Assembly: GCA_021813385.1 (NCBI GenBank)
Contig: JAKAKT010000100.1
Location: 1-59,636, forward strand
Direction of reading: 5' to 3'
Length of the DNA stretch: 59,636 bases
Origin: Candidatus Micrarchaeota archaeon
GTDB lineage: Archaea; Micrarchaeota; Micrarchaeia; Burarchaeales; JAKAKT01
Shown here: positions 1 through 59,636 of the stretch, piece after piece
How the letters are laid out: each line of letters begins with the position of its first letter
Numbering within the stretch: the first letter of the stretch is position 1
Position numbers and translations under genes: made by a program
Notes under the pieces: generated by a model
Told to the model about the DNA's origin: nothing
The model's database searches: none
Seen by the model: the letters and a program-made list of their open reading frames with translations, nothing else

Positions 1-141
1 GCCGAGGCTGCCGGCCTCGTCCGATATCCGGAATGGATAAAAACCGAGAAGCAGAGGCTCGAGTATCTCCTTCGAGAGGCGACTTATTTTTTGTTATCGT
101 TCATCTCCCGAGAACTGGGACAGAACCTTAACAAAAACTAA
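1..141 (+). CDS. Possible 3' end of a gene truncated by the window edge, product unknown
   Basis: Frame 1 is open from base 1 to TAA at 139-141 (AEAAGLVRYPEW...QNLNKN*). No motif recognised. Confidence 0.3.
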   Translation, partial: AEAAGLVRYPEWIKTEKQRLEYLLREATYFLLSFISRELGQNLNKN

Positions 142-182
142 GCGGAAAGCTTAAATAGGACAGAGAATTATAATGGAAACTC

Positions 183-800
183 GTGTTCAGGGTTCCTAAG
201 GTGCACCTATCCTTTCCTTTCAAAAAGGGAGCCGTGGGCATTGGAACGCTGATTATCTTCATTGCCATGGTGCTCGTGGCAGCCATCGCCGCTGCAGTGC
301 TGATAAGTACGTCCGGGATATTACAGCAAAGGGCGATGGCCACCGGCAAAGAGTCCATAGCCCAGGTTTCTTCCAACCTGGTGGTAGTCTCGATAACGGG
401 ATACACCAACTCAAACCTGACAGACTTAGACAATATGAGTGTCGCAATAACCGCTGCATCAGGTGCAGGCAGGATTGACGTGCGCTACCTAATACTCCGA
501 ATCTCCAATTCAGAGAATGAAACATATCTCGGTTACTCCTCAGGCAACCTATCAAACGGAACTTTCACGGCAAACACATTACGGGATCCGAGCAACCTGT
601 TCACTGCTTCCACGCCCGTCATAGACTCCTCATCATTAATCAGACTCTGGTTCCTTACATCATCGCAGACCCCCCAACTTACCCTTCCCCCTAGAATGAG
701 GATGCATCTTGAGCTAATACCCGAGCATGGAGCAACGATAACGATAGATACTATTATGCCAGCCTCGTTTTCTTCTTCAGTAGTAAACGTATACCCATAA
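183..800 (+). CDS. arlB: Archaellin (archaeal flagellin)
   Basis: Class III signal KKG|[25 protein letters not shown], conserved LQQRAMATG and C-terminal [11 protein letters not shown] start, exact start uncertain. Confidence 0.95.
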
Positions 801-1040
801 ACGCCCAGTTTGTATCCCGAAGATTGCGACTTCTTGAGCATTCATGGGTACAGCAAATCGCAAAAACCTGAATCATCAACAAAGTGAAAACCAGCCCTCT
901 TCGAACAGAATCTGACTGCCAGAAGAGTTCTTTTCTTAGTCGAGATGCAGGGGCCTAGCCAACCAATAACCCAATGATTTACAGAGCCGGTTTAAAGTAA
1001 CATATTTTAAATACGGCTAGCCTTGTAATACCTGGTTCAC

Positions 1041-1736
1041 ATGGGAATCATGCAGGGGTTTAAAATACCGCGGGATGAGCTAGACAAAAAACTCGGAGGA
1101 GGGTTCCCCAGCGGCTCTCTCGTTTTAATAGATGGTGAGCACGGAAGCGGGAAAAGCGTATTGCTCCAGAGAATCGCTTTCGGCCTGCTTGAGAATGGCC
1201 AAAGTGTCACCTACCTCTCAACCCAACTGACAACACGGGATTTCATAAGCCAGATGTATTCGCTCAATTTCCCGGTATTGCCGTACTTGGCTTCCAACAA
1301 ACTTTTGTTCATCTCCGTTTATCCGCTCATTTCCGAAACAAAGCATGGCGACTTCTTTTTCACCAAGCTTATGGAAACAAGGGAATTGTATAACAATGAT
1401 ATCCTGATGGTTGACACGTTGTCTTCAATAATAAAATACAACAAGGACAATCAGAAACTATCGGACCTGATAGGCTTCTTCAAGAGAATAACTGGAACAG
1501 GAAAGACAATCGCCCTCGCAGTCAATAATGCCGACTTGGACGAAGATACCCTCAGCGTGCTCAAGTCAAGCGCCCACATATATATCTCAACCAAGCAAAA
1601 GACAGTTGGGGACAAGATAAAGCAGTCAATAGTGGTCAATAAATACCTGAGCGCCCAGGACCCTTATACGACCATAACCAACTTCCGCATAGTCCCCAAG
1701 ATAGGATTTATAATCGAGATTTCCTCAATCTCTTAG
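1041..1736 (+). CDS. arlH: Archaellum RecA/KaiC-type ATP-binding protein
   Basis: ELDKKLGGGFPSGS, Walker A GEHGSGKS, C-terminal FRIVPKIGFIIEI, next to archaellins. Confidence 0.92.
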   Translation: MGIMQGFKIPRDELDKKLGGGFPSGSLVLIDGEHGSGKSVLLQRIAFGLLENGQSVTYLSTQLTTRDFISQMYSLNFPVLPYLASNKLLFISVYPLISETKHGDFFFTKLMETRELYNNDILMVDTLSSIIKYNKDNQKLSDLIGFFKRITGTGKTIALAVNNADLDEDTLSVLKSSAHIYISTKQKTVGDKIKQSIVVNKYLSAQDPYTTITNFRIVPKIGFIIEISSIS

Positions 1737-2043
1737 CGGCCTGCCAGCGCATCTCTTTATTTTAATGTCCAACATGCCTCGCAAATGATGAATATCGTGT
1801 GCAAATAAAATAATAAACAGTTAAATCCAGAAAAAAAATTGAAATATAGCAAAAAAGAAATAAAATTGGAGATATTCTTTTGAAAACACTGAAAAATACG
1901 ACAGAATAGCCGTGGCAGCGCCATCTACGTCGAAAATCTTCTTCTAATAATCGTGCAAACTTCCATTTTTTTTTAAAAATTTGCCCAAAACGAACAAAAT
2001 TACCAAAAATTGGTTGAAATGCCTTTTTTCGAAAAACTCCTCG

Positions 2044-2061
2044 ACCGAAACCTTTATAAAT
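2044..2061 (+). promoter_or_regulatory. BRE + TATA promoter of the pilin gene
   Basis: ACCGAAACCTTTATAAAT, 17/18 identical to the element at 2994-3011. Confidence 0.65.
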
Positions 2062-2139
2062 CAACATAATCAAAGAAATTTTGCGACGGTATTCACGATG
2101 ATGCCGCGTATATATGCATATATATGAGGTGATTGGGGT

Positions 2140-2748
2140 ATGAAAATGAAAAAAGGACAAGGCGCATTCGAATACATGATGAGTTACGGATGGGCCGTAT
2201 TGGTCATAGTGGTCCTTGCGGTGGTTCTCTGGAATCTAGGTGTATTCAATCCATCGCAGGCAACGCAGGCAACGGGTTTCTCAGTCATAAGGCCCGTAGC
2301 ATGGAACTTCCAGGGCGCTGGGTTTGGTGGGTCTAACAACCTCTACGTTTCCAACGCCACAGTAGCTTTCTCCAATATTGCAGGAGTTGACCTAACCCTT
2401 GCAATCAACGGGACGAGAAACTCGAACACAACCATTATCAAGTTCTCGAAGCCAGGTGCCGCCCTCTGTGGCTGGTACAATAACACGGCCGTTGTGGACG
2501 AGGTAGGAAACACAGTGTCCGTAACCTGGGACAGCGCGAACAACTACGGCAAGATTGGTCTTCCAGCTGGGAAGCAGGCCGTCGTGACTGGTCTCATAAC
2601 CGGTCCGGGCGGGATATCCGACACCAGCACAACCTGTGGAGGCCCAAGCGGTGGTGGATACAGGTATACGATCGCGTACCAGACAGCACTGGATCAGTAT
2701 AGCATCCAGCACTCTGACTCGGGTACGGTGACAGGAAAGTTCCAGTAA
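2140..2748 (+). CDS. Type IV pilin-like protein with class III signal peptide
   Basis: MKMKKG|QGAFEYMMSYGWAVLVIVVLAVVLWNLGVF (Q+1, E+5, hydrophobic helix). Several N-x-S/T sequons and two Cys. Confidence 0.85.
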   Translation: MKMKKGQGAFEYMMSYGWAVLVIVVLAVVLWNLGVFNPSQATQATGFSVIRPVAWNFQGAGFGGSNNLYVSNATVAFSNIAGVDLTLAINGTRNSNTTIIKFSKPGAALCGWYNNTAVVDEVGNTVSVTWDSANNYGKIGLPAGKQAVVTGLITGPGGISDTSTTCGGPSGGGYRYTIAYQTALDQYSIQHSDSGTVTGKFQ

Positions 2749-2993
2749 ACAAACGAACAGTGGGGCTGTCATGGCCCCACATTCATTTATTTTATCTTTA
2801 AGCTCTTGTTTTTGTTTTCTGCGAAAAATACTTACAAAAAAACTATTATTTTAATTAAAACCCAATAATAAAATAAAAAAGCAAACATTTTATTTTATCG
2901 TCGAAATAATTATTAAGATTTCTAGCAATTTAGCTAAATTATAGTTTAATTTCACCCAAATCAGTTTTTTTTCTTGAAAATGACATTTTTCTC

Positions 2994-3011
2994 ACCGAAA
3001 ACTTTATAAAT
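2994..3011 (+). promoter_or_regulatory. BRE + TATA promoter of the archaellin pair
   Basis: ACCGAAAACTTTATAAAT about 50 nt upstream of the GGAGGGG RBS and the ATG at 3064. Confidence 0.65.
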
Positions 3012-3063
3012 GCGGCAAAGTAAGAGGTTTAACGTCGGTTACACTCCATCCGGAGGGGATATT

Positions 3064-3648
3064 ATGAATGTGAAAACAAAGAAAGGCGCCGTGGGCATTG
3101 GAACACTGATTATCTTCATTGCCATGGTGCTCGTGGCAGCCATCGCCGCTGCAGTGCTGATAAACGTGTCAGGAATCCTGCAGCAGAAATCAATGGCAAC
3201 AGGGAAAGAGGCCATTGAGCAAGTCTCAGGAAACCTCATAGTTGTGAGCATAAGGGGCAACACAGGCAGCCTGATAAATATCATCAGCCTGAACCTGACG
3301 ATTACAGCAGCAGCAGGAGCGGGCAGGGTCGACTTGAGCCAGCTCGTCTTGAAAGTCGGAAACAACAACAACCAGAGCACATTGACTTACACTGCCCAAT
3401 CTGCTAGCGCAACAAGGTTCAATGCGACTGAAATAAGAGACCCGTCAAGCCTCTTCACCGCAGACACCCCAGTGATTGACGGTTCGGCTCTCGTGCAGCT
3501 TAATATTGACCTTAATGGAACCAACGTTAACCTGCCAGTGAGGACACAATATCACATAGAGCTGATTCCGGAGAGAGGAGCCTCGACAGTGATAGACGGG
3601 GTGACCAGTGCGTCTTACTCATCGCAAATCCAGCAGCTATATCCGTGA
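3064..3648 (+). CDS. arlB: Archaellin
   Basis: KKG|[26 protein letters not shown]. Start moved to ATG 3064 on the basis of the RBS and identity with the paralog at 3711. Confidence 0.96.
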
Positions 3649-3710
3649 GCTTTTTTCTTTTTTCTTTTGTTTTTTAGTATTTTAATATAATAGTTCAAAG
3701 GGGGGATATT

Positions 3711-4301
3711 ATGAATGTGAAAACAAAGAAAGGCGCCGTGGGCATTGGAACGCTGATTATCTTCATTGCCATGGTGCTCGTGGCAGCCATCGCCGCTGCA
3801 GTGCTGATAAACGTGTCAGGAATCCTGCAGCAGAAATCAATGGCAACAGGAAAAGAGGCCATTGAGCAAGTCTCAGGTAACCTGGTCGTTGTTAGCATAA
3901 GGGGCGACACAGATACAGGAAGAATAAACATAGCAGGTATGAACCTGTCGATTACAGCAGCAGCAGGAGCGGGCAGGGTCGACTTGAGCCAGCTCGTCTT
4001 GAAAGTCGGAAACAGCAACAACCAGAGCACACTGACCTACTCAAGTGGCACACCAGTCGATGCGACCCACTTCACAGCATATGAGGTAAGGGACCCGACA
4101 AACCTCTTCACCGCAGCAACTCCGGTGATTGACGGTTCGGCTCTTGTGACGCTTAATGTCAACCTCTCAGCAACCACGGTTTACCTGCCAGTGAGGACAC
4201 AGTACCACGTAGAGCTGATTCCGGAGAGGGGGGCGCCGACAGTGATAGATGGAGTAACGGCATCCTCGTACTCGACGACAATACAACAGCTATACCCGTA
4301 G
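3711..4301 (+). CDS. arlB: Archaellin (tandem paralog)
   Basis: Same N-terminus as the 3064 gene; C-terminal VELIPERG...QQLYP. Confidence 0.96.
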   Translation: MNVKTKKGAVGIGTLIIFIAMVLVAAIAAAVLINVSGILQQKSMATGKEAIEQVSGNLVVVSIRGDTDTGRINIAGMNLSITAAAGAGRVDLSQLVLKVGNSNNQSTLTYSSGTPVDATHFTAYEVRDPTNLFTAATPVIDGSALVTLNVNLSATTVYLPVRTQYHVELIPERGAPTVIDGVTASSYSTTIQQLYP

Positions 4302-4322
4302 CGTCCCCATTTTTTGGGTTTC

Positions 4323-4381
4323 TGGAATTTGCAAAATTCCAACTGGCACGGCAAAGTTCTCTTGAACTTTGCCTAATGCCA
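4323..4381. repeat. Two adjacent inverted repeats between the archaellin and arlC (possible terminator or mRNA-stabilising element)
   Basis: TGGAATTT-gca-AAATTCCA (4323-4341) and GGCAAAGTTC-tctt-GAACTTTGCC (4350-4373), the second closed by TGGCA/TGCCA. Confidence 0.65.
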
Positions 4382-4400
4382 AGTCCCAGGGGGTTCGCTA

Positions 4401-5054
4401 ATGTTTGACATCGGCAAAAGCATCGAGAGCATCACGAAACAACTACCCTTTGGGTTAGGCAAGGCATCTAAAAAGCAAGAGCCAGCAGCAGGGCAGCAAG
4501 CACCGGCGCAAGGGGAGCAATCCCCCACTCCCGATACCGGTCAAATCGAAATAGGGGTAGTTCAGGAATCTTCTTTTGACAATGCCCAAATTGAGGATAT
4601 GAAGAAGCAGATGGCATTGGCTACTGAGCGAGTGGCTGAGATGGAAGCGAGGGTGCTTAAAACCGAACGGCTTGCCGAAGCAGTAAAGAAAGAGAACGAG
4701 ATGCTCAAAGGCCGTATGGACCAGACGGACTCCAGAATTCTTGACATGCTCTCGGTTTACGAAGTAGTTTCGAACCAAATAAACCCGTTTGTTGGTTCTT
4801 CAAAAGTAATCAGTTCTACCATGGAGCAGATTCAGGAGGAGCTTAACTCCCTCAAAACGCAAGTTTCGACCATGAGTGCTGACCTGAAGATACTTTCGCG
4901 AGGAAAAATCGACATTAGCCGCCTTGTTCGCTCTTCAGTTAGTGATGTAGACGAGAAACGGCGGGTAGACCTGACAAAACTTATCCGGTCTGCTGTGCAA
5001 ACCAAGAAGACCGTTAGGGCAAAAAAAGGTAATGAACTTGAGTTCGGACCATGA
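4401..5054 (+). CDS. arlC: Archaellum accessory protein C-like
   Basis: Coiled coil followed by the FlaC-type motif LSVYEVVSNQINPF. Confidence 0.82.
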   Translation: MFDIGKSIESITKQLPFGLGKASKKQEPAAGQQAPAQGEQSPTPDTGQIEIGVVQESSFDNAQIEDMKKQMALATERVAEMEARVLKTERLAEAVKKENEMLKGRMDQTDSRILDMLSVYEVVSNQINPFVGSSKVISSTMEQIQEELNSLKTQVSTMSADLKILSRGKIDISRLVRSSVSDVDEKRRVDLTKLIRSAVQTKKTVRAKKGNELEFGP

Positions 5055-5910
5055 AGGAACAAGCGGGGCGCCAGCACAAGGGCCATCCCTTACTTCAGAG
5101 CAGATAAAGGCCAAGCTCTCTCTTTACGTAGGGTCACTTCCTTCAACAGTTATTGAGGACTTGTTCCAAACACTCAAGCCAATGGGTCTTCCAGAACAGA
5201 AAGTGGATGAAATAATACAGAGAACCATCAAATCCTATACGGGCCAGGAATCAACTTCCCGCATGGATGAACTTGTGGAAAAGATGAACAACCTGGAAGA
5301 TACCCTCATCCGGGCACTCAAGTCAATGGAAACGAGGCAGGAACGCGCACCTGAACCCGAACCATCTCCGGAGCCAGCACCGTTGCCTCGACAAGCCCAG
5401 CAAGCAATGGATTATCCGGAGCCAGAGCAAAAACAGACCAATAATTATGATTATAACCGAGACCCAGCGGAGAGAGCGCCAAAGCAGCGCAAGAAAGAAG
5501 AGGAGGACGAGGACTTCAACTGGTTGGATGACGAGCAATCAGAGGAAATCGCTCAAGGGCACAGGATTCTCCTTCCTGACATCGCAGACAGCGCCATAGC
5601 GAACGCAGTGCTCTTAAAATGGGTCGAGTTCCTACTCGAGACAGTCGGGCACCAGAACCTTCCGGAAGTCCTTGACTATTACGTTGACATAGGCTGGATA
5701 AGCGAAAAAGTTACGATGAAGCTCCTGGCATACGCCAGCGGCATGGTCGCCCCAAGGGGCAGGGCTAAGGAGAAACTTTCAACAAAGGACCACCTCCGCT
5801 CCCTTCTCTTCATCGAGAAACTGCGAGGCCGTGCTTTTGACCAGAGCAAGCTGACCCGCCTCGAGCGGGAGATAGAATATACCATAGAAAAACGAATCCG
5901 CCACGATTGA
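5032..5910 (+). CDS. arlD: Archaellum accessory protein D/E-like
   Basis: C-terminal FlaD/E domain: WVEFLLETVG, LDYYVDIGWISE, LSTKDHLRSLLFIEKL. Acidic/Pro-rich linker. Confidence 0.87.
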   Translation: MNLSSDHEGTSGAPAQGPSLTSEQIKAKLSLYVGSLPSTVIEDLFQTLKPMGLPEQKVDEIIQRTIKSYTGQESTSRMDELVEKMNNLEDTLIRALKSMETRQERAPEPEPSPEPAPLPRQAQQAMDYPEPEQKQTNNYDYNRDPAERAPKQRKKEEEDEDFNWLDDEQSEEIAQGHRILLPDIADSAIANAVLLKWVEFLLETVGHQNLPEVLDYYVDIGWISEKVTMKLLAYASGMVAPRGRAKEKLSTKDHLRSLLFIEKLRGRAFDQSKLTRLEREIEYTIEKRIRHD

Positions 5911-5914
5911 CGCT

Positions 5915-6010
5915 ACGGGGGCTGCGCCGGACTCCCCCTTCCCAAGACCACATTGGGTGCGCCCGGCGCCCCCGGTTCATTTCTGGGCCGCGGGGGTTCT
6001 CCCCCCGGCT
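5915..6010. repeat. GC-rich intergenic hairpin cluster between convergent genes
   Basis: GGGGG...CCCCC stems, e.g. GGGGGctgcgccggactCCCCC and GGGGGttctCCCCC. Confidence 0.4.
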
Positions 6011-6052
6011 TCAGAATGGTTCCATCTTATTCTTGGATCCTGAGAAAGTAGC

Positions 6053-7294
6053 TCATTCCTCAGGCCCGTTAATAGTCCTCTTCATCTCTTCAATATCATA
6101 CGCATGGCCTATCGTACCCTTGTCATCATCCACCGCCCCCCACTTTCTCGAAGTTGCAACTGTTTCTACCCTAGGGGGCTTCTTACCCTCGAGCTTGCTA
6201 GAGGCAATTCCTGCGAAAATACCGCTCAAGACCAGCATCGGGAGGGTGATGGACAATAGCTTAGATGCAATTCCGAGCCCCCCGGCTAATGCCATCTGCA
6301 CGATGATGGCCGCTGAGAGGCCCTTTGGGGCAAGTCCCGCCAGCCAGAAATTGAATCCCTCGTCTTCCAGCGAGAACTTTATCGAAACTGTCCTCAATAC
6401 CAGTACGATGACCCACAGTAAGGCTCCAGTCAAAACGAGACCGGAGTCAGCACCTGATACCGAAAGGCCCGTATAAAAGAAGAAGAAAGTCCCACCGGCC
6501 ATAAGGACATCCTCCTGAAATTTCAGCAAGCCCTCGAATTTTGCCTTTGCCTTGAGCAATCCCGCGTTTCCCATCGCGAGGCCGAAGAAAAATGCGCTTA
6601 TCATCCCGCTGTTTGGGAATATCACCTCACAAAGGGCAGCTATCCCGAGCACAATCGAAAGAGTAAGTGCGTCCCTGTGCGGGAAATCCGAGGCAAAGCG
6701 CATGAGCCTAACCCACACAATCCCGGCAAGGAGGCCGAAGACTAGCCCGAAAGCGAAAGCTTGAACTACCGAAACACCAGACGAGAGCCCATAGACGGTG
6801 AGTGCCAGAATGACAACAACCGCCTCGGTGAGAGAACTCTCGAGCATAATCCCATCAGCCACGCCATCGGCCAGATTCACTTCATCCGTTATGTGGAACA
6901 CGAAAAACGAACAGATGCTCGCCCCGATGGCCCCAACCAAAAGGGCCCCGCGGAAGTCGAACCCGAGGAAGACATGCGAAAACGCCCCAATGGCGAGCAG
7001 GGTTATGGGGATTGTGATGAAAGAGAGCCGCACAGAATGGGCATACGCCGCGATTCCGCGCAAATTCAGTTTGAGCCCGCAACTGAAAAGAATCGAACCC
7101 AAAAGTATGGGCGCTGCCAGAGTCACAGTTTCGAGAAGAGCCCCGGGCATCTTGCTCCCAAGAATAGAGAGGGCTGCTCCGAGTATCACGAACAGGGTCC
7201 CTGGCGGGAACCGCGTCAACCTGAAAACCGCCCAGCTCACGAAAACCAGTGCAATCGCAGAAGCGACTATTGCGAATACCTCGAAAGCGCCCAT
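6053..7294 (-). CDS. Cation:proton antiporter (CPA1/NhaP-like)
   Basis: About 12 hydrophobic segments; LFSCGLKL, LESSLTE (LESxxND-like), SGMISAF and APKGLSA motifs. Confidence 0.8.
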   Translation of the reverse strand: MGAFEVFAIVASAIALVFVSWAVFRLTRFPPGTLFVILGAALSILGSKMPGALLETVTLAAPILLGSILFSCGLKLNLRGIAAYAHSVRLSFITIPITLLAIGAFSHVFLGFDFRGALLVGAIGASICSFFVFHITDEVNLADGVADGIMLESSLTEAVVVILALTVYGLSSGVSVVQAFAFGLVFGLLAGIVWVRLMRFASDFPHRDALTLSIVLGIAALCEVIFPNSGMISAFFFGLAMGNAGLLKAKAKFEGLLKFQEDVLMAGGTFFFFYTGLSVSGADSGLVLTGALLWVIVLVLRTVSIKFSLEDEGFNFWLAGLAPKGLSAAIIVQMALAGGLGIASKLLSITLPMLVLSGIFAGIASSKLEGKKPPRVETVATSRKWGAVDDDKGTIGHAYDIEEMKRTINGPEE

Positions 7295-7351
7295 TAATTA
7301 GGCTTTTGCAAAAAGTATTAATAAGCGTTAATCAGCCCGTCAAAATGCCCT

Positions 7352-7540
7352 TAAGCCAGTGCAAAATTAAACGGCGCTCGCATCGCAATTTTTTCCTGCG
7401 GGAAAAAATGCGCATTTTTTTGTTCGACAAAAAAATTGCGGCAATTGGCGGCAGCTCCCTCGAGGGAGCTGTCCGCGCACCGAGCGCGGATTCGAACCGC
7501 GCCCTGCAAGCGCTACGAGGTAAAATGCACAGGCCCCCCT
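7352..7540 (-). ncRNA. Candidate structured ncRNA with a tRNA-like T arm
   Basis: Minus strand has nested terminal helices GGCCuGUGCA/UGCACuGGCU and GCGCUUGCA/UGCGAGCGC, T arm GGGCGCGG-UUCGAAU-CCGCGCUC and further hairpins. TATA-like TTATATATAAA lies upstream at 7555-7565. Confidence 0.5.
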
Positions 7541-7609
7541 TAACAATGCAAAGATTTATATATAAGTATAAACAATTGTTAACCATCTCGTTTCTACGGA
7601 GGTGTAAAC

Positions 7610-7975
7610 ATGAAAGTACCATGCCAAATAACACAATGGTATCTTCTCCCGGCTATAAGCGCGGAGATGGTTAAGGAGTTGAAGAAGAACGGCGTAAAGC
7701 AGGCTGAGATAGCGAGGCTCTTGGGGGTAACGCCAGCCGCGGTTTCACAATACGTGAAAGGGAAGCGCGGAAAAAGAGTTACGCTCCCGACGGAAATCCA
7801 GAAGAAGATTTCCGTCTCTGCAAGGAAAATCTCCACAAATGGGATTGCGGATGAGGAGCTCTCCCGTGAGATATGCGAGCTTTGCATACAGGCGAGAAAG
7901 GCCAGGGCAGTGTGCGAGTTCCACAAGAAGCTAGGCTACGCCGACAAGAACTGCACGCTTTGCACGGCGGTATAG
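7610..7975 (+). CDS. XRE-type HTH transcriptional regulator with Cys-rich C-terminus (COG2522-like)
   Basis: HTH QAEIARLLGVTPAAVSQYVKGKRG; N-terminal PC; C-terminal CELC...CEFH...CTLC. Confidence 0.85.
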   Translation: MKVPCQITQWYLLPAISAEMVKELKKNGVKQAEIARLLGVTPAAVSQYVKGKRGKRVTLPTEIQKKISVSARKISTNGIADEELSREICELCIQARKARAVCEFHKKLGYADKNCTLCTAV

Positions 7976-9196
7976 ATGAGCACGAGTCGCATCTACCTGG
8001 ACAATGCCGCGACCACGAAGGTCGACCCAAACGTCCTAGCCGAGATGCTGCCATATTTCTCAGATAAATACGGCAATGCCTCAAGCCCGCACTCTGCCGG
8101 CTCTGAAGCCAGGGAAGCTTTGGAGGAGTCACGAGCAAGGGTGGCAGCCCTCATAGGCGCAAGCCCGGAAGAGGTCATTTTCACTTCAGGCGGGACCGAA
8201 TCCGACAATCTCGCGATTTTTGGCGCAGCGATGAAGAAAGGCAAGGGCCACATAATAACTTCTTGCATCGAGCACCCGGCTGTCCTGAATTCCTGCGAAT
8301 ATTTGGAGAAGAATGGCTTTCAGGTTACTTACGCTCCGGCTGATTCAGACGGAATCGTGAAACTCGATGCCCTCGAGCGCTCAATCCGGCCAGGCACATT
8401 CCTTATCTCGGTGATGCAGGCGAACAACGAGATAGGCTCAATCCAGCCAATAAGAGAGATTTCGAACCTCGCGAAGGCGAAAGGGATTCTCGTTCATACG
8501 GATGCGGTCCAGTCTGCTGGAAAAATAGGCATTGATGTCAATTCCCTTGGCGTTGACATGCTTTCAATGTCCTCGCACAAGATACACGGCCCGAAAGGCG
8601 TTGGGGCGCTCTTCGTGAAGAAGGGAGTTCAGATTCTGCCAATTTCTCGAGGGGGCGGGCACGAGAAAGGCCTGCGCTCAGGGACTGAGAACGTTTCCGG
8701 AATAGTCGGCTTCGGGGCAGCTGCAAGGCTCGCGAAGGAAAGCATGGGCGAGATGGAGAGGGTAAAGAAGATGCGCGACAGGCTGATGGGCGGACTCCTG
8801 AAGGTTGAGGATACGTTGCTCAATGGCTCGAGAACCCAGCGCCTCCCGAACAACCTGAACATATCGTTTAAATTCATCGAGGGAGAGGGCCTTCTCCTCC
8901 TGCTTGACGCAGAAGGGATTTGCGTCTCTACTGGCTCCGCATGCTCTTCGAAATCCCTAAAGCCATCGCACGTCCTTCTCGCAATCGGGCGTTCCCCGGA
9001 GGATGCCCACGGCTCCCTCAGGTTAACGCTTTCAAAATTCAACTCCGATGGCGAGATGGGGAAAGTCCTAGATTCAGTCCCGAGAGCGGTCGAACGGCTC
9101 CGCTCAATGTCGCCCTTCAAATCCGATTCGCAAATGAAGCAGTTCTCAGATAAACACGCCACCCACGAGGATGATGAACATGCCGGCATACACTGA
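7976..9196 (+). CDS. iscS: Cysteine desulfurase (IscS/NifS)
   Basis: IYLDNAATT, FTSGGTESDN, PLP lysine SSHKIHGPKG, catalytic STGSACSS. Confidence 0.97.
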   Translation: MSTSRIYLDNAATTKVDPNVLAEMLPYFSDKYGNASSPHSAGSEAREALEESRARVAALIGASPEEVIFTSGGTESDNLAIFGAAMKKGKGHIITSCIEHPAVLNSCEYLEKNGFQVTYAPADSDGIVKLDALERSIRPGTFLISVMQANNEIGSIQPIREISNLAKAKGILVHTDAVQSAGKIGIDVNSLGVDMLSMSSHKIHGPKGVGALFVKKGVQILPISRGGGHEKGLRSGTENVSGIVGFGAAARLAKESMGEMERVKKMRDRLMGGLLKVEDTLLNGSRTQRLPNNLNISFKFIEGEGLLLLLDAEGICVSTGSACSSKSLKPSHVLLAIGRSPEDAHGSLRLTLSKFNSDGEMGKVLDSVPRAVERLRSMSPFKSDSQMKQFSDKHATHEDDEHAGIH

Positions 9197-9557
9197 CAAG
9201 GTAATGGACCACTTCATGCACCCGCGAAACATGGGCGAACTAACTGATGCCGATGGGGTCGGGATGGTAGGGAACCCGACCTGCGGCGATGTAATGTATA
9301 TTTACATAAAGGTCAAGGGCAACCGAATCGATGACATACGGTTCAAGACGATGGGCTGTGCTGCTGCGATTGCAACAAGCTCGATGCTAACCGAGCTTGC
9401 GAAGGGAAAAACCATAGAAGAGGCGAAAAAAATCAGCAGGGGTGACGTGGCCTCTTCCCTCGGCGGGCTTCCACCGATAAAAATGCACTGCTCGAACCTC
9501 GCGGCCGATGCACTCCACAAGGCGATTGAGGATTACGAGAACAAGAAAAAGGCTTGA
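9180..9557 (+). CDS. iscU: Fe-S cluster scaffold IscU/NifU-N
   Basis: DHFMHPRNMG, GNPTCGD, GCAAAIA, LPPIKMHCSNLA. Confidence 0.97.
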   Translation: MPAYTDKVMDHFMHPRNMGELTDADGVGMVGNPTCGDVMYIYIKVKGNRIDDIRFKTMGCAAAIATSSMLTELAKGKTIEEAKKISRGDVASSLGGLPPIKMHCSNLAADALHKAIEDYENKKKA

Positions 9558-9623
9558 ACTTGGGCCTAGATGCTCGAGATTACGAGAAGAAGAAAAATAA
9601 GGGAGTTTGAAAGAGGAGAGCGT

Positions 9624-10169
9624 ATGGTCACTTCTAAGCTATGGCAGCTAATACTATGCGCAGCAGTCGGCGCAGTTTTCGGCGCACTTGTGACTTCATC
9701 GGTACTGGATTCAGGCAGCAAGAGCCAGGACCAGATGATAACTGAATTTTATGCCACCGAGCAGGCAGTGAGCATCAGCCCGGCCGGCATCGCGAAAGCG
9801 TTGGACCAAGGGACGGAGTATGGCATATTGGTCGACCTGCGCTCCAAGAGCTCATTCGAGGCAGGCCATTTCAAAGGAGCGATAAACATCCCCGCTGAAG
9901 AATTGTCCCCCGAACAATTATTGGCAGCGTTCTCGGCCCTCCCGAAAGATAAGCCGATAATTACTTACTGCTACAGCAGTTACTGCATGCTCTCAAGGGA
10001 GGTCGGGAACTACCTGGCTGGAAAGGGAATTTATACAAAGCACCTTACCGCCGGGTGGTACGAGATTCAGCGGGACTACTCTGCCTACACAGAGGGAAGC
10101 TCGAACACCGGCAATTCGAGCGCCCCGAACAGCATCTGCCGGATTGACAACAAGGGATTCGGCTGCTGA
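9624..10169 (+). CDS. Membrane-anchored rhodanese-domain protein
   Basis: N-terminal hydrophobic helix; LVDLRS...GHFKGAINIP; active-site loop YCYSSYC; LTAGW. Confidence 0.85.
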   Translation: MVTSKLWQLILCAAVGAVFGALVTSSVLDSGSKSQDQMITEFYATEQAVSISPAGIAKALDQGTEYGILVDLRSKSSFEAGHFKGAINIPAEELSPEQLLAAFSALPKDKPIITYCYSSYCMLSREVGNYLAGKGIYTKHLTAGWYEIQRDYSAYTEGSSNTGNSSAPNSICRIDNKGFGC

Positions 10170-10172
10170 CCC

Positions 10173-11117
10173 TCAGATATGCTTAATCTTATGGACCTTC
10201 AGGTAGATGAAATAGTTATAATCTGAAATGTTCTTCGAGAACTTCCCGAGAAACTCATCGAGGAAAGCCCTGAACTCCAGATGCGACTTGCAGGCAACGC
10301 TCACCTCGAGGTCCGCAAATCCGATGCTTTCATCCACGAATATCACGTTCGGGCGCTCGAGCGCATAGGCGAGCATCCGTCCCCTCGCCAAGAGGTCGGA
10401 TACCTGGAAATTCATCTTGTAAACTGCGTAGCCGAGAATAGAAAGGTCGAGCCTCACCCGGAACCCCTTTATGACCTCCTTCCCCCGAAGCCTCCTAAGG
10501 CACTCTTTTACCGTGAGTGGCGAGAGATTCAGTTTCGAAGCCAGTGAAACAGTCGTGGCCCGGGCATTCCCGGAAACCGCCTTCAGCACAGCAAGCTCGT
10601 TCTTCGTCACTTCGAGTTTCGAGTATCCCCCAACGTGGTGAATTTTTCTCTCGAGCGAGGGCTCGAGGAACCCGAACGTCCCGTCGTAAAGCCCAATGTA
10701 AGCGGAGACGCAGGCCCGGCCCAGGTATTTGTGGAACTTTCCCTCAAATTCCTTCCAGAAACTCTCGAACTCGAATGCTTCCCGAATCCACACCACAATC
10801 CCGACATCGAACTCACCCTCGACATTCCCGACCCACCACGTCATTTCATTCCCGACCAGGTAGTCCAGCAGTTCACCCCTTTTCCTTGGTGGGCACTGCC
10901 TCAGCTTAACATAAACTCTCACGCCCCGATACCCGAGCTTCCCAACGTCAATGACAGCGTAAAAGTCCTTAATCACGTCCGCTATCTTTAGCCTATCAAT
11001 CATCGCCGATACGGTGTTCTTGCTGATTCGGAGCTTCCTGGCGAGCCCGAGGTTGCTCTGCCTCGAGTTCTGGTCCAGTTCGAATAAAAGGCGGGCCTCT
11101 TTTCGAGTGAGTTCCAT
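10173..11117 (-). CDS. Lrp/AsnC-family regulator with two tandem HTH-RAM units
   Basis: Two repeats (LDQNSRQS...VIKDF and VSGNARAT...VIKGF), each followed by a RAM-like domain. Confidence 0.85.
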   Translation of the reverse strand: MELTRKEARLLFELDQNSRQSNLGLARKLRISKNTVSAMIDRLKIADVIKDFYAVIDVGKLGYRGVRVYVKLRQCPPRKRGELLDYLVGNEMTWWVGNVEGEFDVGIVVWIREAFEFESFWKEFEGKFHKYLGRACVSAYIGLYDGTFGFLEPSLERKIHHVGGYSKLEVTKNELAVLKAVSGNARATTVSLASKLNLSPLTVKECLRRLRGKEVIKGFRVRLDLSILGYAVYKMNFQVSDLLARGRMLAYALERPNVIFVDESIGFADLEVSVACKSHLEFRAFLDEFLGKFSKNISDYNYFIYLKVHKIKHI

Positions 11118-11221
11118 AAGCTTATTGGGAAGAAATGATAATTTAAAGCTTTCTTAAACTAGTTTTTTCCCAAATTTTTTCAATTAAATATTAATCTCCA
11201 ATAATTGAAAGTAATAGGTCC

Positions 11222-11965
11222 ATGGCAAATGGACAAAAAACGAAAGGCAAGACGCACGAGCAATACAACCTCTTGGCCGGGAGATTCGACCGGCTTATCG
11301 ACTGGAACGAGCGGCTGAGAATAAGCAACTTCTTCATCCGACTCCTCCGCGAGCACAACGCGAAAAAAATCCTGGACATGTCAACTGGCACCGGGCCTGA
11401 CAGCATAGCACTGTGCAAGAAAGGCTTCGAGGTGGTTTCTCTCGACGGGAGCCTCGACATGATTGAACGGGCCAAAATCAACGCAGAAAGATACGGGGTA
11501 AAACTCAGGACAGTTGTCGCAGACTGGAGAACCATCGGGAATGTCTTTTGCACGCAATTCGAGGGCGCAATATGCCTCGGGAACTCATTCACCCACCTGG
11601 AGCATCGCGAGAGGGAGGAGGTCGTAAAGCAAGTGAGGGGCCTTCTCGTGCAAAACGGGGTTTTCATAGCGGATTACCGGAACTATTCGCGCCTATCGCG
11701 CGGCCTTCCGATAAGGCTCGAGGACGGCGGGTACTACACCGGAAAAGGGGCGGAGATGAAAGCCGAATTGAGGGACGGCCTCGTGGTCCAGTCATACATT
11801 TTCGATGACGGCGCAAAATTCACGCTTTCATTCAAGCCGGTATTCATAGACGAGGCGATTGCAGAGTTCGAATCGAGCGGATTCGTGGTCAGGATTTTCA
11901 GCGACCGCAGGAAAGGATACAAAAAGAACGCATCTTTCTACCAGCTGGAGGGGAAAGCGAACTAG
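11222..11965 (+). CDS. Class I SAM methyltransferase, glycine/sarcosine N-methyltransferase-like
   Basis: ILDMSTGTG, SLDGS, ICLGNSFTHL, DYRNY. Confidence 0.8.
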   Translation: MANGQKTKGKTHEQYNLLAGRFDRLIDWNERLRISNFFIRLLREHNAKKILDMSTGTGPDSIALCKKGFEVVSLDGSLDMIERAKINAERYGVKLRTVVADWRTIGNVFCTQFEGAICLGNSFTHLEHREREEVVKQVRGLLVQNGVFIADYRNYSRLSRGLPIRLEDGGYYTGKGAEMKAELRDGLVVQSYIFDDGAKFTLSFKPVFIDEAIAEFESSGFVVRIFSDRRKGYKKNASFYQLEGKAN

Positions 11966-12002
11966 CGAATCTGTTTTTAACGATTCCCACCAAACTTAAC
12001 CC

Positions 12003-15000
12003 ATGAAGAAGATTCGGGCAGCCCTCATCGAAGCCGACTACGTCACGAAGAATGATAAAGCGATAGTCCGCCTCACGCTGAAACGGAAGAAGTTCTTCAG
12101 GCTCTACGACGACAGTTTTGAGCCCTACTTCTACCTGCAGGCTGACGACCTTGGGCGGGCGACGGAATTGCTCGGGCAGCTCTCAGCCGAGGACAGGGGC
12201 AAGACAGTCAAGCTCAAGCGAATCGAGAGAGTCAAAAAACTTTTGCATAGCAAGGAAGCCGAGCTCCTGAAAGTCTTCTGCTTCCACCCCTCGCACGTTC
12301 CACTGTTCCGGGACAAGGCCAGGGAAATCGGGACCCCCTACGAGCACGACATCCGTTTCGCCCGCCGCTACATAATAGACAAGGGCCTCACCCCATTCAA
12401 CATACTCGAGATTGAGAAAGAGGGCAAGATGATTAAGTCTATCCAGGACACGGGCGAACCCGATACCCGGCTCAAGACCCTCGCCTTCGACATAGAAACC
12501 TACAACCCGCAGGGCCTTCCCAGGGAGAGGAGCGATCCGGCCGTTATGATAAGCTACGCTTCCAAGGATGAGGATGATAGGAAGGCCGGGGTCCTTACTT
12601 TCCGCGAGACGGGGAAGCCTTTCGCGAAAAAATTCGGAACCGAAAAGGAGATGATTGAGGGATTCCTGAAACTGGTCAAGGATTTCGACGCAGAACTCCT
12701 TCTGGGCTACAATTCCACTTCGTTCGATTTGCCATATTTGAAAGCCCGGGCTGAGGCCAATTCGATATCGTTTGGAATAGGGCGGGACAACACCTCATTC
12801 CGGGCGAGGAGAAGGGGGATGTTCAACGAGGCAAAGATAACCGGCAGGCTGCACATCGACCTCTACCCCGTTGTCCGGTTCCTAGGGATTATCGGCGCCC
12901 TTCGGATTTACAAGTTCACGCTCGAGAACGCATATGCTGAAATAACCGGCAAGAAAAAACTGATGGTGGAGAAACTAGGAATATGGCAGATGTGGGACAG
13001 CGATTCCGGAAGGGGGAAGCTTGCCGACTATTCGCTCGGGGACGCCCAATCCACAATTGAAATCGGGGAGCGCGTCCTCCCGATGGAAATTGAGATTTCG
13101 AGGCTTGTCCGGGTTCCCCTGTTCGAGGTTGCCGGCATCTCAACCGGCCACCTGGTCGAACTCTTCCTCATCCAGAGTTCCTACCAGAAAAACATCGTGG
13201 TCCCAAGCAGGCCGAGGGAGGAGGAAGTCCAATCGAGAGAGGGCTATATGCTCCAGGGAGCTTATGTCCGCATCCCGAACCCAGGAGTCTATGAAAATAT
13301 GGCAGTGTTCGACTTCAGGGGCCTGTATCCCTCGATAATCACCTCCTACAACATCGACCCGGACATGATAAACTGCGACTGCTGCACAGAGCAGGAGTCC
13401 AAGGTCTCTCCCTCGGGCTCCCGTTTCTGCACCAAGAGGACCGGCCACATACCGGAAGTCCTCGGGAACATCGTCGAGCACAGGACTCAGATAAAGAGGA
13501 AAATAAAGTCCATCCCGAAGGATTCTGAGGAGTACGCCATCTTGAATGCCCGCCAGCAGGCGCTCAAGGTTCTTGCTAACAGTTTTTACGGGATGCTCGC
13601 CTATGCCCGCTCCCGCTGGTATTCAAAAGAATGCGGGGAGGCGGTAACATCTTTCGGCCGCCACTACATCCAGGAGACCGCGAAAAAAGCCGAAGAAACA
13701 GGATTCGAAGTGCTTTACGGGGATAGCATCACTTCCGACAGATTCGTAACGATTCTCGACCAGCACGGGATCATCCAGATACAAAACATCGAGGAGTTTT
13801 TCGAGAAATACAAAAATAACGCAACGAAACGAGGGGAAAAGGAAGCAATCCCGCTTACGGGCTTCAAAGCACTTACGCTTAATCCGAAAACCAAGGGGTC
13901 CGAGTGGAAAGAAATAACCGAAATAATCCGGCACAGGGCGAACAAAAAGATATTCCGGATTTCGCAGAAATTCGGCGAAACGATCGTGACCGAAGACCAT
14001 TCGATAATGGTTGAGAAAGGAGGAAAACTAGTCGAAGCAACCCCGGAAGAAATGGGGGGGAATCCGTTTGTGAAGATAAACTCGGTCCCCGAAGTGAAAC
14101 GGATGCAGCAAATAGATGTCTACGGGTACTTGAAGGGAAATTCATACAAGATAACCTATAAGGGCAAAGAGAAAACAATCTCCGCAAAAGCCGACAGTAG
14201 CCACGTATGGTTCAACTGGACCGTTCGCAAGAACCCCGTAAAAGTGAAGCGCTTCATACCGCTCGATAGCCCGGATTTCGAAAGCCTTTGCAGGCTCCTT
14301 GGCGCCTACATCCCGGAGGGCAGTTCATCTACCCCAGAAACCACTTCGAGCAGATGGGGCGCTTCAATATCATCGGCAGACACCCGGTGGCTGGAGCAGT
14401 TGAAGCAGGACTACGAAAAGCTATTTGCCAACGCCCGCTCGTGCATAATCAAGTCCACCAAAAAAACCCGTGATCTGGAATATCTTACCCAAACATCAGT
14501 AAAACGCATCCGATACGAGGACCACACACATAAGCTGCAGATGATGAATCAGCTTTCAGCCATCCTGTTCAAGGCTTTTTGTGGGCAAAAGTCCATTGGC
14601 AAAAAGATCCCAGATTTCATTTTTCACGTTCCCGAAAAGCACAAGCTCCTACTGCTTGAGCAGATGTTAAAGGGTGACGGAACCCACACGGTGAACAACA
14701 AGCTCGGATATTCGAGAGAGTATATAGAAAGAAACTTCAGATACGCGACCCGTTCCCTCGGTCTTGTGGGCGGGCTTTCCCTCCTCCTAACGCAACTTGG
14801 GAGGAACCACTACATAACTTACCGGCCCGGCAAGAAACTTTACACTCTAGGCACTTCTGACCGAACGAACCAGAGCTTCGAGACGAAGTTAATCGAGGAG
14901 AAGTACAGTGGCTACGTGTATGACCTGTCCGTCAAAGACAACCACATGTTCGTTGATTCGTGCGGGCAAGTGTTGCTCCACAACACGGACTCGATTTTCC

Positions 15001-15782
15001 TCCTTTACAAGGGCAAAACAAAGCAGCAGGTCCTCGATTTCCTAACAAAGACCAACTCTGAACTTCCCGGGAACATGGAGCTCGAGCTCGAGGGCTTTTA
15101 CTCAAGAGGCCTATTCGTCACGAAGAAGACCGCCGGGAAGGGCAAGGAAGGGGAAACAGGGGCAAAGAAGAAGTATGCGCTCATGGGCGAGGACGGGAGC
15201 ATAAAGATACGGGGGTTCGAGCTTGTCCGGCGGGACTGGTCCCCGATTGCTAAGAAGACGCAGCAGAAAGTCCTCGAGGCGATTCTCAAGGATGGCAGCA
15301 AGGAGAAGGCAGTTTCGATTGTGAAGGAGACTATCGAGGCGCTCAGGGCAGGCTCGGTCCCGCTTGCCGACCTTGCAATCACGAACCAGATAAAGAAGAA
15401 GTTCGAGCAGTACGAGATTATCAGCCCGGAAGTCATCGTTGCCGAGAAACTCAAGGAAAAGGGAACCCAAGTCCCAATAGGCTCGATAGTCGAATACGTT
15501 GTCACTAGGAGCGGCTCGGTTTCCGAGGAATTGAGGCGAAAAATCGATGCGAAGAGAAGGGAGATTAGGCTGAAGAAAAACGTTAAAGCGAAAGATGACT
15601 CACGAGCCACCGAGCCAATCTCTTTCAAGGCCGAATCCCTCGAAGCCGCAAAGGACTACGATGCCGATTACTACATAAATAACCAGGTGATGCCGGCAGT
15701 TCTCAAGATTCTCAAGGAGCTCGGGTATGAAGAGGATGACCTGAAGTTCAAGGGCACGCAGAGCTCGCTCGGGGACTTCTAG
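12003..15782 (+). CDS. polB: Family B DNA polymerase containing an intein
   Basis: ExoI FDIET, ExoII GYNSTSFD, region II DFRGLYPSII, region III KVLANSFYG, region I YGD|TDS split by an intein, C-terminal PIP-like QSSLGDF. Confidence 0.97.
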   Translation: MKKIRAALIEADYVTKNDKAIVRLTLKRKKFFRLYDDSFEPYFYLQADDLGRATELLGQLSAEDRGKTVKLKRIERVKKLLHSKEAELLKVFCFHPSHVPLFRDKAREIGTPYEHDIRFARRYIIDKGLTPFNILEIEKEGKMIKSIQDTGEPDTRLKTLAFDIETYNPQGLPRERSDPAVMISYASKDEDDRKAGVLTFRETGKPFAKKFGTEKEMIEGFLKLVKDFDAELLLGYNSTSFDLPYLKARAEANSISFGIGRDNTSFRARRRGMFNEAKITGRLHIDLYPVVRFLGIIGALRIYKFTLENAYAEITGKKKLMVEKLGIWQMWDSDSGRGKLADYSLGDAQSTIEIGERVLPMEIEISRLVRVPLFEVAGISTGHLVELFLIQSSYQKNIVVPSRPREEEVQSREGYMLQGAYVRIPNPGVYENMAVFDFRGLYPSIITSYNIDPDMINCDCCTEQESKVSPSGSRFCTKRTGHIPEVLGNIVEHRTQIKRKIKSIPKDSEEYAILNARQQALKVLANSFYGMLAYARSRWYSKECGEAVTSFGRHYIQETAKKAEETGFEVLYGDSITSDRFVTILDQHGIIQIQNIEEFFEKYKNNATKRGEKEAIPLTGFKALTLNPKTKGSEWKEITEIIRHRANKKIFRISQKFGETIVTEDHSIMVEKGGKLVEATPEEMGGNPFVKINSVPEVKRMQQIDVYGYLKGNSYKITYKGKEKTISAKADSSHVWFNWTVRKNPVKVKRFIPLDSPDFESLCRLLGAYIPEGSSSTPETTSSRWGASISSADTRWLEQLKQDYEKLFANARSCIIKSTKKTRDLEYLTQTSVKRIRYEDHTHKLQMMNQLSAILFKAFCGQKSIGKKIPDFIFHVPEKHKLLLLEQMLKGDGTHTVNNKLGYSREYIERNFRYATRSLGLVGGLSLLLTQLGRNHYITYRPGKKLYTLGTSDRTNQSFETKLIEEKYSGYVYDLSVKDNHMFVDSCGQVLLHNTDSIFLLYKGKTKQQVLDFLTKTNSELPGNMELELEGFYSRGLFVTKKTAGKGKEGETGAKKKYALMGEDGSIKIRGFELVRRDWSPIAKKTQQKVLEAILKDGSKEKAVSIVKETIEALRAGSVPLADLAITNQIKKKFEQYEIISPEVIVAEKLKEKGTQVPIGSIVEYVVTRSGSVSEELRRKIDAKRREIRLKKNVKAKDDSRATEPISFKAESLEAAKDYDADYYINNQVMPAVLKILKELGYEEDDLKFKGTQSSLGDF
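13725..14984 (+). mobile_element. 420-aa intein with LAGLIDADG homing endonuclease
   Basis: Begins with Ser after YGD, block B TEDHS, endonuclease motifs LLGAYIPEG and LEQMLKGDG, block F VYDLSV, ends LLHN followed by Thr. Confidence 0.93.
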
Positions 15783-15829
15783 GGCTATATTTAAATACCT
15801 GTATTGTATAAACTTATACAAGTGATTGA

Positions 15830-16105
15830 ATGAGACAGCTGAACGTGCTCCACTACCCAAGGCTGGATACTGTGCTGATGGTAGAGGATGCGATAAGAAA
15901 GGCAAGCGAATACCCTACCCGCACGCAACTCTGGCGCTCCCTTCCAAAAGGAGTGCAATACCAGACCCTCCAGCTCATCCTGGCATACTTGCAGGAATCG
16001 AACAAGATTTTCGTTACTAAAGAAGGCAGGATAATGTGGGTGCTTGCGGAAAAACCGGCGGCGAAAAAGCTGCTGAAGGAAGGCGTGAAGTATGCACGAG
16101 GTTAG
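15830..16105 (+). CDS. Small winged-helix protein, putative antitoxin
   Basis: 91 aa with a helix-turn-helix-wing pattern; overlaps the start of the RelE-like gene. Confidence 0.6.
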   Translation: MRQLNVLHYPRLDTVLMVEDAIRKASEYPTRTQLWRSLPKGVQYQTLQLILAYLQESNKIFVTKEGRIMWVLAEKPAAKKLLKEGVKYARG

Positions 16106-16433
16106 CCTCAGCCAAGAATTCAACAGGGAATTCATCGAACTCCGGGCGAAGGCGGAAAAGGGAGACGGCGAAGCCCGCTACCTGCTCGGAATCGTCGAAA
16201 AGGGGCTCGCCAAGCTAATGGCATCCCCGGAAGCGGGCAAGCACGTCCAAAAGCGCCTCATCCCAAAAGCATATATCTCGAAGTACGGGGTCACGAACCT
16301 CTGGAAGCTCAACCTCGACTCATACTGGCGCCTGATTTACACCTTGGAAGGGGACCGAGTCAAGCTTTACGCCATCGTTCTCGAAATGCTCGACCACAAA
16401 AAATACGACCGCAAGTTCGGGTATCGCTCCTGA
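16092..16433 (+). CDS. RelE/ParE-like toxin
   Basis: 113 aa basic protein; LWKLNL..YWRLIYTL...LEMLDHKKYD RelE-fold pattern. Confidence 0.7.
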   Translation: MHEVSLSQEFNREFIELRAKAEKGDGEARYLLGIVEKGLAKLMASPEAGKHVQKRLIPKAYISKYGVTNLWKLNLDSYWRLIYTLEGDRVKLYAIVLEMLDHKKYDRKFGYRS

Positions 16434-16492
16434 AGCAAGGCCAGGCTCCAGCACGCTAAGGTATTTATACATCCCAACAGAATGTTCTCTCT

Positions 16493-17320
16493 ATGAAGCC
16501 AGCTTATCTCCTGCTCGCGCTCTGTTTGCTTCTTGCTTTTGCTTATGCCTGCCAGCCGCCAGACGTTTGTACAATGCCGACTGGAATGAGCTGCGTAAGT
16601 GATTCCCTATCTCAAGAAACAAACAAGCTAAACATTACCCTAGTTCATGGCCTTGAGAAGACAATCATCGTAACAGGAATCACCTGCACAAAAGACCCGA
16701 ATCAATTCGAGCCTTGCGATGCCGAACGGTGCCCAGGATTTGTCGAAGGCAAACTAACGGTTGAGAAAGGAAAGGTTGCCAAGTTTTTTGTAAATTGCAA
16801 TGACGAAAATGGAAATCCCTTAAGATTTAATTACCGGGATGCCTTCATTGGAAAAATCAACGTTGAGTATTATTTCCTTGGCGAAGACCCGAGCATAAAA
16901 AGAACACTTAGCGGAAACATTTATGAATGTGCAGCTAAAGAGGGCTGCTTGGATACGTGCAGTATTGGTGCCTTCTTAACGTTCAATATAGTTCTATTAT
17001 TGATATCATTCGTCATCTCAATAATTATTTTTAAAGTCCCAGAGCATTTCTTGGAAAAAAACGCCAGGGTGCAACTTATCACTAGCATCCTGATTCCACC
17101 TGTATTTGTATTTTTAATTACCTTTATGGGCGTTGCCATGTTTGTCGATTCGAAAGTTATAGTCATCTTTTCATATTTTGCCACTATCGTTATAGCGGGC
17201 TATTTCCTAAATAAAAAAATTCCGACAGTTCACAATTACAAAATAAATCCATATGTACTCGGTATTCTTCTCTCTTCGGCAGTTTTATTATTCATGTTGC
17301 ATCTCACAGGTTCGATCTAA
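16493..17320 (+). CDS. Signal peptide + Cys-rich pilin-like domain + about 4 C-terminal TM helices
   Basis: CTMPTGMSC...LNITLVHGLEKTIIVTGITC...GKINVEYY...LSGNI, homologous to 44686-45324; hydrophobic C-terminus. Confidence 0.7.
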   Translation: MKPAYLLLALCLLLAFAYACQPPDVCTMPTGMSCVSDSLSQETNKLNITLVHGLEKTIIVTGITCTKDPNQFEPCDAERCPGFVEGKLTVEKGKVAKFFVNCNDENGNPLRFNYRDAFIGKINVEYYFLGEDPSIKRTLSGNIYECAAKEGCLDTCSIGAFLTFNIVLLLISFVISIIIFKVPEHFLEKNARVQLITSILIPPVFVFLITFMGVAMFVDSKVIVIFSYFATIVIAGYFLNKKIPTVHNYKINPYVLGILLSSAVLLFMLHLTGSI

Positions 17321-17361
17321 TCCGGAGTTAATTATAAAACACCTCGCGACAAACTATTTTC

Positions 17362-18027
17362 ATGAAGCCAAAGGCAATCTTCTTCGACATCGACAACACC
17401 CTTTACGATACTGCGAAGTTTGCCGAAAGAGCCAGAAGGAACGCGATAAACGCGATGCGGGAAGCCGGCCTAAAAGCGAGCGAGGAAGAGGCTTACAAGG
17501 CGCTCCTGAAAGTGATAGCCAAACGAACTTCGAATTACGACAAGCATTTCGACGAGATGGTCCGGAACCTCGGCCAAAAACCCGACCCGCACATAATTGC
17601 TGCGGGAATCGGCGCCTATCACAATACAAAATCGAGCATCTTGCCATTTCCAGAAGTAAAAAGCGCGATACTCGAGCTTAGGGATTCTGGCTACAAGCTA
17701 TACGTCGCTTCTGAAGGCGATTCCCTGAAGCAGTGGGACAAGCTGATTAGGCTCGGCCTCGACCATCTTTTCCATGATGTCTTCGTGACTGAAGACGTTG
17801 GAAGGAAAAAATCGAAGGATTTTTACGCGGCGATAACGAGGAAGCTCAAGCTGGACCCAAAGAAATGCATCATGGTCGGGGACTCCGAGGAGAAGGACTC
17901 AACTCCAGCAGGCGAGGCGGGGATGAGAACAGTTCTCGTCACTCACGACGGGAAGGGCAGGGGAAACGCCGATTTTGTAATCCGAGACCTGTCAGAACTG
18001 AAAAAAACACTAGTTAAGCTCGAGTAA
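17362..18027 (+). CDS. HAD-superfamily hydrolase
   Basis: FFDIDNTLYD, SEG, MVGDSEEKD...AGM. Confidence 0.92.
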   Translation: MKPKAIFFDIDNTLYDTAKFAERARRNAINAMREAGLKASEEEAYKALLKVIAKRTSNYDKHFDEMVRNLGQKPDPHIIAAGIGAYHNTKSSILPFPEVKSAILELRDSGYKLYVASEGDSLKQWDKLIRLGLDHLFHDVFVTEDVGRKKSKDFYAAITRKLKLDPKKCIMVGDSEEKDSTPAGEAGMRTVLVTHDGKGRGNADFVIRDLSELKKTLVKLE

Positions 18028-18096
18028 TTGTGATTCTTATGGCAATTGAAAATTACGAGAAATCAGCGAGCGAGAGGAAAACCGAGAGGGATTGGC

Positions 18097-18984
18097 ATGG
18101 GTCTTGAAGACTACGAGAAAGCAGGAAAAATTGCAAGGGAAGCTCTTGAAAACTGGTCGAAGAAGATAAAGCCAGGGGTGAAACTGCTCGAAATAGCGGA
18201 AGGGGCCGAGGGCGAGATTCGGGAGAAGGGCGCTGGGCTTGCTTTTCCAGTGAATATCTCGCTTAACGGGCAGGCGGCCCACTACACCCCGGAGCACAAG
18301 TGCGAGAAAGTCTTTGGGGACAAAGACATCGTCAAATTAGATGTCGGAGTCCACGTCAACGGATTCATCGGCGACACCGCGCTCACAATCGACCTCTCGG
18401 GCGAGCAGGGGAAGCTACTTGAGGCGAGCGAGGCAGGCCTGGAAGCGGCGATTGCGGGGATGAAGCCGGGAGTTGAGGTTGGAGAAATCGGAGCCCTAGT
18501 CGAGGCGGAGATAAAGAAACGCGGGTTCAAGCCAATAGAGAACCTCACGGGCCATCGGCTCGAGCAATTCAAGCTCCACGCAGGGACTGAAATCCCAAAC
18601 ATAAAGACTGCTTCCCCCCACCGCATCCAGGAGGGAGACGTTTTCGCAGTCGAGCCCTTCGCGACAAACGGGGCAGGCCACGTCTCAGACGGCTCACAGG
18701 TCGAGATTTTCATGTTTCTCGAAAAAAGACCCGTCAGATTGCGCGAGTCGAGAAGGCTGATGACTTATTCTGAGGAAAAATTCAGTGGACTTCCCTTCGC
18801 TGAGAGGTGGCTCTACAAGGATTTCAATTCGAAGCTTTTGCTCGCATCTGCGCTTCGGGAATTGGTAGGATTCGGGGTTCTCAGGGCGTACCCGATTCTG
18901 AGCGATTCCGGGAAAGGGCTAGTTTCCCAAGCCGAGAAAACCGTAATAATAGAAAAAGATGGCGCGCGAGTGCTGACCAACTAA
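18097..18984 (+). CDS. map: Methionine aminopeptidase type II
   Basis: AFPVNIS, AAHYTP, KLDVGVHVNGFIGDTA, NLTGH, AVEPFAT, VSQAE. Start set at ATG 18097. Confidence 0.96.
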   Translation: MGLEDYEKAGKIAREALENWSKKIKPGVKLLEIAEGAEGEIREKGAGLAFPVNISLNGQAAHYTPEHKCEKVFGDKDIVKLDVGVHVNGFIGDTALTIDLSGEQGKLLEASEAGLEAAIAGMKPGVEVGEIGALVEAEIKKRGFKPIENLTGHRLEQFKLHAGTEIPNIKTASPHRIQEGDVFAVEPFATNGAGHVSDGSQVEIFMFLEKRPVRLRESRRLMTYSEEKFSGLPFAERWLYKDFNSKLLLASALRELVGFGVLRAYPILSDSGKGLVSQAEKTVIIEKDGARVLTN

Positions 18985-18995
18985 CGGCGACTGCG

Positions 18996-19415
18996 ATGGC
19001 TAAGCTCTTGAAGCTCGGGGATTTGCTCAAGAACCTACGCCCAGAATTGGACGAAGGCAAGTATTACTTTGCATCAGTTCCAGAATCCCAGCTCTTCGGC
19101 CTAGTCAACTACCTTTCATATGTCACGAGCATCCACCGCGAAGAGGAAGGCCTTTCAATCGTGTTTTCCGAAGAGATATTGGAAGAGATGAAAAGCTATG
19201 GTGAGGGGGAGCCAGCCGGGCCGTTTGCCCTCATAACCCTCAAAGTCGAATCGGACTTGATGGCAGTGGGACTCCTCGCGAAAATAACCGGGGAGCTTGC
19301 GAGGGAAGGCATAAGCGCGAATACAGTCTCGGCCTATCACCACGATTATCTCCTGGTTCCTTTCGGGAAAAAAGAAGCAGCGATGAAAGTTCTCAAGAAA
19401 CTGCAGAACCCCTGA
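18996..19415 (+). CDS. ACT-domain protein (DUF2241/CASTOR-like)
   Basis: REEEGLS, ITLKVESDLMAVGLLA, GISANTVSAYHHDYLLVP. Confidence 0.85.
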   Translation: MAKLLKLGDLLKNLRPELDEGKYYFASVPESQLFGLVNYLSYVTSIHREEEGLSIVFSEEILEEMKSYGEGEPAGPFALITLKVESDLMAVGLLAKITGELAREGISANTVSAYHHDYLLVPFGKKEAAMKVLKKLQNP

Positions 19416-19419
19416 CTTA

Positions 19420-19860
19420 CTAGGCAGACAGCTCCTCGGGCTTGAACAGCCTCTCGCAGTAGGAGCACCGGATCCCCCTCTCCTCAACCTTGAACTCGCT
19501 CTCCATCCTCTCGTGGTTGGTTATGCAGTTCGGGTTCGGGCAGGCAGCCACTGCAACGAGCTTGCTCCTGAGTTTAACCTGTCTTTTCTCAATAACTTCA
19601 AAGTTCTTTATGATGTTGAGGCTCGCTTCAGGGGCAATGAGCGCAATCTTGTCAGCAGTCTTATCGTCGATGTGCTTATCAGCTATCTTTACAATGTCTT
19701 TCTTCCCCATTTTTTTGCTTGTCGTGTTCATGAGGAGTGCGACCCTCCCAAGGTAACCGGCTTGTATGTTGAGAATCTGCAGCACCCTAAGTCCTTTCCC
19801 TGCCGGTATGTGGTCAATCACGGTCCCGTCAGCAATTTTCTCAACTTTCAGCATGCTCAT
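19420..19860 (-). CDS. pyrI: Aspartate carbamoyltransferase regulatory subunit
   Basis: GTVIDHIPAG, KDIVKI, CPNPNCIT, CSYCE. Confidence 0.97.
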   Translation of the reverse strand: MSMLKVEKIADGTVIDHIPAGKGLRVLQILNIQAGYLGRVALLMNTTSKKMGKKDIVKIADKHIDDKTADKIALIAPEASLNIIKNFEVIEKRQVKLRSKLVAVAACPNPNCITNHERMESEFKVEERGIRCSYCERLFKPEELSA

Positions 19861-20768
19861 GCCCTCCCGAGAAGCTTCATTATAATCGCCATCCTCATCG
19901 GAACTCCCAGCTTCGCCTGTTCGAAATAAGTCGCATGCTTGCTGTTGTCTATTGCTGGGTCTATCTCATCAATCTTAGGCAACGGGTGCAGGATGACGAG
20001 GTCTTCCTTAACCCCCTTCAACTGCTCCTCGGTTATCTTGAACTCCTTCTGGAGCTTCTCCGCCTCATAGGGGTCGGCGAACCTCTCCTTCTGAATCCTG
20101 CAGACATAGGCAACATCCGCTCCTTTCAGGTCAAGTTCGTTCGTTTGCTTTATCTTCATCGAAAAAAGCGTTTTTGCCTCATCCACGACCCCCTTGTCCA
20201 TTTCGAGCCCTTTCGGGGAAACCAAAGTCACATCCGCCCCGAACATCCCAAGCCCATAGAGAAGAGAGCGCATCGTTCTCGCGTATTTCAGGTCGCCAAC
20301 AAGGTGAACGCATAAGCCATCGAGCTTTTTCTTGACCTTCCTTATCGTGTAAAGGTCTATGAGTGTCTGCGTCGGATGCTGGTTCCCCCCGTCCCCTCCA
20401 TTTGCAACTGGATGTTTAGCGACATTCGCAGCCAGCCTCGCAGAGCCCTCGAGCGAATGCCTTATCACGAGCAGGTCGGCATATCCGTCTACAATCTTAA
20501 TCGTATCCACGAACGTCTCGCCCTTTGCCATCGAAGTGAGCGCTACGGACTCAAAGTTTATCACGCTTGCCCCAAGCCTCTGTGCAGCAGCCTGGAAAGA
20601 GAGCCTTGTCCGAGTGCTCGGCTCGAAAAAAAGGGTCGCGATAATGCGGTTCTTCAGGGGCGACTTCTCCCCCCCGATTTCGCCTTCCATCTTCTCGGCG
20701 AGTGAAAACAGCCCCTCGATGTCCTTGCGTTCCAAATCCCGAATAGAAATAAGATCCTTGCCGTTCAT
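19857..20768 (-). CDS. pyrB: Aspartate carbamoyltransferase catalytic subunit
   Basis: FFEPSTRTRLSF, HPTQTLID, RIQKER, HPLP. Confidence 0.98.
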   Translation of the reverse strand: MNGKDLISIRDLERKDIEGLFSLAEKMEGEIGGEKSPLKNRIIATLFFEPSTRTRLSFQAAAQRLGASVINFESVALTSMAKGETFVDTIKIVDGYADLLVIRHSLEGSARLAANVAKHPVANGGDGGNQHPTQTLIDLYTIRKVKKKLDGLCVHLVGDLKYARTMRSLLYGLGMFGADVTLVSPKGLEMDKGVVDEAKTLFSMKIKQTNELDLKGADVAYVCRIQKERFADPYEAEKLQKEFKITEEQLKGVKEDLVILHPLPKIDEIDPAIDNSKHATYFEQAKLGVPMRMAIIMKLLGRA

Positions 20769-20824
20769 GGAACCCTCTCATCTTTAGAGTTAGTATTTAT
20801 ATAAACCTTTCCAAATTTGTGGAT

Positions 20825-21421
20825 ATGAGAGGAAAAATCATCTGCTTCGAGGGAATCGACGGTTCCGGGAAGGGGACGCAGGTCAAAAAAACAATCGACG
20901 CGATTCCCGGTGCCGTCCTGTTCACCTATCCAGACAAGAATTGGGCAGTCGGCCGGGTCATCGGCAGTTTTCTTGAGAAGAAAACGAGGCTTTCGCCACT
21001 CCACCAGTTCCTTCTCTATGCTTCAGACATCCAAAAGGACCAGGAGAAAATCAAACAGTTGCTCGAAGATGGGAGAACAGTTGTATTCGACCGCTACATT
21101 TTCTCGACCCTCGCTTACCAGGATGCTTCAGGATTTAGAATGAACAAAGGCCTTGGGATAGTTAAGGAACTTGAATTCCTCGCCCCGGACCTGACTATTC
21201 TTCTCGACATAGACCCGAAGACCTCGGTTGAGAGGAAGAAAAAGCAGAACAATTCGCTCGAGAGGTTCGAAAAAGAAAAGTTTCTCGGGAAAGTCAGGAA
21301 AAACTACCTGCTCCTGGCGAAGAAAAAATTCCTCTCGAAGAAGTGGTTTGTCCTGGATGGGGGGCGAAGCCAGGCAGAATTAGGCGAGGAGATACGTTTA
21401 TTAGTGTTAAACGAGCGATAA
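20825..21421 (+). CDS. tmk: Thymidylate kinase
   Basis: FEGIDGSGKGT, FDRYIFSTLAYQ, PDLTILLD. Confidence 0.94.
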   Translation: MRGKIICFEGIDGSGKGTQVKKTIDAIPGAVLFTYPDKNWAVGRVIGSFLEKKTRLSPLHQFLLYASDIQKDQEKIKQLLEDGRTVVFDRYIFSTLAYQDASGFRMNKGLGIVKELEFLAPDLTILLDIDPKTSVERKKKQNNSLERFEKEKFLGKVRKNYLLLAKKKFLSKKWFVLDGGRSQAELGEEIRLLVLNER

Positions 21422-21434
21422 GTCGCACGTCTGT

Positions 21435-21693
21435 GCTCCAGTAGTCTAGCTCGGTCAAGGATTCCGGCCTTTCGAAATCAGAAACCCCTACGGGTTTCCG
21501 ATACCTTCCCCCTTCGGGAGAAGAAAGCCGGTGACCCGGGTTCAAACATCCTTCCCTTTTCTTTCAGATTCGGGCTGGCGCCCGAATACGGGGAAAGTTG
21601 TTGGCAACTTTCCCTTCGGAAAAGAAAAGGTCTGGATCAACCCCAAAAGAAAAACGGTGAAAACCTAGGGGTTTGAAAATCCCGGCTGGAGCA
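21435..21693 (+). tRNA. tRNA-Glu(UUC) with two introns: 21475-21525 at 37/38 and 21547-21679 at 59/60
   Basis: Acceptor GCTCCAG/CTGGAGC; anticodon arm CCGGC-CTTTCG^A-GCCGG; T arm CCGGG-TTCAAA^T-CCCGG; BHB central helices CTTT/GAAG and TTCA/TGAA. Confidence 0.92.
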
Positions 21694-21707
21694 CTCTTTA
21701 TTTTTTC

Positions 21708-22571
21708 TCAGTTCTTCGCAGTTTTTATCAGGTAATCAATCATCTTTCCGGCGACATCGACTCCCATCGCCTGGAAGGAGTTCCGGAATTCGACTGCGTG
21801 GTTTATCTCATGAACGAGCAGCCCATGTTCGGATTCCATAAGGTCGACCCCGTAAATTCCTTCACCTACGATACCGGCAGCCTTAAGGCAGAGCTCCGAG
21901 AGCTCAGGGGTCACCTCGCACTTGCTGGCCAATCCTCCGCGGCTCGTGTTCGTTATCCAGCCGGACTTCTGCGTGGAGTTCCGGTACACTGCAGCGATTA
22001 CTTCTTCGCCCACAACGAGCGCGCGGATGTCTCTCCCGGGCTTGTTCACGTGCTCCTGCAGGTAGTAAATCTTCTGCAAGTGGTTGCCCATCTCCTCCCT
22101 TGACTCGAGTTCCGCGTCTAAGGCGTCGGCATCGTTTATCCTGTGCACCAATCTAGCCCAGGAGCCAACAACAGGCTTCATCACGAGCGGGAACCCCAGT
22201 TTCGAGGCTGCAGACCGAGCTGACTCAGGCACGAACGAAACATAAGTTTTTGGAGTCGGGATTCCCGCCTTGGCTAGTTCGAGAGAGCAGAGCATCTTGT
22301 CTCCGCAGATTCTCGCAGCATTGTAACTGTTCACAACTTTCGTCCCCGCGAGTTCGTAGTAATAACTCAGATAAAGGCCTCTCGAGTATGAGACCGAGCG
22401 CTGGACGAGAGCGTCGATTTCCCCTGCTCCTGGACCGTGCCCATTTCCGCTCAGCTCAAGAACAGCCTCGCCGTCTATCACCCTCTCTAGCTCCACCCCG
22501 CGCTCTTTCGCGGAATCCAGGAGCATCTTGTTCTCGGCAGAAACAAACGTGTAGCAGATTCCGATTTTCAT
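21708..22571 (-). CDS. lysX: LysX/ArgX RimK-family ATP-grasp ligase
   Basis: GDKM, KPVVGSW, YYLQEHVNKPGRDIR, WITNTSRG, HEINHAVEF; adjacent to lysW. Confidence 0.92.
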   Translation of the reverse strand: MKIGICYTFVSAENKMLLDSAKERGVELERVIDGEAVLELSGNGHGPGAGEIDALVQRSVSYSRGLYLSYYYELAGTKVVNSYNAARICGDKMLCSLELAKAGIPTPKTYVSFVPESARSAASKLGFPLVMKPVVGSWARLVHRINDADALDAELESREEMGNHLQKIYYLQEHVNKPGRDIRALVVGEEVIAAVYRNSTQKSGWITNTSRGGLASKCEVTPELSELCLKAAGIVGEGIYGVDLMESEHGLLVHEINHAVEFRNSFQAMGVDVAGKMIDYLIKTAKN

Positions 22572-22581
22572 GGCAACCAGC

Positions 22582-22752
22582 CTACTCGCCCCAGTCCTCC
22601 TCGACTACAGGCGCCACTGTGAGCTTTGGCGGATTAGCCGAATTAACTTCGAGCCTGGCCCCGCAGTCCTTGCAGCTCAAAATCCAGCCGATTTCCGTGT
22701 TTTCCTCCAATCCAACTTTTCCCGCGCATTCCGGGCATTCAGCTTCCGCCAT
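22582..22752 (-). CDS. lysW: LysW amino-group carrier protein (absent from ORF track, <60 aa)
   Basis: Hand translation MAEAECPECAG...SCKDCGARLEV...VEEDWGE*: Zn ribbon plus the EDWGE terminus. Alternative ATG at 22758. Confidence 0.93.
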   Translation of the reverse strand: MAEAECPECAGKVGLEENTEIGWILSCKDCGARLEVNSANPPKLTVAPVVEEDWGE

Positions 22753-22891
22753 CTCCATCAGTCCCCCTAACCAGAGTTAGAAATATTGTGTGCCGGGCCC
22801 TTTATATCAATATTGGTCAAAAATGGCCAATTTAGATAAAATTCAACCAAAAACAGAAAATTGATTTTCAACCCGCGCGTCTATCCCCTCG

Positions 22892-24247
22892 TCATATCTT
22901 CTCCCGCTTATCAACGAGCCTTTCCGATTCCTCAAGAAGGAACAGCGCCCCGTCGGCCAAATCAAGCGCTTCCTTTGGCTTTCCGGCCCAAACTGCTTCC
23001 TTCATTTCCGCAAGGCCTTTCCTCACATTCACGAGCACTGTTTCCTGTGATTTCGCAAAAAGATGAGCCAGCTCCAGAACCTTGGTCGCTATGTTCGATT
23101 TCTGTGGAACTGGCATAAGGCCATCGCGTTGCACATGCTCGAGATAATCTGACAGGTGTCCCCTTGCCAGCCTTATTTTTACTCCTTCGTTCCCTCCCCG
23201 TTCGATTGCTTGCTCAGCTTGGAGAAGCAGGTCCCGAACCAGCAGGAGCTCTCCCACCTTGCTGCCCTTGAACCACCCAGCGAGTTCCCCCACCCCGACA
23301 GGCCTCGGATGTTCGCCCTTCCTGTCGCTCTCGAGTTCATAGGAGAAATTGCTGTCAATTATCCTGAGCGCAAGCTCCAGCTTCTTCACCATCGTCTCCT
23401 TTATGTGCGCGGATTCCCGGAGCTGGCCCATTATCCCATGTCGCACGTCCCTCCCGACAAGCGCCTCCCTCACCCTCTCATTCCTCTCGTGCCTGCGCCT
23501 GATGATTTCCGATATGAGAAGCGCGCGCTCCTCGCTTTTCGTGAGAACGTGGGTCCTCACGTGCTCGAGCTTCTCTTTGAGGACATTTCTCGCAGCAACG
23601 AGCTTCGCGCACCCAATAGTTATCTCATCCCCATAGAAGGCGACAATAGCATCGCCTACGTAAATTTTCGTCTCGTCTGCCCAAGAATCGACTTTCGAAA
23701 CGATGTTCCTTCGCGCGAGCTTTTCTGAAATCTCCTCAAGTCTCCTAAGCTTTGCCCCGAGCTCTTGGTTGCCTACATGAACACTGTCCATCCTCAAGTT
23801 TATCGTGGTCAATTCATCGAGAAGAAGCTGGACCTTCACAGAAGAATTGGCCTTGTTTTTTGGAATATGCTCCCCAACAGCTCTCAAAGCGCTCGCGAGG
23901 TCATTGTAGGTAATCTCCCTGCCCACAATCGGCTCATAAAGCAAGCCAAGCATCCTCCTCCTCGTGGCGTTGGCGACTCCCCGGGCAAGCGTCCTTCTTG
24001 CATTCCTTGCCCTCACCCTGAGCCCGTCACTCTCATCGCCCATATCCCCCCAAATCTTGGAATCTAGGACGATGAACCTTATGCTCACTCCCGAGTCCTC
24101 AAGAATCCTGACCCCGAGCCGGCTCATCCTTTCAGAAAGAGTCTCGGGTTTGGCAGGGCCTTCAATAAGTGCGCTGCCTTTGAATCCTGCCCTTCTTGAT
24201 TCTCGGGAAGAAGCAGTTCTCTGGACTCCTGTTCCGACCCAGTTCAT
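22892..24247 (-). CDS. Hypothetical, predominantly alpha-helical protein
   Basis: 451-aa ORF, Arg/Glu/Leu-rich, no motif recognised. Confidence 0.65.
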   Translation of the reverse strand: MNWVGTGVQRTASSRESRRAGFKGSALIEGPAKPETLSERMSRLGVRILEDSGVSIRFIVLDSKIWGDMGDESDGLRVRARNARRTLARGVANATRRRMLGLLYEPIVGREITYNDLASALRAVGEHIPKNKANSSVKVQLLLDELTTINLRMDSVHVGNQELGAKLRRLEEISEKLARRNIVSKVDSWADETKIYVGDAIVAFYGDEITIGCAKLVAARNVLKEKLEHVRTHVLTKSEERALLISEIIRRRHERNERVREALVGRDVRHGIMGQLRESAHIKETMVKKLELALRIIDSNFSYELESDRKGEHPRPVGVGELAGWFKGSKVGELLLVRDLLLQAEQAIERGGNEGVKIRLARGHLSDYLEHVQRDGLMPVPQKSNIATKVLELAHLFAKSQETVLVNVRKGLAEMKEAVWAGKPKEALDLADGALFLLEESERLVDKREKI

Positions 24248-24336
24248 AAATCAATAGTTATGCCAGGGAAGGATAATAACCGTTACTCGAAACTGGGCGA
24301 TAGTGTTTTTTAACCACAGCTGCAAAGACCAGTCAT

Positions 24337-25020
24337 ATGTCCCACCCGGACCTCATCAAGTCGTATTTCGAGTCCCTCGACAACTATGACTACGTGGCAG
24401 AAAGAGTGGTCCCCTACAACAAGGAAATCCACGAAAAGATATTGAGCGAGGTTTCTATATGGGCGCCGAAGGACTTTGACCTAGTGGACCTCGGGATTGG
24501 GCCCGGCGAGGTTGATGAAAAAATACTCGAGAAATACCCGGGAGCCCACGTTACCGGTATCGACATATCCGAGAAGATGCTCGATTCGGCCAGGCTAAAG
24601 CTGCACAAGTTCAGCGAGAGGGCGAAGCTCGTCAAGGGGGACTTCGACTTCGCTGACCTCGGGCCAGAGCGCGATTTCATCATCTCCTCAATTGCAATCC
24701 ACAACTCGGCTGATGACGACAAGATGAAGCTTTTCGACAGGATTTACGACTCGCTTTCGGACAAGGGGCTGTTCATAAACGCCGACTTCATAGCCGGCGA
24801 GGACCCGCAGGACGATGAGCGGGACAGGCGCTGGTATTTCCACTTCCTCGAGCAGCATTTGAAGGGCACGGAACTCGAGACCTGGATAATGCACGCGTTC
24901 TACGAGGACAACCCGGCAAAGCTCTCGGACCAGTTCAAGTGGCTCGGGGAATCCGGGTTCAGGAAGGTCGAATGCACCTGGAAAAAGATGAATCTCGCGG
25001 TGTATGTCGCTTACAAATAA
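24337..25020 (+). CDS. Class I SAM-dependent methyltransferase
   Basis: VDLGIGPG, GIDISEKM, SSIAIHN, GLFINAD, WLGESGF. Confidence 0.9.
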   Translation: MSHPDLIKSYFESLDNYDYVAERVVPYNKEIHEKILSEVSIWAPKDFDLVDLGIGPGEVDEKILEKYPGAHVTGIDISEKMLDSARLKLHKFSERAKLVKGDFDFADLGPERDFIISSIAIHNSADDDKMKLFDRIYDSLSDKGLFINADFIAGEDPQDDERDRRWYFHFLEQHLKGTELETWIMHAFYEDNPAKLSDQFKWLGESGFRKVECTWKKMNLAVYVAYK

Positions 25021-25031
25021 GAGGTGGGAAG

Positions 25032-25211
25032 ATGGGAAAAACGATTCTGAAGGCAGGGCAGGCGTCGCAATTGCTCTCGCTCTTGGCAAAGCAAGTCGGT
25101 TCCGAGACCACTCTTTCCAAGGCAATAGTGGCGCTGAACGGCGACCCGAAGCGGGATGTTGCAGTGATTTTCACCGACAGCTTCGGGAATGCGGACATCA
25201 AGCCGGTTTAG
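25032..25211 (+). CDS. Small hypothetical protein (59 aa)
   Basis: GAGGTG RBS before ATG 25032, directly downstream of the methyltransferase. Confidence 0.45.
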   Translation: MGKTILKAGQASQLLSLLAKQVGSETTLSKAIVALNGDPKRDVAVIFTDSFGNADIKPV

Positions 25212-25292
25212 GCTTATAGCTTAATTTATTCAAATTACGAAGGTTTATATACTGGTTTCACCCTATCCTATACTCTAACATGTGGTGAATTA

Positions 25293-25997
25293 ATGGCTGT
25301 CCAACAACTTCCAAGGAGCACTATTGATGCGATAAAAGGGGGTCAGCCGTTCCCTGGTTCAGCGAAATACAAAGTCATTAAGGCACACTTTGATGACATT
25401 GGCTTCTCGATTGCCTCTAAGCTGGGAATCGCACAACGATACGAGAGATTCTTTCTGCAGTTCTACTGCGCCCACGACGAACTGATAACAGGAGGGGAAG
25501 CGCCCGCCCAAATCCCACGGGACTTGCAGCTTGAGCTGACGGCTGCACGGATGGAGTTGCCGGTTATCGTAGGAGCCAAGTTCGGGTCTGACTCGACAAC
25601 AATAATCGAACTGGCAACACGGCACGAGGATTCAATCGCTCAGGTAATCATGGAAAATATGAAATCGACTCTCGGGGAAACGACAGTCTCCGAGTCATCG
25701 GAATTGAGGAAATTCGTGATAACAATCGCCAACTCGTTTGCCTGCCTGTTCGACTCCGTGGAAGGGGATAGGGAAACTGTGAATTCCACGAAATTGGCCA
25801 CTACCCTCACCACAAGAGATATGATTGAGCATTTTTCATTCACCACAGTTATTTCTGGGATGTATGTCAAAACCCAGTTAGACGATCTTCAGGGGGTATG
25901 GAGGAAGCTCGAGGCTAAAGGCATTCGCACTTCCGCTGAGGGCCTCCTCGCCTACAAAAGCGCGTTAAACAGCAAGATTATCGAACTATTCGCTTAA
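25293..25997 (+). CDS. Hypothetical protein
   Basis: 234-aa ORF with upstream TTTATATA box and GGTGA RBS; no motif recognised. Confidence 0.65.
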   Translation: MAVQQLPRSTIDAIKGGQPFPGSAKYKVIKAHFDDIGFSIASKLGIAQRYERFFLQFYCAHDELITGGEAPAQIPRDLQLELTAARMELPVIVGAKFGSDSTTIIELATRHEDSIAQVIMENMKSTLGETTVSESSELRKFVITIANSFACLFDSVEGDRETVNSTKLATTLTTRDMIEHFSFTTVISGMYVKTQLDDLQGVWRKLEAKGIRTSAEGLLAYKSALNSKIIELFA

Positions 25998-26016
25998 GCT
26001 TGCCAGTTCGAGCGAA

Positions 26017-27345
26017 CTACAGGACGTCAAAATACCTGTCGAGCTCCCATTTTGTCACCTGCCTCTTGTAGTCCTTCCAGTCCTCGAGCTGCGCAGCTGT
26101 CAATTTCTCGAAAACATGCTTCCCGAGAGCCTCCTGGAGGACCTTGTCGCCCTGCAATTCAGTCACCGCATCCTTGAGCGAGTGCGGAAGCGTCGGGATT
26201 CCCCTCTTCTCCAGTTCCTCGTTGCTAAGGTGATAAACATTTTCCTCTATTGGCTCAGGGGGCTCGAGCTTGTTTTCAACCCCATCAAGCCCGGCTGAGA
26301 GCATCGCTGCGAACACCAGGTATGGGTTCGAGGAAGGGTCAGGCGCCCGGTATTCGCACCTTGTCGCGCTCTTCTTCCCCTCGGTGTATCTCGGGATTCT
26401 CAGGAGAGCCGAGCGGTTTATCCTCCCCCAGCAGATATATACCGGAGCCTCGTATCCAGGGATGAGCCGCTTGTAGGAATTTATCGTAGGGGCCGCAATC
26501 GCCGAGAGGGCCCTCGCGTGCTTCAGTTGGCCGGCGATGAAATGCCGTGCGAGAGGCGAGAGATTGTACCTGTCCTTCTCGTCGAAGAACGCGTTCTGCC
26601 CGTCCTTCCAAAGGCTCTGGTGCACGTGCATCCCCGACCCGTTCACCCCGAAAAGGGGCTTAGGCATGAACGAGGCATAGAGCCCGTATTTCCTGGCAGC
26701 AGTCTTGACAGCAGTCTTATAAGTCAGAACCCAGCCAGCGACAGTCAGCGCCCTTCCGTACTTGAAGTCTATCTCGTGCTGCCCTGGGGCGACCTCGTGA
26801 TGGCTCATCTCTATCGAAAGGCCCATCGACTCCAGATGCGTCACCACGTCCCTCCTCACTTCAGCTGCCAAGTCCAGGTTCCCCAAGTCGAAATAGCTGG
26901 CCTTGTCGTGCGTCTCCATCCCGCACCCATTCTCTCTCCTGAAGAGGAAGAACTCAAGTTCAGGCCCGACCATGTACTCGAGCCCCATTTTTTTCGCCCT
27001 CTCAAGCGTCTTTCTCAATACATTCCTTGGGTCGCCCTCGAAAGGCCTCTGCTTCTCGTCATAAACATCGCATATGAACCTGGCGACTGTCCCGCCTGTC
27101 CAGGGAAGGACGGCGTAAGACCCCAGGTCAGGCTTCAGGAACATGTCGCTTTCGTAAATGCGGACAAAACCCTCAATCGAGGAGCCGTCGAACCACAGCC
27201 CCTCCCCGGCAACCTCCTTCATCTTCTCAACAGTTATCTCGCAGGCTTTCACTGTTCCCATGATATCCACGAACTCGAGGTCAACGAACTTCACCCCGTC
27301 CTTTTTCATCCTCTCGAAAATATCAGCAGAACCTTCCTTAGCCAT
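26017..27345 (-). CDS. glnA: Glutamine synthetase type I
   Basis: FDGSSIEGF, GPELEFFLF, HHEVAPGQHEIDF, FMPKP, NGSGMHVHQSL, EYRAPD. Confidence 0.98.
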   Translation of the reverse strand: MAKEGSADIFERMKKDGVKFVDLEFVDIMGTVKACEITVEKMKEVAGEGLWFDGSSIEGFVRIYESDMFLKPDLGSYAVLPWTGGTVARFICDVYDEKQRPFEGDPRNVLRKTLERAKKMGLEYMVGPELEFFLFRRENGCGMETHDKASYFDLGNLDLAAEVRRDVVTHLESMGLSIEMSHHEVAPGQHEIDFKYGRALTVAGWVLTYKTAVKTAARKYGLYASFMPKPLFGVNGSGMHVHQSLWKDGQNAFFDEKDRYNLSPLARHFIAGQLKHARALSAIAAPTINSYKRLIPGYEAPVYICWGRINRSALLRIPRYTEGKKSATRCEYRAPDPSSNPYLVFAAMLSAGLDGVENKLEPPEPIEENVYHLSNEELEKRGIPTLPHSLKDAVTELQGDKVLQEALGKHVFEKLTAAQLEDWKDYKRQVTKWELDRYFDVL

Positions 27346-27408
27346 GCCACACACCTCCCATTCTTCAGGGTTTGTCCCAGGCAAGATATATACTTATTTA
27401 AATTTTTT

Positions 27409-27491
27409 TGAACAAATGTTCATTTTAATTTGAAAATTAAGATAAAAAACCAGAAATCTCTCAAAAAACTCAAAATTGGTGAACAAATGTT
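27409..27491. promoter_or_regulatory. Putative operator pair TGAACAAATGTT between divergent glnA and Lrp genes
   Basis: Palindrome TGAACA-AA-TGTTCA at 27409-27422; second copy at 27480-27491 overlaps the Lrp ATG. Confidence 0.55.
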
Positions 27492-27933
27492 GGATGACAC
27501 CGACAGGCGAATCATTTCCGAAGTCAAGCGCTCCTCAGCAGGCTCGTACAGGAAAATTGCGAAGAGGGTCGGAATCCATCCTGCGACATTGATTGAGCGG
27601 ATGAGGCGGCTCGAGAAGGACGGGGTGATTCTAGGCTACACTGCATTCCTCGACTACTCGAAAATCGGCTATGACTTCATGGCGTTCATCCAGGTCCGAA
27701 TCTCGAAGGGCAAGATGCTCGAGGTCCAGCAGAGCATAAGCAAATTGAAGGGAGTCGTCTCAGTCTATGACATCACCGGGGAATACGACTCGATAATCCG
27801 GGTCGCCTGCAAGAGCAGGAATGAGCTTTCGAGCCTTGTGAAAAAAATCCACTCGATGCAAGGAGTCGAGCACACGAACACGCAGATGATACTGAACGTG
27901 GTGAAGGACGGGCACGATTTCGTTCCGGAGTAA
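27487..27933 (+). CDS. Lrp/AsnC-family transcriptional regulator
   Basis: LDDTDRRII, RMRRLEKDGVILGY, YDITGEYD. Confidence 0.93.
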   Translation: MLDDTDRRIISEVKRSSAGSYRKIAKRVGIHPATLIERMRRLEKDGVILGYTAFLDYSKIGYDFMAFIQVRISKGKMLEVQQSISKLKGVVSVYDITGEYDSIIRVACKSRNELSSLVKKIHSMQGVEHTNTQMILNVVKDGHDFVPE

Positions 27934-27962
27934 TTTTATTCTTTAGACGCGAAGGGATAATC

Positions 27963-28847
27963 GTGAGAGAGCACACAATCCGGCTCCTCGGGGAGGAGCT
28001 CGCAAAGGAGGGCTTCACGGCCTTCATCTGCCCGACTTCGGGCGGGTGCTTCGACATAGTGGCGAGAAGGGAAGGCCTCCTCCTCATCAAGGTGCTCCAG
28101 AACATCGACGGCTACACGCGGGAGCAGGCGGAGGACCTCAAGAACATCGCGAGCATGGCTTCAGCAAAGCCATATCTCGTGGGCGAGCAAACTAAGGAAT
28201 TCCTGCTCGAGGAAAACACGCTTTACGAGAGGCACGGGATTCCGGCTGTGAGTATTTCAACTTTCAGGCAGATGGTTTTCGAGAAGTCGCTCCCCGAGAA
28301 GAGGAAGTTCAGGAAATTAGGGGTGAGCATAGACCCGGAGAAATTCGCTTCAAGAAGGAGGGAGCTCGAACTCTCGCTCGAGGAGCTTTCGGACAAGGCG
28401 GGAATAGGGAAGAAGACGCTTTACCGCTACGAGCATGGAATAACCCTGGTGGACGAGCAGAAGCTCAAGAAGCTCGAGGAGATTCTCGGGACAGGTCTGA
28501 GGAAGGGCATAAACCCATTTGACGGGCTTGCGCCGGGAAAGACATTCGAGTTCCATGGCTTTTCCGCAATAGAAGCAAGAGCAGCCCCGTTCCAGGTTCT
28601 CGGGAAGGAGGAGGAGAGGAAGCACGACAAGGTGATGATGGGCAAGGAGGCCGATAGGAGGACGATGCTCAAGAGGGCGGAAACATACAGCAGGATTTCG
28701 GGAATTTTCGAATCGTATTCGTGTTTCCTAGTCAAGAACTCAAATGCCAATTCCCTCGGTGGAATCCCGCTCATCCGGGAAGAGGAGCTTTCGGGCCTGA
28801 AGAAGGCAAAGGAGCTGTTGAAGCTTATTGAGGAAAGGGGAGAATAG
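27963..28847 (+). CDS. Archaeal HTH regulator with nuclease-like folds (COG1395-like)
   Basis: CFDIVARR, LLIKVLQNID, YERHGIP, XRE HTH LSLEELSDKAGIGKKTLYRYEHG, APFQ. Confidence 0.85.
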   Translation: MREHTIRLLGEELAKEGFTAFICPTSGGCFDIVARREGLLLIKVLQNIDGYTREQAEDLKNIASMASAKPYLVGEQTKEFLLEENTLYERHGIPAVSISTFRQMVFEKSLPEKRKFRKLGVSIDPEKFASRRRELELSLEELSDKAGIGKKTLYRYEHGITLVDEQKLKKLEEILGTGLRKGINPFDGLAPGKTFEFHGFSAIEARAAPFQVLGKEEERKHDKVMMGKEADRRTMLKRAETYSRISGIFESYSCFLVKNSNANSLGGIPLIREEELSGLKKAKELLKLIEERGE

Positions 28848-28873
28848 CCGGACCAATCCACTTGCGTGACTCC

Positions 28874-30472
28874 ATGGAAAATTCAGATGTTTACGAAGAG
28901 CTGAACAAAAAATGGAAATCCACCTGCCACGTCCTCCTCGGGGGCGGGGTAGGCGAGCTCTCGTCATTCGCCGAATGGCTCAAGTCGGACCGCCCGCACG
29001 CCAGAACCGCGAAGTCATCGCTCAGCGGGAATAACGTGTCCTTCTTCGACTCGAGCTATCCGAAAAATGCGAGATGGATAGGCTTTGAGGAGATTGACTA
29101 TTCCGCCGCGGAGCAGCCGATAGACATCAACAGGATAAAGGACATCGACTCCATCCTCGAGGCCGTTTCCGAGAGGATCAGGTATTGCGGCAACATACTG
29201 CTAGGCGAATTCAGCGGCATCGAAAAGAGCACCACCATTCTGGATTCCCATTACGTGTATGCATCGCAATGGGTCTCGAAGTCAAAGTACATAGCCTACA
29301 CGACCAGCTGCGTATTGGGGGAGTGTCTTTTTGGCGGGCATTGGGTGAGCGGGAGCTACCAGATACGCTCGAACACTTTTATGAGCCACAGGTGCTTCGA
29401 AGTCGTTAAGGTTGACTACTCCTCCGACTGCTACTACTCCCACGGGCTTTCGGCCTGCCACGACTGCCTCTTCTGCTTCAACCTCAAGTCGAAAAGGAAC
29501 GCAATCGGGAACAACCCGCTTCCGAAGGACAAGTACCTGGCGCTCAAGGGCAAGCTTCTTTCCGAAATCAGGGAGGAACTCGAGAAGAACAAGCGGGTGC
29601 CCCACGTCTACGGGTTCGTGGCCGATGCGAAGCTGGACTATTCCAGAATGAAGGAGGCATTTTCCGGGATGCCCGGCCAACCCGAAACAAAGGCAGACCT
29701 CGCGCCTGTTGAGAAGGCGTTCACGAGCGCGGCGCGAGTGATATTCGAGACCGAGCTCAAGGGAATAATGAAATATTCGGAGTGGCTTTCTAGGAACATC
29801 CCGACGTTTGAGAACGGGGCTTCCTGCGCCTCCGGGAAGGGCCTGCTGGTTTCCGATTACGGGGATTTCCTGCAATTCCCGAGAAACCGTCTCATAAACG
29901 ACGCGGAGGCCGACTGGATTGGTCAGCGACTGACGCTTTCGGACGATGAGTGCGGATGCCTGTCGTTCTCAAGCGCCCCGGAATCGCTCTCGCCTATCGC
30001 CTACTACGACCCCGAATGGCAGGTGGGGAAACTCAACAACAACTTCGAATGTCCCGTCTCGGTGGACGTCTCCAACTCATACAGGACAATCATCGGAGTC
30101 TCGTCAAAGAAGTGCGCCATAGGGAGGTGGCCCAGGGAATCCGACAACATTTTCGGCCTGCACCGCGTCCGCCTTTCCTCCTTCTGCATCAGGTGCTTCC
30201 ATTCGGAGAAGCTGCAGAGGTGCTTCGAAGTCCTCGAGGGCAGGAACTGCAGCGACTGCCTCTATTGCCACAATATCGAGAATGTCCACGACTCGATGTT
30301 CTGCTTCAACACCAAGAACAAGAGGTATGCGATTGGGAACGTCGAGTTGCCCAAGGAAAAATACCTGGAGATAAAGAAGAGGGTTCTCGAACAACTCAAC
30401 GACGAGCTCACGAGGACCAACGCGATTTCGCTTTCAATCTTCAACCTCCTGGACAGGCCAAAAAAACAATAA
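28874..30472 (+). CDS. Cys/Ser-rich repeat protein with two internal repeats, function unknown
   Basis: Both halves end in RCFEV...CxxCxFCFNxKxKRxAIGNxxLPKxKYL; paralog of 49221-50846. Confidence 0.8.
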   Translation: MENSDVYEELNKKWKSTCHVLLGGGVGELSSFAEWLKSDRPHARTAKSSLSGNNVSFFDSSYPKNARWIGFEEIDYSAAEQPIDINRIKDIDSILEAVSERIRYCGNILLGEFSGIEKSTTILDSHYVYASQWVSKSKYIAYTTSCVLGECLFGGHWVSGSYQIRSNTFMSHRCFEVVKVDYSSDCYYSHGLSACHDCLFCFNLKSKRNAIGNNPLPKDKYLALKGKLLSEIREELEKNKRVPHVYGFVADAKLDYSRMKEAFSGMPGQPETKADLAPVEKAFTSAARVIFETELKGIMKYSEWLSRNIPTFENGASCASGKGLLVSDYGDFLQFPRNRLINDAEADWIGQRLTLSDDECGCLSFSSAPESLSPIAYYDPEWQVGKLNNNFECPVSVDVSNSYRTIIGVSSKKCAIGRWPRESDNIFGLHRVRLSSFCIRCFHSEKLQRCFEVLEGRNCSDCLYCHNIENVHDSMFCFNTKNKRYAIGNVELPKEKYLEIKKRVLEQLNDELTRTNAISLSIFNLLDRPKKQ

Positions 30473-30473
30473 C

Positions 30474-30587
30474 AAAAAAAGCGGGCCCGATCCCTAAACC
30501 GCAGGGGGAGCGCCCCCTTCAGTTTTAGGGCTAATCCTGATTCCCCCCTCGAACTCAACAACATATAATAAAAAAAAGCGGGCCCGA
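30474..30587. repeat. 17-bp direct repeat of the tRNA-Arg 3' end + T tract, flanking an 80-bp hairpin spacer
   Basis: AAAAAAAGCGGGCCCGA at 30474-30490 and 30571-30587; spacer hairpin CCCTAAA...GGGGGagcgCCCCC...TTTAGGG. Confidence 0.8.
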
Positions 30588-30696
30588 AGGGATGTGCACC
30601 GCAGGTGCACAGACGATTGCGCTGTGCGCAAGCGGATTCGAACCCTTATCCCGAGGTCCGAAGCCTCGTCGGCTATCCGGATTACCACACGGGCCC
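30579..30696 (-). tRNA. tRNA-Arg(UCG) with a 44-nt intron at 59/60 (30593-30636)
   Basis: GGGCCCG/CGGGCCC-G; anticodon arm CGAGG-CTTCGGA-CCTCG; T arm AAGGG-TTCGAA^T-CCCTT; intron helix CCGC/GCGG with a relaxed BHB (one mismatch); T-tract terminator. Confidence 0.88.
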
Positions 30697-30699
30697 AGG

Positions 30700-30915
30700 T
30701 TATATACTCCATCTGTAAATTTTCAGTCTTTTATTGTCTTTCATCAATCTTACAACGCCCCAACGCCTCAACCGTCCAATAATCTCATTTGTTGTTCTCC
30801 AATTGGTTCTTGCTTCTATGGAGATTTGGCTGACTGAAGTGCCCTCTTTTCTGTATTTTTTAAGTGCGTTTACGACTGAAGATTCTATTTCATCATAAAT
30901 CCTTCTTTTTGGCAT
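30700..30915 (-). CDS. Small winged-HTH protein
   Basis: TSVSQISIEARTNWRTTNEIIGRLRRWGVV; TTTAAA box about 25 nt upstream; stop lies 3 nt before tRNA-Arg. Confidence 0.7.
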   Translation of the reverse strand: MPKRRIYDEIESSVVNALKKYRKEGTSVSQISIEARTNWRTTNEIIGRLRRWGVVRLMKDNKRLKIYRWSI

Positions 30916-30983
30916 ATCTATATTATCTATACGTAGATTTTTAAACATATCCTACTAAATAGTTATAACTATATAGTGATAAA

Positions 30984-31673
30984 ATGAAAAGGGAAGACCT
31001 CGCATATTTTGTTGGAGTTTTACATAGCGACGGATGCGTCTTCACCTACAGTTTCAGAAACAAAACAAGACACAGATATATTTTGGATGTCGGAAAAAAA
31101 TCTCTGCCAATGCTAAAAAAGGTCAATCAAATCTTTCGTGAAGAATTCGGCAGAACGCTCAAAATCCGCAAAAAATTCCATAAAAATGAAAACCCGACAT
31201 TTTTGATAGAAGTCGACATCGCGAATTTAAGAGGCGCATTTGCCAGATTGAGCATTGATAAAGAGAAATTAGCGCCCTGGATTAAAACTAATCAACATTT
31301 CTTTTGTGCATATCTTGCAGGCGTTATAGACGGTGATGGTGACATCTCTATCAAAAGACCGCAATACCCTCAGTGCCGGGTCAGAATTACTGCTGGCGAA
31401 AAACTACCCAGATTGATGAAACTAATACGTCGGCACCTCAAATGCCCCGGCAATATTGAACGGGCCATTGTTTCTACATATACTTTGCCAAGGCCAAAAA
31501 TAAAATTTGGCATAGGATATCGGCACTGTTTTTACTTGTCTCCGAAGAACATGAAAATATTCAAAAAATTTGTCTTGCCGCATATCAATATAATGCACAA
31601 ACGACGGAAGTTGCTCGAGTTTTACACGTCCAGGAAAAATGCGCTATCCGTTGCGCCACGGGCCCGCGAGTAA
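30984..31673 (+). CDS. Free-standing double-motif LAGLIDADG homing endonuclease
   Basis: LAYFVGVLHSDG and YLAGVIDGDG motifs; basic protein; AT-richer than flanks; no intein splicing blocks. Confidence 0.9.
   Translation: MKREDLAYFVGVLHSDGCVFTYSFRNKTRHRYILDVGKKSLPMLKKVNQIFREEFGRTLKIRKKFHKNENPTFLIEVDIANLRGAFARLSIDKEKLAPWIKTNQHFFCAYLAGVIDGDGDISIKRPQYPQCRVRITAGEKLPRLMKLIRRHLKCPGNIERAIVSTYTLPRPKIKFGIGYRHCFYLSPKNMKIFKKFVLPHINIMHKRRKLLEFYTSRKNALSVAPRARE
31640..31665 (-). pseudogene. Isolated 5' fragment (nt 1-26) of a tRNA-Arg
   Basis: GGGCCCG-TG-GCGC-AACGGATA-GCGC-A with a perfect D stem and G18G19A20; TTTATAAA at 31691-31698 sits at promoter distance. Confidence 0.72.
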
Positions 31674-31710
31674 AGGTAGGGAATCTCGGATTTATAAATG
31701 TGGGACACTT

Positions 31711-32310
31711 TCAGAAGAACAGGTACAATCCGCCAGCGACAACCATGAACGCAACCCAGAGCCTCTTGTCCCAGTCCCACACCTTGCTGCCATCGAGCGG
31801 GAAAATCGGAATCATGTTGAAAAGCCCAAGGAACAGGTTAATCTTAAACCCAATGCCGAAAGCGGTCCTCGCCAGGTTTAATACCCCCCCCTCCCCAGGG
31901 ATTACGAGCATCATGAGCCAGAAAACAATCGCGAGAGCCAGGTTCGTCACCGGCCCTGCGAGCGAGATTATCCCGTTCTCTTTCCGTGTGATATAATTCG
32001 AATAGATGTATACTGCCCCAGGAGCAGCGAAAAGTATTGGCGATGGGGAAAGCGCAAGGACAATCATCAAGATGAGGCCGGGGAGCCAGGCCTTGTATAT
32101 GGCGTAAGCACCGTAACTCTTAGCCACCTGCCTGTGGGCAAGTTCGTGAAGGATGAACCCGAGCCCAACGGTAACAAAAGTTATGAAGAACATCAGCCAG
32201 AAGACAGGGTCATTTATGGCTGACAGCCCCCTTCCCCCGACCGAGAACGCAAAAGAGATGGCCAATACTGAGACCGCTATTTCTTGAATCTCCACTGAAT
32301 CCATAGACAT
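31711..32310 (-). CDS. M50 site-2 protease family metalloprotease
   Basis: HELAH, AGPVTN, FNMIPIFPLDG, TM helices. Confidence 0.93.
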   Translation of the reverse strand: MSMDSVEIQEIAVSVLAISFAFSVGGRGLSAINDPVFWLMFFITFVTVGLGFILHELAHRQVAKSYGAYAIYKAWLPGLILMIVLALSPSPILFAAPGAVYIYSNYITRKENGIISLAGPVTNLALAIVFWLMMLVIPGEGGVLNLARTAFGIGFKINLFLGLFNMIPIFPLDGSKVWDWDKRLWVAFMVVAGGLYLFF

Positions 32311-32335
32311 TACCAACAGCACCAAGAAGTGCAGC

Positions 32336-32731
32336 TCATATGACAGTCACGCCATCGGCAGTTTTCGGCCTGACCTCCTGCACAATCCTCACTTTCGCAG
32401 GAGTTATCAGCCCTTCATACGAAATTATTACTGCTTGGGCAAGCGTCCCGTCTGGAAGCGTTATGCCGATCGTGTCCCCCTTCTTCCCGCCCTCAAGGGC
32501 CACACAGGAAGATGCGTTGAACAGGAGAAAAGGCTCAACGTTTCCCTTTATCACAAGCAGCCCGTCGCCCTTCTTGACCTTTCTGATATAGGGGTAAGCA
32601 AGTGGGACCAGGAGGGAAACTCCCGCAGCCCCGGCCAAGAGTTTCCACAGCTCAAGTCCTGGGACCAGGGCCCAGGCTAGAAAAGCCCCAGCAATGAGCC
32701 CAAGAAATGCCTTGATGAAAAGTCCTATCAA
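32336..32731 (-). CDS. Membrane protein with 2 TM helices and a small beta (NfeD/OB-like) domain
   Basis: N-terminal hydrophobic helices; ALEGGKKGD; same operon as the DUF373 and M50 genes. Confidence 0.6.
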   Translation of the reverse strand: MIGLFIKAFLGLIAGAFLAWALVPGLELWKLLAGAAGVSLLVPLAYPYIRKVKKGDGLLVIKGNVEPFLLFNASSCVALEGGKKGDTIGITLPDGTLAQAVIISYEGLITPAKVRIVQEVRPKTADGVTVI

Positions 32732-32785
32732 CCAATCCCCCTATTCCCCCGCTCTCCTTATTGCTGACGAACGCTCCCGAACCCC

Positions 32786-33997
32786 CTAATACCTGATGAA
32801 AACCTTGTCCCCGATGTTCGAGATGTTCTCGAGGCTGATGCTAATCCTCTGCCCGAAGGCAGTCTGGACCACGAGCACCCCCCGCTTCTTGTCGACTCCG
32901 ACGATTTTTCCTATATAAGCGCCTATCTGGTTCAGCACTTCCTTGTTCTCAAGCTTCATCGAGCTCGCAATATTCGCCCTTACCTCTTTCATGACAGCTA
33001 TCGAGACCGCGCTGAGAATCACTGAACCGATTATCGCGAGCACGAAATCAGAGAAATAAGCGTCCGCGACCACCCAATCACAAGCCACCGTGAATATGAG
33101 CCAGAGCACAAGGGTGCTGACAGCATAAAGCCCATACTTCACGAGTTCATACCGTTTTTTCTCATGCAGAAGGTCGATGACTTTTCCGATGAGTGCAAGT
33201 ATAACCGCCCAGGGGAACAAGAGAAGTGCCGCCCTTATCGTGTAAGCTACTACTTTCACTGCGTCATAGGTTCCTTGGACTTCAACATATTTTTCGACAC
33301 CGAGCCAGAGCGATATGAGTATAAGCGGTATCGCAGCGAGGTATAAGATGAAACCCATCCTTTCCACGGAAACCTTGAAGCCAGAGAGCGAGCCGAGAAG
33401 CCTTTCCTCGACCCCAAACCCCTTTGCGAGCAGGTAGAGCCCTATTATTATCCCAAGAGGCCTCCAGGACCAGTCACTCGCCCACAGCACAAGTATCGCA
33501 ATGCCGGGAATCCCGAAGACGAGCCGCTGGTAATATGGCTCCTTCAATTTCTCGAGCAGCACGAAATATGTCTTCTCAAGCTCCTTGGCCTGCTTCATTA
33601 CGACAATTTTTGTTGAGTTCACCTTAAGGCGCGACTGGATTATCGGAAGCGTCTCATCGTCCGATGCCCCATCAGACACGAATATGCAATGGTCTGCAGG
33701 GAACTCCCTGAGCACCGTGTCAAGCTGCCCGCTGACTGCCTTGTCCGCTTCATAGCCGAGCCTCTTGTGGCCTGTGAGTGTAACAACCTGCCCCGTTTCC
33801 TCTGAGCCCAATTTGTCCAATATTCTAACTGCCTCGAACATCGCATTCGCGTCAGTCTCTTCTGGGTCAGCTAGGGCCAGCTTTGCAGCTGCCTCAAGGT
33901 TTGCCTCCCGGCCAACTACGGGTCCGTTTATACCGGCCTTTTCGTGGAGGTCGTCGTCCCTGTCCACGCAGATAACCAGGACTCTCTTTTTTGCCAT
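32786..33997 (-). CDS. DUF373-family membrane protein
   Basis: LVICVDRDDD, DPEETDAN, VSDGASDE, VMKQ...LEKTYF, GIPG; C-terminal PRC-barrel-like segment. Confidence 0.88.
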   Translation of the reverse strand: MAKKRVLVICVDRDDDLHEKAGINGPVVGREANLEAAAKLALADPEETDANAMFEAVRILDKLGSEETGQVVTLTGHKRLGYEADKAVSGQLDTVLREFPADHCIFVSDGASDDETLPIIQSRLKVNSTKIVVMKQAKELEKTYFVLLEKLKEPYYQRLVFGIPGIAILVLWASDWSWRPLGIIIGLYLLAKGFGVEERLLGSLSGFKVSVERMGFILYLAAIPLILISLWLGVEKYVEVQGTYDAVKVVAYTIRAALLLFPWAVILALIGKVIDLLHEKKRYELVKYGLYAVSTLVLWLIFTVACDWVVADAYFSDFVLAIIGSVILSAVSIAVMKEVRANIASSMKLENKEVLNQIGAYIGKIVGVDKKRGVLVVQTAFGQRISISLENISNIGDKVFIRY

Positions 33998-34112
33998 ACT
34001 ACCACAGTAAACCTAATACGCGTCCTTCGACGGATAATAAGGGCGGTATAGAATATAAGGATAACTATTTAAATATTGTCGAAGAGAACTATCTGCTCGT
34101 TCTGAGTCAGGA

Positions 34113-34670
34113 ATGATGCTTATGAAAGCCCCAGGCGAATTTCTAGGGACTGAAGAGGAATATGTCCCAGGATACGGTTCATACCAGGATGGAAGCAGCA
34201 TACATGCCTCGCTCCTAGGCGACCTTACAGTCGACAAGGAAAGGCGCATGAACATAAGCACAACCTGCAATGTGCCGATTGGCATAAAGCCAGGAATGGT
34301 CGTTTATGGCAGGGTCGAGGAGATTTTTGAGCCTGTCGCGCTAATCAGGGCCCAGCCCATAGGGACCGGGCGGGAGAGACAGGTGATAGACCAATTCTAT
34401 TGCGTGCTCCACGTCTCCAGGGTGAAGATGGGCTATGCCCGCAGCATACGGGACGAAGTGAGGATTGGGGACATAATAAAGGCAGTTGTTGACGAGATAA
34501 GCAACAATGAAATTTATCTGAGCACGAAGAGGGGCGGAATGGGGGTTATAAAAGCATTCTGCGCAAGGTGCAGGGAACCACTCACACTTGCCGAAGGGCA
34601 ACTCCTCACATGCGGCCGCTGTGAGAACCAGGAGAGGAGGAAGCTCGGGTCCCCGTACGGAAGGATTTGA
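34113..34670 (+). CDS. csl4: Exosome RNA-binding subunit Csl4
   Basis: PGEFLGTEEEY, S1 domain GDIIKA, GVIKAFCARC...CGRC...ERRK; adjacent to rpoL. Confidence 0.92.
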   Translation: MMLMKAPGEFLGTEEEYVPGYGSYQDGSSIHASLLGDLTVDKERRMNISTTCNVPIGIKPGMVVYGRVEEIFEPVALIRAQPIGTGRERQVIDQFYCVLHVSRVKMGYARSIRDEVRIGDIIKAVVDEISNNEIYLSTKRGGMGVIKAFCARCREPLTLAEGQLLTCGRCENQERRKLGSPYGRI

Positions 34671-34708
34671 AATAGGGCCACGACAAGAAATGCACATGGG
34701 GTGTTCTT

Positions 34709-35041
34709 ATGAAAGTGTCTGTTGCATCAAAAAAAGATAATCACCTTGAGGTTACAATGACGGGAGAAGACCACTCATTCTCGAATCTTTTGCGGGAAAC
34801 GCTTTCCGAGAATGATGATGTCGAGTTCGTTGCCTACAACATTGACCACCCGCAGCTAGGGCACCCCAAGCTTCAGCTTGTTACGAAGGGGAAGAAACCC
34901 CAGAAAGCCCTTTCAGAGGCCATAAAGAAGATTAGGAAAGAGATTTCCGAGTTCCAGAGTGCGCTTGATAAGGTGAAGGAAACAAAGAGCGAGAAGACGC
35001 ACAGGGAACACAAGGAGCACAAGGAAAAGAAGAAGAAATAA
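34709..35041 (+). CDS. rpoL: RNA polymerase subunit L (Rpo11)
   Basis: GEDHSFSNLL, VEFVAYNIDHP. Confidence 0.93.
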   Translation: MKVSVASKKDNHLEVTMTGEDHSFSNLLRETLSENDDVEFVAYNIDHPQLGHPKLQLVTKGKKPQKALSEAIKKIRKEISEFQSALDKVKETKSEKTHREHKEHKEKKKK

Positions 35042-35131
35042 AGGCTTATTCTCCGGGAAGCGAAGCTGCCAGCTCTGGTGAAGTGATGGGCTCGAAGAAG
35101 TCGATGGATGATTCCCGGGCCGGGGGTTTCC

Positions 35132-36643
35132 TTATTCTCTGGGTGCACTTAAACCTGCCCATCTCTGATTGAGATTGGCAAAATCCTGTTGTTTGTTCAT
35201 TATAGTACTTACTATAACCGCAATGCTGTCCGTGAGAGCATAACTAAATGTTGCACTTTGGTCTGTTCCATGTTTGTGGTCAAGTTCATGCACGTAAGTA
35301 GCCAACGCTTCATTGAACGGTTTCCCAAGGGTCTGCCTTGAAAGCCAAACGAAATCGCCATCATACTGGCCCTGGATTATGTTTTTTTCATCTTTAGCAT
35401 CATAAACCCAAATTTCTTTCTGCCCTTTTCCAAGCAGTGCTGCCGCTCCTTTTAAAACTTCCAGTCTCTGTGCCTCAGTTTCGGTAATTTCGACCCTATA
35501 ATGCGATTGGAGTTCCTTGTATCTTTGGCTTGCAGTTTTCATGCCTAGTTCCGCAAAAAATTTCGGCACAAGCTTGTACCCGGCTTCAGAAAGGCTTTTT
35601 TGAATGGAATAATCAAGGGGCAAATCATTAGCAAGATATTCATCTGAAAAAGTGCATTTCGCACCAGATTCAATCAAGCGTTCTGCGGTCTTTCTCATCA
35701 TCTTATACCCCACATCAAAAAAATCAGCTCTTTCCCATATCGGTTTAAGCGAGAATAACACCTTCTCAAGCATCTCTTGAGGGATATTCTCAACAAGATA
35801 ATCCACTGCCTTGTTCAATTCAGTGCGGGTAACCCGGCCTCGGTCCCTGTCCTTGGGCAGAATATCCGACCTGGAAAACCAGATATTGAAATGCTCAACG
35901 GTTTGCCATTTTTCCTCTTCGAAATGTGTTCTTTGGCCAGCAGCATAAAGATTGCCGTTTTTACTCTCTTTATCGCTGCTGATGAGCTTGAATCCGCCGA
36001 TTCCAGGCATATCCAGCGTCGGGTCTTTGAAATCCAGGTTATCCGGATGATAAAACAGTTCGCGCGCTTTCGAAAAAGCCTGTGCGGCCGCGTGGTCGGG
36101 AGTCACCAATTCAATATAGTTTCCTTTCAAACGCGATTTCGCTTCGGTTATGTGCGCAAAAAGGCCGCGTATAGGTTTCGGGTATTCGTCTTTAGGAAGC
36201 TCTGATAGCTGAAATTCAATCTGCCAGTCATTGGAGGCGTATTTCACGCTTTTGAATCCATAATCACGAAGAAGAACCAATGCGAGTATTTTGGCCCCTT
36301 CTCCAAACCCCCCAGCATCTTCCCCAGTTTTATCCGTAGCACCCAAGTGAAGGAGCATCCGGCGGTCATACTCGGCACCATTCGTTATTCTGACAACGTA
36401 ATCTCCTCCGCTTTTCTTTACCTCAAAGCGCACGTTTTCAAGGCTCTTCTTGTAATCATAAAAATTTTGCAGAACATCTCTCGCCGTTTTTTCAAGGCTC
36501 CACTTCACGCCATATGTCTCGAGTATGCCCATGTAATGGAAGTTGTCTCTGCTAGTCAGTAATCTCCTAGATTCATGAAAAGCGCTAGCCGGGTCTAACG
36601 CAGGGGCTTGGCTCGTTGTTTTTCGAAACCACCTTAATCCCAT
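35132..36643 (-). CDS. GHKL-ATPase-like N-terminus fused to a C-terminal HExxH (zincin-like) domain
   Basis: RDVLQNFYD (N box), LHLGATDK, GGFGEGAK (G2 box); C-terminal TYVHELDH...SATF; AT-rich. Confidence 0.65.
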   Translation of the reverse strand: MGLRWFRKTTSQAPALDPASAFHESRRLLTSRDNFHYMGILETYGVKWSLEKTARDVLQNFYDYKKSLENVRFEVKKSGGDYVVRITNGAEYDRRMLLHLGATDKTGEDAGGFGEGAKILALVLLRDYGFKSVKYASNDWQIEFQLSELPKDEYPKPIRGLFAHITEAKSRLKGNYIELVTPDHAAAQAFSKARELFYHPDNLDFKDPTLDMPGIGGFKLISSDKESKNGNLYAAGQRTHFEEEKWQTVEHFNIWFSRSDILPKDRDRGRVTRTELNKAVDYLVENIPQEMLEKVLFSLKPIWERADFFDVGYKMMRKTAERLIESGAKCTFSDEYLANDLPLDYSIQKSLSEAGYKLVPKFFAELGMKTASQRYKELQSHYRVEITETEAQRLEVLKGAAALLGKGQKEIWVYDAKDEKNIIQGQYDGDFVWLSRQTLGKPFNEALATYVHELDHKHGTDQSATFSYALTDSIAVIVSTIMNKQQDFANLNQRWAGLSAPRE

Positions 36644-36781
36644 GCTTAATTATACACAAAACCCATTAATAAAGGTTCGTGTTTTGTTATTTTTATGCCT
36701 AAAGGGAGACGAAGCTGACCGATTCATTTCGGATTCCAATTGGGCGCAAAGAAGAAGAAATAGGGCGTTCCTTAAGATTTC

Positions 36782-37348
36782 ATGAAGCCGGGAATCCGGG
36801 TCCTTGGAATTGACGACTCTCCTTTTCAAAGGAATGACAAGACTGCCCTAGTTATCGGGGTGGTCTGCAGGAAAGACGGGAGCATAGAAAGCCAAAGCCT
36901 TATAGTTGAGGGCGTCCTCAGCATCCACGTCCTTATCGATGGCGATGACGGAACAGAGAAACTTTGCGAGATGGTTTTGCGCTCGAGATTCAAGACCGAG
37001 CTAAGTGCGATAATGCTCAACGGAATAATGCTGGCAGGCTTTAACGTAGTTGACATAGCTGAACTTAACAAGAAGACAGGGGTTCCGGCTATTGCCCTGA
37101 CGAGAAAAAAACCTGACATGCCTGCGGTCGAGAAGGCAGTCAGGAAAACCCGAAACTGGGAGGAGAAGCTCCTGAGAATAACGTCTGCCGGCTCCTCAAA
37201 ACAGCTTGAAGGATGGAACGCCCAGGTCTCAGGAACAGATTTAAACGGTGCGCGCGATATAATCCGCATTTTCGGGAACGGGCCCGTGAGGCTTGCCCAC
37301 CTGATAGCGTCGGGAGTGATACGCGGGGAATCAAAGGGAAGGGCTTAG
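36782..37348 (+). CDS. DUF99 / endonuclease V-like protein
   Basis: RVLGIDDSPF, DGDDGT, AGFNVVDI, PVRLAHLIASG. Confidence 0.9.
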   Translation: MKPGIRVLGIDDSPFQRNDKTALVIGVVCRKDGSIESQSLIVEGVLSIHVLIDGDDGTEKLCEMVLRSRFKTELSAIMLNGIMLAGFNVVDIAELNKKTGVPAIALTRKKPDMPAVEKAVRKTRNWEEKLLRITSAGSSKQLEGWNAQVSGTDLNGARDIIRIFGNGPVRLAHLIASGVIRGESKGRA

Positions 37349-37420
37349 AGCGTATATGGAACTGAAACGAGCAAAAACCGGGCGAGGAAAAGGCCTAACG
37401 GGCCAGAAAAGGTGAAATGA

Positions 37421-38395
37421 TTGGGCAAAGAGAAGAAGAAAGAAGACGGGATGATTTCCTCCCCAGAGGTCAAGCTTATGAAGCAGCTCCTTGAGAACAA
37501 GGCCATTTATGCCCTCATAATCCTCTCGTTCATCCTTTTCCTATTGACGCGCTCCTCGGTTTTCTCAATCCTCTCGGTGCTTCTGGTGGTGCTCCTCCTC
37601 ATTGGCGAATCGGTTGTGGGAATCGCCGAGCACGGGGTGAAAAAGGAGATTCTTGAAATAGGGTTAGCCATACTTGCTGCCCTCCTAATCTGGTTCGGTT
37701 CAGGCTTCCTGCTCTCGACGCCCGCTCCGCTCAACGCGATAGTCTCGTGCAGCATGCTCCCGAACCTAGAGAGGGGCGATCTCGTGATATTGCAAGGAGG
37801 GGAACCTAAGGGAACAGACATATACCTAGACAGTTTCGATTACACCAACGTTTCAGTGCTCGTGGAAGGGGTGGGGGAACTCGACACCAACATCTCGCTC
37901 TCCCAGTACTGCGGCTACTTCCCGGATACGATTACCTGCAAGACGTACTTCTTGGCCCCAGAGAAGATAACTGAAAAATATGGCCCGCTCGAGTTCAAGC
38001 ATGGATGGTGCACAGTTCAGGCAAGGGGCTTCTCAGGGCAGATCCCATGCGTCAAATCAGTCGTGGCAGATGGGAAGGAGTACCCATACGCCCTTTCCGG
38101 GGACACGATAGTCTACTCCACCCTTCCGACAGACCTATTCTCGAGAGCCTCCGGGCCGAAGGAGATAATCCACAGGGTAGTATACAAGGTCCATGCAGAT
38201 GGGCGGACTTACTACTTGACAAAGGGGGACAACAACGACCGCTTCGACATCCAGTTCGAGAACTCGCCCGCAGTCCCGCAAAGGATCTCGGGAAAAGTGA
38301 TTTTCCGCATCCCCTATCTCGGGTATTTCAAGCTCTTCCTGTTCGGCTATTTCGAGGACCCGGCTGGATGCGACAGATACTTCACCGAGAGATAG
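37421..38395 (+). CDS. Signal peptidase I (Sec11/S26B type) with a large insertion
   Basis: IVSCSMLPNLERGDL (catalytic Ser), IIHRV (His), TKGDNN, GKVIFRIPYLG; N-terminal TM helices. Confidence 0.9.
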   Translation: MGKEKKKEDGMISSPEVKLMKQLLENKAIYALIILSFILFLLTRSSVFSILSVLLVVLLLIGESVVGIAEHGVKKEILEIGLAILAALLIWFGSGFLLSTPAPLNAIVSCSMLPNLERGDLVILQGGEPKGTDIYLDSFDYTNVSVLVEGVGELDTNISLSQYCGYFPDTITCKTYFLAPEKITEKYGPLEFKHGWCTVQARGFSGQIPCVKSVVADGKEYPYALSGDTIVYSTLPTDLFSRASGPKEIIHRVVYKVHADGRTYYLTKGDNNDRFDIQFENSPAVPQRISGKVIFRIPYLGYFKLFLFGYFEDPAGCDRYFTER

Positions 38396-38461
38396 CGTTC
38401 AGACTTCTGCTCAGGGATGTGGGCGCTTTATAATGCAGGTTCCTGCTTTCGCTCGGCTCAT

Positions 38462-40159
38462 TTAGTGGGCCCCTACGGGCGCACCCGGGGACGGCAACAG
38501 CATCATCAACGTTGCCCTCGACACGATGGCGACAAGCGAGCCAATCCACACAAGCGCGACGAAGTGAATCATCGAGTTGAGCATGTGCCCTCCGTCCATG
38601 AACCGGACTGCGATGGCAGAAAGCAGTGCGTTTATGACTAGAGTCATAATGAGGAGCACACTCACAATCTGCATGCTCGATGCACTGGGAATCGTGATGA
38701 TGGAGTTCAGCACGCTCGAGGGCACGTCGAGCTTCGAGTAGATGTCGTTCATGTATATGACTACCCCCGCTGAGACATACAGGCAGAATGCCACTACGGC
38801 CTGGACGCCGTAAACTATCCCTATGAAACTGGTTGTCGAGTGATACCTCTCCCTCCTAAGCATCTGCAGGGTCATGAAGTTCTTGCTGATGATTTCGCTC
38901 GTGGTGTCCGGCCTCCCTCCCATCGATAGCGTCTCAACGAACATGTCCGTGAACTTGTTTATGAGGAAGCTTCCGCACTCAATCCTGTACAGCATCCAGG
39001 ACCTCGAGTTGCTAATCAGCGTCTTGATTCTCTCGTAAAGGTGCCTTATGGGCACGGTAAGCTCACCGAAATCGTGGAACGTCAGAACTTTCAAGGAGTC
39101 CTTCACTATCCCGCCGCGGGCAGCAGCCCCAAGCCCGAGAGAGATTATGAACTCGACATAGAACTGGTCCCGCCTTTTTATCTGCTCCTCAATGCTCCTA
39201 GCGATGTAGCCCACTACCACGAGCGGCGTGAGCACTATCGCAATCAGAATCTCAAGGGGGATATAGTTAAGGAAGAAATTTGATAAGAGCGATAGCAAAA
39301 TGCACCCTACTGCAGAGACGAGGAATGCCGGCATAAGCTCGCTCCTCATCTCCCGGTTCGAGAAGCTTTCGTACCACACCTTGTCGTTCGGAAGCACGCT
39401 TTTAATGTAATAAATGACCCCTACTTCGGAGGCCACGAAAAGGAACACGACCAGGAGCATCATCATCGCAGGGTCTATTGCGACAAGGTAGGGGATGATG
39501 ATGGCGAACGATATGAGGAACACGAGCGTTATCACGATTGACAGGTATATCTCCTTAAGCACGTCTATGTCATAGAGGGAGCCCTTGTACTTTATCGAGT
39601 AGTCATTCATCACATAATTCTGCTCGTCGAGCAAAAACTCCTCTATATTCTCACCGGAATCGAGCCCGTTCGCGAACCTGTCCAGGAAGTCGGCGAACAT
39701 AATGCTCGGGGTGGTTTTCGCCTTCAGCCTGCATGAGTCCGAGAGGGTCACATGCCACACCGCAAACCGCATGTATATCTCCCTGCAGGCGATAGCGAGA
39801 GCCCCGTACTCCTCCTTGGTTGACATAACCCTGAAGAGGTCGGCAGGCGGGGAGTTTGATGTCGACAAAATGCCTATGTTCGTGATGAAGAAGTGCATAT
39901 TGTCCTCAATGTTGTGCTTTATCCCCTCGGCCTGGAGCAAGGGATATACGAAAATTATGATTATGGCCAACGCAGGAACAACCGCAAGGAGGTATATTGC
40001 GAGAGGGCCGAAAAGGTCCGGAAGAATGACGATAAGTATGATGGGGACAACGAAGCTTGTGACTATCACCGGGATGGCGAACGTGAGGACGTACTGGTAT
40101 ACGCTCATCCCCATTGCCTGTATGAGCCCAATATAATCGTCAGTGTCCATCGAAACCAC
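38462..40159 (-). CDS. arlJ: Archaellum membrane platform protein
   Basis: Two T2SSF-like repeats, FADFLDRFANGLDSGE, HDFGELT, multiple TMs; downstream of arlI. Confidence 0.92.
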   Translation of the reverse strand: MVSMDTDDYIGLIQAMGMSVYQYVLTFAIPVIVTSFVVPIILIVILPDLFGPLAIYLLAVVPALAIIIIFVYPLLQAEGIKHNIEDNMHFFITNIGILSTSNSPPADLFRVMSTKEEYGALAIACREIYMRFAVWHVTLSDSCRLKAKTTPSIMFADFLDRFANGLDSGENIEEFLLDEQNYVMNDYSIKYKGSLYDIDVLKEIYLSIVITLVFLISFAIIIPYLVAIDPAMMMLLVVFLFVASEVGVIYYIKSVLPNDKVWYESFSNREMRSELMPAFLVSAVGCILLSLLSNFFLNYIPLEILIAIVLTPLVVVGYIARSIEEQIKRRDQFYVEFIISLGLGAAARGGIVKDSLKVLTFHDFGELTVPIRHLYERIKTLISNSRSWMLYRIECGSFLINKFTDMFVETLSMGGRPDTTSEIISKNFMTLQMLRRERYHSTTSFIGIVYGVQAVVAFCLYVSAGVVIYMNDIYSKLDVPSSVLNSIITIPSASSMQIVSVLLIMTLVINALLSAIAVRFMDGGHMLNSMIHFVALVWIGSLVAIVSRATLMMLLPSPGAPVGAH

Positions 40160-41773
40160 TCATACTCTGAATGGGAGAGCATTAATGCCGCCGCGGTAGA
40201 ACGCAACAATCGTATCCATCACTGCGAAGTAATCGAGGATGTTCTTCTCCACCATGATTTCAATTATCCTCGTTCGAGTATCAAGCTCGTCATATATCTT
40301 TCGCGGGTCGAGATAGCCCGCCTTGGGCGCTATCTTATCCTCAAGAATATAGCTGTTGTTGAGGCCCCCGAACTTGTGGGCATCGGTCGAGGCGTCCCAG
40401 GAAAACATCTGCCGCGTCACGACACCTCCCGCATCTTCGTTATAGCCCTCAACCTCCTCAACGGCCGTGCATCGCCTGAGGTATTTCCCTTTTACATAAA
40501 CTGCCTGCAGGAACATCGCCACGTTAAGGTTGTCCATGAATGTCAGCGGGACGTTTATCGGGTCACCGGCGAGCCTCTGAATCATCCTCCTGATACTTGA
40601 GGCGTGGAAGGTTGCCATGACCGAGTGCCCTGTCTGCATTGCCTGGAAGGCAACGAGCCCCTCCTTGCCTCTAATCTCCCCGACAATTATGTAGTTTGGC
40701 CTAGACCTGAGGGCCGCCTTCAGTATGATGAACATGTCCACCCTTCCTTCCTCGGGCCCGCTCTCCCTCGTCAGCAGCTGCTGCCAAAGCTGCTGCGATG
40801 GTCTCACCTCGGGGGTGTCTTCAGCGGTGAGTATCTTGGCATCCGGGTGGACGAAGACCAGCAGTGCATTCAGAATAGTGGTCTTCCCGCTCGCAGTCTC
40901 CCCGGCCACGAAGATGTTCATCCCGTTCTCAAGGCAAAGCCAGAGGTATGCGACTATCTGCGGGTTGACTGAGCCGAATTTTATCAGCTGGATGATGCTC
41001 GTCGGGATTGTTGAGAATTTCCTTATGGTGAAGCTGGAGCCCCTCAAGCTCACGTCCTCAGCATAAATGATGTTTATCCTGGAGCCATCAGGCAGGACTG
41101 AGTCGGCTATGGGCTTGGCAATGCTCACGGGCCTGCCTATCCTTTCGCTCAGGTTCCTAAGGAAGTCCCTCAAAACCTGGTCGTTCTCAAATGTAAGGTC
41201 TGTCTCCACAGCCTCGAAGACCTTGTGGATGACCCGGATGTTCCTTGCACCCACCTCGTGAATATCCTCAATGTAGGGGTCGCTGAGAATAGGCTGGAGC
41301 ATCGACTGGCCGATGACATCCCTTCGCACGTAATAGATGAACTTTTCGTATTCCTCATCGGTCACATAGACTTTCCTGACTCCGAAGTCCGTTATGGCGA
41401 GTGCGGATTTCCTCACGCTCATATTGAAAAGCTTGATGAGGGTGGCCTCGAGCTCCTTATCCCGCTCGGGCACCTTTTCGCGCGGTGCATTCTCGAGAAT
41501 TATATCGAGAATCTCATGGTATTTTTTCTTTTCCGGGTCCGTGAGCTTAGGCTCGATTGCGAAATACCTGTTCTGCTTTGGGTCCTTTAAGATATGCACG
41601 AACACCTTGTCCTCAAGGGTCGGGTAGATGATGTTCACGTTCTGCTCATCGCTCATCTCCCTCGGAATCTTATCATAGAACCTTGGGGCCCTCATGCCCT
41701 TTGATTTGAGCGCTTCCAGGTATAGCCGAAGGTGCGGGTATTTCTTGATAGCCTGTTCAAAGTCAATAGCCAT
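40160..41773 (-). CDS. arlI: Archaellum motor ATPase
   Basis: LPDGSRINIIY, FTIRKF, Walker A GETASGKT, LRSRPNYIIVGEIRG, QTGHSV, NNSYILE. Confidence 0.95.
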   Translation of the reverse strand: MAIDFEQAIKKYPHLRLYLEALKSKGMRAPRFYDKIPREMSDEQNVNIIYPTLEDKVFVHILKDPKQNRYFAIEPKLTDPEKKKYHEILDIILENAPREKVPERDKELEATLIKLFNMSVRKSALAITDFGVRKVYVTDEEYEKFIYYVRRDVIGQSMLQPILSDPYIEDIHEVGARNIRVIHKVFEAVETDLTFENDQVLRDFLRNLSERIGRPVSIAKPIADSVLPDGSRINIIYAEDVSLRGSSFTIRKFSTIPTSIIQLIKFGSVNPQIVAYLWLCLENGMNIFVAGETASGKTTILNALLVFVHPDAKILTAEDTPEVRPSQQLWQQLLTRESGPEEGRVDMFIILKAALRSRPNYIIVGEIRGKEGLVAFQAMQTGHSVMATFHASSIRRMIQRLAGDPINVPLTFMDNLNVAMFLQAVYVKGKYLRRCTAVEEVEGYNEDAGGVVTRQMFSWDASTDAHKFGGLNNSYILEDKIAPKAGYLDPRKIYDELDTRTRIIEIMVEKNILDYFAVMDTIVAFYRGGINALPFRV

Positions 41774-41822
41774 TCAATCACTTTATATTCAGCATGATGC
41801 GCTCAAGACCCAAATCTCAAAA

Positions 41823-42695
41823 TCACATATACACAATCGCGTCCTCGCACTCGTAGAGGTTAACGAACGTATTCTTGAGGTCGGCCTGCATCTTCTCGGC
41901 CAGGTTGTTCATCACTGCCCTTTCGAGCTTCGAGCGCTCGACATCGAGAACCACAAACCCGGTCTCGCTCGCGTATCTGGCAATTTCCTCTGTAAGGCCC
42001 GATGAGATGAGCGCCTGGCAGCCCTTGCTGAAGAATTCCTCGACAACGTCGATGTTCGCAAGGCCCTCCCCTATGTAGCAGCCCATTGTCTCGAACTTCT
42101 TGTTAGTCTCAGGGTCCCCAACAACCCTAACGACGTCCAAGCCATACGAAGTCTTGAGATTCGCAACGATGTTCGCCAAGCTCGATTCAGGAATCCTGCC
42201 CCACCTTCCGCACTTGACTTTTCCGGAGATTTTCATCCCAAGGGCCTTTGCGAGTATGTCCGCTGTCCCGCCCTCGGTCTCGTCGAGGTTGCTGTGGGCC
42301 ACGTAGATGCAAATGCCCCTCATCATCAGGTCCTTGAGGCGCTTGAAGTTCGCCGGCTTCTCGAAGAACGAGAGCCCTGGGAACTGGTCAGGAAGCTCCT
42401 CGAAAAACGGATACTCGTGGAGAACAAGCATATCAACTGTCTCCTCCTCGCTCTCCTGCTTCTTCTTGTCGAACTTGAACTGCTTCTGCTTTGCGACCCT
42501 TCTCGTCTTCGCGAACGTGCTCGCGGAGAGGATTCCGGCCTGCTCGAAAACGTATTCAGTGGCTGCCCAAGCGACCCCGACCCGTTTTATCTCCCTCTCA
42601 GGGTCCCCGAAGACAAAGCCGATGAGGTCATCAGGATATGCGAGGTTGGGAGGAGCTATCTTTTCCATGTAGTTCATTATTTCGCGGGCGAGCAT
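41823..42695 (-). CDS. Nif3/DUF34-like protein, divergent
   Basis: MEKIAPPNLA..DLIG, DMLVLHEYP, IYVAHSNLD; Lys-rich insertion. Confidence 0.75.
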   Translation of the reverse strand: MLAREIMNYMEKIAPPNLAYPDDLIGFVFGDPEREIKRVGVAWAATEYVFEQAGILSASTFAKTRRVAKQKQFKFDKKKQESEEETVDMLVLHEYPFFEELPDQFPGLSFFEKPANFKRLKDLMMRGICIYVAHSNLDETEGGTADILAKALGMKISGKVKCGRWGRIPESSLANIVANLKTSYGLDVVRVVGDPETNKKFETMGCYIGEGLANIDVVEEFFSKGCQALISSGLTEEIARYASETGFVVLDVERSKLERAVMNNLAEKMQADLKNTFVNLYECEDAIVYM

Positions 42696-43029
42696 TGCAC
42701 CACCGAGAATGGTATGGGAAAGAGGTGTATATAAATGATGCTCTTCGAGGCAGAAATCTAGCGGGAACGCTCCTGCGCGGCGATTCGAACATCAGCTCGA
42801 GCTTGCTTAAAAGCTGCTCTGCGCCCAATTCTCTACGGGTATAAAGGGCAACATTTTCATCAACAAACGCAATACAATCGTAATCGATGAGTTCATGAAG
42901 AGTTGCCTGGTGCCCCCCAATGAAATTCTTTGAGGTAGAAACGCTTTGTATTTCGTTCGAGGAAAAAGGAAACGGGCTAGAAAAATCAAAATCGCAAATC
43001 TTATTAAACCCCTTTATGAACAATATAAT

Positions 43030-44634
43030 ATGCAAGTGAAACAGCGCCATTTTGTTATCGTCGCCGGCTCGCTCATGTCGGGCCTCGGCAAGGGGATTGT
43101 TACTTCTTCTATCGGGAGGATTCTGCAAAGCCGGGGCTTGAAAGTCGTTCCAATCAAGTTCGATGGCTACCTGAACGTGGATTGCGGGACGATGAACCCG
43201 TATCGGCACGGGGAGGTCTTCGTCCTCGACGACGGGACCGAGTGCGACATGGACTTCGGGACCTATGAACGATACCTGAATGTCAGGCTCAACTGCAACA
43301 ACTCATTAACTGGCGGGAAGATTTTCAGCACAGTCATCCAGAAGGAGAGGAAGGGGGAATATCTAGGTTATGATGTCCAAATCGTTCCCCACCTCACGAA
43401 TGAGATTAAGGCTTGGATTAAGAAAGTTGGCGATGATTTCGATGCCGATGTTGTGCTCGTGGAAGTCGGGGGAACTGTCGGAGACCTTGAAAACGGTTAT
43501 TTCCTAGAGGCGATGAGGCAATTGCATTACGAGGAGAAGCATGCTACTTTCATCCAATTGACTTATGTCCCGACACTGGTTTCAGGGGAACAGAAGACCA
43601 AGCCCACCCAGCACGCGAACAGGCTGCTCGCAAGCCTCGGGATAAACCCGCGCATCGTCATCTGCAGGGAGAGCGAGATGCTAGGCCCCGACTCGAAGAG
43701 AAAAATCAGCATGTTCTGCAATGTCCCTGAAATGAACATTTTCGATGACCCGGATATCGAGTCCATCTATGAGCTTCCTCTTTTCCTCGAGAAGCAGAAT
43801 TTCGGGGACATTTTGCTGAAAGAGCTCGACATAAAGTCGAAGGGGACTGATTTGGAGGAGTGGTCGGCAATAGTCAGGCGCATAAAGAAGCCGAAGAAAG
43901 TGCTCAAGATTGCGATTACAGGGAAATACACCCAGGTGAAAGACTCATATGTAAGCATTAAAGAGGCGCTTGTTCACGCAGGCGCGCACATCAACCACGG
44001 GGTCGAACTGAAGTGGATTGAGACGACGGACTTGGAAAAAGGGAACACGAGCGAGGAACTGCTCAAAGATTGCGATGGCATAATTGTCCCGGGTGGTTTT
44101 GGAGTTAGGGGGACAGAAGGCAAGATATCTTGTGCCGGCTGGGCGAGGGAGAACAAGCTCCCATATCTCGGCCTGTGCCTCGGGATGCAGATTGCGGTCA
44201 TATCATGGGCGAGGGACAAGTGTGGTTTCAAGGGGGCGAACTCGACGGAATTTGACGAGAAGACGCCCCACCCGGTCATCGACCTCCTGCCCGAGCAGAA
44301 GAAAATAAAGGACAAGGGAGCGACGATGAGGCTCGGGGCGCAGGACATCGAGGTGAAGGAAGGAACTGAAGCGCACAGGATTTACGATAGCAAGTCGATT
44401 CGCGAGAGGTTCAGGCACCGCTATGAGGTCAACCCGGAATATATCGAAAGGCTCGAGAAGGACGGCCTCGTCTTCTGCGGCAAGGCGCCCGGGACGAACA
44501 TAATGCAGCTCATGGAATTGAAGGGGCACCCGTTCTACATGGGGACGCAGTTCCACCCGGAATTCACATCCAGCCTCGAGAAGCCGAACCCGCTGTTTGT
44601 TGCGTTCCTGAAAGCCTGCGCGAAGGAGAAGTAA
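43030..44634 (+). CDS. pyrG: CTP synthase
   Basis: MSGLGKG, HGEVFV, KTKPTQH, VPGGFG, LGLCLGMQ, RHRYE, QFHPE. Confidence 0.98.
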   Translation: MQVKQRHFVIVAGSLMSGLGKGIVTSSIGRILQSRGLKVVPIKFDGYLNVDCGTMNPYRHGEVFVLDDGTECDMDFGTYERYLNVRLNCNNSLTGGKIFSTVIQKERKGEYLGYDVQIVPHLTNEIKAWIKKVGDDFDADVVLVEVGGTVGDLENGYFLEAMRQLHYEEKHATFIQLTYVPTLVSGEQKTKPTQHANRLLASLGINPRIVICRESEMLGPDSKRKISMFCNVPEMNIFDDPDIESIYELPLFLEKQNFGDILLKELDIKSKGTDLEEWSAIVRRIKKPKKVLKIAITGKYTQVKDSYVSIKEALVHAGAHINHGVELKWIETTDLEKGNTSEELLKDCDGIIVPGGFGVRGTEGKISCAGWARENKLPYLGLCLGMQIAVISWARDKCGFKGANSTEFDEKTPHPVIDLLPEQKKIKDKGATMRLGAQDIEVKEGTEAHRIYDSKSIRERFRHRYEVNPEYIERLEKDGLVFCGKAPGTNIMQLMELKGHPFYMGTQFHPEFTSSLEKPNPLFVAFLKACAKEK

Positions 44635-44685
44635 GGTGATAAAATACAACTCCCGAAAAAGTATGTTTTCGAAACCGGAATCATT

Positions 44686-45324
44686 TTGGGACTGTTGTCC
44701 CTTCTCCTCGTGTTTCTATTGTCCCTCCGGACCAAATACTGCGAGTCGATTTTTCCAAAACCTTTTGACACCTACGCGTTCTACCTTGCGCTATTGACTT
44801 TCTTCGCGACATTCATCCTTTGGGGCATCGTGGCAGTGAACAGGCAGTACAAGCAGGGGACAGTTCTCGCGGTGCTGCTAGCTATCACATTCATTATTTT
44901 TGGAATGGGGATGTATTCATATTGCCCACTTGGGCCGGACGGAGAATGCACGATGCAAGTAGGAATGTCTTGCAAGAAGTTTTCCCTCTCCAGCGAAAAC
45001 GGAAAGCTTAGCCTCACACTCGTGAATGGGCTGCAAAAGAAAATCGTCGTAACCGGAGTCAGCTGCACAAGAATGGCAAGCCAATTTGAAAAATGCGATA
45101 TCGGCAGGTGTTTGGGTTATTCAGAAAACTCGGGAGGCGTCATAATCCAAATGGGCGAATCAACTGAACTCAGCCCGGGCTGCAATAACGAGAACGGGAC
45201 ACCGATAAGTTTCCGAAAAGGGGATACTTTCGAGGGCAAGCTCAATGTCCAGTACTACTTCGCGGACGAGGGTTCTCGCTCCATCAGAAACATGACGGGC
45301 AACGTCAACATTAGGGCGAAATAG
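44686..45324 (+). CDS. N-terminal TM helices + Cys-rich pilin-like domain
   Basis: CTMQVGMSC...LSLTLVNGLQKKIVVTGVSC...GKLNVQYY...MTGNV, homologous to 16493-17320. True start may be upstream. Confidence 0.7.
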   Translation: MGLLSLLLVFLLSLRTKYCESIFPKPFDTYAFYLALLTFFATFILWGIVAVNRQYKQGTVLAVLLAITFIIFGMGMYSYCPLGPDGECTMQVGMSCKKFSLSSENGKLSLTLVNGLQKKIVVTGVSCTRMASQFEKCDIGRCLGYSENSGGVIIQMGESTELSPGCNNENGTPISFRKGDTFEGKLNVQYYFADEGSRSIRNMTGNVNIRAK

Positions 45325-45400
45325 CATCCAGCTCCCACCCACGCCCTTTTTTAACCTTTAAGGAGAAGTCTTACTCTGTCGGGCTAGGTTTGTGGTCCAT

Positions 45401-46810
45401 ATGAGGCAATTCAAGATTTACGGGATATCCTCCACACTTATGGTGACAGTGCTGGCAGTCGGCTTCATAATCTACATAGTGTTCAACGACATCCTCGCTT
45501 TCCTCGTGTGGCTCCTGGTAGTTTTCTTCGTTGTCATTCTTGCTTATACCCTTTCCCCGAAGATTTTCAGGAAGATGTCCGATACAGTCGAATTGCGCGA
45601 TACAGCCATAAGCTCGAGGAAGACCGAGATAGCGGGGCTGATATGCCACGAATGCAAGACCGCGAAATCGCTCATCGAGAAGGTTTCAGCGGAAATCGAC
45701 ACCGCGAGCGCAAAAGGCGAGCTCGACAGGCTCGGGCAGGAGCTCGCTTCAATGAAGTGCTGCAGCTCATCTTTCGAAGTAATGCCTGACGAACTGGCTA
45801 ATGTCGACATGACTTTCCTCACCACCCGTTCTGCTGAAGTGAGGGACAGGCTCGGGGCGATGAAGCGGGCGCTTGCGGACAAATACAAGACCGTTTCAGA
45901 CAAGCGGGTTGCCGAATACGAAGTTGCGATGAAGAGCCTGCGCGAAGCAGGATACGGGATGGGCGGGCTTTATGCGAAATTCGAGGCTGAGCTGTCGAGA
46001 AGCGCCTCAACCCTTGACGAGATGGCTGAGAAGGAGGGGGAGCTGTCAGACCTCCTGAAGGATGCCCTAACCGACTGCCTTGAGGAGGCGAAAAGGATTG
46101 CTTCTGAAGAATCGGGCAGGAAAGGCGCATCCGAAGTCAGCTATGCACTCGGGAAACTAACCATATCGGACGGAGAGCTGATAGAAGCCGCCTCTGAACT
46201 CGCAGCGATGAGGAAAAAGCTCCAATCAATAATGGGCGGGGATTTCTTCGCTGCGAAGGAATCAATCATCGACTCGATGGATGCGGTCCTCTTAGCTGCT
46301 AACGGCCCGGGATTTTCCGATTTAAGGGAAAAGCTCGCGAAACTGCGCGATTCAGTGAACCAGCTTAAGGATCCCGGGAAGCTAGGCAGGCTCAAGGAGA
46401 CCGAGAAAGAATACCGGGAGCTGGCCAAGACATCCATTGAGGAACTGTCGGCAAAAGCACTTGCGATGAAGGACGAGCTCGATTCCTATAAGCCACCAAG
46501 GGAAATGCAAGCGAAGCTGCCTCAAAAAATAGTTGCACCTGGGGGCGGCACTTCAGAATTCACCAAGAAGATTTCCTCAATGCTAAAGGAGCTCTCTCCG
46601 GAAATCGAAGAGCTAATCCGCAACGTAAAAATAATGAGGAGCTACCAGAAGGCCGAAAGGCTCATCGACGCGAGGCTTGCCGAGAACAAAAAAGTCCAAG
46701 CCAGGGATTTAGACATAAAATACCCGGAGGTATTTTTCATGCTCTACAAGAAGAAGCACCCAAAAGTTAAACTAGTGGAAGGGCCTGAACCAAAACTTTT
46801 CGAGGAATGA
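45401..46810 (+). CDS. Membrane-anchored (2 TM) long helical/coiled-coil protein
   Basis: Two N-terminal hydrophobic helices, then about 410 aa of Glu/Lys/Ala/Leu-rich sequence; upstream of the tubulin-like gene. Confidence 0.75.
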   Translation: MRQFKIYGISSTLMVTVLAVGFIIYIVFNDILAFLVWLLVVFFVVILAYTLSPKIFRKMSDTVELRDTAISSRKTEIAGLICHECKTAKSLIEKVSAEIDTASAKGELDRLGQELASMKCCSSSFEVMPDELANVDMTFLTTRSAEVRDRLGAMKRALADKYKTVSDKRVAEYEVAMKSLREAGYGMGGLYAKFEAELSRSASTLDEMAEKEGELSDLLKDALTDCLEEAKRIASEESGRKGASEVSYALGKLTISDGELIEAASELAAMRKKLQSIMGGDFFAAKESIIDSMDAVLLAANGPGFSDLREKLAKLRDSVNQLKDPGKLGRLKETEKEYRELAKTSIEELSAKALAMKDELDSYKPPREMQAKLPQKIVAPGGGTSEFTKKISSMLKELSPEIEELIRNVKIMRSYQKAERLIDARLAENKKVQARDLDIKYPEVFFMLYKKKHPKVKLVEGPEPKLFEE

Positions 46811-46913
46811 AAATGCCAAAGAAAATTAGGGACGAAGCGGGAGCGAACGGCTCGAGAACGAGCGAGCCGGGAATGAGGGAGCGAACCGAATTAATGTTTG
46901 TTTGGTTGATTTG

Positions 46914-48365
46914 ATGGCGAAAAAAGAGCGGGAAGGGACAGAGTGGGGGATGATTGCATCGGGCGAGGGAGCCAACAAGATAGCAATCCAGTACCTCGCG
47001 GAATTCCAGAGCAAATACATGAGCGACAGGATTCTTTTGTTGAATACTACGGCATCCGACATCCGGCCTGAGAAGGCATTTGGCGCGAGGCTGACTCCGG
47101 AGTTCCAGTCGATTCTCCAGAAGATAAAGAAGGAGAAGACCTGCATTTTCGGTTCTGCCCCATCGGGGGCAGGGAATGTCTGGAAGATAGGCGAAGAAGA
47201 GGCTGCGAAGGACTTCGAGACAATCAGGAGATATTTCGCGAACTCCCAGCTCGCCCAGGCAGACGTCATACTGGGCTTAGCAACACTTGGTGGAGGGACA
47301 GGGAACGGCAGCTTGCCTTACATCATAAGCCAGCTCAAGAACAAGATGCCGACAGCAGCCCAAAGCAACTACATCTCGCTCGGCATCTGGCCGTTGAACT
47401 CAGAGGCCTCCCAGAGGCACTTCAATGCGGTATGCGGATTCACGAGGCTCCTTAAGTATGGCGAAGGGGGAAAAAGGAACAGTGAGCTCGTGCTAATTGC
47501 TCACAACAGCCAGGTTGCGGACCTCGTGGGGTTGCAAGCACAGGGCCCTGCCCAAGACAAGTTCTACCTCATAAACCGCGAAATCATAAAGGCGATGGAC
47601 ATGATGGTGGCTCCGAGCGGGAAGGCTTCGGAAGCGACAATCGATGTGGCGGATTACTACCAGCTCCCGACGTCATTCGGAGTCTACCACTTCACCCCGT
47701 GCATCTCGTGGGACAACGACCCCGATGTCATCGGCCTCGAGGCAGGCGTGGAACTCGCCCTCAGGAGCCCGATGTGCCCCCTCGAGCCGAAGACTGCGAC
47801 GATGGCATACTTCATAGTCCGCGCCCCGGAGAAAAAGCTCAGGGACGGGACGTTCACACAGGAGGGTCTCGAGGATGCAGCAAGGAAGCTCTCCTCCAAA
47901 TTCATGGCTGGGAGCCAGGGCGGGCTTGTGCGCTACTGCAGCCTCACGTCGAAAGAAGGAGACGGGTTTGACGCCATGGTCCTCCTGGGCGGCTTCAGCC
48001 TGAAAAAATTGCTCGCAGGAAGCATAGGGAAATTCAAGTCATTCTCGGAGAACCTGAAAAGAAGCGGGGATGCACTCGAGCTCAAGGATGACGAGCACCC
48101 GAACATACGGGCGGCAATCAAGCCAGAGGAGCTTGAGATGATTGAGGGCTGGCTCCGGGACTATTCCAAGAAGACCGAGGAACTCATAAGCAAGGCAAGG
48201 AGGGGCGGCGGGCCTGACGAGGAGATGCTGGAAGGCTGGATGAGGGAAGAGGCTAAGGCAAGGCCGAAAGCCGATTCGCAAAGCCAAGCGCCCAAACCAG
48301 GCGACCAGGCGAAATCGCCAAAGGGCCCCGCACCCCAAAGAAAACCAAAAAAGAGGAACGGGTAA
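46914..48365 (+). CDS. Divergent tubulin/FtsZ-superfamily GTPase
   Basis: T1 SGEGAN, T2 LNTTASD, T3 GAGNVWKIG, T4 LGGGTGNG, T5 WP..SE, T7 TIDVAD; disordered basic tail. Confidence 0.85.
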   Translation: MAKKEREGTEWGMIASGEGANKIAIQYLAEFQSKYMSDRILLLNTTASDIRPEKAFGARLTPEFQSILQKIKKEKTCIFGSAPSGAGNVWKIGEEEAAKDFETIRRYFANSQLAQADVILGLATLGGGTGNGSLPYIISQLKNKMPTAAQSNYISLGIWPLNSEASQRHFNAVCGFTRLLKYGEGGKRNSELVLIAHNSQVADLVGLQAQGPAQDKFYLINREIIKAMDMMVAPSGKASEATIDVADYYQLPTSFGVYHFTPCISWDNDPDVIGLEAGVELALRSPMCPLEPKTATMAYFIVRAPEKKLRDGTFTQEGLEDAARKLSSKFMAGSQGGLVRYCSLTSKEGDGFDAMVLLGGFSLKKLLAGSIGKFKSFSENLKRSGDALELKDDEHPNIRAAIKPEELEMIEGWLRDYSKKTEELISKARRGGGPDEEMLEGWMREEAKARPKADSQSQAPKPGDQAKSPKGPAPQRKPKKRNG

Positions 48366-48369
48366 TCCC

Positions 48370-49224
48370 ATGCAGCTCATACTGGTTATCGTCCTCCTTT
48401 CCCTTCTCGCCCTGATAATGCTCGCAGTGCTCGCCCTCATCTTCTTCGGGATAAGGAAATCAAAGGACACGAGAGTTCAGTTCTCAGTGCTGGTTGTTTC
48501 GAGCTCAGGAGCCCCGCTCGAGGGAGTCGATGTGAAGCTCGGTGATGAGATTGCGGTGACTGATTCATACGGGAAAGCCAATTTCGCAGCCGACCCGGGG
48601 GAGAAGGAGCTCCTCATAATAACTGACGGGCATGCGGAGTTCAGGCAAAAAATCAGGGTCGGTGAGGAGAAGCTTTTCCAGGCGAGGCTCGCAAAGGACA
48701 AACCGCTCCCAGAGGCAAAGGAGCTTGAGGAAGCGATTTCGTCTGCGAGGAGGGGGAGGCAGGAGATAGGCAACGGCTACAACCCCGCAATCCCAGACTA
48801 TCTGTTCAACATCTGCCTGGCGGTCCACAAGCTCGCGATTGATGAGGCGAAGAGCGAATCTGACTCAAAGGTCCGCTCGGAATCGCTGAAAAGCGCCGCA
48901 TACACGGTTTCCCAAACGTCGAAAGGGATGATTGAGAGAAGGAACCTCTCGCTCTATGCGAAGGCGAAAGGGAGGAAGACGAGGGCAGTCGAGTTGCCGG
49001 CCCCGCGCTCTCCCGACATATTCTCTGCAAAGCAAAAGCTCGGCCAGGTCGACCTCCTAATCACGCACAGCACCGGGAAAAGCTCAATCTTCCCCCCGCT
49101 GATTCTCTGGAAAACTGCGCAGAAGCTCCTTGCGAATCCGACAGTTTTCAACATACGGCTCGCGACATTTTTGCTCGATTCAGCTGAGAAAATGATTGCC
49201 GAACTTGGGGATTATCTGGTTTAG
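48370..49224 (+). CDS. Single-TM protein with a PEGA/carboxypeptidase-regulatory-like Ig domain and a helical C-domain
   Basis: Hydrophobic N-terminus then RKSK; VVSSSGAPLEGVDV...TDSYGKANF...PG; starts 4 nt after the tubulin-like stop. Confidence 0.72.
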   Translation: MQLILVIVLLSLLALIMLAVLALIFFGIRKSKDTRVQFSVLVVSSSGAPLEGVDVKLGDEIAVTDSYGKANFAADPGEKELLIITDGHAEFRQKIRVGEEKLFQARLAKDKPLPEAKELEEAISSARRGRQEIGNGYNPAIPDYLFNICLAVHKLAIDEAKSESDSKVRSESLKSAAYTVSQTSKGMIERRNLSLYAKAKGRKTRAVELPAPRSPDIFSAKQKLGQVDLLITHSTGKSSIFPPLILWKTAQKLLANPTVFNIRLATFLLDSAEKMIAELGDYLV

Positions 49225-50846
49225 TAGCCAATCCTGACTCCTCGCTCCGCACCGACATCATATATGCTCAAGCCGAGCGCCTTTTCCCTCTCGAGAGTCT
49301 CAGCTATCTGAGCAAGGAGGCGCTTCTTAAGCGCCAAGTATTCCTCCCGCGGATATTCAACATTGCCGACAGCGTAGCGCAGGCTTTTCGCATTGAAGCA
49401 GAACATGCACTCCTGGAGGTTCTCGCAATTGTGGCAGAAGTAGCAGTCGCTGCAGGTGTTCGAGCTGTCAACCTCGAAACATCGGTTTAGCTTGCTTGAG
49501 TTATGGCACTTAATGCAGAATTTTGAATGAAAAAGCAGCTGGGAACCGAAAACATATTCGGAATTTCTCGGCCAATAGCAATAAGCCACATATCTACACA
49601 CATAGGCCAGCGAACTCCGAAAGGCATGGGAAGAGTTGTTGCCATAGTTGCTGCATTCCACAATGTCGAAATTGTTGGTGCCATGCACATCCTCGGTCGT
49701 CGTGTATTTCACGCCCTTCAGCTTTTCCCTTGCATTGGAAAAATCAAAATCCAGCAGGTCCGATTCCGAGATACTGCATTCCCCGAGTTCCAACGCCTCC
49801 TCCAACCCCACTGCGTTGTCTTTGATAGCAGCGAACGCAGGCACGGCAGCCAAGTATATGTCCTTGCCACTCACAGCGGATTTCGATGGTATGACACTAT
49901 CCACGTGCTCGCTCAGCCACTTCTCGAATGCAACGAGCGGAGCCAGTTTTTTGCCGAACAAGATTCCGCACGTATCTTTAAATGCGGAGTTTAGCTCGTC
50001 TGAAGGCCCTTTTTTGGAAACGCCGGGTTTGTTGGAAAGTGTGGGTTCGTTTTTCTTCAGCTTCGGCGCCGTTCCCGGGGCCGCGATTAGGTCCACTATT
50101 CCCGGAATCGTTTTTTTCTCCTTAAGCATCTCCCTGATTTCTCCAACGAGCTTATCCTTCAAGTCCAGGTATTTGTCTTTTGGAAGAGAAAGGTTTCCGA
50201 TGCCATAATGCCTGTTTCGCAGATTAAATGAGAACATGCAATTGGAGCACGACCTTAAGTTGGCGGTGAAATAACAGTCGGCCGAATCGAAGGTATTGAG
50301 GTTTTCCATGGAACGACTGAGCTGATAGATGTAATAACCGGCTATGACGAACCTGGACCCGACATCTTGGCTTATGCCGAAAGCGTACTCGGTATGGCGC
50401 GTTTGGTTGGAAAATGCCACGAATCTGCTTCCTTCATGGACCGTTCGTGACTTATAGACGAATGAAGAATCAATGCACTTGTCTGAAAGTTCAATCTCGC
50501 TGGAGTTTCCGAGAACCACGTCCCCGGCATAGTAAAATTTTTCCCTAAGCGCGGCCAGTATCGAATCGATGTCCTTTACCTGGTTTATGTCAAGCCTCGT
50601 GCCTTTGTCCATTTCATGGTACTCGGCATTCTCATCGTTGCTGATGTATTTTGCGTTGTCGTCCATTCCCTTGACTGGGGAGAACACCACCGGCTTTCCG
50701 GATATTGCGGATTTTTTTATGCTAAGCCCCCCAGCGTATCGGCCGAGGTATTTTTCAAAATCTTCGAGCCCCCCAATCTCATCTCCGAGCAGGGCCCTGC
50801 AGACATCCTCCCAGGCTTTTTCTAAAAGCTCGCGACTACGGTCCAT
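49221..50846 (-). CDS. Cys/Ser-rich repeat protein with two internal repeats
   Basis: DINQVKDIDSIL, CSNCMFSFNLRN..YGIGN, CSDCYFCHNCENLQECMFCFNAK...YAVGN; paralog of 28874-30472. Confidence 0.8.
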   Translation of the reverse strand: MDRSRELLEKAWEDVCRALLGDEIGGLEDFEKYLGRYAGGLSIKKSAISGKPVVFSPVKGMDDNAKYISNDENAEYHEMDKGTRLDINQVKDIDSILAALREKFYYAGDVVLGNSSEIELSDKCIDSSFVYKSRTVHEGSRFVAFSNQTRHTEYAFGISQDVGSRFVIAGYYIYQLSRSMENLNTFDSADCYFTANLRSCSNCMFSFNLRNRHYGIGNLSLPKDKYLDLKDKLVGEIREMLKEKKTIPGIVDLIAAPGTAPKLKKNEPTLSNKPGVSKKGPSDELNSAFKDTCGILFGKKLAPLVAFEKWLSEHVDSVIPSKSAVSGKDIYLAAVPAFAAIKDNAVGLEEALELGECSISESDLLDFDFSNAREKLKGVKYTTTEDVHGTNNFDIVECSNYGNNSSHAFRSSLAYVCRYVAYCYWPRNSEYVFGSQLLFHSKFCIKCHNSSKLNRCFEVDSSNTCSDCYFCHNCENLQECMFCFNAKSLRYAVGNVEYPREEYLALKKRLLAQIAETLEREKALGLSIYDVGAERGVRIGY

Positions 50847-50994
50847 GGTACATTATTCTTTTTTTAGTATTTAAGGGTTAGTTTCCCCCTAGTGGGTTAC
50901 AACAAAGAAAAAACGTCGTAAAAAACGCAACTTTCTTCTCCAAATCAGGTTACAGAAGGAAAAAGTTAAATAGCGACCCAACAAAATTCTTTCC

Positions 50995-51756
50995 ATGGAC
51001 GAGCAAATCCTCAGGAAGCTGGGCATGACAACTGGAGAGATAAGAACTTATCTCGCGATGCTCGAGCTCGGCTCAAGCACAACTGGCCCGATTGCAAATG
51101 CGGCCCAGATTTCAAGGTCGAAGGTTTATGTGGTTCTCGATAGGCTCGAGAAAAAAGGGCTTGCCTCCCACGTTGAACAGAATGGGATGAAATACTTCCA
51201 GGTCGCTGACCCAATAAGGATAAAGAGCTACATACGCGAGAGAGAAGAGGAACTGAAAGAAATAGGGAAGGAGTTCGATTCCTCTGTAGAAAACCTAAGA
51301 ACGCTCTATAAGGAAACTGGAAGAGTCAAGTCAGTTTCAGTTTACCAGGGGCTTAAGGGGCTCCAGACCGCGCACGAGCACACTTACCTTAAAGTGAAGA
51401 AAGGGGAGACCTACGATTACCTTGGCGGCCCGCGCTTCCAGCCAGAATCGCACCACCGATATTGGAAAAAAGACCACCTAAAGAGAGTTGCAGCCGGAAT
51501 AAAATGCAGGCTCTTGTTCAACAAGGGGACCCCGCGAGAAACGCTTAGGAACAGGAATTCGTTCTGGGGCTGTGATGCGAGGTATATGCCAATAGACATA
51601 TACTCTCCTGCGTATTTTTTGGTTTACAAGGATACGGTTATGATGACGGTTTCAGAAGAGAACCCAATCGTCATAGAAATAGTAAGCAAAGAAATCGCCG
51701 AGGCTTTCAGCACTTATTTCGAGGAGTTCTGGAAGAGGAGCGTTCCTTTCAAGTAG
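50995..51756 (+). CDS. TrmB-family transcriptional regulator
   Basis: LGMTTGEIRTYLAMLELG...SRSKVYVVLDRLEKKGL; VYQGLKG; C-terminal FEEFW. Confidence 0.9.
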   Translation: MDEQILRKLGMTTGEIRTYLAMLELGSSTTGPIANAAQISRSKVYVVLDRLEKKGLASHVEQNGMKYFQVADPIRIKSYIREREEELKEIGKEFDSSVENLRTLYKETGRVKSVSVYQGLKGLQTAHEHTYLKVKKGETYDYLGGPRFQPESHHRYWKKDHLKRVAAGIKCRLLFNKGTPRETLRNRNSFWGCDARYMPIDIYSPAYFLVYKDTVMMTVSEENPIVIEIVSKEIAEAFSTYFEEFWKRSVPFK

Positions 51757-53371
51757 CTTTCTTTTTCTTCTTTTCCGCTTTCGGCACAAGCTCGACCGTG
51801 CAGGTCGTCGAATCGCCCTCGCACGCCAATTCGGTCTCATAAACCTTGTAGTTCGGGTGAATGACGGTGAGCTTGTGGGCCCCAAGCTCGACCTCGAGGG
51901 AGCCCATCCCGCCCTCGCTTGTCCGTTCACTCTTCCTGCCGATAACCACTTCCGCATCCTTAATGGGCTTTCCTTCAGAAACCACTGTCACTTTGACTGT
52001 TCCAGTCCCGCCTTTTTTCGCCTGAAGCCCGACCGAGATGGCGGAGTGCTTCTCCACTTGCAAGGCTCCGATGTATGGCTCATGGTTCGGCGACAAGATT
52101 TTCATCTGGTGCCTCCCCTCCTTAAGTGCATAGAGGCTTCCAGCAGGCCTCCGTATGCCCTCAATCTCGATTTCAGCCTTTCCATCGGAGTCAGGAACAT
52201 CCACCCTGGTAAGGAACATCCTTGGTATTGACAAGGCATCCGCCTTCTCCTGCTTGTAGTGCGTCGCCTGCGAGCGGAGCTGCGCGATGCGCTCGACCTT
52301 CTCCTCCGGATAGGTGAAAAGGAGGACCGTAGAGACGATGTTCCGCTTTGTCACCGAGACCCCGAGATGGGTCTGCTTCATCGCGGAGCGCTCTGAAAGG
52401 AAAGCCCTGATGATGTCAATGGGAGCAAGCTCGCCCGAGCTCTCAAGATAATGGGGCGGGAGCCTCAGGAGGGCGAGATTCTTCTCGCATTCTTCAGGCT
52501 TTGCGCCCTCGACACTGAGCTTCAGGAACGATTCGTAAAGGAGCTTTATCACGTCGATTTTCTTCCATCCGCCGATAGGGACCAGGTAGTTGAACAGCCC
52601 CCTCGCCCTTTCGCTCGAGCGGGCAAGGCAGGCATAAGCAACTCGCCCCCGCAGGGTGGTCGCAGTTATTATGTCATTTATGTCGATTACAGGCGGGTTG
52701 CCTGCGAAGGCCGCCGGGTTTATCCGTTCAGTAGCGCTGCCGAGGGCGAGTTCGATTATTGCCCGGGCCACATAATCGTTGTATCTCCTGTAGGCATTGG
52801 CCATATTTCCCGTGTAAGCAATTCGCTGATTGTCCACGAGAATAATGGAATTTGCGATTTCTGAAAGCCTTTTCAAGCTAACGTATGCGTTGCTAGCAGC
52901 GAGGCTCCCCTCTTCGCCAGCAGGCAAAACGGCGATTGCGATGACGGGAATTCCGAGCGATTTGAAAGCAGCAGCCACCACCGGCCCGGCCCCGCTCCCT
53001 GTGCCGCCCCCGAGGCCGAAGAGCACGAAAGCGCAGGAAATCTTCTTCGCGTCGACTGTGTTCTCGAGGAAATGCCCGGCAATCGCTTCCTGGAGCTCCC
53101 CGTAATGGGCGAGCGCATCACGCTCGGCCTTGTCCCTGTTCTGGCCATACCCCCCTGCAATCAAGTCATCGAAGTTCTTCTCGCTCCCATTAACGAATCC
53201 GTTCTTTGAAAACCCCAGCCAATTCTCTCTCGAGATATTCTTCAGGTTAAGCAGGTCGCTCGTTGCCGAGTTTATCGCAAGGGGCTTTGAAGCGGCCCAT
53301 ACGTTCTTCTCCCAGAGCACAGAATCGAGGATTCCCCCCCCGCACTGCCCGACGGAGACAAACGCATACAT
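51749..53371 (-). CDS. CetZ/tubulin-like GTPase fused to C-terminal PEGA/Ig-like domains
   Basis: VGQCGG, AINSATSDL, GLGGGTGSG, VLPAGEEG, LVDNQ, VIDIND; about 160 aa of beta-rich C-terminal repeats. Confidence 0.85.
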   Translation of the reverse strand: MYAFVSVGQCGGGILDSVLWEKNVWAASKPLAINSATSDLLNLKNISRENWLGFSKNGFVNGSEKNFDDLIAGGYGQNRDKAERDALAHYGELQEAIAGHFLENTVDAKKISCAFVLFGLGGGTGSGAGPVVAAAFKSLGIPVIAIAVLPAGEEGSLAASNAYVSLKRLSEIANSIILVDNQRIAYTGNMANAYRRYNDYVARAIIELALGSATERINPAAFAGNPPVIDINDIITATTLRGRVAYACLARSSERARGLFNYLVPIGGWKKIDVIKLLYESFLKLSVEGAKPEECEKNLALLRLPPHYLESSGELAPIDIIRAFLSERSAMKQTHLGVSVTKRNIVSTVLLFTYPEEKVERIAQLRSQATHYKQEKADALSIPRMFLTRVDVPDSDGKAEIEIEGIRRPAGSLYALKEGRHQMKILSPNHEPYIGALQVEKHSAISVGLQAKKGGTGTVKVTVVSEGKPIKDAEVVIGRKSERTSEGGMGSLEVELGAHKLTVIHPNYKVYETELACEGDSTTCTVELVPKAEKKKKKAT

Positions 53372-53468
53372 ACGTAGGGATTGGACGAATGTTTTATTAA
53401 TGGTAACCCAGCTGCAGAATTCAGTTCTTGCCCTGGCCCGTTATCTTCCAAAGACCAATTTATCCGGC

Positions 53469-54389
53469 TCAAGGTTTTTCTCTATTATCCACTCTATGCC
53501 ATTCAATCATTTTCTTAAGGCCTTCCTCAAGCGAATATTTCGGTTCCCAACCGAGAATCCGCTTTGCCTTCGAGATGTCAGCGCACCAGTGTTTCGGCTC
53601 GAAAGTCCGTTTCTGCGCAACTCCCCACGTAGGCATCAGCCTCGAGTCAAAAAGCTTTCTCACAGTTTCAGCGACTTGTTCAACCGAGTGCTCTTTTCCG
53701 CTCCCAATGTTGAATGCCTCTCCTGCGAGCCCGCTGTCGGATATCTTGACAACAGCATCGACCACGTCATCGACAAACACGAAATCCCTCACGTTCTTTT
53801 TAGATGCCAGCTGCGGGGACTGCCCTGCTGCGTAGGAGTTAATGAGCGTCGGAATCAGCCTGGTCGAGGCTTCGTAATAGCCATACACAAGAAAGAACCT
53901 CGCAATGTTTATCGGAAGGTCCAGCGCAACGGCCTCGTCAATAAGAAATGAAGAAGCCGCTGCCTTTGACAACGAGTACGGGTCTGGGGGCCGAAGCTCG
54001 TTGCTCTCAGTTATGGGCTTGTCGACAAGCCCATACTCGAAGCCAGAGCCAGAGAAAACAAAGCTCCTGAAACCTGTTTTTTTCACTGCTTTTAGGAGGT
54101 TAACGGTTCCTTGAACATTGCTCTGGAATATGGTGGAAATGTCGGTCTGAGTCGGGTAAACGCCATAGCCAGCGAGATGGAAAATCTTTTCAGGCTTTAT
54201 CTTGCTGACAGCTCGCTCAACAGAGGCGTAAACCGCCAGGTCAGCGTGGTGGGGCGTGTAACGGACTCCGGTCAATCTCCAGGTGTTGGCGCTTGGCCTA
54301 TGCACAAGGTGGACATCGTTATCTTTCGAAAGATGTCTTGCTAGGCATGCCCCTATGAAACCCGTTCCCCCAGTTATCAGAATGCGCAT
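53469..54389 (-). CDS. NAD-dependent nucleotide-sugar epimerase/reductase (extended SDR)
   Basis: ITGGTGFIG, FHLAG, YSLSK, RDFVFVDD, FNIGSG. Confidence 0.93.
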   Translation of the reverse strand: MRILITGGTGFIGACLARHLSKDNDVHLVHRPSANTWRLTGVRYTPHHADLAVYASVERAVSKIKPEKIFHLAGYGVYPTQTDISTIFQSNVQGTVNLLKAVKKTGFRSFVFSGSGFEYGLVDKPITESNELRPPDPYSLSKAAASSFLIDEAVALDLPINIARFFLVYGYYEASTRLIPTLINSYAAGQSPQLASKKNVRDFVFVDDVVDAVVKISDSGLAGEAFNIGSGKEHSVEQVAETVRKLFDSRLMPTWGVAQKRTFEPKHWCADISKAKRILGWEPKYSLEEGLKKMIEWHRVDNREKP

Positions 54390-54449
54390 GTCTTCACGGG
54401 CACTACTATTCGGTTGAATCAATATAAAGGTTATGACTCTTTTATCTTC

Positions 54450-55541
54450 ATGGACAAAATCTTGTCAATATGCATTCCAACCTATAACCGGAAGGAAAAG
54501 CTCTCAAGGCTCCTAAACAACATCAAGGACGAAATTCGCGGCCTTGAAGGCGAGATTGAAGTTTGCATATCAGACAATGGTTCTGATGATGGAACTGCCG
54601 ATTATCTAAAGACGGAATGGGGCAATCCAAATTTCGAGCTGAAATTCAACTTTTCTGAGAAAAACGAGGGTTTTGATGTTAATGTGTTGCGGGCAACAAG
54701 GATGGCGAGAGGGAACTATCTATGGACGCTCGGAGATGACGATGGGGTTGTCAAGGGTTCGCTGAAAAAGCTCCTTGCATTCTTGAAATCAATAAGGGAT
54801 GACCACGTAAAAGTTGTCTATCTGAATAGGACGGCGAACGAGGGGGTTCCTGGCAGTCAGCCCCGGAATGGGCAAGCATATTCATCAAGCCGGGAATTGT
54901 TTACTGCTCCTATGAGCTTTATGGGTTTCATCGTGTTCAGGCGGGCAGCTTTGGAGGAGCTGGACCAAAATGCTCTCGAGAGAGGAAGGGGCACGAATTA
55001 TATGCACGCCTGGGCTCTCAGGTTAATCTCCCTAGCGAATCCGGGCGCCAAAGCAATCCATTTCGAATTCCCAGCTTGCCTTACAGGAACAGAGTCAGAG
55101 CAATCGTCCACATTGAGGGCCCAGCTGGTATTCTCGAGGGCTTTTTTTCACCAGTTCTGGACTCTTCTCTGGCTGAACAAGTCCTCCAGCTACTTCATCA
55201 GAAATTACCTGAGCTTCACTATGAAAAAACTATTTTTCTCGGCGTTCTCTCCCTTTTTTGAAATATTATGCGAGCGGTCCTTCAGGGGCCGAAGCAAAAA
55301 CAGGCTCGGACCAACCTTTTTCATCCAAACCTTTTCAGTATTCGGCCCAATAATCTACACATACTACCTGTTTTTGAGAATTGTTCCTGACTTCGGAGCC
55401 AGCTTCCTCTTAGGGCTCATGCTCTGGCTTCTCAAAACCGCGCGCCTTACCCGGGAAACAGATTACGCGTATTGGAAGAAGTTCTGGTCAAAGAAAAACG
55501 GGTCTGACTTCTTGCGGCAAGATTCTAGCAAGGTTCAATAA
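54450..55541 (+). CDS. GT2 glycosyltransferase (RfbV/abequosyltransferase-like)
   Basis: LSICIPTYNR, CISDNGSDD, NEGFDVN, YLWTLGDDD. Confidence 0.87.
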   Translation: MDKILSICIPTYNRKEKLSRLLNNIKDEIRGLEGEIEVCISDNGSDDGTADYLKTEWGNPNFELKFNFSEKNEGFDVNVLRATRMARGNYLWTLGDDDGVVKGSLKKLLAFLKSIRDDHVKVVYLNRTANEGVPGSQPRNGQAYSSSRELFTAPMSFMGFIVFRRAALEELDQNALERGRGTNYMHAWALRLISLANPGAKAIHFEFPACLTGTESEQSSTLRAQLVFSRAFFHQFWTLLWLNKSSSYFIRNYLSFTMKKLFFSAFSPFFEILCERSFRGRSKNRLGPTFFIQTFSVFGPIIYTYYLFLRIVPDFGASFLLGLMLWLLKTARLTRETDYAYWKKFWSKKNGSDFLRQDSSKVQ

Positions 55542-55588
55542 GCGATATACAACCAAACGTTATTTATTCTGTCTTTCAAAATACTGCC

Positions 55589-56563
55589 ATGACGAGAGAG
55601 ATAATAACCGTCCTCGGCCCGCACAGGGTTTACGGGTCAGTGAAATCAGTCCTCAATAACATTGCAGAGAGGAGGGGGATGGCCACGAAGGACATCTCTC
55701 CGGGGTCCCCTGGTGCAATTTCGTTGTATACCGGCAGGAAGACAATATGGCACACCCCAACGAATCCCAGCCGAGAAAACTTATACGTTACCAATTCACC
55801 ACTTTTTTCCCTCGAGGCATGGGAAATCCTGGCAAAGGGAGTCCCGTTGATGGTGTATGAGGAATATTTCCCAAGAGGGAGGCGTAAGGATTCCATCTCG
55901 AAAATGCTCCTCAAACCATTTAAGAACATTCCCTTCATCTGCCCAACAATGCGAACACACGAGTTCCTGCTGCAAACCGGCATAATGTCCTTCGCAATAC
56001 CTCCGGCCACAAGGAGAATAAAACAATCGAGGAGACGGGAGCACATCCTTTTCATCGGCAGGGCAGAGGAGACCAAAAACCCCATGTTTTTCTTCCGCTT
56101 GGCAAGGCTATTGAAAGACGAGCACTTCGTTTTTATCGGCCGCGGAGCCCTCTCGCAGAAACTGAGGGCAGAAGCAAAGGGCATAAGGAACCTGGAATAC
56201 CTTGATTTCGTAGAAAAGGATGAAGAACTAACGAAATATTATTCAAAGGCTAAGCTATTCGTCCACACTGCGACCAGCGACCCGATAGCATTCGTCATTG
56301 TTGAGGCCTTAAGCGCTTCAGTCCCGGTAATCACTTCCCCCGGAGTTGGGGCTTCCGATTTCCTTCCGGAGAATTGGGTGATTAAGGATTTCCTGGAGTC
56401 CAGCTGGGCAAGGAAAATCCGCGAAATTACCGAGAACCAGGATGCAAGCATCGAACTTGCGAGGCAGGCATACGAAAGCAACCACCTGGATATCGGGGAC
56501 CCGTATTTCAAGAAGATCGAGGGCGAGCTTGAACTCGCCATAAGCGAGCAATTGGGCTGCTAG
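55589..56563 (+). CDS. GT4-like glycosyltransferase
   Basis: LFIGRAEETKN, DPIAFVIVEALSASVPVI. Confidence 0.82.
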   Translation: MTREIITVLGPHRVYGSVKSVLNNIAERRGMATKDISPGSPGAISLYTGRKTIWHTPTNPSRENLYVTNSPLFSLEAWEILAKGVPLMVYEEYFPRGRRKDSISKMLLKPFKNIPFICPTMRTHEFLLQTGIMSFAIPPATRRIKQSRRREHILFIGRAEETKNPMFFFRLARLLKDEHFVFIGRGALSQKLRAEAKGIRNLEYLDFVEKDEELTKYYSKAKLFVHTATSDPIAFVIVEALSASVPVITSPGVGASDFLPENWVIKDFLESSWARKIREITENQDASIELARQAYESNHLDIGDPYFKKIEGELELAISEQLGC

Positions 56564-57594
56564 CAGCCGAGAAGATTCGAGTAGAATGTTTTCATCTTTT
56601 TCGCAATAATCGGCCAATCGTGGCCTTCAGAGCTCTTGAGGGCGTTTTTCGAAAGCAATCCAAGGAATTTCCTGTCATCCAAAAGCATTTTTGCACTCGA
56701 GCGAAGGGCTTCAGGCGTATTCTCTATCACGAGCCCATTGCCCCGGTTTTCCACAAAGTCAAGGGGTCCTCCCGCCATCTTATAAACAACCACCGGCTTT
56801 CCGAGCGCGAGCGCCTCGACCCCGACAATCCCGAACGGCTCGTATTTGGAAGGGAAAAGAAACACTTTTGAAGATTTTATCGCGCTCAGGACAACACGTC
56901 TGCTCGGGGCAACAATGCACTTTATCCCGCCCTTCCTGCATAGCTCCCGGACTTTTCTCTCAACAGCCTTCTCGCCATACCCCATAAGCATCACGTCCAG
57001 CCCTGTGCCCGAGAAGGCATTAATGAAGTCAAAAACCCCTTTCTGCTCGCTGAACCGGCCGACCATTATGGCATCGGAACGAAGGTCGTCCCGTTCAACC
57101 GCTTTCCTTATCTCCCCAAGGGGAACCCCATTCCCGATAACAGCCTTAACAGGAACGCCCCCCTGTTCAGCCTCATCCTTGATTTTTTTGCTGACAGCTA
57201 CAGTGTTGCCTATTCTCCTCAATGCGGTCTTGTACGGGGCAGCCATAACCATGCTCAAGGCCTTCATCCTGGGGGTAGTCTCAAACTCGTGGTGATAGAA
57301 TGCGTGGATTGTCGAAACAGCCTTGCCCTTAAACCTGCCGAGATTATAAAAAAGCGAGAATGTCGTGGCAGTTGAATGGAAATGGACGAGGTCTGCTTTG
57401 CTCTCGCGGAAGCACTTCCCAAGATTAAAAAGGCTGATTCGCCTTATCCCGCCAGCGTCTTCCCCCACTTTCCAGCTCCATCGCTCGACATCGATTCCGA
57501 GCTCCTCATAGCATCTCGAGATATGGTAGACATGCTGCTCGACTCCGCCCTCCTTCGGCTCTGGGTGGAAAGGCCCGACAATTGCCACTCGCAT
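56560..57594 (-). CDS. GT4 glycosyltransferase
   Basis: GGVEQH, VGRFSEQKG, PSKYEPFGIVGVEALALGKPVV. Confidence 0.92.
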   Translation of the reverse strand: MRVAIVGPFHPEPKEGGVEQHVYHISRCYEELGIDVERWSWKVGEDAGGIRRISLFNLGKCFRESKADLVHFHSTATTFSLFYNLGRFKGKAVSTIHAFYHHEFETTPRMKALSMVMAAPYKTALRRIGNTVAVSKKIKDEAEQGGVPVKAVIGNGVPLGEIRKAVERDDLRSDAIMVGRFSEQKGVFDFINAFSGTGLDVMLMGYGEKAVERKVRELCRKGGIKCIVAPSRRVVLSAIKSSKVFLFPSKYEPFGIVGVEALALGKPVVVYKMAGGPLDFVENRGNGLVIENTPEALRSSAKMLLDDRKFLGLLSKNALKSSEGHDWPIIAKKMKTFYSNLLGC

Positions 57595-57649
57595 AACCGG
57601 CTTTTCTCACCCAAAATTAAAAAAACAGTTGTTCGCGCAATCGGGCAAA

Positions 57650-58390
57650 CTACAGCCTCTTCTTGAAAATTCCAATGAGCTTCTGCACGCTGTCCGCAAC
57701 AAAATAAGGCAATACCGCGCCCTGCTCTTTTTTTATCAGCCTGACCTCAGGCTCGAACTTCTTTCGCTGCGACATCGTCTTAGAGCCAGGGTGCAGCCTA
57801 AACGCCCCGAGAATGACGCCCGGCAAATAGGCAATCTTGCACCTCTTGGACACCCTTATCAGGAAGTCGTAGTCAATCGCATAGTGGAATCGCTCATCCA
57901 AATACCCGACTTTCCCGAAAACCTCCTTCCTGAAAAATATGGTTTGCTGCGGAATCATCTGGAAATAATTGAGGTTCCTAAAATAACTGAACTCAGCAGT
58001 ATGCCAGATGGCGAGCCCCTTGTCATTCTCGTCTATGAACCGGCAATCCGAATACACCATGTCGACGTCGGGACGGCTCTCCAGATATTCGACAGCGGTT
58101 TTGAATGCCCCCGGCTCGAATGCATCGTCCGAGTTTATCCACCCGATTATGTCCCCCCGGGCATTTCTAAATCCCAAGTTAAGTGCTGCTGAAAGGGGGA
58201 ATCGCTCCCTCTTGGCAACCAATCGGATTTCAGGGTATTTTTTTATTATGCTGACCGTCTCGTCATCCGAGCAGTCGACAATGATGTGCTCGTAATTTGG
58301 GTAATCCTGGTTTTTTACTGAGAGTATCGTCCTTTCGATATACGCCGCCTGGTTGTAGGATGGGGTGACTATGCTTATCATTTTCATCAT
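57650..58390 (-). CDS. GT2 glycosyltransferase
   Basis: ISIVTPSYNQ, GWINSDD, DYDFLIR. Confidence 0.93.
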   Translation of the reverse strand: MMKMISIVTPSYNQAAYIERTILSVKNQDYPNYEHIIVDCSDDETVSIIKKYPEIRLVAKRERFPLSAALNLGFRNARGDIIGWINSDDAFEPGAFKTAVEYLESRPDVDMVYSDCRFIDENDKGLAIWHTAEFSYFRNLNYFQMIPQQTIFFRKEVFGKVGYLDERFHYAIDYDFLIRVSKRCKIAYLPGVILGAFRLHPGSKTMSQRKKFEPEVRLIKKEQGAVLPYFVADSVQKLIGIFKKRL

Positions 58391-58426
58391 CTCACCCGTG
58401 GAATGTACTAAGTTGTTGTTTTTTCA

Positions 58427-59407
58427 TCAGTTCACCCGTTCGTTTTCAAGATATGGGCTGTAGCGGATGAGGCCCAGCTTCCTTTTGAAAAAAACTTCCA
58501 AGTACCCGGACCTGGCAAAATACATTGAGAGGTAGCCAGCTGATTTCACCCCTTCCCACCCGTCCAAAAACGCAAGATAGCGGGCAAGGCCATACAAGAA
58601 ATATACGGGGTATCCAAGGAGGATGAAGAACGTCATCACAAAAAAATTCTTTGATAAGTACTGTGCCTTCTGCCGCCTCTCAATCTGGATGTATACCTCG
58701 TGCTTTCTTCGTATCCTCTCCTCGCCTGGGGTGTAGTAAAGATGGTCATATTCCACGTTCGAGTAAAAGTGCCTTCCTTCTATCCTTGGCGGCTCATGGA
58801 TTATCACATTCCAATTTATTTTGCAGCGTTTCCTGTAAAAGCGCGGCTCCGGATGCGGCCTGTAAAACCCGTATCTGAACCACTTGCCAGGAGCATAAAA
58901 ATGCTTTGATATGAGCCATATGACGTCGTAATCGTCCTGCTTGGCGAGCTTTGGCAGCTCCTGGCGGGCTCCTCCAGTAAGCCGTTCGTCGGCATCTATG
59001 TGCAGTATCCATTCGTAACTTGCGTTGTCGTTCAGCAACGTCCTTTCAATATCGACCCAGCTCTTGCTTCCCTTCCCCTCGCTCTTGAAATTCCTCTCAG
59101 GGTCTTTCAGGGGTATTATCTTGGCTCCAGCCTTCCTCAGAATTTCCGCAGTGTGGTCGCTGCTCTCGTGGTCAATGGCAACTATCTCATCCACGACGCC
59201 CTTCAGGCTGTCAAGCATCCCGGGCAGGTTCTTCTCTTCGTTCTTCACCATAATGCATGCGGATATCCCGGGCTTGGGCTTTCCGGCCACGATGCTGTCA
59301 TTCGTGGTGCCAGCCGCATAATCGTCTCTTTTGGAATTCTCCTCCTGCTGTTCCAGCTGCCGAGCCTTAGGATTGGAAGCATTCAGTTTCATTTTTGTCT
59401 TAGCCAT
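58427..59407 (-). CDS. GT2 glycosyltransferase (beta-1,4-glucosyltransferase-like)
   Basis: CIMVKNEE, DHESSDHT, WILHIDADE, IHE. Confidence 0.88.
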   Translation of the reverse strand: MAKTKMKLNASNPKARQLEQQEENSKRDDYAAGTTNDSIVAGKPKPGISACIMVKNEEKNLPGMLDSLKGVVDEIVAIDHESSDHTAEILRKAGAKIIPLKDPERNFKSEGKGSKSWVDIERTLLNDNASYEWILHIDADERLTGGARQELPKLAKQDDYDVIWLISKHFYAPGKWFRYGFYRPHPEPRFYRKRCKINWNVIIHEPPRIEGRHFYSNVEYDHLYYTPGEERIRRKHEVYIQIERRQKAQYLSKNFFVMTFFILLGYPVYFLYGLARYLAFLDGWEGVKSAGYLSMYFARSGYLEVFFKRKLGLIRYSPYLENERVN

Positions 59408-59411
59408 CGTC

Positions 59412-59636
59412 TCAACCGTGCTTTGACAGGAATTGCTCGAAATTTTCCGCGACATACTCGAGCATCTTGCGCGAAAGGCCCGGGTAGACTCCCACCCAGA
59501 AAGCATTGCTCATAACCATGTCAGAATTCTTGAGGTCGCCGACGATATCGAACTTCTCTCTGAGATAGGCGGGCTGCCTCGCGAGGTTTCCTCCGAAAAG
59601 CATCCTTGTTGCGATTCCCTTCGACTCGAGGTATTC
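59412..59636 (-). CDS. rfbH: C-terminal part of a DegT/DnrJ-family PLP enzyme, RfbH/DdhC-like (truncated by window edge)
   Basis: YLESKGIATRMLFGGNLARQPAY...GDLKNSDMVMSNAFWVGVYPGL. Confidence 0.72.
   Translation of the reverse strand, partial: EYLESKGIATRMLFGGNLARQPAYLREKFDIVGDLKNSDMVMSNAFWVGVYPGLSRKMLEYVAENFEQFLSKHG

Follow-up and report, generated by a model that had tools for sequence, protein, structure and literature searches.

A mobile LAGLIDADG cassette that interrupts an archaeal tRNA-Arg(UCG) gene and carries a complete second allele

SegB of phage T4 is a free-standing GIY-YIG endonuclease encoded within a cluster of tRNA genes, and it recognises a T-arm motif (PMC2330249). Its target is a conserved tRNA sequence of genomes without the endonuclease gene, and the endonuclease and its neighbouring tRNA genes are co-inherited while markers of the recipient are lost (PMC2330249). 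The locus described here, from the genome of an acid-mine Candidatus Micrarchaeota archaeon (G000), can be likened to SegB in its free-standing endonuclease gene among tRNA genes, in the nature of the apparent target and in the joint inheritance of endonuclease and tRNA gene. It differs from SegB in its LAGLIDADG enzyme, in its place on an archaeal chromosome, in a probable break point near nt 26/27, and in that the cassette physically breaks the resident gene and delivers a whole replacement allele; it is known from sequence alone.

A second parallel is found in the mORFs of fungal mitochondria, which bring a foreign gene end with them, as in atp6 of Allomyces and atp6, atp9, cox2 and nad3 of Glomus (PMC3630166). 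In the cases set out in that source, a gene has been invaded by a LAGLIDADG (or GIY-YIG) ORF that brought along a foreign version of the segment it displaced, and the native segment persists as a remnant next to the insert. The native segment agrees with close relatives, whereas the incoming one is divergent and of horizontal origin. These mORFs reside in organelle protein genes, the ORF is often in frame, and it is the native 3' end that is left over (PMC3630166). The cassette, in contrast, lies in a chromosomal tRNA gene with its ORF antisense, brings a complete copy, and leaves the native 5' end and promoter. Nt 1-26 of the native allele (type B, with a GCGC/GCGC D stem) remain, a foreign and complete allele (type A, D stem TGGT/GCCG) has been delivered, and one related contig (L030) also keeps a 3' remnant.

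Endonuclease-bearing introns occur in archaeal rRNA. Enzymes of the I-DmoI type belong to the same protein family as the cassette enzyme and share with it a single chain with two motifs, an archaeal host and a stable-RNA gene as apparent target. The kinship to solved LAGLIDADG members is drawn from sequence profiles and is remote: the family profile matches an I-DmoI/I-CreI chimera (E 6.7e-10), PI-PfuI (1.4e-6) and I-DmoI (6.3e-4), with PDB 1mow and 5akm as the I-DmoI-type structures. Whereas I-DmoI-type enzymes are encoded on the sense strand of spliced rRNA introns, the cassette enzyme is free-standing, antisense to the tRNA and outside any intron. Integrase-type elements also insert in tRNA genes, and there a duplicated tRNA part preserves a working tRNA. 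The cassette resembles them in its insertion into a tRNA gene, its duplicated tRNA part and a tRNA that still works; unlike them it has no integrase, is only about 1 kb long, and duplicates no identical attachment core but parts of two different alleles. A literature search, with subscription journals and supplementary files outside it, found no published account of such a cassette.

Layout of the cassette and its edges

The window, that is the whole stretch of 59,636 nucleotides analysed, contains the TATA box of a resident tRNA-Arg promoter (TTTATAAA, 31691..31698, minus strand), which ends 26 nt before a fragment corresponding to the first 26 nt of a tRNA-Arg(UCG) gene of type B (31640..31665, minus strand), directly followed by a T5 run. 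Because its first 25 nt are identical at 25/25 positions to full-length tRNA-Arg(UCG) genes of three relatives' genomes (G005, G006 and G013), the fragment is not a chance look-alike; it is equally identical to the fragment found in a further relative, G004. It is single-copy in the genome, and the region before it is 79% identical, over 55 nt across promoter and tRNA start, to the promoter of an uninterrupted tRNA in G001. A search of the G000 genome that tolerated 4 mismatches in 24 nt did not recover an anticodon arm of type B. The resident gene, formerly a single-copy type B gene beside an M50 protease gene, has kept its promoter and nt 1-26 and lost nt 27-76, and the promoter would now drive just the 26-nt remnant.

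On the plus strand, antisense to the tRNA, lies the free-standing gene of a two-motif LAGLIDADG endonuclease of 229 aa (30984..31673), without host-protein flanks. It matches Pfam LAGLIDADG_3 (PF14528; 25.2 bits vs cut-off 22.5) and LAGLIDADG_1 (PF00961; 23.4 vs cut-off 23.1), and its motifs read YFVGVLHSDG (with D16) and LAGVIDGDG (with D118); among 18 family members D118 is invariant and D16 nearly so. Across five intact copies the whole ORF and its catalytic residues are under purifying selection (dN/dS 0.08-0.22). As an earlier sequence-only reading of this DNA had noticed, the end of the gene runs through the tRNA fragment: its final 10 codons and stop codon overlap the fragment and reach slightly beyond it. 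Tail and stop codon come from the tRNA remnant and the spacer beyond, and the C-terminal tails are different in each copy. No integrase gene lies within or adjoining the cassette.

The second gene encodes a winged-helix-like DNA-binding protein of 71 aa (30700..30915, minus strand). Its ORF ends at 30700 and offers starts at 30948 and 30915, of which the latter corresponds to the second Met, where most homologues begin. The homologues form 13 known protein clusters with 73-99% identity and lengths of mostly 71-76 aa; Pfam matches are sub-threshold, and the nearest Atlas clusters, all small wHTH families at 0.94, offer a lead only. Judged by its dN/dS of 0.07-0.13, this gene, like the endonuclease gene, is under purifying selection. 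The region between the two genes (30916..30983) is a putative divergent promoter/operator, with a 14-bp perfect palindrome, ATAGTTATAACTAT (30959-30972), and the stretch TTTAAAAA (30938-30945). A near-invariant block of about 28 nt within it has one variable position in 5/5 cassettes, at a coding dS of 0.5-1.3.

The third component is a complete type A tRNA-Arg(UCG) (30579..30696, minus strand), the sole tRNA-Arg(UCG) in the assembly, with an anticodon-loop motif that is unique in the genome. Its T arm is interrupted at position 60/61 by a 44-nt intron (30592-30635) that the sequence-only reading does not mention and that explains both an Rfam score of just 25 bits and an ARAGORN 3' end that is misdrawn. 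The boundaries of the tRNA were set by the intron-less type A alleles of G004 and L028 (53.3 and 50.2 bits in Rfam), and that of the intron by an identical intron in other tRNAs. In each of G000, G001 and G014 the type A allele contains this intron; because the same intron is found at 60/61 of several other tRNAs, it was dropped as a sign of common descent. The distinct D stem of the inner gene, previously read as a recoding, is indeed present, but it is that of the natural type A allele of cassette-free relatives and no special recoding. The genome as a whole is rich in odd tRNA introns, and just 10 tRNA matches pass the Rfam cut-off although it is 93% complete; an ARAGORN call of a tRNA-Ala with a 1329-nt intron on contig C2 is false, spanning ATPase-type genes.

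A T8 terminator of the inner tRNA (30570..30577, minus strand) marks the right cassette edge. The mobile cassette is about 1.06 kb long, extends from about 30578 to 31639, and comprises the endonuclease gene, the 71-aa gene and the type A tRNA. Outside it, positions 30474..30569 (minus strand) hold a spacer and one element of a repeat family (core 30491-30548). After the element comes a second copy of TCGGGCCCGC and its T run, at 30490-30474, which is an exact 17-nt direct repeat of 30587-30571. Every feature listed in the sequence-only reading was found where that reading had placed it. Its view of a cassette nested within a broken tRNA fails on the 3' side: the hairpin and the second acceptor 3' copy exist, but they belong to a separate repeat element, and the copy was rejected as a 3' remnant of the broken gene. 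The element has 6 matches in G000 and is present in 8/29 genomes of the order (7 besides G000), its copies lying mostly away from tRNA pieces, and it is missing at the orthologous site in G004, G001 and G005, where the downstream convergent gene comes straight after the position of the right edge. The same succession of tRNA, element and repeated 3' end recurs at another tRNA on contig C99 of G000, and the G004 ortholog of that tRNA has neither element nor repeat.

A tRNA piece with its own promoter recalls the tRNA genes that are split or tri-split in Nanoarchaeum and Caldivirga (PMC10714607), which likewise involve a separately promoted 5' piece, a DPANN archaeon and a break near the D arm. 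The 26-nt piece could be a working 5' half, joined in trans to the repeat element or to nt 27-76 of the inner tRNA; it has a good TATA box at the proper distance, is intact at 25/25 positions, finds a matching acceptor 3' strand after the element at 30491-30548, and has flanks for which a pairing of 9 + 11 bp can be drawn. That pairing, which had been noted with the caution that it might be chance, does exist at -18.5 kcal/mol, yet it is no better than chance, as 18% of 4585 minus-strand contig windows pair at least as well with the same stretch. The complementary type B 3' half was sought in the genome and none was found, and since an intact tRNA with the identical anticodon is present, a split gene is unneeded; in these three respects the locus departs from the split genes of Nanoarchaeum and Caldivirga. 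Moreover, the element has neither anticodon nor T arm and belongs to the dispersed family described above, three cassettes (G004, L026 and L028) occur without it, and the 5' piece is decayed in L028. A functional split gene is therefore very unlikely.

One could also envisage a single tRNA gene with a giant spliced intron, comparable to the archaeal rRNA introns that bear endonucleases, its outer 5' exon being joined to inner nt 27-76 or to the last acceptor strand, in a genome whose rRNA genes also carry LAGLIDADG ORFs and whose tRNA introns are often odd. Against this, the endonuclease occupies the strand opposite to that of the tRNA, neither a group I intron nor another intron family was matched at E up to 10, the inner copy is complete in itself and is followed by the T8 terminator, and a T5 run already follows the remnant. 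One and the same cassette is preceded by remnants of different tRNA types and by a decayed one, and a bulge-helix-bulge at 26/27 was not evident by eye in a fold of the inner tRNA alone. Such an intron is exceedingly improbable.

Filled sites, empty sites and horizontal spread

The duplicated 5' and 3' tRNA parts would be an artefact if the assembly had mis-joined strains, and it is true that G000 is a metagenome bin with 3.7% contamination and that a cassette variant of about 8% divergence co-occurs in two runs. Read support, which the sequence-only reading had asked of the duplication, is nevertheless present: Logan contigs bridge every junction in 4/4 runs, all from one study and two of them possibly the source of the assembly. 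Single contigs of run X1 cover 30667-31700 and 30310-30696 with zero differences, and a single contig of run X2 covers 30640-31700; the contigs of the four runs contain no empty-site joint. The layout also recurs independently in G004 and in metagenome contigs of other collections, leaving next to no chance of an artefact.

The expectation that relatives should show one intact tRNA-Arg with a GCGC D stem next to the M50 gene is borne out by G005, which has an intact type B tRNA-Arg(UCG) there and no endonuclease. In G004, a member of the same genus as G005 and of a different genus from G000, the order is M50, promoter, type B nt 1-26, LAGLIDADG gene, HTH gene and type A tRNA, and then the downstream gene of G005; in G005 it is M50, promoter, intact type B tRNA and a downstream gene identical in kind to that of G004, with no cassette. 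Filled and empty sites thus coexist within genera, G004 being filled and G005 empty, and likewise G000 filled and its congener G001 empty. Cassette-free type A genes are present in G001, G014, G020, G017, G022 and G007. In one pair of the same genus and with the same flank, G014 and G006, type A cleanly substitutes for type B with neither endonuclease nor remnant. None of the genomes of the order has both types, and genera g3 and g4 each contain both.

Movement of the cassette between genera follows from its divergence, compared in one pair of cassette-bearing genomes. Cassette genes of G000 and G004 differ by a dS of 0.51-0.53 with a third-position identity of 0.76, whereas five flanking genes have a dS that is >2 or not computable and third-position identities of 0.35-0.44; even within a genus, flanks of G000 and G001 reach a dS of 1.1-2.6. 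A cassette dS of about 0.5 against saturated flanks indicates horizontal movement, and vertical inheritance with multiple losses was rejected on this contrast. The GC content of the cassette is 0.34-0.40 and that of its flanks about 0.50-0.58. The distribution is sporadic, with the endonuclease protein found in 2/29 genomes of the order and the family profile in 7/151 genomes of the class, G000 being counted in both. Single-protein queries, whose reach is limited to close relatives, found neither cassette protein in viral contigs.

Close relatives of the cassette occur on four metagenome contigs (L026, L027, L028 and L029), where the tRNA 5' piece in front is cut at or near nt 26 in L026, L027 and L029 and decayed in L028. 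The remnant is of type B in G000, G004 and L029 and has a GCTC/GAGC D stem in L026 and L027. Junctions fall at nt 25/26-26/27 in 4/6 cassettes, at nt 31/32 with 20 nt of filler in L027, and are unreadable in L028, so that they cluster at nt 25/26-26/27 for two kinds of resident tRNA. G300 has a full-length tRNA-Arg(UCG) with the GCTC/GAGC D arm. A class-wide pattern search of 401 genomes for the GGGCTCG-type fragment gave 1 match, with one mismatch, showing this D arm in use by tRNA-Arg(UCG); the precise gene that had been resident in L026 and L027 did not turn up. A type A tRNA follows the cassette in 4/4 copies that have that side on the contig (G000, G004, L028 and, start only, L026). The endonuclease copy of L029 is shortened by an ISAzo13-type transposase gene, and decay of the endonuclease gene is expected late in the life cycle of such enzymes.

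A proposed route to tRNA gene replacement

We consider the cassette to be, probably, an archaeal form of intron-less homing that is directed at a tRNA gene and brings a replacement allele with it. Cleavage, the position of the cut and the immunity of type A are what we infer from the junction positions and from the differences between types A and B. The endonuclease would cut tRNA-Arg(UCG) genes of type B (and type C) close to where D stem and anticodon stem meet, at about nt 26/27, and the break would be repaired from a cassette-bearing copy, with the tRNA 5' part serving as left homology and either the flanking gene or the conserved 3' end of the tRNA as right homology. The type A allele would be spared, because it differs from type B at about 6/10 bases around this point (GCCGA/CGAGG vs GCGCG/ACTGG), and the cassette's own tRNA would take over the role of the lost resident one. 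That tRNA is probably co-transcribed with the 71-aa gene, or expressed from a weak promoter inside the 3' end of that gene, whose protein is the likely regulator of the conserved divergent promoter. Among the observations that weigh against this mechanism, right-hand homology between types B and A amounts to short stretches of 9-11 nt, which would make repair across genera inefficient, and a remnant intact at 25/25 positions calls for a recent insertion or for some selection on the remnant.

The cassette might instead have replaced the tRNA when DNA was taken up and recombined in the ordinary way, or through another agent, with the LAGLIDADG gene as a passenger or in another role and in neither case targeting tRNA-Arg genes. 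The clean, endonuclease-free swap of type A for type B, in G014 against G006 and in G001, speaks for this, as does the fact that any incoming tRNA gene brings some homology in its conserved tRNA ends; and cleavage is itself a proposal. Purifying selection on the catalytic residues and the ORF in five intact copies, and the clustering of junctions in two resident tRNA types, argue against it, and the location of 18/20 family loci at tRNA genes is hard to square with a passenger. On balance we regard this explanation as unlikely. Because type A is cassette-free in six genomes, its spread is not necessarily tied to the endonuclease alone, and plain recombination could be an alternative route by which alleles are swapped. 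For the cassette itself, the reading as a selfish element that homes with neither intron, intein nor integrase gains from the empty site, from further endonuclease genes that end in tRNA pieces, and from the youth of the cassette. If the reading is true, an endonuclease of an archaeal chromosome spreads with the help of neither intron nor intein: it breaks a tRNA gene that is essential and single-copy, and supplies a working copy that it cannot cut. The findings suggest that, through selfish endonucleases, one species' allele of an essential tRNA gene can be exchanged for another's. The cassette thereby offers an explanation for the alternation of two very different tRNA-Arg(UCG) alleles within genera, and a natural route to a fragmented tRNA gene with its promoter kept, which bears on the debate on the origin of split tRNAs.

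The wider endonuclease family

A survey for LAGLIDADG genes that end over tRNA 5' pieces, proposed in the sequence-only reading, found more of them in G004, L026, L027, L029 and L030. The last of these, a distant family member at 41% identity, is an independent instance of the remnant-plus-replacement plan: a 16-nt piece of a tRNA 5' end is followed by the endonuclease gene and a complete tRNA-Arg(UCG), and then by a T arm and acceptor 3' strand that are left over. In the wider LAGLIDADG family of DPANN archaea, 18/20 loci have the endonuclease gene no more than 150 nt from a tRNA gene or piece. More distant members have the endonuclease beside a complete tRNA, in varied orientation and with no duplicated piece; the replacement plan is thus not general to the family.

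A tentative and, at present, rather doubtful extension is that this DPANN-wide family forms a guild of tRNA-gene-specific homing endonucleases, each lineage being tied to one tRNA species and travelling beside or with the immune allele of its target. Repeated invasions would then drive the turnover, between genera, of deeply divergent alleles at single-copy tRNA genes and leave behind promoter-bearing tRNA pieces, which, were this true, would be raw material for the split tRNA genes of DPANN archaea. The tRNA species named in this connection are Arg-UCG, Arg-CCG, Trp, His, Val, Cys, Ser and Asp. The family comprises 48 protein clusters, each annotated as hypothetical, and the association points to uncharacterised long-target nucleases whose targets may be read from their neighbour genes.

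Locus layout and the inner tRNA

Read on the minus strand, the locus opens with a TATA box, TTTATAAA (31698-31691, read from the sequence), followed by the 5' part of a tRNA (31665-31640) that comprises GGGCCCG, UG, a D arm with a GCGC/GCGC stem and nt 26, with a T5 run directly 3' of it. A LAGLIDADG ORF of 229 aa lies on the plus strand (30984-31673), its last ten codons and stop running over and just past this outer tRNA piece, and a conserved intergenic block separates it from a divergent small ORF that ends at 30700 on the minus strand. The inner tRNA-Arg(UCG) starts at 30696 on the minus strand, three bases past the small ORF's end.

The inner tRNA scores only 25 bits with Rfam and its acceptor is mismatched in the ARAGORN call, because its T arm is interrupted by a 44-nt insertion (30635-30592) that separates loop nt 60 from stem nt 61; the insertion is followed by CCCTT, CGGGCCC and G, then by a T8 run. 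Among relatives, four or more other tRNAs have the 44-nt sequence at position 60/61 with over 90% identity, so that its borders are fixed, and insertion-free alleles of the inner tRNA score 53.3 bits (relative G004) and 50.2 bits (metagenome contig L028). These alleles and shared insertions show that the inner gene is a complete tRNA-Arg(UCG) interrupted by a non-canonical intron. The intron (window 30592-30635) consists of two hairpins, CCGCUUGCGC...GUGCACAU; it also occurs at loci L005, L006, L015, L020, L003 and L004, and at >90% identity in several different tRNAs, Arg and Thr among them, from five or more genomes. Transposing tRNA introns have been reported for Thermoproteales, and the 44-nt intron looks like one of that kind.

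The tRNA genes of this genome are unusually disrupted. In the archaeal metagenome bin that includes the window's contig (1.78 Mb, 51% GC, 93% complete, 3.7% contamination), Rfam yields 24 tRNA matches at E up to 1, only 10 of them above cut-off, and ARAGORN calls seven, so that a real tRNA may look incomplete to standard tools; given 93% completeness, the 10 matches above cut-off mean that the majority of its tRNA genes must have non-canonical or multiple introns. The sequencing runs containing the window DNA are mine-drainage metagenomes, and one source labels homologues of the cassette proteins Candidatus Micrarchaeota. Every junction at the locus is bridged by contigs from all four runs, which come from a single study and two of which are possible sources of the assembly; a cassette variant about 8% divergent is also present in two of the four.

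Two tRNA-Arg(UCG) alleles and the empty sites

Two widely differing forms of the tRNA-Arg(UCG) gene occur among relatives, each relative having one or the other. Type A, to which the inner tRNA belongs, has the stems UGGU/GCCG (D), CGAGG/CCUCG (anticodon) and AAGGG/CCCUU (T), and type B has GCGC/GCGC, ACUGG/CCAGU and GCGGG/CCCGY. When the order's 29 genomes were surveyed by pattern, eight had a type A-like gene (G000, the genome studied, with G001, G004, G014, G020, G017, G022 and G007) and nine a type B-like gene (G005, G003, G013, G010, G006, G016, G025, G019 and G009). G015 has a D stem of the GAGC type, five genomes gave nothing beyond ambiguous matches with two mismatches, six gave no match, and none had both types together. 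Genus g3 holds both types (G004 A, G005 B), as does genus g4 (G014 A, G006 B, with the same gene upstream). The inner tRNA, previously read as a purpose-made recoding, is instead a natural allele carried by relatives. The outer 26-nt piece is type B, and over its first 25 nt it matches the complete genes in G005, G006 and G013 without a difference; it is unique in G000, where no type B anticodon arm was found anywhere and the UCG anticodon-loop motif occurs only in the inner tRNA.

The sequence-only reading had predicted that an empty site in relatives would show one intact tRNA with a GCGC D stem next to the M50 gene, and this is the arrangement in G005: M50 gene, promoter, one intact type B tRNA (34.5 bits) and a convergent 298-aa gene. 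In the congener G004, the M50 gene and promoter are followed by type B nt 1-26, the LAGLIDADG gene, the small gene, a type A tRNA that lacks the intron, and then the 298-aa gene. G001, a congener of G000, has no cassette: after its M50 gene come a promoter that shares 79% identity with the outer one of G000, a single type A tRNA and the 298-aa gene. The empty sites of G005 and G001 also exclude a fragment-plus-tRNA layout in endonuclease-free relatives, which the same reading had named as counting against it.

Cassette movement and a proposed homing mechanism

The two cassette genes of G000 and G004 differ by dS of 0.51 and 0.53 (third-position identity 0.76), whereas five flanking genes have dS above 2 or not computable (0.35-0.44); between the congeners G000 and G001, flanking genes have dS of 1.1-2.6 (0.38-0.62). 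The cassette is AT-rich, with GC of 0.34-0.40 against about 0.50-0.58 in the flanks, and its protein is present in two of the order's 29 genomes, the family profile in 7 of the class's 151. The dS contrast, base composition and sporadic distribution indicate that the cassette arrived at this one site in both genera well after they had diverged.

Cassettes at 72-77% protein identity lie on four metagenome contigs (L026, L027, L028 and L029). In L026 and L027 the cassette stands behind another tRNA 5' piece, GGGCTCGUAGCUCAAUGGAUAGAGC, whose D arm is that of a tRNA-Arg(UCG) in genome G300; L029 has a type B piece ahead of the cassette, and an ISAzo13-family DDE transposase gene (L029:63-1256, 432 bits) replaces the first 43 endonuclease codons; in L028 the piece is decayed. 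Among these four contigs, G000 and G004, the junction falls at nt 25/26-26/27 in four of six copies (G000, G004, L026 and L029); in L027 it lies at 31/32, with 20 nt of filler added, and in L028 it is unreadable. Because the piece varies with the host and the cassette is constant, the piece is the leftover of each resident gene rather than cargo.

Both cassette genes are constrained: dN/dS ranges over 0.08-0.22 in 15 pairs of endonuclease genes and over 0.07-0.13 in 6 pairs of genes for the small protein. The endonuclease (229 aa) exceeds the Pfam cut-offs for LAGLIDADG_3 and LAGLIDADG_1 by a small margin, keeps both LAGLIDADG motifs and both catalytic aspartates in an alignment of 18 relatives, and the profile of that alignment matches I-DmoI-type structures (E 6.7e-10). 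Endonuclease tails past the conserved KLLxFY differ in every copy, so the tRNA remnant is not kept for coding reasons. The small protein is known from only 13 clusters, all 73-99% identical; since these homologues are mostly 71-76 aa, its actual start is the second Met, at 30915. It has only sub-threshold Pfam matches, and the nearest Atlas clusters, a lead only, are all small winged-helix regulators. The intergenic block, nearly invariant in five of five copies, contains a perfect 14-bp palindrome and a TTTAAAAA box; it may be a promoter and operator common to both genes, and the small protein probably binds it.

A protein search for the endonuclease returned 48 clusters, all hypothetical, with members labelled by their sources as Micrarchaeota, Aenigmarchaeota, Woesearchaeota and Nanoarchaeota. 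We looked at 20 family loci (G000, G004, 12 further loci and six from a class-wide profile search; the near-identical contigs L032 and L033 are non-independent). In 18 of them no more than 150 nt separate the ORF from a tRNA gene or piece; the exceptions are L028, with a tRNA 289 nt off, beyond the small gene, and L035, at a contig end. The adjoining tRNAs are Arg-UCG, Arg-CCG, Trp, His, Val, Cys, Ser and probably Asp; the Asp identity was read by eye, and ARAGORN takes the copy in L065 for Tyr. L030 (41% identity) is an independent case of the replacement plan, in which a 16-nt 5' piece, the endonuclease and a full tRNA-Arg(UCG) with introns are followed by a leftover T arm and acceptor 3' strand, the latter matching the 5' piece. 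In other distant members the endonuclease gene merely adjoins a complete tRNA.

The best-supported reading of these sequences is intron-less homing that delivers a replacement allele. The endonuclease is predicted to cut tRNA-Arg(UCG) genes of type B and of the GCTC type close to nt 26/27, whereupon break repair would copy the cassette from a donor, the recipient's own sequence being retained up to the break. The type A tRNA would be spared, since about 6 of 10 bases around the break differ from the resident allele, and would assume decoding. Subsequent loss of the cassette, by deletion between 9-nt repeats (GGGCCCGUG) or by conversion without the endonuclease gene, would account for type A loci that lack a cassette and for the patchy distribution of A and B. 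A weak point for homing is the short right-hand homology between alleles; clean A-for-B swaps without any endonuclease mean that other routes exist, and a remnant intact at 25 of 25 positions needs recent insertion or selection.

SegB of phage T4 is a free-standing endonuclease of a tRNA cluster that targets a tRNA motif and takes neighbouring tRNA genes along (PMC2330249). Fungal mitochondrial mobile ORFs insert a LAGLIDADG gene along with a foreign version of the gene end that is displaced, the native end staying as a remnant (PMC3630166). The cassette joins both ideas in an archaeal chromosome, on a tRNA gene. No comparable cassette was found described in the literature covered, which excluded supplementary files and subscription journals.

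The 3' side and other insertions

A hairpin spacer, second TCGGGCCCGC and T run (30569-30474), formerly assigned to the broken tRNA, belong to a separate repeat element, and the pairing once suggested between the outer flanks is within chance. The core (30548-30491) is one copy of a family with six matches in G000 (window 30491-30548; C93:33756-33813; C41:21063-21112; C25:29925-29982; C12:13217-13263; C99:25748-25926), present in 8 of 29 genomes of the order. Its unit of ~55 nt combines a single-stranded, G-rich 5' portion (GGGGGGAAUCAGGAGGA) with a long hairpin that is conserved and ends in CCCCCUGCGGUUCGG, with extra hairpin insertions in some copies; Rfam matched no family, the sole hit being a weak L20-leader look-alike (19 bits). 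The element is absent from the cassette site in G004, G001 and G005. Two copies sit 3' of a tRNA whose own 3' end recurs as a direct repeat behind the element; one of them is on contig C99, at another tRNA, whose G004 orthologue has neither element nor repeat. By this comparison the 17-nt direct repeat at the cassette site looks like a duplication from element insertion. The family could be a small mobile element aimed at tRNA 3' ends, or a small RNA. At L013 (G001 C46, about 31300-31440), a copy of the element stands tail to tail with a tRNA-Val(CAC) on the opposite strand, which has several insertions.

A 536-aa ORF with repeated Cys-rich blocks (window 28862-30472, plus strand), without a Pfam match, lies between the tRNA and the 298-aa gene in G000 only; in G001, G004 and G005 the 298-aa gene directly adjoins the tRNA. 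The rRNA operon on contig C82 of G000 has two more LAGLIDADG ORFs, at 1237-1803 (16S region) and 5138-5725 (further along), with no relation to the cassette enzyme at BLAST level, and the tRNA-Ala(UGC) in its spacer has an insertion directly after the T loop. A weak LAGLIDADG_3 match (16 bits) at window 14646-14858 (plus strand), within a 1260-aa open frame, is probably an intein, and similar matches occur on contigs C93, C73 and C71.

Follow-up and report, generated by a model that had tools for sequence, protein, structure and literature searches.

Within the tubulin superfamily, FtsZ serves cell division, CetZ serves archaeal cell shape and the eukaryotic tubulins form microtubules, and sampling of the steps that connect these families is poor. 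The BtubA/B and AtubA/B systems each consist of two diverged paralogues that are encoded together. In the T3 loop, the tubulin consensus is GAGNNWAKG and that of FtsZ is GAGANPEVG, and the tubulin signature pattern in PROSITE reads [SAG]-G-G-T-G-[SA]-G. Two published surveys (Brown & Duggin 2023, PMC9856176; Santana-Molina et al. 2023, PMC9871819) report "non-canonical" proteins of the kind analyzed below, none of which is known to have been characterized.

We studied a stretch of 59,636 nucleotides (the window) from a genome labeled Candidatus Micrarchaeota archaeon (GCA_021813385.1, JAKAKT010000100.1:1-59636), which carries a gene for such a protein, called T here. All coordinates are counted from the first letter of the window.

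The T gene and its signature loops

The reading frame of T and its loops are as follows.

46914..48365, plus strand: T, a 483-aa divergent putative GTPase of the tubulin/FtsZ superfamily (open reading frame and translation, ATG start)
46959..46976, plus strand: T1 loop SGEGAN, residues 16-21 (family consensus S-G-E-G-[GA])
47166..47192, plus strand: T3 loop GAGNVWKIG, residues 85-93, a tubulin-like feature
47289..47309, plus strand: T4 signature GGGTGNG, residues 126-132 (G126-G128, G130 and G132 invariant)
47502..47507, plus strand: T6, H197-N198 (Asn invariant, His subgroup-specific)
47640..47657, plus strand: T7 loop IDVADY, residues 243-248, in which the two acids of the FtsZ-type D-x-x-D are kept
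47676..47699, plus strand: strand S7, FGVYHFTP, residues 255-262 (H259 in 46/47 family members, T261 in 41/47)

The frame also contains an alternative in-frame TTG at 46902; the closest homologues of T start with MAKK, in line with the ATG at 46914. Every loop string quoted in an earlier, sequence-only reading of this DNA was found in the translation. Homologues of T form 103 clusters, with 63 representative clusters at E≤1e-3 among 1.84 billion proteins, and the conservation of the family spans lineages as far apart as Halobacteria and Altiarchaeales.

Conservation was scored over 47 family members. The sequence-only reading had called the T3 loop tubulin-like and unlike that of FtsZ, and this description held: G-[AT]-G-N occurred in all six T-family rows of the comparison, and the Asn was absent from the eight FtsZ rows (LGAG[GS]xP) and the seven CetZ or CetZ-like rows (HGVGADN and variants). 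Within the family, G85 was present in 47/47 members, G87 in 46/47 and N88 in 43/47, and position 90 was occupied by Trp in 24/47 or Phe in 18/47. The target T has GAGNVW, and the Hydrothermarchaeota members have GAGNNW. In T4, where T129 is conserved alongside the invariant glycines, N131 was found in 41/47 members and Ser or Ala in 4/47, so that the family departs from the PROSITE tubulin signature at the [SA] position. In T1, G17 is invariant and E18 is present in 37/47 members, compared with Gln in CetZ and in the CetZ-like paralogue Z2 (see below) and Gly in FtsZ. The T1 Glu and the T4 Asn, a position held by Ser, Thr or Ala in most relatives, are unusual changes that may affect GTP hydrolysis in T.

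N198 of T6 was present in all 47 members, mostly with Asp (20 members), Ser (15) or His (5) before it. The non-canonical HN that had been pointed out is therefore not a feature of the whole family: His197 is confined to the window's subgroup, so most of the family has an ordinary DN or SN. The T7 loop aligned with N-[LI]-D-F-A-D of the FtsZ rows, with D244 conserved in 41/47 members and D247 in 42/47. Residues invariant throughout the family were G17, G85, G126-128, G130, G132, N171, N198 and N221. Judged by this conservation across the 47 members, the loop motifs are not chance matches. The altered nucleotide handling that had been offered as one reading of the unusual loops is not indicated, since the glycines of T1, T3 and T4, the Asn residues expected to contact the base, and D244 and D247 are all conserved, and Z2 keeps the T7 D-x-x-D as well.

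Family placement and predicted fold

The target T scored 32.7 bits against PF00091 (cut-off 33), over residues 68-182 only, and all 47 family members matched this model at E≤0.01 (best, 5.2e-13). Against the FtsZ equivalog TIGR00065, T reached 28.8 bits, far below the cut-off of 295.2. FtsZ_C (PF12327), CetZ_C (PF21011), Tubulin_C (PF03953) and Tubulin_2 (PF13809) matched 0/47 members at E≤0.01. Positive controls covered two of these models: FtsZ_C matched 4/4 FtsZs of the same genome (86 to 108 bits), and CetZ_C matched six CetZs of the compared genomes (98 to 270 bits) and also P0164 (184 bits). Sequence profiles thus support the earlier assignment of T as a likely GTPase of the tubulin/FtsZ superfamily that is neither FtsZ nor CetZ. 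The genome carries four canonical FtsZ genes besides T, and a haloarchaeal homologue (P0079) carries the source name "FtsZ family protein, noncanonical." As for FtsZl1, which we take to be the Tubulin_2 family of Pfam, the T family gave no PF13809 match, and the scanned neighbors had neither vWA nor OmpA domains. Genes for vWA-domain and OmpA-family proteins are reported to accompany FtsZl1 (Makarova & Koonin 2010, PMC2875224).

The sequence-only reading would have been contradicted by a robust placement of T within CetZ or FtsZ. No such placement was obtained, and the T family formed a separate clan in two trees, both of which were built without sequences of tubulins, artubulins, OdinTubulin, BtubA/B or TubZ. 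In both trees, the 17 FtsZ rows and the 19 T rows each made up one side of a branch with an SH-aLRT of 100. The CetZ clan (six CetZ_C-positive rows) was weakly supported (SH-aLRT, 82 and 38), and T lay outside it, attached next to it. With 3.25 changes per column, T had by far the longest stem in the trees, which makes attraction artefacts likely.

A profile of the T family was compared with the sequences of solved structures. The best matches were CetZs (4b45, 4b46 and 3zid), with 68.7 bits for CetZ1, 66.8 for CetZ2 and 51.1 for the third; M. jannaschii FtsZ reached 62.4 bits, tubulins scored 37 to 48 bits (best, 47.7) and TubZ/RepX 46.7 to 47.5. The tubulin matches were limited to about positions 67-249 of the profile, that is, to the GTPase domain, whereas those of CetZ2 and FtsZ reached the C-terminal domain. 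T fits none of the curated families, and in this profile check, which had been suggested with a position between CetZ and tubulin in mind, CetZ and archaeal FtsZ outscored the tubulins.

An AlphaFold2 model of T (pLDDT, 88.2; pTM, 0.86) showed the two-domain fold of the superfamily, with a Rossmann-like GTPase domain, helix H7 and a C-terminal activation domain; a strand was modeled at residues 259-268. In structural comparisons with VIA, the model matched OdinTubulin (7evb) with a Z of 37.9 (375 aligned residues; rmsd, 2.7), BtubB with 37.3, beta-tubulin with 36.6 (371 aligned) and CetZ1 with 36.5 (319 aligned; rmsd, 2.4). Aligned residues ranged from 319 to 378 over OdinTubulin, BtubB, beta-tubulin and CetZ1/2, and from 364 to 378 for the tubulins; the Z gaps between tubulins and CetZ were below 1.5, mostly below 1, which counts as a tie by the standard of the tool. 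The best Foldseek match was CetZ (4b46; E, 9.8e-18; TM, 0.82 on the target). The C-terminal end of the model comprises two regions.

48024..48260, plus strand: C-terminal helices of the AlphaFold2 model, namely, helix 371-383, hairpin 388-402, long helix 404-430 and helix 435-449
48261..48362, plus strand: Lys/Pro-rich low-confidence tail, residues 450-483 (pLDDT, 50-58)

By alignment ranges, the tubulins reached residues 426-432 of the T model and CetZ1 only residue 379. A look-up of tubulin helices H11/H12 had been suggested: residues 9-432 of the model span residues 2-431 of the tubulin chain, a correspondence of ranges and not of residue-level equivalence. The Lys/Pro-rich tail is confined to the window's subgroup (alignment columns 560-615).

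Gene neighborhood and a predicted membrane anchor

T is flanked by genes that recur beside its homologues. Those of the window, with the surfaces predicted to join T to one of them, are the following.

45392..46810, plus strand: CC, a membrane protein that has a pair of hydrophobic helices at its N terminus, helical repeats over some 350 aa and a small domain at its C terminus
46628..46723, plus strand: predicted T-binding surface in the C-terminal domain of CC, residues 410-441 counted from the ATG at 45401
47706..47765, plus strand: predicted CC contact surface of T, the S7-H9 loop and helix H9, residues 265-284
48370..49224, plus strand: N2, one N-terminal transmembrane helix, a CarboxypepD_reg-like beta-sandwich and a helical domain
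51749..53371, minus strand: Z2, a 540-aa CetZ-like second paralogue of the tubulin superfamily (PF00091, 71.8 bits)

The best solved relatives of Z2 are CetZ2 and CetZ1, and in the window's subgroup Z2 has a C-terminal PEGA/CarboxypepD_reg-like extension (about residues 385-540). T and Z2 were merged by single-linkage clustering via intermediates and were separated by bit score; BLASTP gave no significant alignment between them. A Z2 homologue was present in 50/80 T loci and in 36 of the 43 loci with at least 5 kb on both sides of T, in these cases either 1.6 to 6.1 kb upstream on the same strand or 2.2 to 8.1 kb downstream on the opposite strand. The subtrees of T and Z2 showed the same major groupings, sharing a main split that separates Hydrothermarchaeota, Altiarchaeum and the window's group from Methanoperedens and the haloarchaea. 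Among loci with at least 5 kb on both sides, neither Z2 nor CC adjoined T in 6/6 ANME-2 loci and the one Altiarchaeum locus, so the module is not obligatory as a gene cluster; Z2-clade genes occurred elsewhere in the Altiarchaeum and ANME-2 genomes that had no Z2 nearby. Haloarchaea have a third paralogue, Z3, which bears a zinc ribbon and has a clearly degenerate T4 (V-T-K-G-T-G-C-G).

N2 begins 4 nt past the T stop codon, and its cluster was present in 43/81 loci. The N2 of the window corresponds to the C-terminal, post-transmembrane part of the 800- to 1,000-aa N2 proteins of other lineages and lacks the extracellular part seen there. Homologues of c4 and c3, two membrane proteins with large extracellular domains, lie on another contig of the same genome (C65), unlinked to T. 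The conserved neighbors of T are membrane and extracellular proteins and not replication, partition or phage genes. Searches of the neighbors against NCBIfam and PHROGs gave no useful matches, the only PHROG match being weak (E, 2.9e-4) and without an assigned function. Three candidates for module membership were rejected: a 541-aa Cys-rich ORF at 49221..50846 on the minus strand lacks homologues throughout the 80 loci, the TrmB gene has a homologue in one locus alone (L008), a fragment, and the CdhC gene beside T in ANME-2 loci is a lineage-specific adjacency. A promoter and terminator scan, which does not cover archaeal promoters, gave counts at the locus no higher than those of shuffled sequences.

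CC, whose probable start is the ATG at 45401, has a homologue directly upstream of T in 51/81 loci, often with abutting stop and start codons. Its topology was derived from hydrophobicity and the positive-inside rule (transmembrane segments and flanking positive charges). Complex prediction gave ipSAE values of 0.80, 0.78 and 0.80 for T with CC in three runs, and the best of three controls reached 0.00. That mark was reached by 116/157 solved complexes and 2/215 mismatched pairs, counts that hold only roughly here since the alignments for the complex prediction were self-made. The contacts agreed fully (100%) between the runs, and the partner pLDDT was at least 84. Residues 410-441 of CC are among its most conserved stretches (rank 9 of 376 windows), and for the contact patch of T conservation is unremarkable (rank 253 of 413 windows). 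No solved look-alike of the CC fold was found by Foldseek at E≤0.001, PRC1 appearing at a nonsignificant E of 0.2 to 0.45; the predicted contact is thus unlikely to have been copied from a known structure. A wide VIA search with CC gave a best Z of 9.2, to short helical pieces, which is below the caution level of the tool for helical proteins. Also below this level were EzrA (4uxv; Z, 8.0; 337 aligned; rmsd, 18), usable as an analogy only, and the winged-helix domains that aligned with CC residues 410-469 (Z, 6.7 to 7.0). Structure prediction with controls thus points to a contact between T and CC.

The distribution of the T family is patchy, which suggests transfer. A sample of 151 genomes from the phylum of the window contained full-length T and full-length Z2 in a single genome, that of the window itself. 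Most T loci are chromosomal, on contigs that reach 2.1 Mb and carry housekeeping genes (pyrG among them) next to T, and one locus of 80 is plasmid-borne (L065; Natrinema, 742 kb). Cultivated haloarchaea with orthologous modules belong to genera that include Natrinema, Halorubrum, Haloarcula and Halorussus.

T is co-inherited with another gene of the tubulin superfamily (Z2) and with the membrane-anchored helical protein CC, and it is thus probably part of a membrane-attached cytoskeleton. The explanation that we favor, and judge reasonably probable as a whole, is that T represents a distinct, rare archaeal family, neither FtsZ, CetZ nor bona fide tubulin, whose GTP-binding members would build a membrane-tethered filament system with CC and the co-inherited module. 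From its conserved residues and fold, T would most likely bind and hydrolyze GTP and polymerize head to tail in a GTP-dependent manner like its relatives. CC would probably keep it on the cytoplasmic side of the membrane: anchored by two transmembrane helices and extended by a long helical stalk, CC is predicted to dock with its small C-terminal domain on the S7-H9 side of the C-terminal domain of T. The module would further include Z2, the bitopic N2 with its cytoplasmic beta-sandwich, and c4 and c3, and by analogy it would probably couple the cytoplasmic filament system to the envelope, affecting cell shape or surface organization. This envelope coupling is the weakest step, since the N2 of the window lacks the extracellular part and c4 and c3 are unlinked to T.

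Alternatives and comparison with known systems

T could also be a stem relative of tubulin, placed between CetZ and the tubulins proper (Asgard, eukaryotic and artubulins), with its T3 loop, the Asn of H7, the His-Phe of S7 and the long C-terminal helices inherited and not convergent. The T3 motif G-A-G-N-[NV]-W, absent from the compared FtsZ and CetZ rows, speaks for this, as do the VIA ranking, with tubulins at the top and aligned through the long C-terminal helix, and N221 of H7, which T has in common with the CetZ rows where FtsZ rows have Asp. Santana-Molina et al. 2023 (PMC9871819) report groups from Altiarchaeota, Methanosarcinia and Halobacteria with tubulin-like N-terminal blocks that branch with tubulins in one tree; they conclude that these groups have an unstable placement and stand nearer to CetZ than to tubulin. 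Since the T profile prefers CetZ and FtsZ, Tubulin_C is missing, the VIA scores are tied, the T3 Trp is limited to about half of the members, T7 is D-x-x-D as in FtsZ and Z2, and the long stem invites attraction artefacts, we regard a stem position as improbable. Only slightly less improbable is a more elaborate proposal, in which T, Z2 and Z3 would be the filament subunits of an undescribed trans-membrane machine, with a mixed polymer, a two-helix anchor, bitopic links to beta-propeller or Ig-like extracellular domains and transfer as a unit between phyla, T being the closest tubulin-lineage relative outside Asgard archaea and thaumarchaea, with a stem-tubulin T3 and an H12-like helix.

The earlier suggestion that T is one partner of a heterodimer gains indirect support from the co-inheritance of Z2 and is compatible with the membrane-tethered filament system favored above. 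T and Z2 would then form an obligate heterodimer or mixed protofilament in the manner of alpha/beta-tubulin or BtubA/B. They are neighbors in most loci with sufficient flanks, both were carried by 6/6 genomes checked for the pair, they occur together in the one genome of the phylum sample, their subtrees share the main split, and they are too diverged to be redundant copies. However, both keep the acidic T7 residues, whereas a partner of the beta-tubulin type is without the catalytic residue; the two genes are unlinked in ANME-2 and Altiarchaeum, and genes whose products formed separate filaments of one machine would be expected to co-occur just as much. We therefore hold an obligate pair to be possible but doubtful. 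Z2 filaments might instead be regulated or capped by T as a degenerate pseudo-GTPase that neither hydrolyzes nor polymerizes, for which the unusual T1 (G-E-G-[GA]) and T4 (GGGTGNG), the low and partial PF00091 match and the very long stem could be cited; the loop glycines, Asn 171, 198 and 221 and both T7 acids, though, are conserved across lineages in the pattern of a constrained active site, and the clearly degenerate T4 of the module belongs to Z3, which makes this very unlikely. Least likely of all, to the point of being hard to credit, is that T segregates the DNA of a mobile element as a GTPase of the TubZ/PhuZ kind, the winged-helix-like C-terminal domain of CC serving as a TubR-like adaptor. 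The profile matches to TubZ/RepX, the Natrinema plasmid, the patchy distribution and the sub-caution winged-helix alignments of CC are in its favor, but TubZ scores below CetZ and FtsZ, most loci are chromosomal and beside housekeeping genes, CC is predicted to be membrane-anchored, and the conserved neighbors are of the membrane and extracellular kind, with a single weak PHROG match.

A membrane-tethered filament system of T and CC thus remains our preferred explanation, and it bears on the purpose that a further accessory tubulin system besides CetZ serves in archaea and on whether tubulin-like loops are ancestral or convergent. As modules occur in cultivated haloarchaea, predictions on T are directly testable. 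In the consulted parts of the surveys (PMC9856176, PMC9871819) and in the literature, we found no description of the Z2-CC-T module, of its membrane anchor or of the T family in Micrarchaeota-labeled or Hydrothermarchaeota genomes. By description, T agrees in taxa and in its tubulin-like N-terminal blocks with the "non-canonical," "CetZ-like" and "Halo.Tub" groups of those parts, and the coiled-coil neighbors and near-tandem copies described in PMC9871819 match the T loci, again on a comparison of descriptions only.

Among the characterized systems, CetZ resembles T in its H7 Asn, in being an archaeal non-division paralogue alongside FtsZ and in being the nearest clan by tree path. T differs from it in T1 (G-E-G-G versus G-Q-[AC]-G-G), T3 (G-A-G-N-x-W versus G-V-G-A-D-N) and T7 (D-x-x-D versus D-S-S-E), in the lack of CetZ_C, in the extra C-terminal helices past residue 379 and in its gene neighborhood. 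FtsZ shares the T7 D-x-x-D and a profile match into the C-terminal domain, and its tethers (FtsA, ZipA, SepF and EzrA) offer an analogy for T and CC, that of a soluble polymer held by a dedicated anchor; like EzrA, CC would be N-terminally anchored with long helical repeats. Unlike in FtsZ, the anchor of T is predicted to contact the globular C-terminal domain, on its S7-H9 side, and not a C-terminal peptide, and the FtsZ models TIGR00065 and FtsZ_C set T apart as well. Tubulins share the T3 loop, the top structural scores and the alignment to the C-terminal helices as well as, in BtubA/B and AtubA/B, the joint encoding of two diverged paralogues. Their profile scores and the missing Tubulin_C separate them from T, as do its FtsZ-type T7, its short T5 ("WP..xE," as in FtsZ and CetZ), its T4 Asn and its predicted membrane-anchored partner. 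The T family would be a fourth, deeply separated archaeal type of the tubulin superfamily, one in which catalytic residues like those of FtsZ go together with long C-terminal helices and a T3 loop of the tubulin kind.

Nucleotide-site motifs and fold of T

The divergent tubulin/FtsZ-superfamily gene T (46914..48365, + strand) comprises 483 codons from an ATG that agrees with the closest homologues, which begin MAKK...; an alternative in-frame TTG lies 12 nt 5' of it. All the motifs quoted in the sequence-only reading are present in the translation of T:

residues 16-21, SGEGAN, loop T1
residues 85-93, GAGNVWKIG, loop T3
residues 126-132, GGGTGNG, loop T4
residues 197-198, HN, loop T6
residues 255-262, FGVYHFTP, strand S7

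Among 47 family members, G17, G85, G126-128, G130, G132, P135, P160, N171, R178, N198, N221, G360, and Y417 are invariant. We compared the nucleotide-site loops by aligning T with paralogues from six genomes. T3 reads G-[AVT]-G-N in 43/47 members, followed two residues on by Trp (24) or Phe (18), whereas FtsZ reads L-G-A-G-[GS]-x-P and CetZ H-G-V-G-A-D-N. The tubulin-like, un-FtsZ-like T3 is thus genuine and extends across the whole family. T1 (G-E-G-[GA]) and T4 (...G-N-G) are peculiar to the T family (Asn131 of T4 in 41/47 members). The HN of T6 is non-canonical in the window's protein but not family-wide, His197 occurring in only 5/47 members and being mostly replaced by D or S. His259 of the YHFTP strand is kept in 46/47. 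In helix H7, T shares an Asn with CetZ where FtsZ has Asp, while its T7 is D-x-x-D, as in FtsZ, with both acids kept across the family (D244 in 41/47, D247 in 42/47). As its loops resemble different families at T3, H7, and T7 and are its own at T1 and T4, T is a mosaic. Past their last helix, many T proteins also terminate in a short conserved peptide of L-x-x-W-G-F type (e.g., ...KLVEWGF; columns about 560-575 of the family alignment A1), which by analogy with the FtsZ C-terminal peptide could be a candidate docking peptide; the window's T has ...MLEGWM... at this place, then a Lys/Pro-rich tail.

The match of T to the Pfam tubulin/FtsZ GTPase domain (PF00091) is weak yet real, scoring 32.7 bits over residues 68-182, where the cut-off is 33, and a scan of each member found this domain in 47/47. 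The FtsZ equivalog model gave 28.8 bits, far below its cut-off of 295, and FtsZ_C, CetZ_C, Tubulin_C, and Tubulin_2 matched 0/47 members; as controls, the four FtsZ genes of the window's genome matched FtsZ_C and six CetZs matched CetZ_C. An AF2 model made with the family alignment as input (pLDDT 88.2, pTM 0.86) retrieved CetZ1 first in Foldseek (E 9.8e-18), with beta-tubulins, OdinTubulin, and M. jannaschii FtsZ within one order of magnitude. VIA-align Z-scores to tubulins and CetZs were in essence tied.

Structure comparison of the T model by VIA-align
OdinTubulin: Z 37.9, 375 aligned residues, model 6-426
BtubB: Z 37.3, 368 aligned residues, model 9-425
beta-tubulin: Z 36.6, 371 aligned residues, model 9-432, chain 2-431
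CetZ1: Z 36.5, 319 aligned residues, rmsd 2.4, model 9-379
CetZ2: Z 36.1, 320 aligned residues, model 9-383

The T-tubulin alignments, known as ranges only, run through a long C-terminal helix (404-430, after helix 371-383); these helices may be counterparts of tubulin H11/H12. Against the sequences of solved structures, the T family profile scored CetZ1 (68.7 bits), CetZ2 (66.8), M. jannaschii FtsZ (62.4), Aquifex FtsZ (55.5), M. thermophila CetZ (51.1), BtubB (47.7), RepX/TubZ (47.5/46.7), gamma-tubulin (47.0), beta-tubulin (44.5), AtubA (44.3), and OdinTubulin (41.6); matches to tubulins end at profile position ~250, and those to CetZ2 and FtsZ reach the C-terminal domain. In a tree of 79 tubulin-superfamily proteins from the six genomes and the loci, with no tubulin sequences included (IQ-TREE, LG+C20), T formed its own clan (SH-aLRT 100), outside the FtsZ clan (100) and the CetZ_C-positive rows. 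Without the longest rows, T, Z2 (a CetZ-like paralogue), and FtsZ were each a separate clan (100 each); CetZ held weakly (38), and T joined beside it through a stem 3.25 changes per column long. Robust placement within CetZ or FtsZ, which would have made the T3 similarity convergent, was therefore not obtained in either tree.

Distribution of T and its gene neighbourhood

A word-indexed search of 5.8 billion proteins yielded 103 clusters of T homologues. Identities were 70-88% for MAGs with a Candidatus Micrarchaeota label, 43-52% for those of Hydrothermarchaeota and further euryarchaeal lineages, and 31-36% for haloarchaea, where the Natronomonas moolapensis homologue bears the source name "FtsZ family protein, noncanonical." Exhaustive phmmer over 1.84 billion representatives gave just 63 matches at E<=1e-3, the weakest being an ordinary CetZ (P0164). 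Scanning one genome per prokaryotic species, we found 80 T loci in the Micrarchaeota-labelled group, Hydrothermarchaeota/Pyrohabitans, Altiarchaeales, ANME-2/Methanosarcinales, Methanoperedens, Archaeoglobaceae, and many genera of Halobacteria, one of them plasmid-borne (Natrinema). Among 151 sampled genomes of the window's phylum, full-length T occurred in the window's genome only, and one other match was partial (74 bits). Canonical FtsZ is encoded four times in the window's genome (1.78 Mb), each copy being FtsZ_C-positive (contigs C68, C47 with two in tandem, and C11; L001-L004), and CetZ_C-positive genes are absent.

The following genes accompany T:

45392..46810, directly 5' of T, CC (two-TM helical protein)
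48370..49224, beginning 4 nt past the T stop codon, N2 (membrane protein)
49221..50846, - strand, Cys-rich ORF of 541 aa with repeated C-x-x-C-like motifs
50995..51756, + strand, TrmB-family transcriptional regulator (PF01978, 55.6 bits)
51749..53371, - strand, Z2, second divergent tubulin-like gene (540 aa; PF00091, 71.8 bits)
contig C65 of the window's genome (L119), 13750..14748 and 14730..17009, + strand, homologues of membrane proteins c4 and c3, next to each other at the contig end
haloarchaeal locus L072, 822-2492, + strand, Z3, third paralogue (same cluster in L061, L065, L067, L070, L074, L075, L078, L079, L081, and L083)

CC lies immediately 5' of T in 51/81 loci, stop and start codons often abutting. 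The usual order in Hydrothermarchaeota is N2 > c3 < c4 < Z2 > CC > T, and haloarchaeal modules add Z3 and further membrane proteins; in the window's genome, c4/c3 are unlinked from T, CC, N2, and Z2. Hydrophobicity and domain scans predict that CC has a helical body in the cytoplasm and two TM helices, and that c3 and c4 each combine a signal peptide and a C-terminal TM helix with a large extracellular region. In large forms of N2, a signal peptide and an extracellular beta-propeller are predicted together with a single TM helix and, on the cytoplasmic side, a CarboxypepD_reg-like and helical part; by the same scans, the window's N2 has the TM helix and cytoplasmic part only.

The Cys-rich ORF, with no Pfam match and no homologue in the 80 related loci, separates N2 from Z2, which are adjacent in the nearest relatives (L007-L010). 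The TrmB gene, found among related loci in L008 only, as a fragment, and Z2 lie on opposite strands and share 8 nt at their 3' ends. Past Z2, at 53469..59506, comes an envelope-glycan gene run: a Pfam NAD-dependent epimerase/dehydratase and, after it, several ORFs resembling glycosyltransferases by sequence alone. In ANME-2/Methanosarcinales loci (L035-L053, L057, L059), T is solitary and lies divergently beside cdhC (acetyl-CoA synthase beta subunit), with no CC, Z2, or N2 nearby.

The best solved relatives of Z2 are CetZ2 (E 8e-15) and CetZ1 (E 8e-14); CetZ_C matched 0/23 Z2 members, and BLASTP detected no similarity between Z2 and T. Z2 homologues occur in 50/80 related loci and in 36 of the 43 that extend 5 kb or more beyond T in both directions: Hydrothermarchaeota-like 10/10, haloarchaeal 21/21, Methanoperedens 2/2, Archaeoglobaceae 1/1, Micrarchaeota-labelled 2/2, ANME-2 0/6, and Altiarchaeum 0/1. 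Altiarchaeum and ANME-2 have Z2-clade genes elsewhere in the genome. In the other 150 genomes sampled from the phylum, neither Z2 nor T turned up at full length, which points to joint acquisition of the module. The 742-kb megaplasmid p1 of Natrinema sp. 74 (L065) carries a complete haloarchaeal module (Z3, Z2, CC, T, N2, c4, c3, c6), consistent with transfer as one unit. In the window's subgroup only, Z2 has a C-terminal extension (residues about 385-540; 51749..52220, - strand) with weak PEGA/CarboxypepD_reg-like matches; as no TM segment or signal peptide precedes it, this Z2 would be a tubulin-like protein fused to cytoplasmic beta-sandwich domains. Z3 (about 530-595 aa) starts with an N-terminal zinc-ribbon-like C-x-x-C, has a Trp-containing T3 (G-A-G-[YR]-[RN]-W), and adjoins a TM protein with zinc ribbons.

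Predicted contact between T and CC

When T (1-450) and the cytoplasmic portion of CC (62-469) were modelled as a complex, ipSAE came to 0.80, 0.78, and 0.80, with 100% contact agreement between runs and a partner pLDDT of at least 84; the best of three controls reached 0.00. This level is attained by 116/157 solved complexes and 2/215 mismatched pairs, counts that hold only roughly here because our own custom alignments were used. On T, the contact involves residues 265-284 (and 322), that is, the loop after S7 and helix H9; in tubulin, the M-loop occupies this S7-H9 position. On CC, it involves residues 410-441 in a small C-terminal domain. The CC patch is among the most conserved stretches of that protein (rank 9/376), and the T patch is not specially conserved (rank 253/413). 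The CC model (pLDDT 85.7) consists of long helical repeats in a chain and has no solved look-alike in Foldseek at E<=0.001, so the high score is unlikely to reflect a memorised known complex. EzrA matches it at Z 8.0, too weak for more than an analogy.

Interpretation and relation to known systems

The explanation that best accounts for our results is that T forms a distinct family within the tubulin superfamily, binds GTP, and probably polymerises; CC would tether it to the membrane through the predicted contact, and it may act together with Z2 and envelope-facing membrane proteins. The sequence-only reading is confirmed in its observation and partly supported in its interpretation, which had offered either a lineage between CetZ and tubulin or a subunit with altered nucleotide handling. 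An inactive subunit is argued against by the T7 acids, which T and Z2 alike conserve; the nucleotide loop of the module that is clearly degenerate is found in haloarchaeal Z3, whose T4 reads V-T-K-G-T-G-C-G in place of G-G-G-T-G. That T and Z2 form a heteropolymer is plausible, given their co-inheritance. A position on the tubulin stem is suggested by the T3 loop, the H7 Asn, and the C-terminal helices of T, but is weakened by profile scores that rank CetZ and FtsZ above tubulins, the absent Tubulin_C match, the tied VIA-align Z-scores, and the very long T stem.

T belongs to a known superfamily and, within it, to a family that surveys appear to have glimpsed but did not study. Literature searches on the module returned no description of the Z2-CC-T arrangement or anchor; as far as they show, the conserved module and predicted anchor are undescribed. 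Brown and Duggin 2023 (PMC9856176) list, without characterising them, "non-canonical" tubulin-superfamily proteins with a patchy spread that includes DPANN. Santana-Molina et al. 2023 (PMC9871819) describe groups termed CetZ-like and "Halo.Tub" from Altiarchaeota, Methanosarcinia, and Halobacteria. Their N-terminal blocks resemble tubulin, their genes have coiled-coil neighbours and near-tandem copies, and their placement is unstable; the authors consider them closer to CetZ. T, Z2, and Z3 fit these published groups, the match being by description only.
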